The position numbers and the translations under genes are program-made. A DNA stretch of 64,000 nt from Mustelus asterias (lineage: Eukaryota), in the NCBI RefSeq assembly GCF_964213995.1, contig NC_135826.1, positions 36,704,001-36,768,000 on the forward strand, read 5' to 3'. Of this stretch, positions 1-64,000 are shown one piece after another; position 1 is the first letter of the stretch; every line of letters starts with the position of its first letter. The notes beneath the pieces are model-generated. The model ran no database searches. It was given only the letters and a program-made list of their open reading frames with translations, and was not told the origin of the DNA.

Positions 1-194
1 TTGATATCAATGCGGTCAGTCTCACCCTTTTGTCTATGTTTGGACCAAGGCTGTAATGAGGCCAGGTGCTGAACCCAAACTGAGGTTATTGCTGTGTAGC
101 TGATAGCAATATGGACAACACCATCCATCACGTTGTGATAGCAAAAAGCAGGCCAATGCGATGGTAATTGGCCAGAGTGGATTTATAAGAAGTA

Positions 195-432
195 AGTTTA
201 TTTATTTGTCACAAGGCTTACATTAACACTGCAATGAAGTTACTGTGAAATTCCCCTAGTCGCCACACTCCGGCCCCTGTTCGGGTCAATGCACCTAACC
301 AGTCTTTCAGACTGTGGGAGGAAACCAGAGCACCCGGAGGAAACCCACGCAGGCACGGGGAGAACATGCCGGGAATCAAACCCAGATCCCTGGCGTTGTG
401 AGGCAGCAGCGCTAACCCACTGTGCCATCGCG
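195..432 (-). mobile_element. V-SINE with alternative 3' tail
   Basis: Same head and V-domain, but tail GGAGTGTGGCGACTAGGGGAATTTCACAGTAACTTCATTGCAGTGTTAATGTAAGCC...AATAAA. Confidence 0.82.
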
Positions 433-3162
433 CCTGCTTTTTGTGAACAGGATATATCTGGGCAATTTTCCATGTTGTCAGGTGGATGCCAGTGTTATAT
501 CTGAACTGGAACAGCTTGGCTAGGTGTGCGACTAGTTTCAGATCACAAGTCTTCAGTTCTATTCGGAACCCATGTGAAGGGTCAGGCTAATACTGTAGGA
601 CACAAAAAAGACTAAAGAGGACATAAAGAAGCTCATTGTTTGCTAACTCAAAATTGAGTTTTAAAAACTTGTAAATTGTGGGTGGAAGAAGCCAAGATTT
701 GGGGAAGGGAAAAGTAGGGAATGTTCTAATCACAATCTAATAACCCCTACTGGAAAGTGTCTCTTGGGGCTGGGAGATAAAGAGGAATCGTTCCACAAGT
801 GAAAACTACCTTCTCCAAATGGTCACATTTGATGTACCATCACCGGTTTGACAATCAACTCTAGCGGGCAGCCTGACCCTGTCCTCACCAAACAACAAAT
901 ATACTCCAGTGCACGTTACTGGATATTCATGAGCCCTGGCTAATTTTTTCCCCCTTCCTTGTCCCAGCCTTAGCTGAACAATAGAAGAAACAAATCAGCA
1001 CAACATCTTGAAACTGAAAAGAGTGACTCACATCTCAGCGTTTTTAAATTAGGAAAACTTTATTTAGAAATCATAATCCATCACCCATCCAATATAATTC
1101 TTTGGACAAGGAAATAGTACATATTAAACAATTTTATTGAAATCAGTACCACATAATTACTAAGTCCAGAAGCTTTATTGTGGCAATTAAATAAAATCCA
1201 ATGCCCAATCTTTTTACTGCCATCAGTCATTAACTAGGCACTGATCCCTAACCCTGCAAACAGTTCCTAGACTTATTGTCAACCAGGGAAATTAAGGTGA
1301 CCCTTATTTCCTATATGTCCTTTTGTTGCCCAAATTGGTTGTTTGAATGTTTCTGCCAGAGTTATTACACAACGACCAAACAAAGCATGTTCATTTATTC
1401 TTAAATTCTCTTTTTGAGAAATTTCCCAATTTATAGGATGTGTCAAAAGAGGATAATGCAAAAACTGGCACCTATTTTTTCCAAAATGGCTCAAGTCAAA
1501 CACACTCACCTCTTAAAAAGTCTGTTAACAGTGGAAAATTCTTATTTTGGCTGACACTATCAGTATTTGTAGGAACTATTGCCATTATACAGATGGAAAA
1601 AGTGATTACTCTCACCGTACTTACACAAGCCACACCCGTGAAGGTTTTATTTCCTGACATTTTACCCACTTGGACAGTTTCACTCGGACTATCCCCTGCC
1701 CTCTTCCATGCAGAATGCATTACAGTTTTTGGATCAAATGCTTTGAACTATTGGGAGATTTTCCAGGAAATTGGGAGCTTTGTTCCATGAAGTTCTGAGT
1801 CATCATGAATGGTCCTGGTTAAATGAAAATCACACACCACTTCATATTGTCCGAGATTATCACGCGATGAACACAGAGGACATTAGCAGGTACAGGTATC
1901 CAGTTAGGACACAGCAACTTCACAAAATTAAACCATACACAACTACCACCTACCTCTAAATAATCAGGGAATTCCAAACTGGTGAAATATAATCTAATCA
2001 CTGACATGCAGATGGATACTGGAAAGCTGGCTCAGTTTGCTGAATAGTTTACAGTTAAAAATATTCCACTTACAGCGGTAATGTCAGTTAGTCAAATATG
2101 TCATTAAGTGTTGATTCAAGAGAAATTCCTTAAGCCACATTTATTGGCATTTCTTCATAAGTGGCACTGAATTCATGTTCAGTATTTAAAATTTAGAAAG
2201 GGCAAAAGCAATTCTGTTCCAACATTTGAATTTAACAATCTAACCCCCCGTGGACTCAAAATTCCTCATTGGGAAATAGCCCGAGGCCTATTTTTCCCTG
2301 TAACTAACAGCCCAGAAATGAAATCACAGGAGCACATGATTCCTTGGCAAGAGCATGACTGCTACAGCGGATGCAGAGAAAGCACCAATCCTCACACGGC
2401 TGCGGACAGGAGCTGGTGAATGGCAGCCAAACTTTTGATGCCAGATAAAAGTTCCATTGTTATCAACGAGGAAAGATGACTTGGTATTATATTTTTTACA
2501 GCTTTCATCTCACCAATGACAAGCAGTTAACCCTTTACCCCATTACTAAAATTAAAAGAGTTCAGGCAGGTTAGGATCAACAGACAGGCAGTTCAGAAAT
2601 CTCCTGGGTGTGCGGCACTCAAACCAGTATTCAATGTTGAATATAAGTGAGGATGCTGACACTTTGGAAGTGCAGTCAGAAGCCAATCCACCAGCACTTT
2701 GGGAGACTTGGCTTCACAGGGGAGTACAGGGAAGTGTAGCACTGCAGCTGTTATAGGGAGTTCGATAACCAGGGGAAAGTTGTTTTTGCAGCTGCAGACA
2801 TGAATCCCCAGTGATATGTTGCTTTCCCGTTGCCAAGGTATTATGGATGGGTGCAGGAAGTTGTGCTTGTGAAGTTATGGTCCATATTAAAACTAACATA
2901 GGTAGAAAATAGGTTGAGGTCCTACAAGCACTGCTTCAGGAGTTAGGAGGAAGATTAAAGAACACAAAAGGGATGTTTCATTACCTGAAAGGGCTTTGGA
3001 ATCAGATTCCATTGGATCTTTCACAAGTCAATTGGATATATCATTGAAGTGAATTAATTTAAAGGTTATGGAGAAAAGGAAATGGAAAATTGAAGAGAAA
3101 AGGCTGGTGTGGGGGTGAGACTAATTTGTGCAGTTACATCACTGAGCTGAGAGAAATATAGT

Positions 3163-3490
3163 GGGGCAGCACGGTGGCGTAATGGTTAGCACTGCTGCCT
3201 CACAGCACCAGGGACCCGGGTTCAATTCCCACTTGGGTCCCTGTCTGTGTGGAGTTTGCACATTCTCCCCGTGTCTGCATGGGTTTCCTCCGGGTGCTCC
3301 GGTTTCCTCCCACACTCCAAAGATGTACAGGTTAGGTAGATTGGCTATGCTAAATTGCCACTTAGTGTCAAGGCAACTAGCTAGGATAAATGCATAGGGT
3401 TATGAGGCTATGGCCTGGGTGGGACTGTGGTTGGTTCAGACTCGATGGGCCGAATGTCTTCCTTCTGCACTGTAGGATTCTATGATTCAA
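3163..3490 (+). mobile_element. HE1-type tRNA-derived V-SINE with CR1-type tail
   Basis: A box TGGCGTAATGG, B box GGTTCAATTCC, V-domain TGGGTTTCCTCCGGGTGCTCCGGTTTCCTCCCAC, tail CTGCACTGTAGGATTCTATGATT. Confidence 0.88.
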
Positions 3491-3784
3491 TGACACAGTG
3501 GGTTGAATGGCCTCCTTCAGTAGTGTTAGATTCTTTAATTATTCTAATAAATGAAGATGTTCTGCCCATCCACAACATTACTCAATGAGGCTTGAAAATG
3601 ATGGTTATTACAAATAAATGGGTTCTGAAATTACCTCAACTTTTGTTTTTAAATAAAATTTATTTTGCTTGTAAGCTAAGTACTGGGGTTTATTTCTAGA
3701 GGGATAGAATTGAAAAGTGAAGTTATGCTAAGCTTGTATCAAGTCTTGGTCAGACCAAACCTGGAGTACTACATTTAAAGAGAG

Positions 3785-4135
3785 ACGGTGATGCAATTGT
3801 ACCACTGGACTAGTAACTCAGCGAGGCCCAGACTTGTGATCTGTGGTCATGGGTTCAAATCCCACCATGGGATAAAAAAATCTGGAGTTGAAAGCTTGTC
3901 TCAATATCTGTTGCCACAAAGCTATCATGAATTATCATCTGGTTCACTAATGTCTTTAGCAAAGGAAATTTGCCATCCTTACCTGGTCTGGCCTGTGTGA
4001 GATTCCAGACCCACACCAATGTGATTGACTCTTAAACTTGCCTCTGAAAAGGCCTAGCAAGCATTCAGTTGTAGCAATTAGGTATGGGCAACAAATGCTG
4101 ATCTTGCCAGCGGAGCCCACATCCCATGAATGTAC
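3785..4135 (+). mobile_element. tRNA-derived SINE sharing its tail with the CR1/L2-clade LINE (copies also about 13480-13745 plus, 18270-18670 minus)
   Basis: B box GGTTCAAATCCC, body CTGGTTCACTAATGTC..CTTACCTGGTCTGGCC, tail GGGCAACAAATGCTG..CCCACATCCCATGAATG. Confidence 0.7.
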
Positions 4136-7100
4136 AGCAGCTCCCATCTGCCTACTTGAGTGATGGCAAAGACTGAAAAGAAAATGAGAGAGAGTCTAAG
4201 TGAGACAAGGCCCACTAAGCCCACTCCTCTCAGAGTCCAAATCTTTGAATACGTTTTCAGCCAATGAAAAATATTTCAGGAGCACAATTTCTGTTTTGAA
4301 AATTAGTTTTTAAGTATTCTTGAACAAAAGTCTCTACTGGTGACCCAACAATGGTCGTGCATTCTGCAAAGAGCGGGTGACATTTTTTAAAAATAATTTT
4401 ATGGAGCATGTAGCATTTTTATTGCCCTAGAGAAGGTGGCGGTGAGCTGCCTTCCTGAACCAGTGCAGTCGCTGTGGTGCAGGTACACTCACTGTGCTGT
4501 TCGGGAGAGAGTTCCAAGATTTTGACCCAGTGACAGTGAAGGAACGGTGACATAGTTTCAAGTAAGGATGATGCATGGCTCGAAGCGGAGTGTGCAGGTG
4601 GTGGTGTTCCAATGTGTCTGCTGTCCTTGTCCTTCTGAGTGGTAGAGGTTGTGGGTTTGCAATATGCTACTTGTAGATTGTACACCCTGTTGTCACTGTG
4701 AGTTGCTGGTGAAAGGTGATGGACATTGGAGGTGGTGGACATTGGAGGTGGGAGATGGGGTGCTGATCAAGTGAGACTGTTTGAACTGTTTGTGGCATTA
4801 AGAAGCTGTGAGGCGCCAGTGCTAAATTAGCTGATTTCAGTTTGATGCCAACGGGAGGTGCCAAGATCAACAGGTGCTCAACAGATTGACACAGGGGAAG
4901 ATCAGCCAGAGTTCTCACAATCTCTATCCAGGTCATCCCAGCTGGAAAGCATGCATTCAGAAATGCCAGTGGGAAGGTGCACAGACTCAGGCTCGGCTGA
5001 TAACCCCACAGTCAAACAATCTGCCAACAGTCGGTATGGCACACAATTGAACAACAGCCACTTGACTGCACTGCCATTTCCTGTGGCATCTTTAAGCCAT
5101 GAGCATTTTCAGGAGAAATTATGAGACAGTTGGGAGGGGCTCAAATAGAAAATGTCTCACTGTAATTCTTTCACTAAAACAAAGCAATAAATGAATCCCT
5201 GTGTATTGAAGTGAAAGTTCAATTGATTGAACTATTCAGTCTGCAGTACAAATTCTCGCTCTCACTGAAGATCAAACAGTTTGTAAAGGTCGAATAAGAT
5301 TGGAGATTGATGGAGATTAGTCCAGGGATTGAAGTTAATATGACTCTCAGTTTAGGATTGAATAAAGGTTTTGTACAGAATTGAAGGAGTGTTTGCTGCT
5401 TTGAAAACTACATTAGCAGTAAAACTACTTCCATATAGATAAAGAGAATCCTAATGATCCTACACATGAAGGGAATCCATGTGATTTTTAAGATGGTGCA
5501 GGGTTTGAATTAGTGTTCGTTGTTAGTTGGCCAGTCGTCCCGTTCAGCACTTGCTCAACTCTTGAAGTGAGGGAGGAGTTGACGATGAACAAGATTCATG
5601 ATCCTGGCCTCTTCACTGAAAGGTGCTCCATATCAGATTGATTCTTCTCAAACAATCTTTTCAAGAACTGAGCCAAAACTCCTACGGGATCACATTTTTA
5701 TAATGTGTGGGAGGCAGTCATTCAAGAGCAGAGAGACAATCTCTGACGTATCAAGGTGTGTAAGTGAAGAGGCAGTGTCTGCTTCTTATAGACGTATCTG
5801 TTTCTTAACCAACACATGAAACAGCACAATGCTGCAAGATGAATGTTGAATTAATATCCCCAATCAGGGCTAAATTAACTCATTTCAGCTGTTGCTATAA
5901 TTAGCCGGTGATCTAATTAGCCTCTAGGTTAGGGAGGAAACACAGCGCAGGTTCCTGCTTTTGAACAGTATCCAGCATGTGCATAGATGACAGATGCAGA
6001 CACGATCGGGTTCAGCGCCAATGGCCCCATGGCCAAATAGCTCGCTTCCTTGAGAAATGGGGAGCTGGCTAGTTTAGAGTCTAATGTGTAGTTTGGAAGA
6101 ATGCCAACAGCATGGGTTCAATTCCCATTCTGGCTGAGGTCGACTTGAGACCTGCCTCCTCACCTTGTCCCTGACATTGGAAGGCAATGGCAAACCACCA
6201 CTGATAAAAACGGCCATGAAAATAACTCAGGATGAAGCACCAGCAAGAGCCAAAAACCTGCCACTGGGCAGAACATTCATGTATGAACAAACTTGAGAAA
6301 TGGTCACATGGATAAGAGACCTGAGAGTGACTGATAAGCACAAGATGATGCCCAGCAAGAGTCACCACATCTTGGGGAAGGGAGTAAATTAGCAAGACAA
6401 AATAAATGTGTGCAAGGAGGCAAAGTGGGAATGGTAGCTTTGCCCATTAAGTTCTACACTTGTCTTGTGTTATACTTCAATGTTCTAGTTATGAAATCTG
6501 GGCCAGGTTAGATGGACCAAAAGGTTCAATCAGTCCTGCGCATTCCCACTGTGCCGCTGCCATAAACATGACCTTTAGATGCATAACTTCTGTCATTTGA
6601 AACTCAAACACTTTCAGACACTTTGTTTAGGTGATATCTAAAAGATCACATCACTGATTACTGAATTCTGAACTCTTCATCAACCCAATAAATTGTGCAG
6701 TGATGGCCACAGGCATCTCTGAGATGTCAGCTAGAAATGTACAACATGAGACATTGTTATTTGGGGAGTCTGCTTTAACATTTTGCAGATATCCTCAATA
6801 AGTGTACTCTTGCAAATGAGAATTTTTTTCTGCCTTACAAAACCTAGTTCAGCAATCTGTCATTTAGAAGGAATAAAATTGGACGGCACCTCTAGAAATA
6901 TTTGCACAATGACTGGCAAACCTGCTTGTTACTAGTTGAAGTGATAATACTCAAAGGGTCTTGGAATGTGGCATTACAGGTTTTTTCTAACAAATCGTCC
7001 TTAACTACAAACATAGTTCTTCTAAGATGGAGGATGATTGCATGCCTGGCACCAACAGTTTGAGAGCAAGGGAAGTTTGTATAGCTGGTGGCCCTGATGA

Positions 7101-7428
7101 TGAGAAAGTGCAAAATAGTTTGCTAGATATGGGGAGGGGGGTTATCACTGAACAGCGGGCTGTCACAGTTTGGGTGTAAGGATAGTTTGAGTTGGGATGG
7201 TTGCAAACATCAGTCTGATGACTTGGGAGTGAGGACAGCTTGGATAAGATATGAGAGGTTCACTGCAAACCAGGTCTCGACGCTTTAGGAGTTGTTCAGT
7301 AGGTAAAAACGTACTCAATTGGCACCCCACTATGTGGTTCAGTTTACACGTGCAATAGAGATCTATTCAGTTTTATATAAACCCACTATGAGCATATTTA
7401 AAAATTGTGTACAAGTACATTGTCAGCA

Positions 7429-7620
7429 TTATGACTGGCTGGTTCTGTCTTTTGGCAGAAAGTTCTCACTAGATTCAATTTCATCGGTGGATTCTGTGAA
7501 TCCTGCTGGTGGATCAGTCAGGGCTTCCTCCTCGTGGCGGGGAGTAGTTGGAGTTGACTTGTTAGAAGGCTGTGAACAGCTGTTGGGAACTACCGACATT
7601 GGTTGCGGGGAGAGCTCTTC
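7429..7620 (-). CDS. SPPL2B: SPPL2B last coding exon (Pro/Ser/Glu-rich tail EELSPQP...DRTSQS*)
   Basis: ORF 7429..7629 after a T-rich acceptor ttgcag; composition like SPPL2B C-terminal tails; ends in TAA. Confidence 0.75.
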   Translation of the reverse strand, partial: EELSPQPMSVVPNSCSQPSNKSTPTTPRHEEEALTDPPAGFTESTDEIESSENFLPKDRTSQS

Positions 7621-10600
7621 CTGCAACATTCAAATAAAAAAAAAGTATTGGGTCAGTATGGTACAATTCGAAAATCAACTACCCGTGATCAGATGTGTAA
7701 CTGCAGGTCACTCTTCACAGAATAAACACTGCACCCACACCAAACCAAAGTAATAGTTTAACCCCTTTGATGGCTCCATGTGTAAAGGGATATGGAGTGG
7801 TGGTGTTGGCTGGGGGGGGGGGGGGGGGTGTGTTGGGATTGGGAATGGGCAGCAAAAGGTGGCCTTAACAACGCTGCCCACATCCCGTGAGAGTTAAAGA
7901 AAAAATTGAACCATTTTATGTTAGGCAGCACCAGGTTACGGAACACTAACAGAAGGGATATTGCATTCCGCTCGAAGTGTGTTCCACTAATACATTAATC
8001 TTAAATAATTGTTGGAAAAATGTTCAAAATTCTCTTGGTTTGAATGACTTCAGGGAGACTTACCAGTTTGGATGCAGTTGGTGGTGGTGAAGCAACACAC
8101 AAGTTGACATCATGTGAATTGATCTGAAATTTGGTTTAAAAAGAAAGATTATTTTTATAACTTGAGATGCACTTAAAAAAAAAACTCCTTTTACATCATT
8201 CAGGCATCACAACACACCTCTCAGCAGAGAAGGAGACTGACTGAGACAGACACCAGGGTCTTCTTCCCAGGCTATCCTGGTCTCTGAAACTACCACCAAG
8301 TGGTTCCTGCACAAAACCTGATGCAACTCGTAAGATTCACCTCCCTCCCAATTTATAGTCCTCTCAATTTTCCAGCAATCAAAAGTGTCTAGGAGTCTGT
8401 GGCTGATCTACTAAGAATGGTTTTGCAGCATAAAATCCAGGGAATACAGAATTAAAATTGCAGGGGACTAGGACCGAGAGATATACAGACTAAATTCAGA
8501 TTCAATCATCAGGCAAGGTTCTCAGTGACCTAGTGGAAGAGGGAACATTCAGCCAAATACACACTGTCTAGCCTCCCACACAATAAATGATCATTTGGAT
8601 GAGCTTTTACAGTTCAGCTGTCTCAAAGAGGCTGTAAGCAAGTTGGATCCACATTCTGTGAATGGAGGGGGCACGAGATGAGTCTACTTGGGGGACAAAA
8701 GTATGAAAATGGGGCATACTAAAAACTTTTGAAGACAAACTATGAATCACTTGAAAGTGAACTATGAAACCTTGGGCACGTCAATGGGTTTTTCTGATCA
8801 ACACGTGAAGAATCCAATAACCAAATTTAAGAATCTCCAAGCCAAACTATTTAGAAATCCATAGCCACCAATGCAGTGCCTTTTTGGTCAATAGGGAATA
8901 TATACTGGCATCCTATTGGGACACATTCCATACAAATAAGCCCAGGGAACTTAAATGCAGGTTGGGAGGGCTAAGGTTTAAAGGAAATCCAAATGTGCAC
9001 AGAATACAGATATGGTTTGACCAGCTGAAACGATGCAGCTTATCAAAGCCACTTCCCATTGCTTGATCAACTAGGAACACCATTTGCAGTTTGGCATACG
9101 GGATTATAGTTGGAGCTAAGTGGGAAGTATCCTAATCCCTAGGGAAAAGTTTTGGTAGTGTTTGAGCAAGTGCCCTGAAGCATTGCAAACCCTCCTAGTT
9201 CTGCCACCAAACTGCCGTGTCTGTTGAGGAGACTTGAAAGGTGTGACATCTCACACCCAACTCAACCCCAAGAAGATCCAGCCGATTTTCCCACCAAGGA
9301 GGACCTCGCTACTTGATCATTTGACAACAGTCGACACAAATTAGAGACACTGAACAGCAGCTAGACTGTTCTCAGGCAGGTGATAGCACTAGAAAAAGCC
9401 ACCAAGTCCTAGTAAGTACGGGATAGAGACAGCCCCAAAAATTAATAGCAACAAAATTTCAAACAAAACCATATCAGTAAGAGTTTTCACAATTGCATTT
9501 TAGAAAAATTAAAGATACAAATTAAATTAAATCAAACCATTTATAAACAAGTTGCATGTTAAACTACAACAAAAAAGTCTGCTCATCCAATATTATCTAA
9601 TATTGATAATGGAAAGTTTTCTGGTATTATGAGTCGTGCTCTTTTAAAGGTTAGAGTTTAGAACAAGCAGGAAGATTTTACAAGTTAGTGCTGTGCTTGA
9701 TCTGGGTGTGCTTATTGGGGTACTATAGAGGGTTTTTTTACTCTATATCTGATCCGCACTATACCCATCTGGGAGTGCTTAATGCTGGTAATGGGAGCCA
9801 AAAGTAAAAGAAGCGCCCATTCCCCATCATTCAGGTCCTTTGGTGTGATAAAACATAAAATGAGCACCAAAATAGCAAAATTTCAGAACCCACTTTCTGA
9901 TAAAAGGTCTTAGTCTTTCTTCATAAGTGTTGTTCTAACGTTGAATCAGATGCTGTTTAACAACGTGATGTTTGATCAGAAATGGCTTTTCTTAGGTTGA
10001 TATGAAGGCTTCAGGAGAACCCAAAGTAACATGGTTAAACCCTGTTATCAAACTTCACATCAGTCCCAAGATAGACCAGCATGATGGAAGAACTGCAAAT
10101 CTACTCAACTTTGTTATACTTTTGAAAAAAACATTCTTCTATGCACTCATATCAAACTGGTATTCACCGCAAATCCACTTCCGTTCCAGAACATTGCCAC
10201 TTCTTTGCGCCAGCAAGCCACACTAATGCTAGTGATCAGAGTGCATGGGACCAGGTAAAGGAGCGCTGGCTGACCCGTCTGCATCAGTGCCAGAGCAACA
10301 AAGGTAATGAGAAGACCAATTCCATAGGCTGTGGAAGAGAGGACAGACTTCAATGTACAACAAGCACTTGTGTAAACAAGAAAAGTGTGTAGAAACAAGA
10401 AAAAATCACATCAATGTACAGTACTCAATCTTTTTCAACTGAATACACTTAATGTTAAATTTGACCCATTTAGAATCTCTCTCATATCCCTCCGAGACAT
10501 TGTACAGGCTTCTTCTGTTAACATTAACTTCACCAAGTTCAGGCCCTAGCTCTTCATTTTCCTTTTTGAAACTCCCAACTTATTATTTCCCTATCAATTT

Positions 10601-13600
10601 TACAGGCACGCCTGATTCACTACTTAGGTCTTTCTAAAGCCTTCCTTCTCTCAAACACCGAGAAAGCTATTATTGATGGCCATTAAATCCATTATGTGCC
10701 TCCTACACAAGTAATTAATAGGTACACAGTCTTGAATACCTTTCATCTCTACCACACCCCAGGTTTGATCAGATATAAAAGATCTTCTCAAGCCTCGGAT
10801 AGTTTCAGCAAAGAGTCGGCACCTGGAACATGAATCTATCTTTTGTCTTTCAGGTGCTAATGACTTTGCTGTTAATTACAGCATTTTCTGCATTCCTAGT
10901 TTCTTCTGCCTCTACCAGGGGAGGTATGGTAAAGTACGGTCATTGAGGTGAAACTAATTTTGTTATTTTCCGTATATATTTCAATGGGTACAAAATTCAA
11001 GGAAAATGCCACAATTTTCTACCCAAATATCTATCATTTTAATCAAGATTCAAATATTTCTGTACACAATATAGTATGTCTTAATTCTGTTTAAAAGTCC
11101 TTGTTATTTAGCTGATTGTGTAGACATTTCATCTCAACTGTGTAGCTCCAGCAGTTACATCCTGCTGAGAAAAGCACCAGCAACACAAAATTACAGGAGA
11201 TTTAATTCACTCCTTCAATTCTACCTTTGCAAATCATTGAAGATCAAAGGGTATGATGATTAGAAATGCTCTTCTTATATTCTTTCACAGGTAATGGGCG
11301 TCGCTGGCTAGGCCAGCATTTATTGCACATCCTTAATTGCCCTCGAGAAGGTGGTGGTGAACTTCTTGAACCTCAGCAGTCCATGTGGTGGTGTAGGTAC
11401 ACCCACGGTGCTGTTAGGGAGGGCATTCCAGGATTTTTACCCAGCTATGGTGAAGGAATGGTGATATATTTCAGGATGATGTGCGGCTTGGAGGGGAACT
11501 TACAGGTGATGCTGCCCTAGGTAGGAGAGGTTGCGGATTTGGAAGATGCTGTTGAAGAAGCCTTGGTGAGTTGCTGCAGTGCATCTTGTACATTGTACAC
11601 ACTGTTGCCACTATGCGTCAGTGGTGGAGGAGTGAATGTTGAAGGTGGTCGATGGGGTGCTAATCAAGTAGGCTGCTTTGTCCTGGATGGTATGAAGTTT
11701 CTTGAGTATTGTCGGAGCTGCACTCATCCAGACAAGTGGTAAGCATTCCAACACTCTCCTGACTTGTGCCATGTAAATGGTGCACAGGTTTTTGGGAGTC
11801 AGGAGGCTGTGCAGAATTCCAAGCTTCTAATCTGCCCTTGTAGCCACTATATTTATATGTCTGGTTTAGTTTCTAGTCAATAGTAACCCCAGGTTGCTTG
11901 CTGATAGTGGGGGAATTTAGCAATTAGAATCATTGAATGAGATGGGGAGATGGTTAGATTATCTCCTGTTGGAGATGGCCACTTCTTGGCAATTGTGTGG
12001 CGTGATTGCAACTTGTCACTTATCAGCCCAAGCCTTAAAGTTCTCTACGTCCTGGGGCAAATGGACAAGGGCTGCTTCAGTATCGGAGGCGCTACAACCG
12101 GTAATGAGCATTATTCAATAATAATAGTGCATTAGGGGCTTCCACTTGTAGAATCGTCAAATCTTACAGCACAGAAAGCGGCCATTTAGCTCATCATAAG
12201 TGTCGACTCAGAAATAGAGAATTGGTCCCATTCCCCAGCTCTTTCCCCACAGCCAGATTTTTCATTTCAAGGTTAGATATTTACCGGTGAAGTTCCTGCT
12301 TCACCAATGGGTTTTGTTGCCATGTCAAATAAAATGTGGCACTTACCAATCGTGCAAGCCACAAAGTAGATTCTTGAGGTCTGCACCTGAATGTCAAACC
12401 TGTGACAGTATGCCACCAACATTCCTGAAAGGAAGACAGAGAAGGAAAGTCTTACTGTACTCACATTGTTTAAGGAAGGGAGAAGAGGAAACTATGATTT
12501 ACGATGATAATCAAAGAAACTTTCAGTATGAAGACCCTACACAATGCGCTTTTCCTCAAGTGGTTGGGAAACAGTATTTTTTAGTTCAATACAAACTGAT
12601 CAGCATAAAATTATACAAGTACCACTAGGGACCATCATCCTTTTGGTATGTGAGGCCCTGCAAAGACTTACATTGTTTCTGCATGTAGCCAAGGGAATAT
12701 GTATGAGATGGTGGCCCGACTCCAGGAGACAACCACTTTGCAGCAAATCCAAAATTTGCGAAAGAGATATTCAAACGATTTCCTGTCATTTATTAATCAA
12801 CTATTTGAGGACAAACATTTCCAGGGTTAAGGACTAAAGCAGATTACAATTGAGAGAATTTGTTCACCTGGTATTAAGACATCACCAAAGCCAAGGAGGG
12901 AGAATGGCCTGTCACAAAGTGCCAGAGGTGAAGAATTCAACCGGGGCACCTTTAGTACCATTGGGAGCTGAGGACAAGAGGAAAAGTCTCATCAGGATTG
13001 CAAATGTTTTATTTGACTGAAGCATAGGGGAAAGTTTGATCTGCTTCGAATATCCTTTGCCACATAACAAGTCTAACATATTCGATTACATTTTCAAGGA
13101 CTCAAGTTAATTCATTAGATTACACTAATTGTGCATATTCGTACCTGGCTGGACTAACAGATTTAGGGTGATTCTAAATGGTTATAGAAAAATCCTGCTA
13201 AGTGTGAACATCCCAATGGCTAATGAGAGCCACTTTTATCCCACAAAACGTCAACTTATGGAGGAATTTGCTTTAGGACAAATACGCTTGGGGAACTTAA
13301 ATGGCACTTAATGGTTGAAAGTATAAAACACATTCAGTATAAGATCATATACTCAAAATTAGTAAACTGTAAAATTGTTTGTAACTAGCTCGTTTACTCA
13401 ATCAGAATACTGAAACTCATTGTGAAATATGTTCAGCCACCAACTTGCCGAATATTTATCCAGTGAGCCACTTGGATCAGGAAAGTCTCAAGTTTGGTGT
13501 TGGAATCACATGACCATGAGACCATTGTTGGTTTTTGTAAAAGCCTATCTGATCCACTAGTGTCCCTTGGGAAAGGAAATTTACTGTCCTTACCTGGTCT

Positions 13601-16600
13601 AGCTTAGCCTATATGTATACACGCAGCAATGTGGTTGACTCTTAAAATGGCCTAGCAAGCCACTCATTTCAAGGGCTATTAGGGGTGAGTAATAAATGCT
13701 GGCCCAGCCAGCGACACCCACATGCCATGAATGAATTTTTTGAAAAGTTAGCTGCCTTAGCCAGGGCAGCAGTTGGTCTCAGCCCTCCTGAGTTACAGAG
13801 CAGGTCATGATGTCTGAACCCGATTGCTTTGCAATGACTTCCTGTTGGATATGTGAGAGAACAGTAAATAAAACAGGATAAAATAGGATGAGGTTCAACT
13901 TTGATATCTTGTGCAATCCAGACAGCTGGCCAACATGCACTCCCAGGTTCATACATAAATAATCACAATCTGGGTGAGCAACCAGAGGGTGGTACCCACA
14001 AAACCAAACGCATTGAGGAGTCAGAAGAGGAGAACAGTGCTGGGAAAACTGAAGAACCAAAACAGGATAAAAGTACCAACACTGCCAGAATTATATTAGG
14101 ATGAACTTCACATTCCAGAGATGAGATTATTATATCAGAGAAGGTTGCCTGAACTTGCTGCAGTGCAATGGCTGTTCACAGCGCTACTGGATATTAAAAG
14201 GAAGAGCCAGAGTCCCAAAGTGATCGAATGTGCCAGATTAATTTTCTCCCTCGTCCTGTTCTCCAATCTGGCAGGCAGGAATCAAACAGAAATCTATTTG
14301 AGGCAATATAACATTCAATTCCTGCTTGATGGGGTCCCATATGTAACAGAATGGCACCTAGAGCTTCTATGAGGAAACTGCCTATCTAACAGAATTCCAG
14401 TGTAGCCCAGGAATGCCTCCAAACTGTAGTTGGGATGCGGCCAGAAAAGTGCGTGTGGGCAACTGATGTGGTTCAATGTTGAAACTCAGTTCCACCTCAA
14501 GCTCCAGTGCCTTCCTCAAAAAGGAGTGGAATTTCTGGGTATCAATCTACAAGTGGATCGAGTGCTACACAGATTTAATACTTGAACCATAAGAATAAAA
14601 GATTATGGCAGCAAAATACAGGAGCCAAGAGGCAAAAGCATCAAGTAGGAGGATGGAGGGTGGATCCCAAAAGCAGGAACCCCCACCACATCAGATTCTC
14701 AGCTCTAACTGACCCTCAACAACTTGCCTCAACAATTTGTCCAGCATTCCGGAGATACTGCAAAGCTGTTCTGAGGTGGAAAAAACAATGGACACAAAGC
14801 AGGAAGGAAAGAAGGGAAAACACAAGAGCTTTAGAGGAGCGGGTCAAGCAGGCACAATAAAGCAGGTTATAGGGCTATCAAAAAGGACAGAGAATGGAAC
14901 AAAAGAAAATGAAAAAAGCTTTTAGAGAATTTTCATAACTTGCTTATGGAGCCACTACAGATTTTAACAGCAACATTGGAAGATCTCTTTTCAACTGTAC
15001 CTTTTCATGAGTGGAGAAGTCGGAAGGACCAGCAGCTACTTCCACCATGATGCTCTCCCCACTCTGAAACACACAGAAACTCATCACTCTTAAGAAACAC
15101 AGCTTCACTTCAAAAAAGATTTCAATGTCCTTTAGAGCTAACAACGAGGTGGAGAATCACAGAATGAGGAAATAATACTTCCCATTCCATTCCCAACAAG
15201 TTACAAGCACCCACTTCACTCAGAACTACCCCGCTCATGATTTAACACTGTTAAGCTGTTTTATTCCTCTTCTTTTTATGCAGGATTTTTCTAGTCATTT
15301 GCTCCAAGTCTGGAGCAAAACAAGATTCTCTCTTAGTGCAGGATGCTTTTAACTGGTGGGCTACTAGGATTCAAACATATCCCACAAGTTCAACAAATTG
15401 GTATTGGCATTATTTTCAAAATGTTTTTCTTCATATTTCTCAATCAGATGGATTAAGGCGGAGTGGTGAGTTGGTCGTATTTTAAAAGATGTGAAAGCTA
15501 CCAAGCGTTTCTGACCCCAGGAGTACAGAAGAAATGGCTTGGCTGACAAACGGAACGGACTGATTGCTGCAAACATCACATATAATTGTTAGCTAAGACT
15601 CCGTGGCCTGCTGGTGACTGAGCAAGATTGCTTACATAAGAAAGAAATAGGAGCAGGAGTAGGCCATCTGGCCCTCCGAGCCTGCCCTGCCATTCAACAA
15701 GATCATGGCTGAACTCATTCCACAGCCAGCTGACAGAGGAGACAGGATTGCATCCTATATGGGAGAGGTAGGAAGCCAGGGTTTAATCAACCGCAACATC
15801 CAATCAATTAGCAATTGGCTCCATTATATTATATTTTAAAAAGTTGGTGACCTCAACATTTGGCCCCTGAACATCACTCACTAATGTTGATCAACTGTGT
15901 TTACATTGCTGAGAAATGGATCGGAGAGAAGATCTCAGATCATAAAACTAAACAGAGCAATAACTTTGCACTGTCATTTATTTTTGTGAATCAAAGATTA
16001 AGGATTCCATATGAAGTTAGTTTTCAGCTTACCCGAGTGAGGAACGGTGTAATGAAGACAAAGAAAATATCATAAACAAAAAGAACCATCAGCAGTAATG
16101 TGCAGGCCTGGAATAAAAAGAGAGCATCATTAGAATTCAGAAATGGTTAATGCTCAAGTTAAATATAAACATTAGAATCATAGAATCCCTACAGTACAGA
16201 AGGAGGCCATTTGGCCCATCAGGCCTGCATCAACAGTAATCCCACCCAGGCCCTATCCCCATAACCGCATGTATTTACCCTGATAATCCCTCTGATACTA
16301 AGGGGCAATTTAGCATGGCCAATCACCCTAACCCGCGTATCTTTGGATTGCGGGAGGAAACCGGAGCACCCGGAGGAAACCCACGCAGACACAGGGAGAA
16401 CGTGCAAACTCCACACCCGAGGCTGGAATTGAACCGGGGTCCCTGGCTCTGTGAGGTAGCAGTGCTAACCACTGTGACATGGTGCCACCCTAGAGTCTGC
16501 AAACTAAAAAAGGTTAAATATAAGAACCACAGAATTTACGAATGGTTAATAATGTAACCTTCTCAATTAGTCCAGCAACCAATACAAAATCAAGATCCTG

Positions 16601-19600
16601 CAAACAGCTATGTGGTGAAACAATTGAGTCAGTGACACACAATTTGATTAAACAATAACTTTCTCTTTCCTTTATTGATCACACTGACCGTAATAGGCTA
16701 CAGTTTCTCATGTATCGACTCCCTGCTGGTTAACAGCTCCCCACGTGCTTGACTCACTGCTGGGTAATAGTTCCCCACACACTGACTACCTGCTGGTACA
16801 TGTAACTAAAAGTTTGACAGCTTCTGATACCTTGCCCAAATGGTCATTTCTTGCATGTCCTTTTAGAAGCTGGCAACTTAAAGAGAACAACAGTTTTGCC
16901 TGACTTCATCACCCAGCATTTACACCAATGCAATTTACAAGAGGTCACTAGATAGTTTCGCTCTCCACAAATGCTGTCAGTCTTGAAGAGTTTTCCAGCA
17001 TTTTCTGTTTTTATTTCAGAATTCCAGCATCGGCAGTGTTTTATTTTTATGTCACTAGATAGCTGGAACCCCCTAATTTTCACCCTCACTACACTTTACT
17101 TTTTGCATCACGAGGAAGCTTACTAAGGAATAATCCAGATGCTGCTGCTGTTGACATAAAATATTTTAAATTACTGATTAACTATTCGCATAAATTGCTG
17201 GGAAATTACACAGCAAACAAATGTGACCTCTAAAGCAGATTGGACAATGGTCGGCTCCTTTGGCCAATAATTTCTTGGATAGTCTACAGTACTTTAGAAT
17301 TAATTCACAAAATGCTACACAAGTACAAAAGGTTATTTGACCCATAATACATGCTTCCACATGCCAAAGTTTTAATAATAAACCAGCACCAGCGAAAACT
17401 GATGTACACATCAGCTGAGAAGTTAATTATTTTTGGCAGCCCAGAAAGAATACAATAGCAATGGATAAAAAGGCGCAGAGCAGATTTATTAGGATACCAT
17501 TGGGAATGGAGGCTTCAATTATGAATAGGCTTCAGGTGTTAGGAACCTTTTCACTCAAGTGGTGAAAGCTAACAAATGACTTGACAGAGGTGTTCAAGAT
17601 TAAGAACTGTTAGAAGGTACAGAGTCACAAATTGTTTCCATTTTATAGGGGGACATTAACGAAAGGGCACACATTAAAAATGGTAACAGAAAGAATTAAA
17701 GGAGAGGTTAGAAATAAAATTCTTTGGCAGTAACTGTTGCTGAAGCAGGTTTCAGAAGTTATTTTAAATAGCTGTTTTGAAAAAGAAAAAGCAATCAGGA
17801 CAATGGGATTCAACTCTATGGCAAGCGTGAAGAAAACCCCCATGCAGACTTAACAGACTGAATGACCTGTTTCCATGCTGGAACATTTCTAATTCTTTAT
17901 TGATTACGCTGAAGGTACGAAATGGATATGTTAGTGGTTGATCTAATCGCACAAATCAGATTCTGAATAATTTAAGATAATATACAGTACCCTCAGGACT
18001 AGATTACAATTCCAAAAATATTCAGGCGCATCATTAAAATACGCCACTAACTGACATTCTATGACTATTTTTGTGAATAGTTATTGCCGAGCTACTTGCC
18101 GCAGTTTTGCAATGGCCAGTTGCAGCAGTCTCTCTTGCAGCCAATGGATTGAGCGGCCAGTAGCAAAAGACATGTGAAATTGGACTCTTTTAAAAAAAAA
18201 AAGCCCGGCATCTCATTTTTGTGCAAGAAATGTGAAATGATCCAGTAATAAAAAGCATTTACTTGTGATTTTTAAAAATCTGTTCATGTGATGTGTGACG
18301 TTGCTGGCTGGGCCAATATCTGTTGCCCATTCCAGAGAGCATTTAAGATTCAACCAAATTGCTGTGGCTCTGGAGTCCCAAGCATTAACCTGTTGGACTT
18401 TAACCTGGTGTTGTGAGACTTCTTACTGTCCCAAGCAGGCCAGACCAGGAAGCATGACAGATTTCCTTTCCTAAAGGACATTAGTGAACCAGATGGGTTT
18501 TTACAACAATCAACAATAGTTCCTGATCATCATTAGACTTTAAATTCAAGAGTATTATTGAATTCAGATCTCACCATCCATGGTGGGATTTGAACCCTGG
18601 TCCCCAGAGCATTATCCTGGATCTCTGGACTAGTCCAGCGACAATAAACACTACGCCACTGCCTCCCCAATTTCAATAAATGAAACGTAATCACTTTATA
18701 ATACATGGCACTTCCAATGCCAATTAAACTAAAGCCAGGAACCAGCAACTGATATGAAAAGAGTATGACATCCAACATGTCCGAATGTCAAACAACAAAT
18801 ATGTTTGAGGTTTCTCAAATAATCAAGCGAGGACAACACAGCCTGTTGCTGCTCCTTCTACTGTAGCAGAACAAAATCGCTCAGCAGAATGAGTAGGCAA
18901 TGGAATTACATTCTATCAGATCCTTCCAGTTAACAAAATTCACAGTGTGACCTGACATTGGATTATACAATAAAGCTACTGATATTACTTCACTATGCCT
19001 GATCTCCGCCCAGGCTAGCACTAACGCTGATAGATGATCTGGCATTCTTACTTGTAAGGAGGCAATAACAATGATCATAATCCAGTTTTTGCGCATTACT
19101 GTCATTGTTATACACTCTTTTGTATATGTGACAACAGACTGCTCTAAGATAGGTCTACCCTTGCCAGTAGAACTGAGGTACACCAACCATGCCACCCTAA
19201 GGTTTTGGGTCTCTGCATAAACATTGGCCTCTGATACACGTGAACCCTGGCCTTCAATGTTAACAGGACAGCTCTAGTCTATAATTTGCAGTTAGCACCA
19301 CCTAGCACTTTAAATGGAAATTACTACACATATGTCACAGGCTTTGGATAGATTGAAACTGATTTAACTTCTGGTTCTAGTCAAAGCACATCAGCCAGAA
19401 ACGTTACTCTCTTTCTCTCTTGATAGATACATTTTTGTTTTTTATTGCTGGTTTAAATGCTCCCAAATCCTGATCACACTAACGGAAGTGTTTCAGAAGG
19501 ATTTCCGAAAGTATGATTGTAATTATGGAGTCACAATGGTTAACACGAGGTAGAGTGAGTAATTAAGAAAGCAAATTGTATGTTAGCATTTACTGTAATA

Positions 19601-22600
19601 GGACTGGCATATAAGAGTAAAGAAGTGTTACTGCAATTGTACAGGGTCTTGGTGAGACCACACCTGGGGTGACATAGTGTTTTGGTCTCCTTACCTCGGA
19701 AAGGATATGCCGCCTTTGAGGGAGTGCCATGGAAGTTCACTACTAATTCCTGGGATGACATGGTTGTCTAACAAGGACTGATTAAGTAAACTGGTCATAT
19801 ATTCTCTGGAGTTTCAAAGAATGAGAGGTGATCACATTGAAACATCTAAAATTGTATAAAAATGAGCTCGACAGGATAGATGTTAGGAGAATGTATCCCC
19901 GGACAGGAGAGTCTATAAATAGGGATCAGAGTCTCAAAATAAAGGGTTCATCATTTAGGATTGAGATGGGGAGAAATTTCTTCACTCCAAAGATTGGGAA
20001 CCTTTGGAATTCTCTATCACAGAGAGCAGTGGATGCACTGGCATTGAGAATATTCAAGACAAAGATCGATTTATGGAAGGTGACCAGTGGGGAAAGTCAT
20101 AACTGAAGTGGAAGATACGCCACAATTTCATTGAATGTCACAGCAGAGGCTAAATGGGTCACTCCTCCTATTTCTTTTGTCCTTATGAAGTTAGAGGAGC
20201 TGTTGCTACTCTCCACATTCTTACACCCAGAATATCAGATGCAGCATTTACTGCGAGGGAGTTCACACTGCTTAATGCAAGAGCATCTAACAACAGATTG
20301 TTCATAGTCTGAATATGGCCAATGAACACTTTTCACCTGGCTCCTGCTACTTCTCCAATTAATGGTACAAGTTAAGTTTCAGCTCGCAGTGAAACTACCA
20401 TTCATGGAAATCAGCTCTGCTCACTAATATAAGAGACACTGCGCAGAGAAGTAGCTCAGCTTCATCCCGTGAAACTCCTCGACCTGCTGGACTTGAAAAA
20501 GCTGAAGCGTCTCACTACCTCAGCACTGAAATGGCTCACAGATCATGCTCTACCATTTTTATGCAATGCAGAAGATTTGGAGGAGGGATTGGAAATGAAT
20601 GCGTAAGAAATTGATGAAAGTGCACCTGCAGTGGATAATGGTCCTTAAGTATTTGAAACATAAAATGCATGAGGAAAGATCAACTTTTCAGGTGATGGCT
20701 AACTTCACCCAGCAGCTGGAACATCTACTATGAGCACTCAGTCACTCCGCACATTAGTCACTGCGTCATGTTTGGATCAGCTGATAGAAAGGATAGTGAG
20801 CTTTTAAAATATTCTTTGCAGTCATTACATCACAACAGCTAATATTCCCAAGAAATTGAGGCACAGTACCTTAAAAGTTGGTAGTCTGATTGTTTTCAAC
20901 ATGTAAAGACAAAAGGCAATTCCCAGGGTGTCTTGCAAGACCCAGGCCCACCTATGAAAGAGAATCCATTCAGTGTCTCAAGCTCAAGGTCCATACAGTA
21001 ATTTATTGAACATACATGGGACAAGCACAAATTTGATGCTATGCAATATTGCTATACACTGATTCATCAGTGCAAACCAACCTTGGTCCCTAAGCCACTT
21101 ACTTGAGATGTCCAGTTAAAAAAAAATCTTTGCAAACTCAAGTAATTTTAAAAGCAGCAACTTATAATGACTCAAGACATATCAAACAATGAGAAAACCA
21201 AGTGTACGCTTTTACAATTAATACAATACAAATAGAAATGTATAATGGATGCAATGTGAACATTTAGTGAATAAATTACATGGTAATAATTTAAGTTATG
21301 ATATTGTCATCAGGCTTTTCCCCTTTATTTTAGAAAACATAATTTTTCAAACAACTAGAAATTTTGCAGTTTAAACTGAGAACAAACTGCTTAAAAGTGC
21401 AAGGCCACATTTCCAACTTGAAGACTATAAACAAATCACCCTCAGGGAGTGTGGAGAGAGAGAGAGAGATTCCCTGTAATCCAGAAACCCATTGAAACTC
21501 ATTACTGTTAAGAGTCATAAATGCAAAGTACTAGATATTGAAACAATGGCTGTCACAGGCAAACACGCCCAAATTCTTTTGGAAATACACAAGGCTGCCC
21601 AGCCACTTTAGAGAGATTGAAAGTGACGCAGGTGGATAAAGTCTTCAGCAGAGAAAACAGGCTGAAGGCTGCTTTCTCCCTCTCTCTTTTGGAGAACACT
21701 ACTCTATTAGAAACCTACCCAGTGAACTGAAATTTCATATCAAAGCAACATCTTCTGCACCAGACCACACCCAAGAAACCAGCTAACCCAAATTGGTTGC
21801 GGCGTTTAAAACATACGCCTCAAAGGATACTTAAGCATATACCCTTCTATCTTTTAAAAAATTGGACTCTTAACTCCCCTTATTTGTGATCCTCTGTGTG
21901 CATGTGGGCCTCCAAGTGACTGCATTAGGGCCGAATGCTTGACATCACATTATTATGTTTCTTGGACTTGGTGGTTAATGAATGTTCTCTTTCTTTGAAT
22001 CATGAAAACCTTGTTTGATTGGCTCTTTATTGCTTAACAGTTTAAATAGTTAAATGCACTCTGATTTGGAAAGAAAACATATTCTTGTGAAAAAGAAACT
22101 TAAACCTTTGATGTGACCAACCTAGGAGGTTAAATAGAGGGAAGCCAGTTCACCTCTTCTCACCTGGTCATAACAAAATTAGACAGTGAGATTAATGTCT
22201 GAATTTCATGGTGTGAACATAGGTGTATAACTTAAGAGTGAATATCAGTGTATGAATTGGAATGAATTAGTGTACAAGTTGCACTATTGTAAATGTAACT
22301 GTATAATAACTATAATGCTATATAAATAGGTGATTGCACTAAATTCCTTATCACAGAAGTGGATTAAAGTCAACTAACAGATAAGGACTCTCACATAATG
22401 GTTTAAGAATTAGAACATAAATAGTAACACTACATATTTTGAAGACCAGGGAATGTGAACAAGTATGAATAATAACCACTCATCTTCAAGATGTAAAAAG
22501 CTAAAGACGGTAAATGCTGGGAATCTGAAAATGAAAGTGATGGGAAACACCTACATCATATACAGGAATAGAGTAGCTGATTTTATCATAGCTTGAAAAT

Positions 22601-25600
22601 TCAACAGCATTTTGTTGGAGTGAAATCAAAGTAAAGGACATAAAATGGTTACCGGCACACAAAATGGACTCTGGGAAAGGACATTAAGAGGCACTGACTT
22701 TGGGCACAGACATTACACAAAGAGTTAAAACCTGTAGCGTTTAAATTACTGCAGGAAACAGGTCAGACCTTGAGGCACCTTAAACTTGAGATAAAAGCAG
22801 ACCCAGAACAATGAGTTTGATAACGAGATCAGCCACTGATGGGGACATAAATGCATAAATGTATATAACAAGATCAGCCATTGATAGAGGACATAACTGC
22901 ATAAATGTATCTACTCTATGTACAATGATGTGATAACTGTCAATATCCGTACTTGTCTATGTATAACGATATGTTAACTGTCGATGTCCCTATCTGTCTA
23001 CTCAACCTGTAACGATGTGCTAACGGCTAATGTCCGTACAGTCTATTATCTAAAAAGTATAAAAGATGCTCAACTACCATTGTGTAGTTGAGAAGGTGAC
23101 TGCCTGTACTGCGGAGTGCCAGCGCTTCTCCCAAAGCTTTGCCCGAATAAAACTGTTTGTTGAACCTCCAAGTCTGACTCTGAAGTGGTGAATTTCCCAC
23201 AACAGTTTAAATAGGAGCAGAATGTTTAGGAGGAAAAGGAAAGGAGTATACAGAGAAGAAGAAGCAATCATCTGCAGCATGTTTCAAAGAAAATGAGAAG
23301 ATGGTAGGATGATAGTGATGAAATTTGTTTAGACATGGGAGGAAACCTCATCTTAAAACATTAAGAGAAATGAGGGAGGCAATGATTGTGTGAAAAACTG
23401 AATCAGTAGATGGAGCGATAACTCAAGTGAAAAGCCAATGGTAAGGCTATTGGAAAAGAACACGATTATCAGTCCAAAGTGCACTGTCGGCAACGGATAC
23501 AATATGCGAAAAAAGGAAGCACATAGAAATCCTAAAATAAACAACCAGGTAATGTTGTTGTAACGTAAGTAATGTTACTTACTTGTCTTCATTTCTGAAT
23601 ACCGCCCACACACAACTGACAGAGACACAAAACATGCCCAGAACCAACATCCGTACTTGGGGACGTTTGTGACTACATGGTAGGTCTGGAATCCTGAATA
23701 GTAGAATAGAGAAGACAGGTTATCAGGTAATGGGCAAGGGGATAATTCTAAATTCAGGGTTGTTGTAAATTGATATTAAAAACTGAATTTAAAAAGAACA
23801 TATTTTAAGTTACCTGCATTCACAGAAAGGAATCCTCCCTACAAACGGGGACAAGCAGCTGTAAAGTCCAATGGAGGAGGCAAGGCAGAAAATGCCTATG
23901 ATTACGTACACTGGTTTTGAAACAAGGAAGAAACATAGAAAAGCTGCTTATCTCATGTGGCTTTTTAATATTTGAAAGTGTCACAGTAATTACTAAATCT
24001 GTCCCCTCAAGTGTTGCACTTGGAACCAAGCAGCCAATTTCAACCAAAAAAATTCCATGTCATCTGTTTTAGAGAATTTTCTTTTTGAATGGTGGTGTTA
24101 ATGAATGAGTGGAACCTGTGAATTTCTTGCAATGTTTAACACAGTTACACTCACCAGGCCAAAAAACATGTTCCACCACAGGAATAGATATATCGGGGCA
24201 CAGTGGTTAGCACTGCTGCCTCACAGCTCCAGCAACCTGGGTTCGATTCCCGGCTTGGGTCACTGTCTGTGTGGAGTTTGCACATTCTTCTCGTGTCTGC
24301 GTGGGTTTCCTCCGGGTGCTCCGGTTTCCTCCCACAGTCCAAAGATGTGTGGGTTAGGTTAATTGGCCTTGCTAAATTGCCCCTTAGTGTCCCGGGATGC
24401 GTAGATTAGAGGGATTAGCGGGTAAATATGTAGGGATATGGGGATAGGGCCTGGGTGGGATCGTGGTCGGTGCAGACTTGATGGGCCGAATGGCCTCTTT
24501 CTGCACTGTAGGGTTTCTATGATTGTTAGAATATTTCAACCATCAACCAACAGTAAGAACATAACCTACTGTGCAAAGTGTAACTTCTGGCACCAAACTT
24601 GCAGGCGTTTAGCCCACTCCCAGGTACTTGGAAATTCAGGAACCCATTACATACCTAGCTGATGATAGAAGTAGTAAAGGAGCACCAGCATTGAGCAACA
24701 CATAACCACAAAAATACAGATCATAATTGGTGTAACATCGACAGTTTCATCATCCTGTTTGTCTGCCCCGTCATGCTTGTGTTTCATGTAGCGCCTTAAA
24801 CAGGAACAGAAAACATTAAAATTGTCATCATATTTCACGAAGAGTGAAAAAGTAACTACCTAGATGCATATTTGATACAATTTTTAAAAATTGATTCATG
24901 GGATGTGAGCATTTGCTGTCCGAGCTCTTAATGATTATGAGGAGGTGGCGATGAGCCATGGCAGTCCATGTGGTGCAAATACACCCACAGTGCTGTCAGG
25001 GAGGGGGTTCCAGGATTTTGACCCAGTGACAGTGAAGGAGAATCAGGATGGTGTGTGAATTGGAAGGGAACCTACAGGTGGTGGTGTTCCCATGTCTCCA
25101 GCGTAGTGCAGTTGCTCGGAGAAAGGCGCACAAGTAAGACTGGTGACTAGAACATGCTTTGACAATTTTGCTTGTGATGTATTCTCAGTACGTATTGGTC
25201 CTGTTGGACAGAGAATCATAAAGGAATTTTGGCTTGCTCCAGAGGTTTCTCCGAAGAATGAGAGATTCAGAGGAGCGTTTGTTTCCATTATAGTTGGGTG
25301 GAGTCAGATGGTATGAATATGACCTCTGCAGCCAATGGTAAAGTAATTTCAGTATACGCAATGGCACTAACCATCCAACTTCAAAGTAATTGATCGCAGA
25401 GGATTGCAACACTAAATAGCTGAGGGAAAATAGAATCGCAATTGTGCAAATAACATTCCAAAGTGTTTTTGTTTTGCAAACGCTCTCTGGCAGGTTCAAC
25501 CCAGATAACAGGGGGAGGGAGTATCCACAGTTATCAATCAAATAGCTCCCTACACACTAACTGCTCATTTCCACACTGCTGGAATCACCTACTTTTTCAC

Positions 25601-25732
25601 ATCTTTGCTTCCTGCCCAGTAACCACCAATGGCTACTGTCCCGACCGCCATGACGAAGATAACGACCATGTTATAATCCAGGAACGGTTCGTTTGGCGCA
25701 TACATCGCTACTTTGATCGATTTCCCAAAAGT
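7429..25732 (-). CDS. SPPL2B: Signal peptide peptidase-like 2B (GxGD intramembrane aspartyl protease), 5'-partial; join of exons 25593-25732, 24655-24794, 23814-23910, 23583-23693, 20870-20951, 16033-16107, 15001-15063, 12868-12967, 12347-12424, 10168-10328, 8064-8123, 7429-7620
   Basis: Twelve GT-AG exons splice in frame (1299 nt, 432 aa plus stop). The translation matches vertebrate SPPL2B: LDYNMVVIFVMAVGTVAIGGYWAG, FVYDIFFVFITP (YD), LLGFGDVLIPG (GxGD), GQPALLYLVP (PAL). Head-to-head with LSM7 as in human. Confidence 0.95.
8064..8123 (-). CDS. SPPL2B: Probable SPPL2B cytosolic-tail exon: INSHDVNLCVASPPPTASKL
   Basis: 60 nt, phase 0-0, no stop, acceptor tttcag, perfect gtaagt donor; no recalled protein homology. 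Confidence 0.6.
10168..10328 (-). CDS. SPPL2B: SPPL2B exon with PAL motif: AYGIGLLITFVALALMQTGQPALLYLVPCTLITSISVACWRKEVAMFWNGSGFA
   Basis: Inside ORF 10147..10398; QPALLYL motif; acceptor ccacag, donor gtgaat. Confidence 0.95.
11270..12110 (-). mobile_element. CR1/L2-clade LINE 3' fragment (second family; also about 4385-4800, 24880-25100, 26095-26570, 35050-35570 on minus and 32170-32430 on plus)
   Basis: Shared tail TTCATGGGATGTGGGCGTCGCTGGCTAGGCCAGCATTTATTGCCCATCCC; minus strand encodes IYMAQVR..LECL..IQDKAA-like ORF2 remnants. Confidence 0.75.
12347..12424 (-). CDS. SPPL2B: SPPL2B exon: GMLVAYCHRFDIQVQTSRIYFVACTI
   Basis: Inside ORF 12273..12464; acceptor tttcag, donor gtaagt. Confidence 0.95.
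12868..12967 (-). CDS. SPPL2B: SPPL2B exon with catalytic GxGD: LPMVLKVPRLNSSPLALCDRPFSLLGFGDVLIP
   Basis: LGFGD motif; acceptor cctcag, donor gtgaac. Confidence 0.95.
15001..15063 (-). CDS. SPPL2B: SPPL2B exon: SGESIMVEVAAGPSDFSTHEK
   Basis: Inside ORF 14944..15144; acceptor gtttcag, donor gtacag. Confidence 0.93.
16033..16107 (-). CDS. SPPL2B: SPPL2B exon with catalytic YD: ACTLLLMVLFVYDIFFVFITPFLTR
   Basis: YD motif; acceptor ttccag, donor gtaagc. Confidence 0.95.
16175..16490 (-). mobile_element. HE1-type V-SINE
   Basis: Reverse complement of the SINE at 3163. Confidence 0.88.
18385..18427 (+). mobile_element. 43-bp Penelope terminal fragment with 10-bp target duplication
   Basis: AACCTGTTGGACTTTAACCTGGTGTTGTG is identical to 57167-57195; flanked by GTCCCAAGCA at 18375-18384 and 18428-18437. 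Confidence 0.75.
19540..20190 (+). mobile_element. CR1 LINE 3' fragment
   Basis: LYRVLVRPHL, FRIEMGRNFFT, NLWNSL; CR1 3' tail. Confidence 0.8.
20870..20951 (-). CDS. SPPL2B: SPPL2B exon: WAWVLQDTLGIAFCLYMLKTIRLPTFK
   Basis: Manual translation; acceptor ttcatag, GT donor. Confidence 0.95.
21294..22175. mobile_element. Possible old LTR-like element
   Basis: Ends in TGGTCATAACA like the element at 46804; left end and TSD not resolved. Confidence 0.35.
22613..23204 (+). mobile_element. Solo LTR (about 590 bp) in an SPPL2B intron, antisense to the gene
   Basis: TGTTG...CAACA termini, flanks ATTT/GTTT (near 4-bp TSD), tandem U3-like repeats 22820-23045, TATAAAA about 23058, AATAAA about 23146. 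Confidence 0.8.
23583..23693 (-). CDS. SPPL2B: SPPL2B exon: IPDLPCSHKRPQVRMLVLGMFCVSVSCVWAVFRNED
   Basis: Manual translation; acceptor tattcag, donor gtaagt. Confidence 0.93.
23814..23910 (-). CDS. SPPL2B: SPPL2B exon: VYVIIGIFCLASSIGLYSCLSPFVGRIPFCECR
   Basis: Manual translation; AG/GT boundaries; phase consistent with neighbours. Confidence 0.93.
24196..24525 (+). mobile_element. HE1-type V-SINE
   Basis: Full head, V-domain and tail. Confidence 0.88.
24655..24794 (-). CDS. SPPL2B: SPPL2B exon: RYMKHKHDGADKQDDETVDVTPIMICIFVVMCCSMLVLLYYFYHQL
   Basis: Inside ORF 24647..24838; acceptor tttaag, donor gtatgt. Confidence 0.95.
25593..25732 (-). CDS. SPPL2B: SPPL2B exon (first visible, about human exon 5): TFGKSIKVAMYAPNEPFLDYNMVVIFVMAVGTVAIGGYWAGSKDVK
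   Basis: Acceptor ...ccgcaacag and donor gtaggt on the minus strand; first transmembrane segment. Confidence 0.93.
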
Positions 25733-25809
25733 CTGTTGCGGAAATAAATCATTTTATTCAAAAAAAATGTGTTCATTTAATTTTACCAGTTGAAAGGTTA
25801 CACGTCAAA

Positions 25810-26010
25810 ACATAAAAATAAATTGCTGCGGATGCTGGAATCCGAAACAAAAACAGAAAATGCTGGAAAGTCTCAGCAGGTCTGACAGCATCTGTAGAGA
25901 GAGAACAGAAGCACGGTTTCAAGTGGTCATCCAGACTTGAAACGTTAGCTCTACTCCCTCTCCACAGATGCCGTCAGGCATGCAGAGATTTTCCAGCATT
26001 TTCTGTTTGT
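25810..26010. mobile_element. Palindromic Penelope-derived short element
   Basis: acagaaaatgctggaaagtctc...tctgtagagagag pairs with ctctccacagatg...gagattttccagcattttctgt; related fragments near 10790-10900, 16945-17050, 22500, 55590, 55700. Confidence 0.6.
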
Positions 26011-26679
26011 GTACACATGAGACATCACTGGCTTTTGCAGGATTTAAAACAGTAACACGTTAACAGAAGTGGTGCAAAATGAGAAATCTGATTTTTAAAA
26101 ACTCGTTCATGGGATGAGGGTGTCGCTGGCTAGGCCAGCATTTATTGCCCATCCCTAATTGCCCCTGAGAAGGTGGCAGTGAGCTGCCGCCTTGAACTGC
26201 TGCAGTTCATGTGTTGCAGCAACACCCATAGTGCTTTAGGAAGGGAGCACCAGGATTTTGAGCTAGCAAGGAACAGTGACATAGTTCCAAGAAGAACGGT
26301 ATATGACTTTGAGGGAAACTAGGAGGTAGAGTGTTCCCATGCATCTGCTGCCCCCCCCCCGTCCTTCTAGGTGGTAGAGGTCACAAGATAGGAAGGTGCT
26401 GTTGAAGGAGTCTTGGCAAGTTCCTGCTATAGATTATACACACTGATGCCCCTGTGCATCAGTCTAGAGAGTGAATGTTGAAGATGGTGAATGGGGTGCC
26501 AAATCAAGTGGACTGCCTTGATCTGGATAGTGTCAAGCTTCTGAGCGTGTTGGAGCTGCATTCACCACGGCTAGCTGAGTATTAAACTTCCAATACTATT
26601 CTGCTTGCATGTTCTCTAATCCTTAGGAATAATGATCAGTACCAGGGTGTGTAGATATTGTGTCATTGGGGGTGTCACA

Positions 26680-28515
26680 TAGAAATATAGAAGATAGGAG
26701 CAGGAGGAGGCCATTTGGCCCTTCGAGCCTGCTCCACCATTCACTACGATCATGGCTGATCATCTAACTCATTAGCCTAATCCCGCTTTTTCCCCCATGA
26801 CCGTTGATTCCATTCGGCCCAAGTGCTATATCCAGCCGTCTCGAACAAATTAAATGTTTTGGCATCAACTACTTCTTGTGGTAATGAAGTCCACAGGCTC
26901 ACCACTCTGGGTGAAGAAATGTCTCCTCACCTCCGTCCTAAATGGTCTACTTTGAATCCTCAGACTGTGACCCCTGGTTCTGGACTCCCCCACCATTGGG
27001 AACATCCTCCCTGCATCAACCCTGTCTAGTCCTGTTAGAATTTTATAGGTCTCTATGAGATCCCCCCTCATTCATCTGAACTCCAGCCAAAACAATCCTA
27101 ACCTAGTCATTCTCTCCTCATACGTCAGCTCCGCCAATCCCAGAATCAGCCTGGTAAACCTTTGCTGCACTCCCTTGAGAGCAAGAACATTCTTCCTCAG
27201 AAAAGGAGACCAAAACCGCACACAATACTCTAGGTGTGGCCTCACCAGCCCTGTATAATTGCAACAACACATCCCTGCTCCTGTACTCAAAACCTCTGGC
27301 AATGAAGGCCAACATACCATTTGCCTTCTTTACCATCTGCTGCACCTGCATGCTTACCTTCAGTGACTGGTGCACGAGGACACCCAGGTCCCGCTGCACA
27401 CTCCCCTCTCCCAATTTACGCCATTCAGGTAGTAATCTGCCTTTTTGTTTTTGCTGCCAAAGTGAATAACCTCACACTTATCCAAATTATACTGCATCTG
27501 CCATTGATTAGCCCACTCACTCAACCTGTCCAGATCATTCTGAAGAATCTCTGCATTCTCGTCACAGTTCACCCTCCCACCCAACTTGGTATCATCTGCA
27601 AACTTTGAGATGTTACATTTTGTTCCCTCATCCAAATCATTAATATATATTGTGAATAGCTGGGATCCCAGCACCAATCCCTGTGGCACTCCACTAGTTA
27701 CTGCCTGCCAATTTGAAAAGCACCCATTAATTCCTACTCTTTGTTTCCTTTCTGCCAACCAATTTTCTATCCATCTCAATACACTTCCCCCAAACCCATG
27801 CGCTTTCATCTTACACGACAATCTCTTGTGCGGGACTTTGTCAAACGCTTTCTGAAAGTCCAAATATACCACATCGACTGGTTCCCCCTTGTCAACTTTA
27901 CTAGTTACATCTTCAAAGAATTCCAACAGATTTGTCAAGCACGATTTTAGCTTCATAAATCCATGCTGACTCTGTTTGATCATGCCACTGCTTTCTAAAT
28001 GTTCTGCTATAAAGTCCTTGATAATAGATTCAAGAATTTTCCCCACTACTGATGTTAAGCTTACTGGTCTATAATTCTGTTTTCTCTCTACCTCCCTTTT
28101 TGAATATTGGAGTGACATTTGCTACCCTCCAACGTGCAGGGACTGTTCCAAAGTCAATAGAATCCTGGAAGATGATCACCAATGCATCCACTATTTCTAG
28201 AGCCACTTCCTTAAATACTCTGGGATGTAGATGATCAGGCCATGGGGATTTATCTGCCTTCAATCCCATCAATTTTCTCAGTACCATTTTTCTATTAATA
28301 TTGATCTCCCTCAATTCTTCCCTCTCACTAAATCGTGCATTACCCAACATATCTGGCATTTGATTTGTGTCCTCTTTTGTGAAGACAGAACTAAAGTATG
28401 TATTCAGTTGCTCGGCCATTTCTTTGGCCCCTATTATACATTCCCCCATTTCTGTCTGTAGGGGACCCATATTTGTCTTTACCAACTTCTTTCTTTTCAT
28501 GTATCTATTGAAACT
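26680..28515 (-). mobile_element. CR1 LINE, 5'-truncated ORF2 (reverse transcriptase) plus 3' end
   Basis: ORFs 27360..28118, 28069..28542, 27072..27320, 26865..27071: NYRPVSLTSVVGK, QHGF, YLDFQKAFDKVPH, SGVPQG, KFADDTKL, LVRPHLEYC; frameshifted. Confidence 0.95.
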
Positions 28516-28988
28516 CTTAGGGCCCGATTTTACCATTTTCATTCGAAGTGTTGAATCTTGGCGTAGTACAGATCCGACTTAGAAATCTGCTTTCAGGCGC
28601 CCCCATATGCTCTCAGCCATCTCCAGTCCCATTTGCGCTGTGGGAGGGGTTTAGCGCGGCCGGAACGACTGGAGCATGCGCAGTTAGAAAAAAATTGGAA
28701 AAAGCGCGCCAGCGTCAGATCGCTCCCGAGCCGCAGAAAGTGGCCTGGGAGTGAAAAGCGGGAGCGAGGGTGTATCTCGGGGGGGGGGGGGGGGGGGAGG
28801 CAGGTAAGATGTATCTCCGGGGGTGGGGGCAGATGGATCTCTGGTGGGGGGAGGGGGGGGGGCAGGGTGATGCGCTGCCACTCTGCGGGCGATTGGTGGA
28901 GGGGGGGGGGGCAGGGGTGACGATCGGTCTGGGTAGTGGAGGGGTGGATAAGGGGGGCAGTGATGCGTGTGGATAGTGGGGGGGCATG
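28516..28988. repeat. GC-rich interspersed repeat with poly-G runs abutting the gap
   Basis: Starts GGGCCCGATTTTACC at the CR1 truncation point; long G homopolymers; a similar terminus occurs near 61815. Confidence 0.45.
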
Positions 28989-29188
28989 NNNNNNNNNNNN
29001 NNNNNNNNNNNNNNNNNNNNNNNNNNNNNNNNNNNNNNNNNNNNNNNNNNNNNNNNNNNNNNNNNNNNNNNNNNNNNNNNNNNNNNNNNNNNNNNNNNNN
29101 NNNNNNNNNNNNNNNNNNNNNNNNNNNNNNNNNNNNNNNNNNNNNNNNNNNNNNNNNNNNNNNNNNNNNNNNNNNNNNNNNNNNNNNN
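28989..29188. other. Assembly gap (200 N)
   Basis: Run of N between G/C-run-rich sequence and a CpG island. Confidence 1.
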
Positions 29189-29650
29189 CCACACCGCGGC
29201 CGGACGACTCCAATTGGCGCGAATGGGGGGGCCGATATTGGCGCAGTCTGGCAGCGGTGAACCGGCTGTTAAATTTGTAAATATTTTTCTGTAAAGGAGG
29301 CGGAAAGGCGGCCGCTGCCGGAATGGAGACCGCGGCAAACCGGGCCGGGGGGGGATTCCTGGCTGCCGGAACTCAGGCTGCGGGTCGAGGTTAAAGGTCA
29401 TGGGGTTTGGAGGTCAGAGGTTGCGGGCGCAGTGATGGCGGTGAGTGTGGAGAGGGACTGAAGTTGCGGGCCCGGGAACCCGCGGCCCGGCTTCAGACCT
29501 CGGCCTAGAGCTGGAAAACCCCGGGAATTGTGACTGTAAACCCGGAGCAGCCGGGGAGAGGCCCCGGCCGAACCCCGCCCGGGCTCCAGGCTGAACCCAG
29601 CCCCGCGTTCCCTCACTGCACTTGACTTTTTGGATCTTTCCAGACTCGGA
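29189..29650. promoter_or_regulatory. CpG island / probable bidirectional promoter of LSM7 and SPPL2B
   Basis: High GC and CpG content, CCAAT/ATTGG motifs (about 29210-29245), CCGGAA ETS-like sites; contains the LSM7 start exon. Confidence 0.75.
29435..29440 (+). CDS. LSM7: LSM7 exon 1 coding part (MA)
   Basis: ATGGCG followed by donor gtgagt inside the CpG island. Confidence 0.85.
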
Positions 29651-32600
29651 TTCTGTCCCGAAACCCCAGCCCCGCACCGGGCTCTGCCCCGAAACCCCAG
29701 CCCCGCGCCCGGGCTCTGCCCCGAAACCCCAGCCCCGCACCCGGGCTGTGCCCCGAAACCCCAGCCCCGCGCCCGGGCTCTGCCCCGAAACCCCAGCCCC
29801 GCGCCCGGGCTCTGCCCCGAAACCCCAGCCCCGCGCCCGGGCTCTGCCCCGAAACCCCAGCCCCGCGCCCGGGCTCTGCCCCGAAACCCCAGCCCCCCGC
29901 CCGGGCTCTGCCCCGAAACCCCAGCCCCGCGCCCGGGCTCTGTGTATTTATTCCTTGTTTCAGTTTCATTGGCTTCTAACTGTTTGAGTCAGGTCAGCGG
30001 CCTGATCTAGTTGCACATTCCAAAACTTGGGGATGGGATGGGATGGGATGGGGGGGGGGGGGGCGGTATTCTAATCGGAGGCTCTGGCACCTGTTTCGGA
30101 GAGGATCCAGATTCTGACATTTCCTTTTGTATTTTTAAATTCAGGACAAGGAGAAGAAAAAGAAGGAGAGCATTCTCGACCTCTCCAAGTACATAGACAA
30201 AACAATCCGTGTGAAGTTTCAAGGCGGACGAGAAGGTACAGTTTGGTGATCTCGCCTTTATAGATATAATTTTCAGGTATAATCTTGAAGCTTACAAGGG
30301 ACGACAGCAGCAACTGATAGTGTGATAGTTTGGGGAAGGAGTGGGGAGCTGTTTGGATAAGTATTGGGAATAAGTTCACAAATGTTTGAGGAAAGGAGTC
30401 AGTTTAGTTCCGTTGGCTAGTGACGCAGAGTGACGCCAACATCATGGGTTCAATTTCTGTACCCGGCTGAGGTTATTCATGAAGGCCCCGTCTTCTCAAC
30501 ATTGCCCCTCGCCTGAGATGTGATCTTCAGGTTAAATCACCACCAGTCACTGCCTGTGGTCATCTGAGACTATGGCGACTTTATTCCCATCCTTTTCCAA
30601 TTTTACCAGCCACCCTCCCTATGCCAACTCCATTGACCTCTATTTTTTTAGGACGGAGGTGAGGAGACATTTCTTCACCCAAAGGGAGGTGAGTCTCTGG
30701 AATTCATTACCACAGGAAGTTGTTGATGTCAAAACATTGAATGCATTCAGGAGGTGGCTGGATATAGCCCTTGGGGCGAATGGGATCAAAGGTTATGGGG
30801 AAAAAGCAGGATTAGGTATTGAGTTGGATGATCAGCCATGATCATAATGAATGACGGAGCAGGCTCGAAGAGCCTGGTGAAGTCAAGTGATACTTTTTCT
30901 ACCTTGTTCGTTTTAGAAGTAACTTGTTTAAATAATTTTTTTTTAACCTTCAACTGCACAGAATAACTATCATGATGTTTTAGATTGGTAATGAAAGTCT
31001 GGGTTTAGAAAATGCAAAATGGACTAAAATAGAAACTTCAACAATTAATTACCTTTTCAACTGGAATAAAACAAGCTGTAAAGTGATGCAGATACAACTC
31101 TCCATAGTGAAGTACAGGGTGGCACAGTGGTTAGCACTGCTGCCCCACAGCGCCAGGGACCGGGTTCAATTCCAGCCTTGGGTCACTGTCTGTTTGGAGT
31201 CTGCACATTCTCCCCGTGTCTGCATGGTTTTTCTCCGGGTGCTCTGGTTTCTTCCCACAGTCCAAAGATGTGCGGGTTAGGTTGATTGGCTATGCTAAAT
31301 TGACCCTAGTGTCAGGGGATTAGTAAGGTAAATATATGGGGTTGTGGGAGTAGGGCCTGGGTGGGATTGTGATCGGTGCAGACTCGATGGGCCAAATGGT
31401 CTTCTCCTGCACTGTAGGGGTTCTATGATTATGTAGCACTGTTCTGTTAGAGGTTAAAATCACCTTACCTGGAAATTGAAGCCTTGCTGTTTCAGTACTG
31501 GCCTTCATTGATTGTTACTGAAGTTAACACTGCCAGGGTGGCAGGAGGAAAGGACAATAGTGATGAGTAGTGTGCTGTATGTTTGGTTGAATTGTATAAT
31601 ATCTGTTGGAGTTCATTTGAAGTTTGTTTAACTTGCTTTCTTTTCACTTGACAGCAAGTGGGATATTAAAAGGATTTGACCCACTCCTCAATCTTGTATT
31701 GGATGGAACAATAGAGTATGTGAGAGGTAACCACAACAATGTTTCTGGTTTTTATCATTCATTTTGTGGAAAGTCTTCAACATAAAATCACTAAAAGTGA
31801 GATTGATTTTGCTCCTGTGTTTCTGTAAAGCGGTATCCACTTCCTGAATAATAACATTGATCCTAGCCAAACTCTGAAGTGGGGTCCTGAGACCCTTTTG
31901 GGGTATGCCATCTCATCACTTAAGCTTGGCATTTCTGATGAGTTTCAACTTTATTAGCCAGGAGTAGTCTGTCTGTGGCAATAGGATAAGAATTGGGGAA
32001 AGCTCAACTGGCTGGAGTTATGCCTACCACAGAGGAAGGTAGCTGTTGGAAGCCATTCTTAGTCTCGGAACATCACTGCAGGAGTTCCTCGGGTGCAGTG
32101 TCCTAGGTCTGACCATCTCCCATTGCAATCATCAGTAAACATCCCTACATCTGATGTTATGAAGCAAAGTGTCTATTCCTTGGGAATGTTACCACCAAGT
32201 TCCCTTTAACGTCCCACACCATCCTGGCTGGAAATGTATCGCCATTACTTCATTGTTACTGGGTCAAAATCTTGGAACTTCCTCCTTAACAGCATTGTGG
32301 ATGTATCTCCCAACATGTACTGCAGTGGTTCAAGAAGGCTACTCGCCATCAACTTCTCTAGAACAGTTCAGGATGGGCCGTAACTGCTGACTTTGCTACT
32401 GATGCTCACATCCCATGAATGAATTTTTAAAGAACCGTGCAAAGTGCATTGCTATCCAAGAGTCAAATTTGAAACCTGGTGCCATACAGATACTCGTCTG
32501 CAGTAAGGAATCATAGCCTGGATACTGCCATATGAAAACATCCCATCTGAAATGGATTTGCTTTGTGTCCATCATCTTCCATAGATGGAAGGCTGCTGGA

Positions 32601-33803
32601 ACTGGCATTAATGCATCAGGCAGTGCCCTTCCTGGCAGAGCAGAGAGGACTTCACTGCCAATTTCTCAGTCAAATCTTTACTCTGATTTGTCTGTCAAGA
32701 GCACCAGGCAATGTTTGTATTGTGGTGGGTGGGTTGGAACCAGCGTGTCCATCCAGTTGAGTGGAAATTTCCTCCAATTATATATCGAAAAAACCAAGCC
32801 TTTTGTTTTTGGTCCCCACTCCAAACTGTTTTCTAGCCACCTGTTCCATCCCTCTCCCAGCAACTGGCTGAGACTGAACTAGACTGTTTGCACCTTTATT
32901 ATATTTGACCCCGAGGTGAGCTTCCAATCACACATTTGTGCCATCACTAAGACCTCCTCTTTCGAACTCGAGCATCTCAACTGTGTCCTTGTCTCAGCTC
33001 ATCAGCAGCTGAAACCCTCATCCATGTCAATTCTAGAGGTTACAAAGACTATTGCAGCATTCTCGGCTGGCCTCCCCAATTATATTGTCCATAAACTTGA
33101 AGTAATCTAAAGTTCTACTACTCATGTCTTTACTCGTAACAAGTCCATTCACCCATCATCCTTGTGCTTGCTGACCAAATTTGGCTTTGCTTGATGTCTC
33201 AATTCTAAAATTCTCACTGTCACTTTCCAATCCCTCCATGGCCGCGACTCTCCCTATCTCTGTTATTCCTTTCGCCCGTAATCCTCAGAGATTTGGCCAC
33301 TTGAGCAGCCATGATTTTTACTGTACCACCATTGGTGACCAGACCATGCCTGCAGCTGCCAAAGCACCGCAAGGCCCTCTCTGAACATCTCTGCTTTCCT
33401 ACCTTTCACTTCTTCCTTTAAGACCAACTTCTTTGGTCATCTGTTCAAATATTTCCTTAAGTGATTTTCTGTCAGTTTTTCCTGTGCAGCACCTTGGGAT
33501 ATCATTTTATTATGTTAAAGGTTCCAAATCAATAGTTTGTTCCTCTTCTTCAAGTGAATATAATTAAATTTCCCATAATCAATTTAGTATGTTCCACATA
33601 GTGTTTTGTATTATGGAGCTAATAATTATTTTGTGCAAACTTGACATTGATACATTTCAGATCCAGACGACCAATACAAATTAACTGAAGACACACGGCA
33701 GCTTGGCTTGGTTGTATGCAGAGGGACCTCGGTTGTTCTCATTTGCCCACAGGATGGGATGGAGGCCATTCCAAACCCTTTCATCCAACAGCAAGATGGA
33801 TAA
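29435..33803 (+). CDS. LSM7: U6 snRNA-associated Sm-like protein LSm7, complete, 103 aa; join 29435-29440, 30145-30235, 31655-31726, 33661-33803
   Basis: Spliced translation MADKEKKKKESILDLSKYIDKTIRVKFQGGREASGILKGFDPLLNLVLDGTIEYVRDPDDQYKLTEDTRQLGLVVCRGTSVVLICPQDGMEAIPNPFIQQQDG*, near-identical to vertebrate LSM7; all introns GT-AG. Confidence 0.97.
29657..29941. repeat. GC-rich minisatellite, 32-bp unit CCCCGAAACCCCAGCCCCGCGCCCGGGCTCTG, about 9 copies, LSM7 intron 1
   Basis: Read directly; explains the repetitive ORFs at 29613-30010. Confidence 0.95.
30145..30235 (+). CDS. LSM7: LSM7 exon 2 (DKEKKKKESILDLSKYIDKTIRVKFQGGRE)
   Basis: Acceptor ttcag, donor gtacag. Confidence 0.97.
30394..30590 (+). 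mobile_element. Another tRNA-derived SINE (related copy about 6060-6250)
   Basis: GCCAACA.CATGGGTTCAATT.C...GGCTGAGGT shared between both sites. Confidence 0.55.
30648..30870 (+). mobile_element. CR1 LINE 3' fragment in LSM7 intron 2
   Basis: FRTEVRRHFFTQREVSLWNSLPQEVV. Confidence 0.8.
31116..31430 (+). mobile_element. HE1-type V-SINE
   Basis: Full head, V-domain and tail. Confidence 0.88.
31655..31726 (+). CDS. LSM7: LSM7 exon 3 (ASGILKGFDPLLNLVLDGTIEYVR)
   Basis: Sm1 motif GxLxGFDxxxNLVL; acceptor gacag, donor gtaacc. Confidence 0.97.
32600..33520 (+). mobile_element. L2 LINE 3' fragment in LSM7 intron 3 (related pieces about 43760-44050, 47820-48190, 58480-58740, 62110-62470, 63290-63560)
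   Basis: L2-type ORF2 remnants (AETLIH, AGLP..IVHKL; [12 protein letters not shown] at about 48150). Confidence 0.65.
33661..33803 (+). CDS. LSM7: LSM7 exon 4 coding part (DPDDQYKLTEDTRQLGLVVCRGTSVVLICPQDGMEAIPNPFIQQQDG*)
   Basis: Sm2 motif VVCRG; acceptor tttcag; TAA at 33801-33803. Confidence 0.97.
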
Positions 33804-34540
33804 CTTGGAAGTGTCTCATCACTGTATCTCAGGATTCCAATTTAGTTGGTTTTATCCATTTGCCGCTGTGTTATGATGGGGACTTGTAATATCACCAGCA
33901 CTGGGGGTTGTTTCTAAATGTAGCACTAGAGTGTGGCAAGCAAGAACTTGCACTTGTTTCTTTATCTTGTGTATGAACTTGTTGCCAGCTATCCGCCAGT
34001 TGCATATTGCATCACTGGCTGGACTTCCCAGGAGTGTTGGCTGGCTGAGGCACATTTAGACATGGCAGCAGTCTGTGTAACACAATGGAACAGCATTTTA
34101 GGAATGAAGCTGTCTCTAAGCCGGTGAGTATGCTGAGCTCTCCTTTAGTATTTGAATCATAGTACATTGGAAACAGTCATGTAATTCAAGCTCCAGCTGA
34201 ATTTCCCCAGCAATAATCACTAGTGGAAGTTATTTTTGTTTAAAAAAAACCAGCTGATTTAGAAACCTGCAATTTTATACTCTGTTTATTTAAAATTATG
34301 TTAAATTGAACATGTTTCTGGAGTCGCCTTTTATTTTCTCAGGCAACTTTTACCCAAATGCTTTTTTTAAAATGAAGTACCAGTGTTGAACAGTTATTCT
34401 GTATGGTTGTGAATAACATTTAATAACTTACTTTGGGAACTTGCATAGAAACGTGTTTAATGTAAGTCTCTTCAGAGATTAGATTTGTTTCCTTGTTTAC
34501 TTTTTGAGGCTGGATGTGAGTGAATGACATTTGTTTTCCT

Positions 34541-34551
34541 TGTACAATAAA
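34541..34551 (+). terminator. Probable LSM7 polyadenylation signal (TGTA + AATAAA)
   Basis: AATAAA at 34546-34551, about 740 nt after the stop, preceded by TGTA and followed by T/GT-rich sequence. Confidence 0.6.
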
Positions 34552-34949
34552 CTCTTGCTTTTCCAGTAATTAGTACTGGGTCTGCTTTATTTCGCTTCAG
34601 TGATGAGGAAGTATAACTGCACTGCTAAAATCAAATGAGATTTGCAAAGTGCCTCTTGCACAGATTATGAGTAATCTTCTAGCCCGTCCAGTATTTCTGG
34701 GTCCTTTTTAGAAAGTGGGATGTAACCAATTATTCACACAGACATTTAAAATGTGAACTAAATTAGAAACTCTTGAAAGCAAAAAATAAAAATTACTGGA
34801 CAAAAATCAGTGAGCAGCTGAGGACATAAGATTGTTTCAGTTATGGGTCCATGTTAGTACTCAGTAACACTGAATTCTAGGGACCTTTTCAACTAACTCT
34901 CAAATATTGTGTTTTCATTTCACTTATTTAAAGACTGTACCCTAGTTTG

Positions 34950-35200
34950 GCCAGGAAGCGAGTTCCTCCCTGAAGAGCGTGCGGTGTCCATGGGCATCAT
35001 CGAGGCCTTCGATGCCCAGCAGGGACTGGGGTTCATTATCAACCCTTTCTTTTAAATTCATTTGTGGGACATGGGTGTTATTGGCTGGCCAGCATTTATT
35101 GCCCATCCCTAGTTGTATTTGATATTTTAAGTTTCATTTGTGATTTGTTTTGGGGGTTTCCCTTTAACTGCCCCATAGTTTATTTAATTTAGTTTTGCAC
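34950..35200 (+). mobile_element. Possible L1/Tx1-type LINE 3' end
   Basis: CpG-containing remnant resembling ..ERAVSMGIIEAF..QQGL.FII followed by a T-rich 3'UTR. Confidence 0.4.
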
Positions 35201-36524
35201 AAAAGAGTGGGAAAGGAGTTCCAGGACTTGGACCTCGTGACAACGAAGGAACACCAAAATAGTTACACAACAGGATGGTGTATGGCTCGAAGGGGGAAAT
35301 ATACAGGTGGTGGCGTCCCCATGCATCTGCCATGTCCTTCCAGTTGTTAAAGGTTGTGGATTTGGAAGGTGCTGTCAAAGGAAACTTGTGAGTTTTTTGC
35401 CATGTATATAATGTACACTGCTGCCACTGCATTGCTGGTGGAGGGAGTGAATGTGTTGATGGATGGGGTGCTAAATCAAGCAAGCTGCTCTGTCCTGGAT
35501 GATGTCGAGCTTCTTGAGTTGGTGATTCACTCATCTGGACAAGTGGAGAGTTTTCCATCACACCTGACTTGTTGATGGTGAAGACAGAGGGAAGACTGAC
35601 AGGTTCAAATAGTTGTTGGGAGAACTTGAATATTGCTGATTTTTGTCAAAGCTTTTTATCTTGCACACGTCAGGACAATTCACAAGATAGCTTTTCCTTT
35701 TTTTGTACTTTGTGTTTTTTTATAAAAATGAGATACTAAGTAGGAGTTTGTCACTTCAATTGATTTACCACAACTGTGGTGATTAGTGAACGCACTGACA
35801 ACTGTCTAGTGGACAATACAGGGCCTAAGCTCTAAACTGACATTCCCTCCCTGCACCTCTCCACCCTATTTTCCATCTTTAAGGCACTCCTTTAAAGGAA
35901 CTCTTTGACCAAGATTTTGGTCATCTAGTATCCTTATGTGGCTTGGTGTTCCATGTTTCATAATGTTCCTGTGAAATCCCTTTGGTCATTACAGCACTGC
36001 ATAAATATAAATAGTTGGTGGACTCATTTTTGTTCCATAAAAGGACATTGAAAGAAGACTGTAATAAAGGTTTTTGAATATTGAAACTGCCCAAGCTGAA
36101 CCATTTCAGGTATCTAAGGTAGCTTTCCAAACTCATTCAGCTGCTGTCAGTGATGCTCTCCTCCAAGACCATCAATTAGTGTCTTCCTATCCCAATTTCA
36201 GAGCTTGATGCTATTCCGAGATAATGTGGAACGATGCAGACGTTGAGTGTAAAGTTCCTGCTGCTTAGATTGTCCTAGGTACTCTACAGTATAAACGCAT
36301 TGATTACTGTTTCCCTTACGACCAGTTACACCTCAAATTGAATAGGTGTGTTGAGGAAATTCAAACAGCAGTAATGCAGTATGGTGAATTGTGACTGCTT
36401 AGAATTCTTTAGACAGCTGTAGTATATACCCAGGAAAATAACACCAAATTGCTTTACAAACACTTATCCAGTGTTACAGATCTTTATATAAACTGATCCA
36501 AATACTTTATGTTCTGACTTTTCA

Positions 36525-39323
36525 TTTATTATATGATCTTCAAGATTTTAACAGCAGAGGAAAAAAATCATTTAAAATCCATAAGCCAGTAGTGAGCCTC
36601 ATTTATATCCAATTAAAACTATTACAAAAGCTGAACTTCTACATGATACAATCTCACCTACAGTCACCAGTCTGAACATTTCTCACGAGTACCAGATAAA
36701 AAAACATCACCATTTAAAAAAAAATAAACATCCATTCACTTTTAATGTGCAGACACTAATTATTTTATTAATGAGTTTACATCCATCAGCAAAGCTCACA
36801 AGTCAAATCATGACCCCAATCGCTACCTCAACCATACTCTGCTTCCATCCTATCCTTTCCACGTCATCTCGCTACCTAGCTCCACTTCACTCAGTCCAGT
36901 TTTGAATTTTAAGTTATGGTAAACAAGAGACAGTGTTGCTCGCGTATGAGTTTACTCGGTTAGGGAGGTTATACAAGATCCTTACTTTGTGAAATCAGAG
37001 ATTTAGTATTGGCATACTCCCAGCACAGCCAAGGAGCTGTTGATCATCCGAGAGCTTTGCTGCCACTGAACCACCTGTGAATGAAGAGTGTGAGAGGAAC
37101 AGGCCAGATTGAGGGCACGGAAGGGTTTACTAGGATCTTTTCAAGCCAAATTAACAAGCAGATAAATTCAGGAATGGCAAGATTCCTGTACCAATCTTGG
37201 TTCACAGCCTGCTTTATAGCAAGTCACCAAAGCCGGTAGCTAGAGGAATGCACTGCCTGTGATTGTTTAAAAAACAATGAAATTGTAATGCATTGGAGTA
37301 AACACAGCCACACGTGCTTCCAGTGTTAGGTTAACTGCTTCCCAAATACAAGCTGACATAGAAGTTTTACTCCGTGGGCAGGCAGTTGTATTCGCCCAGC
37401 TTGTGTGTGATTTTTACTCATTTTCAGCAATTGCACTCGATCTTTTCAAAGTGAGCAGCAGTGTCAGTGCGGGCTGAGAGGCTCATTCATGTTCCATATT
37501 CCACTACAACACAACTACTCTCAATGGTATATTCTATTGTGATCACTCAGCATCAAACCCAGCAGTAAAACGATGAGCATTCCTACCCTTTCCGGCTCAG
37601 AAACTAACAGCATCAGGATTGCCTTCCTCCACACACAGCCTCACTAAACCTTTCTCAGCTGAGAATGAGCAAAAGGCAACAGCAGCTGTGCGACATTGGT
37701 CCTCTGTGCTGCTGAGATAGGGAGATGAAATCATTCAGTACACTCGCTCAAGATCTACATCCAGTAATTCTTGCTCGAAGGTCTGCATGTGGATATAAGG
37801 CAAGGACAGAATTAGCCTTGGCTGGAATGCCCTAAGCAATTCAATGGTCTGTGGGCATCATTGAGACACAGGAAAACTGCATAGGGTGACTGGCCCATGG
37901 GGAACTGTACTCCAGGAACAGGGCAGCTGTAACCCAGTGAGATTCAGCCCCCGGGGAGCAGTAACCCAGTGAGATTCAGCCCCCGGGGAGCAGTAACCCA
38001 GTGAGTTTCAGGCCCCAGGGATCTATAACCCAGTGAGTTTCAGGCCCCGGGGAGCTGTAACCCAGTGAGTTTCAGGCCTCGGGGAGCAGTAACCCAGCCA
38101 GACTCAGCCCCCGGGGAACAGTAACCCAGCCAGACTCAGCCCCCGGGGAACAGTAACCCAGCCAGACTCAGCCCTCGGGGAGCAGTAACCCAGCCAGACT
38201 CAGCCCCCGGGGAACAGTAACCCAGCCAGACTCAGCCCTCGGGGAGCAGTAACCCAGCCAGACTCAGCCCCCGGGGAACAGTAACCCAGCCAGACTCAGC
38301 CCCCGGGGAACAGTAACCCAGCCAGACTCAGCCCCCGGGGAGCTGTAACCCAGCCAGACGCAGCCCCCGGGGAGCAGTAACCCAGCCAGACGCAGTCCTC
38401 GGGGAGCTGTAACCCAGCCAGACTCAGCCCCCGGGGAGCAGTAACCCAGCCAGACGCAGTCCTCGGGGAGCTGTAACCCAGCCAGACGCAGCCCCAGGGC
38501 AGCTGTAACCCAGCCAGACTCAGCCCTCGGGGAGCTGTAACCCAGCCAGACTCAGCCCTCGGGGAGCTGTAACCCAGCCAGACTCAGCCCTCGGGGAGCT
38601 GTAACCCAGCCAGACTCAGCCCCCGGGGAGCTGTAACCAAGCCAGACTCAGCCCCCGGGGAACAGTAACCCAGCCAGACTCAGCCCCAGGTCAGCTGTAA
38701 CCCAGCCAGACGCAGTCCTCGGGGAGCTGTAACCCAGCCAGACTCAGCCCTCGGGGAGCTGTAACCCAGCCAGACGCAGCCCTTTCACGAGTGGAGAGGA
38801 GAAAGCTGCACATTGGGATCAACAAGTCACCTGAACTGCTGCATCTCACTGAAGTTGCTCCACATTGAAATCCAGGATCTTAAGACAGCATCAAAAGAAA
38901 AACTGACCATATAACAGAACTATAGAACACGACAATTAAACATTATTCCAAAACACAGATACACTGTCATTTGCAGTCTGATGAAAAGCTATATTCCTCC
39001 ATTGTGCGCGGAAATCTTCAACGTCAGGATTTATTGCAAGTCAGAAAACAAACTGCAACAAGGACAAAAACCAACTCCAAATCGATTGATTCAGGCAATC
39101 TTAGAAAAATCAAACATGTAGTTCAATTCAGGAAATACAAGGAGCAGTTTCGCTGTGCACGTCAACTGGTATCACGAGCAACTGGTTCCTCTTTAAAGAA
39201 TGGAGCCACTTTTAACACAACGCTGAGTCCTTTAATACTCAAAGTTTTAACACAAACTTCATCTTGGTTTAGTTGACAGGGGAAGGCAATGGATCACAAA
39301 TACTTTAAGGAAGACAATGGAAT
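36525..39323 (-). other. Putative non-coding terminal (3'UTR) exon of the CDC42SE2-like gene
   Basis: Strong acceptor (tttttctctttttttttcag) at 39324-39325; donor AG|gtaaat at 42157-42158, 31 nt after the stop; minus-strand AATAAA at 36764-36769 and 36525-36530. Confidence 0.5.
37927..38782. repeat. Minisatellite, 32-bp unit GTAACCCAGCCAGACTCAGCCCCCGGGGAGCT, about 26-27 copies
   Basis: Read directly; no unique spacers. Confidence 0.95.
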
Positions 39324-39859
39324 CTGAAAAAAAAAGAGAAAAACAATATGTACTTTAAGATAAGGGTCAAAAATAGCTGTTAGATGCCAGTCAGGACCAG
39401 CTGGCTTAGACACTGGTCAGATAACAGTTGGGTCAGATAGTGGGAAGTTACAGAAATGTTTAAAAACACACACCAGAAATAGTTACACTTTTGCTGGAAA
39501 AGATAAATTAAACTGATTTACATCTTAAAAAAACCACTTGAATAACATGGAGGATGTCAGGCAAATCTGTCCTCAGCTGATGTGGTTACACAGAACATCA
39601 ACACACAAGCAATAAGGGGGAGGGGAAGTCACTTGTGACAACAATATGCATTTATATTGCACCTCAAAGATAACATTTCCAAGGTACGAAGCAGCATAAT
39701 CAGGTTAAAAAAATGAAATAAAGTCAAAGGAGGACTGGTGGCCAAGAGCTGGTCAAGGACAAAGATTTGAAAGAGCTAAGTAAAGTTGGAGGTGCACAGA
39801 GGTCAGAATTGAAGGAATGCTAATTTTGCAGAGGTTTGTGGGACTGGATGCTGCTCATC

Positions 39860-40072
39860 CCCCTAACCTACACATCTTGGGAACACTAAGGGGCAATTTA
39901 GTATAGCCAATCCACCTAACCTGCACATCTTTGTGACTGTGGGAGGAAACCGGAGCACCGGGAGAAAACCCACGAAGACACGGGGAGAACATGCAAACTC
40001 CACACATTCAATCACCTGGAATTGAACACTGGTCTCTGGCGCAGTGAGGCAGCAGTGCTAACCACTGTGCCA
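39860..40072 (-). mobile_element. HE1-type V-SINE (partial)
   Basis: Head and V-domain on the minus strand. Confidence 0.8.
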
Positions 40073-42189
40073 TCCATGATGTTAACTCCATGGCTGCTAG
40101 GTCATTCTGCCCAAGAGAAGACTTCACTCTTCTGGGGTGATCACTCACTCTCAGTTCCCATTAGTGACCCACTTCTGCTGTATTGTTTTAAAGAGACAGA
40201 CATCACATACACAACAGGGTGAAAGTTGACATTATGTTTCTGGATGATGCCACTGAAGGACAGCATTGTAAATAAATAAGAGGGGTCCAAGGATAGGCCC
40301 TTTCAGGCCTCCAGAGAAAAGAGTAAAGGAGATTCTCTGGCTAAGACTGAATAGATAAGAGCGGTATCAAGACAAGGGCATTCCCACTCAGCAGGACAAT
40401 GGAGGAAGATGGTGGGCGCAACTATGGTCACAGTCAAATAGAAGCATTAAGTCATCTTCGTGATCAGGAGGGAAAATCCTGGTTGATTTTTTTCCACTTC
40501 CTACCCTGGGTAAACTATGGCCAATTCTAATGGTCAGCTGTGATCAATTACTTGCATAGATCAGAAATGGGAAATGACTTCCTTGTCTGTAGCAACTGAG
40601 TGAACAAACTCACTGAAACATCAGGGAATACAAAGGCCACTTTTTCTTGGTTTGTAATAGAGAGAATAAATTCCTTTTTATATGTTAAGTTGCCAGCCAT
40701 TGCGTAGCAAGATAATTACTATAACCACAACAAGCAGGAAATGAGACATGGATTTAACTTGACAAGCAATGACAAAGTCACTGTTGTACTGGGCCAAGAA
40801 AGATAGTAATAAAAAATATACCAGACTGGGTACATTCTTGAGGGAAAACTTAAATCACTCGCTCAAATAATGCTTTTATTTCAAGTTCACATTGCGGAAT
40901 AAGAAAGGAGGCACGGTGGTACAAAAAACCCCAAATATTCAAGGAATAAATAGGTTCTATCCTATGAGATTGCTTAATACATGAAGTTTATGCAGATTTA
41001 AAAAAACTTGCAAATTCATATAATGTAAGTTACAAAACAAATTGCTGATCAAATCTTTTCCATGACCAATAAGGTCATGACTGACCCAGTGATAAGGAAT
41101 GCCATTGTAGTGTGCCACAGTATACAAAACACTAACCTAATTGATAAATTAGATAATGTGGATAGCACCTGAATATTAATTATATACTAATAAATTGCTC
41201 GTGTCATTAAATGTGGTCAGTTAATGAGACTCTGTTGCCAATGAAGTTGGTAGACTTGAGATGGTGGACAGAACCATTAAGTGGTCACAGCCTTTGACTG
41301 CATTGTGACAGCTGACATAGGAAAATTGAACGGGTAAAGTTAATATAGCAATTTACAATGGTTAAGTGTTGACACCAAAGCATGATCATAAATTGTGAAA
41401 CGAGCTAAGATTTATATGCGAGTCTTAAGCAAGACTACTGGTATTAATGACTGGAAATAAGCAAAGGTAGCTGCAGAGGGGCTGGAAAAAAACCGTGATG
41501 AAGTAATTTTAAAGATATGTTTTTGAACAGGAAAATAAAATTAATAAATGCAATAAATAATTTTTTTTTAAAAAAAGAGACATTTTCAGGCCTGCTTGGG
41601 CCATACCTGGCATCACTTTTGTCTCTGACCTGGGAAAGACTCTCAGTGCATGGGGTGATGGTGGCAAGAGGTGTACAGGCTAAAAAGGACCCGAGTTTGA
41701 CGGCTGGGTTGTGCTGAGTTTGTTTTCAGCCAAGCTAGCCTCCAGGAGTGCGGGAGGAGAAAATCAGTCAGATCTTTAGTTAGCTGCAAAGGGCAATGTG
41801 TGTTACTGTCAAGCGTAGAATGAGACTTAACTGCAATGCCCTCCATGGTTTAACACCTTGCCAAGACTCAGTGTAGACTCATGGAGGACAGACACGACGG
41901 TAATTAGTGCCTGATGAATTGTACCTTAGCAAAAGCCAGCACCTTCAGTAGTGAAGCTGAGAAGAGAGTACCACTGCTATTTAAGCAGATGGTGATATTT
42001 ATTAATGGGTTACCCAAGTTTTTAAAATCCGTTAGCATATTAGAAGTGACTTTTATTAATGGATTTTCCCCAGAGTTCTGTAACACAGCACCATGGTAAT
42101 AGTGACTTGAGTCAATAATCAGTAGCACAGTAACAGCGATACTTACTAATGGATTTACCTGAGTTATGTTATTCATTAGCCAGGTAACA

Positions 42190-42291
42190 CTACGCTGCTG
42201 TCGTATCGATAAGTTGCATCGTTCGAATACTAATTGGCACTGTGTCACTGTAGCCGCCCTTAGATTGCATTTGGCCATGGACGTCAATCGT
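42190..42291 (-). CDS. CDC42SE2: CDC42SE2-like coding exon 3 (…QMQSKGGY…MQLIDTTAA*)
   Basis: Conserved QMQSKGGY and MQLxDT; pyrimidine-rich acceptor ttacag; TAG at 42190-42192. Confidence 0.9.
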   Translation of the reverse strand, partial: TIDVHGQMQSKGGYSDTVPISIRTMQLIDTTAA

Positions 42292-45200
42292 CTGTAACAG
42301 GAAGGAGAGTATTAGTATGTCTTTTTATAAACTACCAATGCTCCAAATAACAGACCTTTTCACTATCTCCCTCGGGGCTAGCATCATAAGTTGTCATTTC
42401 TATAGCAAGTCTATCAGTTGATCTCTCATTTAGTAGCACTTTCTACTGTAAATGACAGGGCAGAGATCGAGGTACCAGGTTCAGTCCACGCTTGTATGTA
42501 CTGAGTTAATTGAGTGCCTGCAGACTGGGCATGAAAAAAATCAGTCTTGCATGATCGGCCTCCCCAGACCCTTGATGAAAGGTATGGGTGTCAGGTCGTG
42601 CATGGGATCTTCTGAGCTGAATAGACAATACTCAATGCTCAGAATTCATACATGAAGACCAGCCACTTGGGTAGTACTGGAAGTGCAACCCAACATGAAT
42701 CAATGCCTTAGGGATTAGGTGCATTGGCCGTGCTAAATTCTCCCTCAGTGTACCCAAACAGGCACCGGAGTGTGGCGACTAGGGGATTTCCACAGTAACT
42801 TCATTGCAGTGTTAATGTAAGCCTACTTGTGACACGAATAAAATAAAATAAACTTAAAAAAGAGAGGAGGGGAGGAAAATAGGACAGAAATCCCGTTTTA
42901 ACTTGACAATTTAATTATAAATCTGGTGGTTTGCATTACCATCACTAGGTGGAGCCATTGCAACATTTTAGGACATATTTAGTTCTCCCTGTACGAGCAC
43001 ACTGGCTACATTCTTCTGGCCTGAAAACCGAGAAGGGCTGTACTGTATCAAAACCTTTCATCTGCTCTGCTGGCACATGATCTGTAGGTGAGAGCAAGAC
43101 TTCAAAGCTCCACCTCCATCCTTTCTAGATCCAGTGAGGGATGTGATTGTTGCCCTTCCTGCACAAACTCAGTTGCTCGGACTCCAACCCCTTACCAATC
43201 ACCCCCTTCCTTTGCCCCACCATTGACAGCCAAGGTCTTCAGCTGGCTTGTACCCCAAATTCTAGAATTCATAGCTCTGTCACTCTGGCTTTCTTTTTTT
43301 AAGGACTTTCCTTAAAACCCATCTCTTTGACCAAGCTTTAAGTCACCTTTACTCACGTCTCCTCTTTAGCTCGACAGCTAATCTATCTTCATTCCTTTAT
43401 GAAGCTATTTTGGGATGTTTCGCTGCATTAAAAGTGCAAACTGATGTTCATGGTATTTGCTCTAGATCATATATATTGTAATACGTGCTCATGACAGAAA
43501 GTATAAAAATGTTTGTTGACGGAACTATAAATTAATAAAAGAGGGAGAGAAAGGTTCAGGCAGATATAATCATAATTTAAAGATCATGAAAAAACAGAGA
43601 TGAGAGTAAAGATCAGGGTCTTTATCTTAACAGAGATAAAAATAAGAATCAGGGAATAGAAAAAGTTTTGTGAAGTAACAATAAAATGTCTGACAAAAAT
43701 AAAACAGGGGTAATAAAAATAGTGGAGTGATAGATTAACCGTGTACCACACAGAGTATCGGTAACAAACAGGAGAACTGAAGTTAATAATTAATAGTGGA
43801 GAAGTATAAATAATAAGGATAACAGAATTAAATGTGTGCAGATATCTTGGAGTCTTGTGGAGTTGGAGGAAGTTACAGAGATAGCAGGGGTGAGGCCTTG
43901 GGAGAAATTTGAAAACAAGGATGAGAATATTAAAATCAAGGCATTGCTTGACTGGGAGCCAATGGAGGTCAACGAGTACAGGAATGATAGGTGAACAGGA
44001 CTTGGTGCAAGTTAAGACAGAGGGCAGCAGAAACCTCCAGTTTACGGAAGGTACATAGGGAACAGGAGCAGGAGTAGGCTATTCGGCCCCTCATGTCTGC
44101 TCTACCATTCAGTGAGATCATGGCTGATCTTCTACCTCAACGCCGTTTCCCCGCACCATCCCCATATCCCTTGATGTCATTACTCGATAAATCTAAAACT
44201 GTACACAATATTACAGGTGTTATCTCACTGAGGCCCCATACAATTGTAGCAAGATATCTTTACTCTTGAACTCAAACGCTCTCGCAATAAAGGTCAACAT
44301 ACCATTTTAATCCGCACTTGCTTGCTGCAACTGCATGTTAGCTTTCAGTGACTCATGAACAAGAACACCCAGGTCCCTTTACATAGCAACACTTCCCATC
44401 TCTCACCATTTAAGAAATATTCTTAATTTCTGTTTGTGTTACCAAAGTGGATAACTCCATATTTTTGCACATGATATTCCAGCACATGGTCCCTAGCCTT
44501 GTATGCTATTCTATCTACCAAGTTCTTGCCCACTCCCTAAGCTTGTTGAAATCACCTTGAATCCTCCTCAAAACTCACATTCCCACCTAGTTTTGTGTCA
44601 TTAGCAAACTTGGAAATTTTACATTTGGTCCCCACGTCCAAATCGCTGACGTAGATTGTGAATAGCTGGGGTCTCAAGCCCCACTGGTCACAGCCTGCCA
44701 AGCTGAGAAAGACCTGTTTATCCCTACTCTCCTGTTTTCTGTCCATTAATCAATTCTCAACCCATGCCATTATATTACTCCAATCCCATGCTTTCTTGTT
44801 TCTTTTCCTAAATCTTTCTTTGTTTTTTTTTCCTAAACATTTGTGTGGGACCTTATCAAAAATCTTTGGAAAATCCAAATCATATCCACTGGATCCTCTT
44901 ATAAGTTCTGCCAGTCACATCCTCTTAAAAACACCAACAGGATTTATAAATTTCCCTTTTATAAATCCTTGTTGACTCTGCCCAACCCTAACATTATATT
45001 TGAATGTCCAGTTCTATCACTGATGCCAGGCTAACAGTTCTGTAGTTCTTCATTACATTTGGTATTCTTGCGAATGTTCTGATGAATGCAAGACAAAAAG
45101 CTTTGACGTGTCTTTTTCAGCAATATTCAAGGTGTGTAGTTCCCTGTTTCCTCTCTCCCTCCTTTCTTAAATAGTGTTACATTTGCTAACTTCCAATCTA

Positions 45201-48200
45201 CAGGAACCATTCCAGAATCTATAAAATTTTGAAAAATGTCCACCAATGCATTCACTATCTCGACAACTACCTCTTTCAACAGACTGAGATGCCAATCATC
45301 AGGTTCAGGGAATTTATCAACTTTTAGTCCCATTAATTTCTCCGGTACTCTTTTTTACTAATACTCATTTCTTTCAGTTCCTCATTCTCACTACTCACTT
45401 GATTCTCTTCGTATCTCTAGGAACTTTTTTGTATCTCTCTCCGTGAAGATAGTGTGAGGGTGGATGTTTTGTTTTTATTTTTTGGGGAATATTATGTTAT
45501 TTTGTAAAGCAGGGTGTGTGTCTGTGTGTACACCCACGTGTGTGTGTGTGAATGATTTGGGGGGTGGCACAGTGGTTAGCACTGCTGCCTCACTGTGCCA
45601 GGTACCTGGGTTCGATTCCCGGCTTGGGTCACTGTCTGTGTGGAGTTTGCATGTTCTCCCCGTGTCTGCGTGGGTTTCCTCCGGGTGCTCTGGTTTCCTC
45701 CCACAGTCAAAGATGTGCGGGTTAGGTGGATTGTCCGTGCTAAATTGACCCTTAGTGTCAGGGGGGTCTAGCTAGGGTAAATGCATGGGGTTATAGGGAT
45801 AGGGGCTGGGTGGTGGGATTGTGGTCAGTGCAGACTCAATGGGCCAAATGGCCTCCTACTGCCCTGTAGGACTCTATGATTTAACTAAGCTGGGGAAAGA
45901 TTAATAGCGACAACTTGTCTGGGAGAGTTGAAAGATAAAAGGAGTGAAGGTGCTAACTGCATATATTTGTAATAAGAGGGCATAGTAAAATAGATTTAAA
46001 GTAAATAGGTTAGACCTAGAAATCTGCTTAGGAGATACACTGGGCCTTGGTTTTTCAGCTGTTAAATTTCAAAGGAGAATAAGGAACTTTTACAACTTAC
46101 AAAGGTTTCATAAGTAAACAAATGAGTTATTACATTTTATCTGACCAGAAAGGAGAGTTAGTAGGAAAACATCCAAGTTTTTATATCTTGGAAGAGTTCA
46201 AAGAAGTGCTGAGGACAATGGAATCGAAAATGAAAGGGAAAAATGGATATTTATGGGGAGATGCTGAGCTGAGTTTTTGTTGGCTGTATGGGAAAAATAT
46301 CCTGGTGACAGCTCTGTACTGAGAGAAGGTGAGAAATCTGAAGCAGCTATCCAGAAACATCTTAGTTTTCAGAAGGCAGTGTCATTTCAGAATTCTCTTG
46401 GAGTTCCACAACAATGGAAGGATCTGAGAAGTCATGTGGCATGCCTTTAGTAAAGTGACAGATGTTTTGCCTTCAGTAATATTACTGGATTTTTAAAGTT
46501 AAAAATTTATAAGTGGTTGTTTACAAGAAGGTGTTTACTTGCGTGTTCTGAGCAAGTAGTTTATGGGAGGCTTTGTAAAACTGTTTTAACTGTGGAATTT
46601 TAATATTGTGTGTTTGTTCCTTTTCTTTTTGTCAATAGAAATAGAATTAAAAAGAAGATTTAAGTGTTACTAGAGTTCTGTGCTTCTGGGGTCAGTGGGT
46701 TTCTGCTCATTTTCAGAATACAAAAACCAGGTTATGACCAGTAAGACAAGTTTCCCTCTGGGACTTGGCATGCTCAGCAAATAACATCTACTGTGGTCAT
46801 AACAACAGACACAAAGTATTTATTTAGTTTTTCTGCCATCTCCTTATTACCCATTACAGTGCGTTTTATGTTTCTCACTAGTTTATTCTCATATTCTATT
46901 TCTCTGAAAATCAGCTTCTGGGTTTTCTTTTGCGGAATTCCAAAAAACTCCCATCCTCAGGTGTATTACTTTTATTGGCAACTTTAGCCTCTTCCTTTAT
47001 ATCTAATATAATCTTTAGCTTCTCCTGTTAGCCATGGTTGGATCACCTTCCTTTCTGGGTTCATACCTCAAAGAAATGTACTTTTTTTGTTAGCCACGTA
47101 TTAATTCTAGAAAGGCTAGATGTTTCCTGTCTACCATCATACCTTTTCATTTAGTTTCCCAATCTACCACAGCCAACATGCTGCTCATACCTTCAAAGTT
47201 TCCTTTGTTTAGATTTAACCTAGTCTCGGGTTGAACTACATAGCTTTCAAACATAATGTAAAATTCAACATATTACAGCTACTCTTCCCTCCAGGCTCCT
47301 GTTACTCCAACTGCAGAGCAAACAAATGAGTTCCCTAAACTCAGTCTTCTCGTAGCACCTCCATTAAACTGATGCCTTTACTGAATCCTGTCATTGATTC
47401 TTCAGTTAACTATTGTCCCACTAGCCATGTAGTTTTCTTCTCAGAGAGCTGAAAATCCCTGTTTTCTCTCTGGCCCACATACCCTCTGTCTCAACTCCTG
47501 TCTTCCATGTGTCTGTGTTACTGGATCACTGTCGCCAGGCAACAGTAAAGCTTTGCTGCTTTTTTCCAGAATCACTGAACTTGCAGCCCCTTTTAATGTA
47601 CCCCTTTAACTTCATGGTTGTAAGACCCCATTAAAAGTGTGTATATAAATATATACACACAAAGAAACCCAAAAGACCTGAAATCTTTCAGTTACAGGTC
47701 TATCCAGACACCCAGGCACCAAGGTTTATAAACAAAATCTAAATGAAACTAAACCATTTTTACCTTTCTTAGCACACAAGCATAAATTAAACTTGAAATT
47801 ATACATTGTTCATAACTTCATACCATAACAGATGCGGGATAAGCAGTCAGATAATTTGGCTACAGTCAAACAAAGTGGTGACGATGCACAGCTCAATGTC
47901 ATCAGCATGCATGTGGAAACTAAATCTGAGCTTTGCAATAATGTTGCTGAGGGGCCATAGATGAGAAATAGGAAGAGGCCAAAGAAAGATTCTTGGGGGA
48001 TACCAAAGATGATGGATCAGGAAGAGAAGCCACTGCAAGCGATATTTCTGATTGATATGAATAGAACCTGGCAAGAGCAGTTGCACCTAGCTGAACAACA
48101 GTAGAGAGGTTTTGAAGGAGAATGGTATGGTCTACCATGTCAAAGACTGCAGGCACCTCAAGAAGGAATAAACTGGGGAAGAAATCAACCATGAGAGAAT

Positions 48201-51200
48201 AAGGATAGAGATTAGGAGGGAAAAGGATAAGAAAGAAGAACAGTAAGTAATATTTAAGAAAGAGATCAATAAAATTTAGGTGAAATATATTCCACTATAA
48301 AATAAGGGATATCATGGATAAATAAAAAAGGGAGGATAAAATGGAAGCTAAAGAGCAAGGTATATAAATAACAATGGTGAGGATGACAAAAGGGTTTAGG
48401 AAAGAGGTTTTAAAAAATTAGAAAATCAAAGAGGAAAAATTAAATTGAAATGGTAAAGAGTAGAAAGAGAACTATTCTATAGGCACATAAGTAACAAAAG
48501 GAGAATTAAAATAAGGATATAACAACTAAAGGTTGAGCAAAGTAAACTCACAGGAGATTATAATGAAATAGCAGAGATAACGAGCAGTTACAGAGCCTCA
48601 GCTTTTACTGACGAGGAAATTACAATGATAAAAAGAATCAAGATAGATATTAAAGCAGTTAAGATGGGAAGAAAGAAAGATGATAATAGACAAACTAACC
48701 AAACCTAAGGAGGACAAGTCCTTGGTCCAGATAGATTGTACCCATGATAGTCAATGAAATTAGGGAGGAGACAACAGAATCACTATAGCTTCTATAAAAG
48801 TTCAGTAGAATTCAAAGAAAGAGTGCCAGAGCACTGGTGAACAGCAAATGTAACTCATATCTTCAAAAGGGAAATAAAACTAACCCGGGAACAACATACA
48901 AGTCAGCCTAATACTACTGATGTTTTCTCATATCGTTAGACAGAGAATATAATGATCGATCATGTTTCACAAACCTTACTGAAACCTTTGCAGAAACAGC
49001 AGACAAAGACAATGCTGTGGATGTGGTTTACATGGACTTTCAAAAGGCCTTCAAAAGGTGTCACATGAGAGATTCATTACAAAGATCATGGCATGCGGAG
49101 TCAAGCACCCGGTGGCAAAATGAATTGAAAGATAATTAGAAAACAGGAGAGTCAGAGTCAAGGGAAGCTTTTCAAACTAGCAGAAAGTGAGACGTGCTGT
49201 CCAGCAGGCGTCATGCCGGGACCACTGCCGTCACCATAGTCTAACACAAATCATTTATACTCAGAAATTGATGTATGATGTCAAAATATGTGGACTGTAT
49301 GTAATTGGGGTAATAAAGCTGATAATGTCATCAGTTGCACCAAATAGAGAAGGCATAAACAGGCTTGCAAAGTGGGCGGATAAAACAGGAACTAAATTCA
49401 ACGGAATAAGTGTGAATTGGTTCATTTTGTTAGTAAGAACAGGAAGGCCATTTAGTCCTTAGAAGTTAAAAAACTAAGTGGGGTAGAGGAGCAAAAAGAT
49501 CTGGGAATTGTATATGCACAAACAACTGAAAAGTAACAAAACAGGTCAGGAAGAGTACAAAGAACTGGAGTTCATTTCTCGAGGAATAGAATACGAAAGC
49601 AGGGAGCTAATGTTCAATTTATATAGAACCTTTGACATATCATGCTTAAGTGTTCTGATGTGCAGTCTCATCTCCTACTACAGAAAGGATATTTAAAAAC
49701 TGGAGATAGTAAGGAATTCCAAGAATGTTACCACAACTAAGAGGATGCAGCTGTCAGAGAAGATTATACGCAGTTTAGACTTTATTTTTCCTCTAAAAGA
49801 CATTAAGGAGAAACCTGATAGCTGTCTTTAAGGAAGGGGTACAAGATGGTGAATATAGAAAACCTGATTACACTCAGAAGTGAGTCAGGCTAAGTGGATC
49901 ATGGCTACTAACAACGCAAATATTGAATTTCAGAGGATTTTATTTACACAGTGATGAAACATGCACTAATGCATTTGAGTGAAATGGGATGGAGGGCTAT
50001 GGGTCCAGGGTAGGAAAAGAGTTAGAGCAGGAGGAGCACAGAGTATGAATGCCACTATACACCAAATGGGCCATTTATATCCTGGCTTAGTTGACAAAAA
50101 GTGACAAAAGTCTTTCATATCCGGAATCAAGCAGTTGAAGTATTCAGTGAGCAACACTGAGAATCAACAGCAGAACTCCGTTGTCCTGCAACACTACAGT
50201 GAACAGTAACATTAAAATAAAAGTGATCTTAGCGTCTGCAGTCTCCTCATACAATAAATTTCCAACCTCTCTGATGGCAGTGTGCTGACAATTAAGGCAG
50301 ACAGGCATGGAGCATCACTGTAGTCAACCTTATGTGGCTTGTTAAGGCCTTAAATGCCTTTTCACCCTCTCAGCCACGCTCCAGTTCCAAAGCAATTACA
50401 AAGCAAATGACAAGGCAGCAACCAAAAGATTTAATCCCTTTACAAAATAATTTTGTAGGCACTTACAGAGCTCATTCGATCCCCAAACATATCTCCAGCC
50501 CCCATGTGAGATGTGTGAACAAAATTTGTTGGCTCTCCAATCATACTTCTGTCTATTCGTCTCCGCCTTTTCTGTGAAAAGATTAAAGTAAAGTATATTT
50601 ATTTATTAGTCACAAGTAAGGCTTACATTAACACTGCAATGAAGTTACTGTGAAATTCCCCTAGTTGCCACACTCCGGTGCCTGTTCGGGTAAATGCATC
50701 TAACCAGTACGTCTTTCGGATTGTGGGAGGAAACCACGCAGACATGGGGAGAACGTGCAAACTCCAAACAGACAGTGACCCAAGCCGGGAATTGAACCCG
50801 GGTCCCTGGTGCTGTGAGGCAGCAGTGCTAACCACTGTACCACCGTGCCACGCAAAGAGGCACCAAGATCAGGAGTGAGATCCTGCATGACGATAACACA
50901 TGACTATGACAATTGTAAAGTGACAATATTGCACATGTTACCATGAATATACAACAGATATTCTCATAATGAAAGTTATACCCAATCTAAATATAAATAC
51001 TGAGCAATCAATGTAATCTCTGTCAAAAGTACTTTAGAGGAATTAAGCATTAGGAACATAGCATGTATTATAGATGGTTTTGTCCTCATTTCGCACACCA
51101 CCCCACTCAATAAAACACAAAAGCAATATCAGAGTTCCCAGAAATCCAAAACCAGACCATTCTAATCCCTGCTCCTTCTCTTTACTAAGTATATAACAAA

Positions 51201-51344
51201 CCACTGAAATCCAACAGTATGGCTCTTACTATAATAAAATCAGTAAACAGTTAAAATTATGAGATTTGTTCACTTAAAAAACATACTCACTGGCTGCGGT
51301 TGTTCTGCAATGCAGCAATTAAAACACAACCAGAATTCACTCAT
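42190..51344 (-). CDS. CDC42SE2: CDC42 small effector protein 2-like (SPEC family, CRIB motif), 86 aa; join 51291-51344, 50467-50571, 42190-42291
   Basis: Spliced translation [86 protein letters not shown]. The N-terminus matches CDC42SE2; [16 protein letters not shown]; phase-0 GT-AG introns. Family is certain; exact orthology is not. Confidence 0.9.
42712..42856 (+). mobile_element. 5'-truncated V-SINE, alternative tail
   Basis: Tail matches 195-300 in reverse complement. Confidence 0.78.
45453..46804. mobile_element. Solo LTR inserted in a CR1 LINE and itself interrupted by a SINE
   Basis: TGTGAG...CATAACA termini, flanks ATAG/ACAG; CR1 sequence resumes contiguously on both sides. Confidence 0.7.
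45563..45880 (+). mobile_element. HE1-type V-SINE nested in a solo LTR
   Basis: Full head, V-domain and tail. Confidence 0.88.
48400..50080 (+). mobile_element. Old degenerate CR1 LINE
   Basis: Remnants such as [11 protein letters not shown] and [12 protein letters not shown] with many stops. Confidence 0.7.
50467..50571 (-). CDS. CDC42SE2: CDC42SE2-like coding exon 2 (basic patch plus CRIB)
   Basis: [24 protein letters not shown]; acceptor ttcacag, donor gtaagt. Confidence 0.93.
50590..50852 (-). mobile_element. V-SINE with alternative 3' tail, just upstream of a CDC42SE2-like splice acceptor
   Basis: Same tail as 195-432 and 42712-42856. Confidence 0.82.
51291..51344 (-). CDS. CDC42SE2: CDC42SE2-like coding exon 1 ([18 protein letters not shown]); full exon with 5'UTR probably 51291-51580
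   Basis: ATG at 51344, donor gtgagt, acceptor ctgcag (AG at 51581-51582). Confidence 0.92.
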
Positions 51345-52089
51345 CGCTACAAACTATTTTGCCGTGTTTGATAAATCCAAAATCACTTTGGCTGTGTAGG
51401 CAGTCTCTAAAGAAACCTGGGCAAGCGATGCGAACGTAACAAGACACTCAGGTTCTGGTACTTGTGCTGTCAATCTAGAGTTCAGTAATCTGGCAATCAG
51501 TTATTAGTCTTCCTATTGAAGTGGTTTCCCCTCCCGATGCTGCATCAGCTTTGTGTATAGCCAGTGTTGCCGTAACCAAGCTGCAGAAACAAAACGAATA
51601 TTTGCATCAGAGAACTATTATCCTTTTTTTTTGCATTTATTTTGACCCAAGTAATGAAGCATCGTTGAGAGTCTCCAGTTACCAAGCAATGAACACAACG
51701 CAGTTTTCAATTAACTTTAAAAACAGAAAACATAATTCTCATGGTGGGTCACAGAGCTTCAAACCAAAGTTCAAGTCAACTGAGTATCCAAATTAAATAG
51801 TGCAGCAAATCCAAGCTTCAATCTTAGTAGCTAGCTGATGTGAGATGTGAGCCAGCATAGCTCAGTGGGGAATGGGGTGGTGCGGCATAATTGGCCTTGT
51901 TGCCTGCAAAACAAGGAAGATTAAAAATAATCTGATTCCTTATTACTAACAACTATCATTCTAGGATGCACGTGTGTGATGTTGGCTCAGTTCTTAAGTT
52001 CCCACTCCATAAGAATCGGTGACTAGGAACTCTGCTTACTAAGCAAGAGTCAGTGCCCATGGAGGCAAAACCTATGCATGAGATGGCAC

Positions 52090-52370
52090 CCAGGGAACCC
52101 AAATATCAGGGAAATTCAATCTTTAGGGACCTGTATCTTACTGCGAGTCAGCATATGGCGAATCCCTATCCCAGTCAGTATTAGTATCCAGGGAACCCAA
52201 ATCCCAGCAAGAGCCAGCACATGAGAATCCCGAAGCCCAGTGAGAATCAGCACGTGGGATATCCAAATCCCAAAGAGAGTCGGTACATGGATCAGAAACC
52301 TTAGTGAGAGTTAGCACATGTGGGACCGATCTACAGAAGTGATGACAGTGCTCGGGAACCAAAACTCTGA
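52090..52370. repeat. Degenerate minisatellite, about 33-bp unit (CAGCACATGGGAATCCCAAATCCCAGTGAGAGT-like)
   Basis: Recurring tcagcacatg / cccaaatccca / gagagtcag motifs. Confidence 0.65.
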
Positions 52371-53213
52371 GAGCTCCTCCTTCAGCAGAGAAGAAAATTG
52401 GCACAGTAAAGGAAAATCTAAATAAATAAAAATCGGTCTTCTGTCAAACTTCTCTGAAGAGCATTGTCAGACAAATGCACCATGTGAATATCTACCCATA
52501 CAGCTTGTTCCCGACCTCTCCACAGCAATACTCTCACCTAAATAAGAAGCACAGCCAACAGTTTCAAATGGATGCTGTCCCTCTGACTGTCGAACAGGAT
52601 TCTGGTGTTCTGCTAGGCAGTTGAATTTTTATCTCTCTGCGCAAACCATGGGAAGCTGCACTTTCCGTTGGGAAATATTTTGGTAGCTTGCCCCATGACT
52701 CAAACATTCACAGTGTGTGTCAGTGTCTCTACAAAGTAGTCACTACCCAGTTAGTCAGACATTGTGGTAAATGTTGGAACATTTAACTAAAACTATATCT
52801 TCAATAAATGTACTTTTAGTCAGACTGTACAGTTCATTATGTAAAAACACTGTAAAACCCCAGGATACAATAACTGGAAATTCTTCAATCCTTTTATACC
52901 TCATCTGTAATCCCACACCGAGCTAGCCCTAGTTTAGCTGATTATATTGCTGAATCATATTCAAGTCAGCTGCTCCAGTAAATTAAAGCATAATAAGGTC
53001 TTAATACAATCTGAGACTCCACCATTCTGAAGTCATTGGAAAACATTTCTAGTCTGTTAGATCATAACTGGAAAATTGGGTTATTTCACACTAACAACAC
53101 CGTATCCTATAATACCACATGAAAACGGTTTTCAGAAAACCACTAATTTTGCCTAAAGCATCTGAAAATGCCTCCTCTGATATTTTTCTCCAATCAAGAC
53201 ATTGAATCCACTA

Positions 53214-53900
53214 GGATACTGTCCCACAGGGATGGTCACAATTTTATATTCCCATAGGGAACGCCACCCCTCGATATTGGCATACTGTCCCATAGGGAAC
53301 AACACCCCTCTCTACTGGGATACTGTCCCTTAGGGAACGCCACCCCTCTATACTGGGATACTGTCCCATAGGGAATGCCACCCCTCTATTCGGGGATACT
53401 AACCCACAGGGATGGTCACCCCTGTACATTGGGATAATGTCCCACAGCAATGACAACCCCTTTATACTGGGATACTGTCCCATAGGGAACACCAACCCTC
53501 TATACGGGGATACTATCCCACAGGGATGGTCACCCCTCTATACTGGGATACTGTCTCAAAGGGATGGTCACCCCTCTATACAGGGATAGTGTTCCACAGC
53601 GATGGTCACCCCTTTATCCAGGGCTACTGTCCCACAGCGATGGTGACCCCTCTATACACGGATACTGTCCCCCAGTGAAGGTCACCCCTCCATATTTTGA
53701 TACTGTCCCACAGCGATGGTCACCCTCTATACTGGGATACTGCCCCACAGAGATGGTCACCTCTCTATAGTGGGAGACTGTCCCATAGGGATGGTCACCC
53801 CTCTATTATGGGATACTGTCCTACAGGAATGGTCACCTTGCTACACTGGGATACCGTCCCACAGGGATGGTCACCCCTCTATACTGTGATACTGTCCCAC
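53214..53900. repeat. Minisatellite, 38-bp unit GGATACTGTCCCACAGGGATGGTCACCCCTCTATACTG, about 17 copies
   Basis: Read directly; moderately diverged copies. Confidence 0.92.
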
Positions 53901-55204
53901 AAAAACAATTACTCCTCCTTACTAAAGCCGGAACCAGTGGCTAGTGACACTGATCAGGCAACCAAACCTTGGCTCATTTCTCCCTATATAACTGATGAAT
54001 GATATGGTCAGTCATAGTACCCTTATTGCATTTATGCTAGACATCAGCTAACCCAACAGCCTGTGAAAGGAATCTGAAAGCTTTCCGCGTGACTTAGATA
54101 CTCATTGGATAAACTCACTGAGTCATTGGGAAAGGTTCTGGAAATTTCTAGCGTCACATATACTTATGTGAGAACATCTGTGCATTTATAAAAGGCTGGT
54201 GGAGGGTGGAAGGCACAGGGGCTGTGATATTTACACTGTAGGCCAAGTAGAAATCGATACCATGTATAATGTGACCTTTTCTATGGCAGTGTATTTTCCA
54301 AGCTGTGTGCTTCTCTGTTAGTGAGTGAGATTTTCCTCTCAAAATGCCATGCAAGGATTTAAAATAAAAACTGAAATAAAGATCTGTCAGCACCTAAATG
54401 AAAAGAGGGTCACTTTGGATGGGACCCTTATTGTGATTCACTCGTGTGGAGTTTTGCTACCATGGAGATGAGGAATGTGCACAAAACGAACTGTATTTTG
54501 AGATAAAAATAAAAAGCTGCAGGGAATCTAAAACTAAAACAGAAAACATTCAAAATACAAGATCGCTCTATTAGCAACTTGCGTCCTTGCTTTTCAGATG
54601 TGGACTGTGCTGTGTTGAAAATTCTAACTAATTTAAACCAATAGCTTGGGAAAATCTTTACTGATTTCAAGTGGGCATGCTTCCTCAATATCTTCATTGA
54701 TCCAGACATAGGAAAAATATCCTCAGGATTTACTCAGGATACAGCCTGATCTAATTTGAGTCACAGATTTATCGTCTCTCAGAAACAAGCTCACACCCGA
54801 TTATTGTAGGGCATGGCATAATAGCATGCCACTCTAAGGGTTTTGCATCTTTCCGTCATGTGGCAGCATGGGGGTGCCACATTCATCAAGCAGACCCGGA
54901 ATGTTCTCTAATTAATTAATCCAAATTCTCTATAAATCATCAATCTATTTTTAAATTGCACGTGAATGCGAGCTACTTCAATGGCGCAACCAGTTTGAAT
55001 AGTAAGCAATTGAGCCATAAAGGCCACAGGTTACATGAATGACCGGTGTTGAGTCAGCCTAAAGTACTGGTAGGGACTTTATAAGCAGCCCCTGCAGCTT
55101 TGGAAGGGTTGAAGAAGGTTAGAGGAGGAAAGGGTAGCCACGGCTCTTTGCACCAGATTCCTATCCAGATTGGATGCATCTCAGCTGTAATGCCCCTCCG
55201 TTGT

Positions 55205-55480
55205 TTCATAGATCGTAGAATCCCTGCAGTGCAGAAAGAGTCCATTCGGTCTATCGAGTCTGCAGTGACAGCAATCCCACCCAGGTCATATGCCGTTACG
55301 CCTGCTAATCTCTCTGACACTAAGGGAAATTGAACGTGGCCAATCAACCTAACCCGGAGCACCCAGAGAAAACCCACGCAGACATGGGGAGACCGTAAAA
55401 ACTCCATACAGTTGCCCAAGGCCAGAACTGAACGCAGGCCCCTGGCACTGTGAGACAGCAGTACTGACCCCCATGCTGCC
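55205..55480 (-). mobile_element. HE1-type V-SINE (diverged)
   Basis: Tail and partial V-domain on the minus strand. Confidence 0.8.
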
Positions 55481-56039
55481 CTTAGATACTCAACTAAAAC
55501 TCACAAGAATTCAAACACAGGGAGGTAAATAAGTGCTACCAAGTGTCGACGAAACGCATACCCTGTTAGAAGAAAATATCTTAAAATAAGTAAAACACTG
55601 CAAATGCTGGAATCTGAACCATATAAAATATCTTAAGTCGGAGGGAGAAAGGAGGGGAATGGAGATGATCTATTGGGAAACATCTTCATACACATTAGAT
55701 AAAAGCAAAATCCTGCAGATTCTGGAATCTAAAACATAGAAAATATCTTATGTTGGGGGAAAAAAAGGGGGAATGAATGCTAGATGATCTATTGGGAAAC
55801 ATCTTCATACACATGTATAAAAGACTAGAGTCTAAGGTAAACCTGTCAAACTTCAATTCAATAGAGACCTTATTTCTTGCTGGGTTCTTCTGATCTGCAG
55901 CCAGGAATTTATCACTGACCTCAGTTGGAAAACTATCCGGATTTCCTATTTAGCAGGTGTAGATGTAGAGACTGTAATTAAATATACATATACAAATACG
56001 CAGCGCAATGTAATTAAATACACACACAGCCCAGTGACA

Positions 56040-56470
56040 ATCCACTTGCCCTCTCAGCCCCAGCCCGGCTCCAGGAGAGACAGGCCCGGCTAACCGCCCC
56101 GCCTCCTCAACCTACCCTGCTCCCCCAGCACCCGCCCCGCCCCTAGCAACAACACGGCCAATGACAATCCCGCACGCCGGCACGCGCCTCCCCCTGATTG
56201 GCCGCCTCCTCCTGTCAATCACCGCCAACGGCCGCACGCCCACCATCAGGGTAGGTTGCGCCGCAGCCCGCGGAGTGGAAACTCGCTCCGCCGTTTAAGT
56301 CGGCAGGTCAGACCTGAGGTCCGCTCTGGGCCGCCCCTCCGGGCCGCTTGACCGCTCCTGTCCGGGCCGCTTGACCGCTCCTGTCCGGGCCGCTCAATTC
56401 CCTCCAAACCGCCTCTCCGCGCCCGGAAACAGCCGGCGCATGACGTCAGGGACTGCTGTCAAAGGTCACT
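56040..56470 (-). promoter_or_regulatory. CpG-island promoter, probably of the CDC42SE2-like gene
   Basis: GC boxes (56131-56142), CCAAT 56158-56162, ATTGG 56197-56201, CCGGAA about 56423, palindromic CRE TGACGTCA 56441-56448; only CpG island upstream of the gene in this window. Confidence 0.75.
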
Positions 56471-56717
56471 GGTTACTCCTCGCCAGCATCCTAAACTGCA
56501 CTCGGTCTCCAAGGGAAGACCCCAACATTGGCTTCAACTTGTACTCAAATCATCTTCCAAAAAACTCCCGACCGAAAATCCATACGTGCCGACTACATCT
56601 GCCTCACAACTCAAACACCTGACCTCAACACCTTGGACCAGACCCCAAACCAAAACTTGGGGAACAATACTGCAACGCATAGCGACTTAAGCCAACAGGT
56701 TTATTTGGTAGCAAAAG

Positions 56718-56756
56718 CCACGAGCTTTCGGAGCGCTGCTCCTTCGTCAGGTAAGT
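56718..56756 (-). ncRNA. Minimal type I hammerhead ribozyme motif (Penelope-associated), inverted copy
   Basis: Reverse complement reads UUAC-CUGACGA-AGGAGC.AGC.GCUCC-GAAA-GCUC-GUGG. Confidence 0.62.
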
Positions 56757-57111
56757 GGGATGTCAGTTCACAAACGGCATATGAAGACACAAACTCAATT
56801 TACAAAATAATGGTTGGAATGCGAGTCTTTACAGGTAATGTGAGTGGAGAGAGGGTTAAGCACAGGTTAAAGAGATGTGTATTGTCTCCAGCCAGGACAG
56901 TTAGTGAGATTTTGCAAGCCCAGGCAAGTCGTGGGGGTTACAGATAGTGTGACATGAACCCAAGATCCCAGTTGAGGCCATCTTTATGTGTGCGGAACTT
57001 GGCTATCAGTCTCTGCTCAGCGACTCTGCGTTGTGTGTCGTGAAGGCCGCCTTGGAGAATGCTTACCTGAAGATCAGAGGCCGAATGCCTCTGATTGTGA
57101 ACAGAACTCCC

Positions 57112-57150
57112 ACTTACCTGACGAAGGAGCAGTGCTCTGAAAGCTAGTGG
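57112..57150 (+). ncRNA. Minimal type I hammerhead ribozyme motif (Penelope-associated)
   Basis: UUAC-CUGACGA-AGGAGC.AGU.GCUCU-GAAA-GCUA-GUGG: core boxes, stem II, short stem I, palindromic AGCU in place of stem III. Confidence 0.6.
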
Positions 57151-57319
57151 CTTTTACTACCAAATAAACCTGTTGGACTTTAACCTGGTGTTGTGTTTAC
57201 CCCAGTCCAACGCCAGCATCTCCACATCATGACTTAAGCCAAGCCATGTAAAAACAGTATCTAGCTTCTTACATCTTCACAATGCAAAAGTCAACAAAGA
57301 GCTCAATGTCCAAATGAAT

Positions 57320-57645
57320 GAATCATAGAATCCCTACAGTGCAGAAGGAGGCCATTTGGCTGATCGAGCCTGCACCAACAACAATCCCACCCAGGCCCTA
57401 TCCCTGTAACAACACCCCCTCTCCCCTGGATTTACCCTGTTAATCCCCGACACCAAAGGGAAATTTAGCATGGCCAATCAACCTAACCCGCACATCTTTG
57501 GACTGTGGGAGGAAACTGGAGCACTCGGAGGAAAGCCACGCAGACATGGGGAGAATGTGCAAACTCCACACAAACAGTAACCAAAGGCTGAAATTGAATC
57601 AGGGTCCCTGGCACTGTGTGGCAGCAGTGCTAACCACTGTGCCAC
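57320..57645 (-). mobile_element. HE1-type V-SINE
   Basis: Full copy on the minus strand. Confidence 0.87.
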
Positions 57646-57649
57646 TGTA

Positions 57650-58460
57650 CCGTAGCTACAAGTTAAAGCACCAACTCGAACATATCTCGGAGTGATCCTA
57701 GATAGGACAGTGACCTAGGAACACCTAAAAACTGCAACCAAGGTCAAGTCCAGAAATAACTTAATTGCCAAACTAGCCAGCTCAACGTGGGTACTGTTAC
57801 TACCACCCTCCAGACCTCAACACTTGCACTCATACTCAGTAGCAGAATACTGTGCCCCTGCTTGGTGAAGATCATCACACACACAAAGTTGACAGCCAGC
57901 TAAATGCTACCATGCATATCATTATTGGAACACTACGCTCAACACCACTCACTTGGCTCCTTGTCTTGACAAACATTACTCTATATATCCGGCGACTTAC
58001 AATAACTCAAAATGATAGAAAATGTTTGCAATGCCCCCCACCTGCCTCTTCATGCCGATCTATTCAGCCCACCCAAAGTACGACTCCCATCAAGAAGGGT
58101 GAGGTGGAAAAACCCTCCCACATAGGACTTTAATGCAAATTCCACCTGGACAAACAAATCGGAATCAATGGACACAACCAGCAAGTATCTGGTCTCAAAC
58201 CGAACCCAACAACTGCCTGGTTTCAACCTTCCAAGGAAAGAGTGGTCCACCCTCAACAGGTTCGGAACTGGCCTCAGCCCCTGCTTGGCCAACCTCCACA
58301 ATGGGGCATTAGTGCCAGTCCACTACATGCCTGTGGGAGAGAGCAAACAATGCACCACATCATAGAAGAGTGTCCAATCGACAGACTCAGCGGAGGCCTA
58401 TCAGTGTAGCAAGATTGGAAGAAACTGCCTGGCTTAGGGACTTACATCCCAAATTAAAAT
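57650..58460 (+). mobile_element. 3' fragment of an Ingi/Vingi-like non-LTR retrotransposon
   Basis: Across frames: YLGVILDRT, KVKSRNNLIAKLASSTW, YSVAEYCAP, KVDSQLNATM.IIIGTLRSTP, PGFNLPRKEWSTLNRF.TG, and a CG..QT.HHI..ECP zinc-knuckle remnant. Confidence 0.7.
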
Positions 58461-59182
58461 AATCACCCAACATCCAACCATGTGCATTTATATAGCACCT
58501 TTCAAGTGGTAAAACAGCCTAAGATGCTTTGAAGGGCAATTTGACATTGAGCCACATAAGATGACATTAGGCCAGATGACGAAAAACTTGATCAAATTTT
58601 TAATGGGTGTGTTAAACGAGAACAATGAGGTGGAGAAGCACAGAAGTGTGTGGAGCGTATACCAGAGCTTGGGGCCTAGGCAACTGAAGGCACAGTCACT
58701 AATTCAAACCAAGGATGCTCAAAGAAACCAAAATTACTGCAGGTATTGTAGAAATCATGATCAATTTACAGCACGCAAGGAGGCCATGTGGCCCATCACA
58801 TCTAAACTGGCCATCAACGAGCCATCCGGCCTAATCCCACTTTCTGGCTCTTGGTCCGTTGAATTGTAGGTTACAGGACCTGAGGTGAATAACCAATTAA
58901 GAGGGTTTCTGCCCCAATCACTTCAGACAATGACTTCCAGATCCCCATTGTCCTCTGCATAAAAAAACATTTCCCCCTCAAATCCCCTCTAAACCTCTTA
59001 GTTATGGATTCTGCAAACAAGGGGAATAGGGTCTCCCTATCCATTCTATCTGGACTCAATTTTATACATTTGAATACAGTCTCCCCACAGTCTCTTCCAA
59101 GGAAAACAACACTAGTGTGGCTAATCCTTCCTCATTACTAAAATTCCCCAGTCCAAGCAACATACTCTTAAATCTTCTCTGG

Positions 59183-61420
59183 ATGTGAAAGCCCTGCCAC
59201 AATCAGCTAATCTGCTGGGTTACTTTGATCAAGACAGAAAACTCATTCTAGTCATGCAATACCTTGCCCTACGGTGTTAGGACAGTACTCTCTCTTCTGA
59301 TGGAGGACAGATTAGAAAAACCCATTGGTTTTGCACCATGTATGCTGATAACAGCTGAAAAGGAATATTCGCAGTTAGACAAGGAAGGTTGAGCCATTGT
59401 CTTTGCTGCGAAACAGTTTCATCAGTACCTTGATGGCCGTTTATTCACTATACATACCAACCATACTCTATTGATAGGTCTTTTCAGTAAATCCAAGTGC
59501 ATTCCTATCATTGCCTCAGCGAAAATATAGTGCTGGGTTCTCACATTGTCAGCTTACCAATATACCATCATGTACAGGGCAGTGAAGGACAATGCAAACG
59601 CAGATGTGTTGAGTTGTCTTCCTTTACCAGACATTCTATGATTCTATGCCCACCAAGACATTATTTCCTCCAGAGACAATTTTCTTGCTTGAGAGAGTTT
59701 TACGTTATCCCGTCAGTGCCAAACAGATTAAGCAGTGGACAGACCAGGACCCTGTCCTATCTCAGGTGAAGAGATTCTTTATGCAGCGATGGCCTACTGT
59801 TATAGCAGATGATGCATTGAGACCATATGCAAAGCGGAAAGATGAGCTGAGTGTGCAGGATGGTTGTATCCTTTGGGGGTCCAGGCTGATCGTCCCACCC
59901 CCTAGTCATTCAGAAGTCTTGGATGAAGGTCATGAGGCTCACATAGGTGCCTCCTGAATGAAAAGTTTAGCCAGGTTGTATGTTTGGTGGCCTAAAATGG
60001 ATTAGGACTTGGAGAACAAGATGAAATCCTGTTCTACATGTCAGATCAACCAGAAGATGATACCACCACACCACTGCATTCTTGGAAGTGGCCTGTTCAT
60101 CTGTGATCTAAGCTTCATGTGGACTTTGCAGGTCCTTTTATGGGTCATATGTTTCTAGTAATTGTGGGCACGCATTCTAAGTGGTTGGAAGTACACATCA
60201 TGAACAATATTAAAGCTCCCATTACGATAGGGAAGCTACGCCAAGTTTTTGCAACTCATGGCTTACCGGATTCTCTTGTTTTTGATGATGGTACAAGATT
60301 TACAAGTAATTTGTTCCAACAGTTTATACAAAGAATGGAATACGCCATGTGCGTATTGCGCCTTTTCATCCAGCTTCAAATGGTTCAGCAGAGCGAACTG
60401 TTCAGACATTGAAAGAAGGATTGAGGGGTTGGCAGGTAATACTCTGGGAACCAAGCTCTCACAGTTCCTGTTCCAGTATCACATCATGTCACAAACAGCA
60501 CCAGGACTCTCACCAGTTGAATTACTGATGGGTAAGAAACCAAAATCTGACTTGAATCTGCTACATCCAGATGTCAAAGCGAGAGTGGGAAGGAGACAGG
60601 AAAAGCAGAAGGAGAGACATGACTACCATGCTAAGGAGGGACTTTTCAACCCAAATGCTTGTGTCTCTGTAAGTAATTTTGACAATAACCAACAATGGCT
60701 GCCTGGAGTTATTCTCAACCAGAGTGGTCCAGTATCTTTGGTAGTGAAACTGACCAATGAAAGAGTCATTTGCAGACACCAGGATCACATTTGTCTACGC
60801 CATGATTTAGAGATAGCAAAGGTTTCAGGTAACACAGTAGAAGGAACTGCTATTGTGGACGTTCAACAGGAAGTCGTTCCTGATATACAAGGATTTCCAA
60901 TGGACATTATTTCAGGAGAAGATGAAGAACATTCATGCACAGATACTCAACCTACTCCTGCACCCATAAGTCCAACTCCCAAAGGATACAACCATCCTGC
61001 ACACTCAGCTCATCTTTCCGCTTTGCATATGGTCTCTCCTTAGCAATATCTAGGAAGTCACTAGTGGTACTGCACAGGTCAAAGTGTAGTTCAAAACTCC
61101 TGAAAGACTGCCGTATAGTTGAGACATGGGTTTCATTATGTTTCTTTCCTTAAAGAGGATTGAAATTAAGGGGACAGAAGTGTAACAGAGTGCTACAGTA
61201 AGCATCTTTGTATTTGAATGCATGTACTAATGTCTTTAGTGGGTATGAGCAGGTGGAAGTGATGTCATCAATAGCATAGGCTTTTCACGGGTTTAGTCTT
61301 ACCCCTGTGTAACTAGCTGCCTCCAGTTCTGAGTCCATGCTGCACTGTAAATATTTTTGTAAGTAAATAAGTTTGAATATCACAACGCATTTGACTACCT
61401 TTTGTGGCTAAGTTACCGTA
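59183..61420 (+). mobile_element. Decayed Ty3/Gypsy LTR retrotransposon 3' half: RNase H, integrase, polypurine tract and 3' LTR (from 61181)
   Basis: Frameshifted pol motifs: YSQLDKEG..IVFAAKQFHQYL (RNase H), H..H.G / KSCSTC (integrase zinc finger), LHVDFAGPFMG and HGLPDSLVFDDG (core), WLPGVI..SGPVS..RHQDHI; PPT AAGGGGACAGAAG then TGTAAC. Confidence 0.9.
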
Positions 61421-62945
61421 CTATGCTGAGTACTGAGCCCAACAAAACTTTATTGGAAACAGCCTTCCAGTCACAAAAACAACCATAGACTATTACCCTT
61501 TGCTATCTACCCACTATTTCTGCCCTATTGATTTTGCATTTCTCAAAGACTTGCTACATATTTGCACTTCTATCTCCTTCTGACTGGTTGGGAGTCTTTT
61601 GTATACATCCAGTAGTGTGATTACTCCTTTGCTGTTCTTCAGCTCAACCTATGTGGTTTCATTTGATGATCTTTCCATCATATCATCCTTATAGCTATTA
61701 ATCTTTCTTTAATGAGTGTTGTTACCCGCCCCCCCCCCCCCCCCCCCCCCCACTCCCGCCACACCCTCCATTTATATTCCCATCTCCCTATCTCACCTCA
61801 AACTCCTGTAACCAGGGCTGCGATTTTCGCATCTTGCTTGAGGCGGGAATCGTCGTGTGTGGGATGGAACATTTGATGGGCCATCCAAAGGTTCGTTGAC
61901 TTTGGGCAGGAATTTCCAGTCCCACCCAGCCAAGGATTGTTGAGCTATCAATTCTGCCCTTCTTTCAGCATGTCTCAGTAACAGTTATTAGATTATCATA
62001 TTCCCACACCACTCTGTGCTCTCAGCTCTTCTGCCTTATTCTCTGGACTAATTGCATTGAACTCCAAACTCCCTTGTTGTCTATTTTCTAACCTTTGTTT
62101 CCCCTGCCTTCCAAACACACTTTGGAGAGTTATGGGGCTGAAGGAGATTGAGATGGCAATGGGAGGTCATGGAGGGATCTGGAATCATGGATGAGAATTT
62201 AGAAGTTGAGACTTTGCGTAACCGGGAGCAAATGTAGGTCAATGAGCACAGAGGTGATTCATGAATAGGACTGAGTGTGAATTGGGACATGGGCAGCAAA
62301 AGTTTGGATGACCTCAAGTTTACAGAGGGTGAAATGTGGGGGCTGGCCATGAGAGTGTTGGAATAGTGACAAAGATGTAACATAGGCATAATTGGGGATT
62401 TCCACAACAGATGAACTGATAATGCAGAGACAGGTAATCTAACAAAGATGGAAATGGGTGGTCTTAGTGATCATAGAATGGTTATAGTACAAGAGGAGGC
62501 TATTCAGCCCATTGTGTCCATGCTTGCTCTCTGCAAGAGCTAATCAGCACATCCCACTCTCCTGCCTTTTCCTTGCAGCCCTGCATTTCTTTTTCTTCAA
62601 TTAATTTCCAATTCCCTTTTCAGACATAGTGCATTCCAGATCCTAACCATTCGCTGTGTAAAAATGTTTTTTTATCTTGTCACCTTTAGTTCTTCTGTCA
62701 ATCACCTTAAATCGATGTCCTCTGGTTCTCAACCTACCGTCAATGGAAACAGTTTCTCCTTTCTCACTCTGTCCAGATGGCATATGATTGTAAACACCTG
62801 TATTAAATCTCGTCTCCAACTTCCTTTCACTAAAGAGAACAACTAGATACCTCTGCAGTGTTCCAATAAAGGAAGTTTGCAGTAATTAATTGGTACAAAG
62901 TTTGAAGCCCTTCAATTCTGACAGCAACAATAGCCCAGTAACTGA

Positions 62946-63275
62946 AGGCAGAATGGTGGCACAGTGGTCAGCACTGCTGCCGCACAGTGCTAGGGACCTG
63001 AATTCAATTCCGGCCTTGGGTCACTGTCTGTGTGGAGTTTGCACGTCCTCCCCTTGTCTGTGTGAGTTTCCTCTGGGTGCTCCAGTTTCCCCCCACAGTC
63101 CAAAGATGTGCTGGTTAGGTTGATTGGCCATGCTAAATTGCCCCTTAATTTCAGAGGGATTAACAGGGTAAATACATGGGGTTACGTGGATAAGGCCTGG
63201 GTGGAATTGTTGTCGGTGCAGGCTCGATAGGCCGAATGGCCTCCTTCTGCACTGTAGGGATTCTATGATTCTATG
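62946..63275 (+). mobile_element. HE1-type V-SINE
   Basis: Full head, V-domain and tail. Confidence 0.88.
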
Positions 63276-63599
63276 AATAGCATGTTTAAGGGTTCTAATG
63301 GCACATAGGGCTGAGATAGAGGTAAAGATGTGCAATGTTTTGGAGCTGAACATAAGTGATGGCAAGGAACTGGAGTTGGAAACTCCAGTTGGTATTGAAC
63401 AGGAGTCCAAGTTTGCGAACAGTCTAATTCAGCCTGACTGTGAAGGAGATGGAGTTGGTGGTGGGAACTGAAGCTGATGGCTGCAACATTCCCAGTGTTT
63501 CACCTGTGTTAATTATGGCTTGTCTAAGTCATGATATTGAATAAACAATCTAACAACACATCTTCACCTCCGGTACAAACCTATCCTGAATAACAAAAC

Positions 63600-64000
63600 A
63601 ACTGTTTAAAAAAGGAAGTAGACAAAAGGCAGGTAACTACAGGCCGGTTAGCTTAACGTCCGTAGTTGGGAAGATGCTAGAGTCCATTATTAAAGAGGAA
63701 ATAACAGAGCACCTGAATAAGAATGGTTCGATCAAGCAGACGCAGCATGGATTCATGAAGGGAAAGTCGTGTTTGACGAATCTACTGGACTTTTATGAAG
63801 ATGTCACTAGTGCGGTTGACAGAGGGGAACCGGTGGATGTGGTGTTTTTAGATTTCCAGAAGGCGTTCGATAAGGTGCCTCACAAAAGGTTGCTGCAGAA
63901 GATTGGGGTACACGGAGTTAGGGGTAAGGTGTTGGCGTGGATTGGGGATTGGCTATCTAACAGGAAGCAGAGAGTTGGGATAAATGGGGGCTTTTCTGTT
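63600..64000 (+). mobile_element. Young CR1 LINE RT region running off the window end
   Basis: Uninterrupted LFKKGSRQKAGNYRPVSLTSVVGKMLE...QHGFMKGKSCLTNLL...FLDFQKAFDKVPHKRL; CpGs retained. Confidence 0.93.

What the first reader, a model, noticed from the sequence alone, without database searches (positions are those of the whole stretch)
42190..51344. Hidden 86-aa CDC42 small-effector gene next to LSM7, possibly a separate CDC42SE paralog
Seen: three tiny coding exons, none present in the ORF track, splice to a complete SPEC/CDC42SE protein with the N-terminal Cys-Cys, KRRRR patch and CRIB motif. The first ~38 residues match human CDC42SE2 as recalled, then the sequence diverges ([23 protein letters not shown] versus HTAHVGSGDLFSGMNSVSSIQN). 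Known: human CDC42SE2 is on 5q and CDC42SE1 on 1q, while LSM7/SPPL2B are on 19p13.3, where I recall no CDC42SE gene next to them. Inference: this may be a genome-duplication paralog kept in cartilaginous fish and lost in mammals.
Basis: partly seen in the sequence, partly recalled or inferred. Interest (0 to 1): 0.7.

Follow-up and report, generated by a model that had tools for sequence, protein, structure and literature searches.

The report
Third CDC42 small-effector gene in sharks
This is a real, already annotated 86-amino-acid Cdc42-effector-family gene that sharks and rays carry in addition to CDC42SE1 and CDC42SE2; it is likely a leftover copy from the ancient vertebrate genome duplication that bony vertebrates appear to have lost, an ordinary kind of event.

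Summary
The three exons exist as described (minus strand, 51344-51291, 50571-50467, 42291-42190; GT-AG introns) and give an 86-aa CDC42SE protein. It is not hidden: it is identical (86/86) to a RefSeq 'CDC42SE2-like' record, with orthologues named in 19 shark and ray species. It is not a moved CDC42SE2: the genome has a separate SE2 (C6, after HINT1- and LYRM7-type exons) and an SE1-type gene (C1442). It lies tail-to-tail with LSM7 in a TIMM13-TMPRSS-SPPL2-LSM7 block, also in skate. C6 and C26 share CK1-gamma and MEF2 paralogues, and silent-site divergence matches MEF2 ohnologues. Best reading (0.72): the 2R sister copy of CDC42SE2, kept in elasmobranchs and lost in bony vertebrates (not only mammals). 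The protein tree alone cannot exclude a shark-lineage duplication. A separate 74-76-aa clade in bony fishes, amphibians and alligator (Xenopus SE2-B/C) groups with SE1, is numbered far from LSM7 in annotations and was not found in this genome; it is probably the fourth copy. Shark-retained ohnologues are a known class; function is inferred. Interest 0.3.

The parts
51291..51344 (-). Coding exon 1 (18 aa, ATG at 51344; Cys10-Cys11); donor GTGAGT
   Evidence: identical in amino acids to exon 1 of the C6 SE2
51345..51580 (-). Likely 5' UTR part of the same exon, behind a pyrimidine tract and AG at 51582-51581 (inferred; one upstream ATG)
   Evidence: not tested with reads
50572..51290 (-). Intron, 719 nt, GT-AG, phase 0
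50467..50571 (-). Coding exon 2 (35 aa): KRRRR patch and CRIB motif (Ile29, Pro32, Phe35, His37, His40, Met41, Gly42)
42292..50466 (-). Intron, 8175 nt, GT-AG, phase 0
42190..42291 (-). Coding exon 3 (33 aa + TAG), with the family's QMQSKGGY block and a long C-terminal tail
41998..42057 (-). Candidate poly(A) signals AATAAA at 42057 and 42003 (another at 40880); untested
56001..56500 (.). CpG-rich patch (GC 0.66, CpG o/e 0.88), candidate promoter or first non-coding exon; untested
30154..33800 (+). LSM7 coding exons 2-4 (neighbour, convergent; about 8.4 kb between the two stop codons)
10177..23941 (-). SPPL2-type (Peptidase_A22B) exons, head-to-head with LSM7; the name SPPL2B rests on neighbourhood and recall

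Best explanation
The window holds an intact three-exon gene for an 86-aa CDC42SE-family protein, separate from this genome's CDC42SE1 and CDC42SE2, that likely arose as the sister copy of CDC42SE2 in the jawed-vertebrate genome duplication (2R), was kept in sharks and rays and was likely lost in bony vertebrates. Shown: gene structure, three family loci in G000, a distinct elasmobranch clade, conserved position beside LSM7. Inferred origin: the SE2 chromosome (C6) and the LSM7 chromosome (C26) are the alpha/beta pair of one ancestral fused chromosome, and the beta copy changed faster after the CRIB. Inferred function (about 0.85, by family membership, untested): a small membrane-held adaptor; the Cys pair and basic patch would hold it at phosphoinositide-rich membrane, the CRIB would bind GTP-Cdc42 and so dampen or localise Cdc42 signalling to actin and JNK as SE1/SE2 do. 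The changed segment after the CRIB (residues 39-58) may tune affinity or tissue role.
For: Three CRIB-exon loci, 3 of 3 candidates scored: C26, C6, C1442; a bichir query adds no fourth, 8 of 8 candidates scored. C6 gene has the same three coding blocks, 84/86 identical to catshark SE2, and lies about 270 kb after HIT-family exons and LYRM7-like exons. Window protein is 60/85 identical to C6 SE2 and 60/85 to primate SE2, while C6 vs primate is 77/85. Clade of window gene 100/100 in 3 of 3 trees; joined with SE2 and cyclostome rows at 96/91*, unresolved. Neighbours on C26: TIMM13-, TMPRSS-, SPPL2-type, LSM7. LSM7 accession within 342 numbers in 7 of 7 elasmobranch species comparable, within 7 in 3; skate supplement puts Cdc42se2-2 at Leri_29C 3.84-3.85 Mb and Lsm7 at 3.81-3.82 Mb. 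LER29 = LOC19 = GGA28 (PMC10115646); GGA28 descends from CLGC, GGAZ from CLGC+CLGL, and the C-L fusion has an alpha-beta pair (PMC7269912). CK1-gamma hits on C6, C26, C70; MEF2 exons on C6, C24, C26, C1537. Silent divergence window vs C6: 18 of 39 synonymous-capable codons identical, 4 of 12 fourfold sites; MEF2 C6 vs C26: 16 of 37 and 3 of 11. C26 is 50.4 of 3680 Mb (1.4%), so a random landing there is unlikely. Introns at the same places rule out retrocopy. Met at the last CRIB position occurs in 20 of 349 family-like proteins fetched: 18 of this clade (17 named, all elasmobranch; 1 unnamed in the skate cluster), 2 unrelated unnamed. His37 matches SE1 His38, needed for Cdc42 binding (PMC6406378; alignment).
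Against: With 84-85 columns the tree cannot date the split: the best 52-row tree nests the clade inside a paraphyletic SE2, next to shark SE2 (82/0; enclosing forks 98/81* and 98/86* with lengths 0.011-0.022). AU tests reject none of the alternatives: with shark SE2 p=0.50, with the 74-76-aa clade p=0.13, with SE1 p=0.16. Silent-site counts are small and probably near saturation, so a 300-400 My old lineage duplication could look the same. No chimaera record of this clade was seen, so only a shark-ray age is shown. Loss in bony vertebrates rests on protein searches, not on scanning bony-vertebrate genomes at LSM7. No paralogous gene pair was found right next to both loci; paralogy is chromosome-wide. 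That GGAZ and GGA28 are the alpha-beta pair, and that C6 is the Z-type chromosome, is my inference plus recall (figure not held).
Confidence: 0.72

Rival explanations
1. A DNA-level duplicate of CDC42SE2 made within the cartilaginous-fish lineage, before sharks and rays split, which moved beside LSM7 and then diverged.
For: Exon 1 is identical in amino acids to SE2; the best 52-row tree nests it among SE2 rows; AU p=0.50 for grouping with shark SE2; seen only in elasmobranchs.
Against: It would have to land by chance on the chromosome paralogous to the SE2 chromosome (1.4% of the assembly); silent divergence equals that of MEF2 ohnologues on the same two chromosomes; SE2 monophyly is not rejected either (p=0.49 and 0.34); chondrichthyan chromosomes change slowly (PMC11406177 passages).
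Confidence: 0.13
2. It is the shark orthologue of the 74-76-aa bony-vertebrate gene (Xenopus CDC42SE2-B/C), so the third paralogue was not lost in bony vertebrates but moved and shortened.
For: G000 has three family genes and basal bony vertebrates also three; no 74-76-aa-type gene was found in G000; AU does not reject the grouping (p=0.134 and 0.133).
Against: The 74-76-aa clade joins SE1 against SE2+window clade+cyclostomes (96/91*; 94/95). Identity to the window protein is lower (48/74 bichir, 45/73 Xenopus) than SE2's 60/85. Its accession or locus number is more than 5,000 from LSM7 in 7 of 7 species comparable, 4 of them non-teleost. It has a short tail like SE1; the window protein has the long tail of SE2, cyclostomes and invertebrates.
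Confidence: 0.1
3. It is the true CDC42SE2 orthologue, translocated.
For: One source names a member plainly 'CDC42 small effector protein 2' (Stegostoma); N-terminal 38 residues equal SE2.
Against: A much closer SE2 lies on C6 after HINT1/LYRM7-type genes.
Confidence: 0.01

Closest known systems
CDC42SE2 (SPEC2)
   Same: Identical first 38 residues, same three coding exons and intron phases, long C-terminal tail; 60/85 identity.
   Different: Separate locus on a paralogous chromosome; CRIB end and following segment changed (Ser39, Met41, Ala43); faster evolving (stem 0.31-0.47 changes per column); seen only in sharks and rays.
CDC42SE1 (SPEC1)
   Same: Cys pair, basic patch, CRIB with the His needed for Cdc42 binding (PMC6406378).
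   Different: 41/84 identity to the shark SE1-type protein P0256; SE1 has its own locus (C1442) and clade (98-99% bootstrap).
Xenopus CDC42SE2-B/-C and the 74-76-aa bony-vertebrate clade
   Same: Also an extra CDC42SE paralogue filed under 'SE2-like' names and absent from mammals among the hits.
   Different: Short tail, groups with SE1, numbered far from LSM7, not found in G000.
Shark-retained 1R/2R ohnologues as a class
   Same: PMC13450315 reports 135 ohnologues in sharks that are single copy in all other gnathostomes; PMC10115646 Fig. 2d,e treats ohnologues kept in chondrichthyans.
   Different: CDC42SE is not named in the one supplement file of PMC13450315 that could be searched; the online database could not be seen and may list it.

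Membership tests
CDC42SE/SPEC family | Small protein, about 75-88 aa | tested here: met
   86 aa
CDC42SE/SPEC family | Two conserved N-terminal cysteines | tested here: met
   Cys10-Cys11; feature as described in PMC6406378
CDC42SE/SPEC family | Basic patch before the CRIB | tested here: met
   KRRRR at 19-23
CDC42SE/SPEC family | CRIB motif with both histidines | tested here: met
   His37/His40 present; PBD 22.4 bits on exon 2, 20.4 bits on the whole protein, under the 21.3 cut-off; Met replaces Val/Ile at the last position
CDC42SE/SPEC family | Binds GTP-loaded Cdc42 | not tested
   No assay; no complex prediction was sent
CDC42SE2 orthologues | Lies after HINT1-LYRM7 and is the genome's closest match to mammalian SE2 | tested here: not met
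   The C6 gene fills that place: 77/85 vs 60/85 to primate SE2; human gene order is recalled
2R ohnologue pair with CDC42SE2 | The two genes lie on paralogous chromosomes | tested here: met
   CK1-gamma and MEF2 paralogues on both C6 and C26; skate copy on LER29 = GGA28-type. Not informative: LTD search gave one hit only; OAZ hits on C26 and C70, none on C6
2R ohnologue pair with CDC42SE2 | Duplication node older than the shark-bony fish split | tested here: inconclusive
   AU tests reject neither topology; silent divergence like MEF2 ohnologues on few sites
2R ohnologue pair with CDC42SE2 | DNA-level copy (introns kept), not a retrocopy | tested here: met
   Same exon boundaries at C26 and C6
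2R ohnologue pair with CDC42SE2 | Absent at the LSM7 locus of bony vertebrates | not testable with these tools
   No bony-vertebrate genome is held; only protein searches

The most novel reading that the evidence does not exclude
Jawed vertebrates had four CDC42SE ohnologues with reciprocal loss: sharks and rays keep SE1, SE2 and this 'SE3' beside LSM7 and lack 'SE4'; bony vertebrates lost SE3 but keep the 74-76-aa SE4 (Xenopus SE2-B/C, coelacanth, gar, teleosts, alligator), which mammals lost. Many fish genes named cdc42se2 are then SE4, not orthologues of human CDC42SE2.
Probability: 0.55. Interest if true: 0.4.

Novelty: new member of a known kind. Interest (0 to 1): 0.3.

Why it matters
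It corrects orthology in a small Cdc42-effector family: at least three different genes share the label 'CDC42SE2(-like)' in databases, which matters for anyone using fish, frog or shark models. It adds one case of differential ohnologue loss between cartilaginous and bony vertebrates. It opens no new mechanism: the protein has the standard family anatomy and the class of event is described.

Tried and rejected
RNA confirmation of the junctions: no RNA holder on record was listed, and no reads were laid, so junctions stay unconfirmed by reads here. FNIP1 as marker for true SE2: FNIP_C hits only C16 and C1; rejected as a marker in this genome. Complex1_LYR search missed the C6 LYRM7-like exons (11 matches, none on C6); they were found only by short recalled motifs, so that name is less sure. 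Lamin tail search gave one hit, on C9: uninformative. No LINGO-type long ORF or motif in 190 kb right of the window and no lamin or OAZ motif in the 454 kb scanned. The weak C10 hit is a PAK-type CRIB exon, not a CDC42SE pseudogene. Exon 3 of the C1442 gene was not found on that repeat-rich contig. PDB sequence search: only weak matches, WASP CRIB E=0.32. The Kelch neighbour could not be named. No fold or complex prediction was run: a CRIB-Cdc42 pair would pass by likeness to solved structures. Paper searches found no study of a third vertebrate CDC42SE paralogue; one paper holds the string 'cdc42se3' once (PMC10244396, human glioma; listing only). Supplements without CDC42SE hits: PMC13450315 (1 file), PMC8302630 (5 files, file 4 not searched), PMC10199039 (6 files, file 5 not searched); PMC11979771 supplement not readable. 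Unseen files and ohnologs.com may already list this gene. Earlier findings of this scan: none.

Full report
Observation. The three coding exons are at the stated place on the minus strand: 51344-51291, 50571-50467 and 42291-42190, with GT-AG introns of 719 and 8175 nt, both phase 0, giving 86 aa. The Cys pair, KRRRR patch and CRIB motif are there; Pfam PBD passes its cut-off on exon 2 and falls just short on the whole protein. The spliced product is 86/86 identical to P0122, a RefSeq model named 'CDC42 small effector protein 2-like', so the gene is hidden only from an ORF track. P0126, a 59-aa unnamed protein of the skate cluster found on assembled contigs of at most 1300 bases, runs across the exon 2-3 junction, which suggests spliced transcripts in a relative. 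Junctions were not confirmed with reads here.

Three family genes in this genome. The CRIB exon finds 3 loci of 3 candidates: the window (C26), C6 (77%) and C1442 (70%). The C6 gene has the same three coding blocks (57,457,660; 57,495,385; 57,505,900), is 84/86 identical to catshark SE2, 80/85 to gar SE2 and 77/85 to a primate SE2, while the window protein is 60/85 identical to both C6 and primate SE2. HIT-family exons lie at C6:57.18 Mb and LYRM7-like exons at 57.196 and 57.204 Mb, the order I recall for human HINT1-LYRM7-CDC42SE2. FNIP hits are on C16 and C1. The C1442 gene is SE1-type by motif, and its near match P0256 sits in the SE1 clade.

Distribution. Records of the window's type carry names of 19 shark and ray species; identity to the window protein is 67-86 of 86 among the full-length 86-aa ones. 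Of 349 family-like proteins among the 522 fetched, 20 have Met at the last CRIB position; 18 belong to this clade (17 named, all elasmobranch) and 2 are unrelated unnamed proteins. No chimaera or bony-vertebrate member appeared, but these are protein searches with length limits and clustering, not genome scans.

Neighbourhood. On C26 the order is TIMM13-type, TMPRSS-type, SPPL2-type, LSM7, this gene (convergent with LSM7), then a BTB-BACK-Kelch gene; the match to human 19p13.3 order is recalled. As a proxy for synteny I compared accession numbers: the gene and LSM7 are 1, 3, 7, 132, 219, 282 and 342 numbers apart in 7 of 7 elasmobranch species for which both were listed (some species assignments rest on number blocks). 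The skate genome supplement (PMC10115646, file 2 rows) names LE21660 'Cdc42se2-2' and places it at Leri_29C 3.84-3.85 Mb, with Lsm7 at 3.81-3.82 Mb; this also shows that a distance of 132 numbers is compatible with adjacency. I did not see the LE21660 sequence; its identity with this clade is inferred from position.

Origin. CK1-gamma has hits on C6, C26 and C70; MEF2 exons lie on C6, C24, C26 and unplaced C1537; SPP-family hits include C26 and C24. So the SE2 chromosome and the window's chromosome are paralogous. LER29 corresponds to GGA28 and derives from a CLG fusion (PMC10115646 section 6); GGA28 descends from CLGC, GGAZ from CLGC and CLGL, and the C-L fusion has an alpha-beta pair (PMC7269912 passages and section 8). 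That Z and 28 are that pair, and C6 the Z-type chromosome, is inference and recall. Silent divergence between the window gene and C6 SE2 (18 of 39 codons identical, 4 of 12 fourfold sites) is like that of MEF2 on the same chromosomes (16 of 37, 3 of 11) and like the comparisons with SE1 (13 of 27, 12 of 29); the counts are small.

Trees. I chose 52 of the 349 family-like proteins, then subsets of 27 and 19; four unnamed SE1-type rows were edited to remove mispredicted extensions or inserts, and labels of unnamed rows are mine. The window clade is 100/100 in all three trees. It falls with SE2 and cyclostome rows (96/91*; unresolved). In the 52-row tree it nests inside SE2. AU tests reject nothing: SE2 monophyly p=0.49 and 0.34, window clade with shark SE2 p=0.50, with the 74-76-aa clade p=0.13 twice, with SE1 p=0.16. 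The tree therefore shows a distinct clade closest to SE2 but cannot date it; the 2R reading rests mainly on position.

A fourth lineage. A 74-76-aa clade occurs in coelacanth, bichir, sturgeon, gar, teleosts, frogs (Xenopus SE2-C), newts and alligator. It is not monophyletic in my trees but sides with SE1 (94/95, 96/91*; a basal grade). Its number is 5,282-13,386 away from LSM7 in 7 of 7 species compared (Erpetoichthys, Polypterus, Xenopus, Ascaphus, Alosa, Triplophysa, Poecilia); I left out gar (different annotation releases) and pairs whose species I could not assign or did not enter (Onychostoma, Cirrhinus, T. rosa, Carassius, two Poecilia), none of which was close. It was not found in G000. 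It is probably the fourth ohnologue; its map position was not tested.

How it likely works. By family, a membrane-held Cdc42 adaptor: PMC6406378 (passages) describes the two cysteines, the phosphoinositide-binding basic patch, the CRIB and following helical region needed for binding, and loss of binding in SE1 H38A; His37 is the matching residue here. All are kept, so Cdc42 binding is likely (about 0.85) but untested. Lipid modification of the cysteines is recalled, not read. The changes after the CRIB may alter affinity. In skate the copy is expressed in fin buds (baseMean 85) and differs between anterior and posterior pectoral fin (log2FC -5.2, padj 1.2e-5), but that table has more than 6,700 rows, Lsm7 and Cdc42se1 among them, and I did not establish the direction.

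Novelty. The gene model is in RefSeq and in the skate annotation. Ten paper searches found no description of it as a separate paralogue, but shark-retained ohnologues are a known class: 135 are reported in PMC13450315 (passages), whose database I could not see. The hagfish supplement lists one CDC42SE gene (PMC10972751). Verdict: real, a new member of a known kind, interest 0.3.

Noticed in passing
P0094, P0282-P0307, P0318, P0490-P0522: 74-76-aa CDC42SE clade of bony vertebrates (Xenopus SE2-B/C) that sides with SE1; many percomorph records of this type are named plain 'CDC42SE2'. Whether those fishes lack true SE2 was not tested.
   Followed up: partly
L019:4785-5810 (+), about 4.8 kb right of the window's end: BTB-BACK-Kelch gene (Pfam BACK, BTB, weak BTB_KLHL33); a further Kelch motif at C26:36,776,179. 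I recall no such gene beside human LSM7; it could be another gene kept in sharks.
   Followed up: partly
C26:36,768,001-36,958,000: No LINGO-type long ORF in 190 kb right of the window, where I recall LINGO3 beside human LSM7.
   Followed up: partly
G000 C6:57.18-57.51 Mb vs C16:29.59 Mb: CDC42SE2 is unlinked from FNIP-family hits, so the human SE2-RAPGEF6-FNIP1 adjacency (recalled) is not seen in this shark.
   Followed up: partly
L090 (C10:119,291,586-119,291,795 and about 1.5 kb upstream): PAK-type CRIB exon with a second, partial copy of the same motif nearby.
   Followed up: no
P0070, P0072, P0308, P0114 (birds): Diverged SE2-like bird proteins; possibly W-linked or duplicated copies (guess).
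   Followed up: no
P0157-P0162: Unnamed 500-1000-aa proteins with 4-7 repeated CRIB-like matches each.
   Followed up: no
window 28989-29188 and 28500-30000: 200-N gap inside the GC-rich stretch between the SPPL2-type gene and LSM7, with a tandem repeat near 29400-30000; likely the shared promoter region.
   Followed up: no
window 27075-28578, 48700-49900, 63590-64000: Decayed LINE-type reverse-transcriptase fragments and many SINE-like repeats (named from recall), one set inside intron 2.
   Followed up: no
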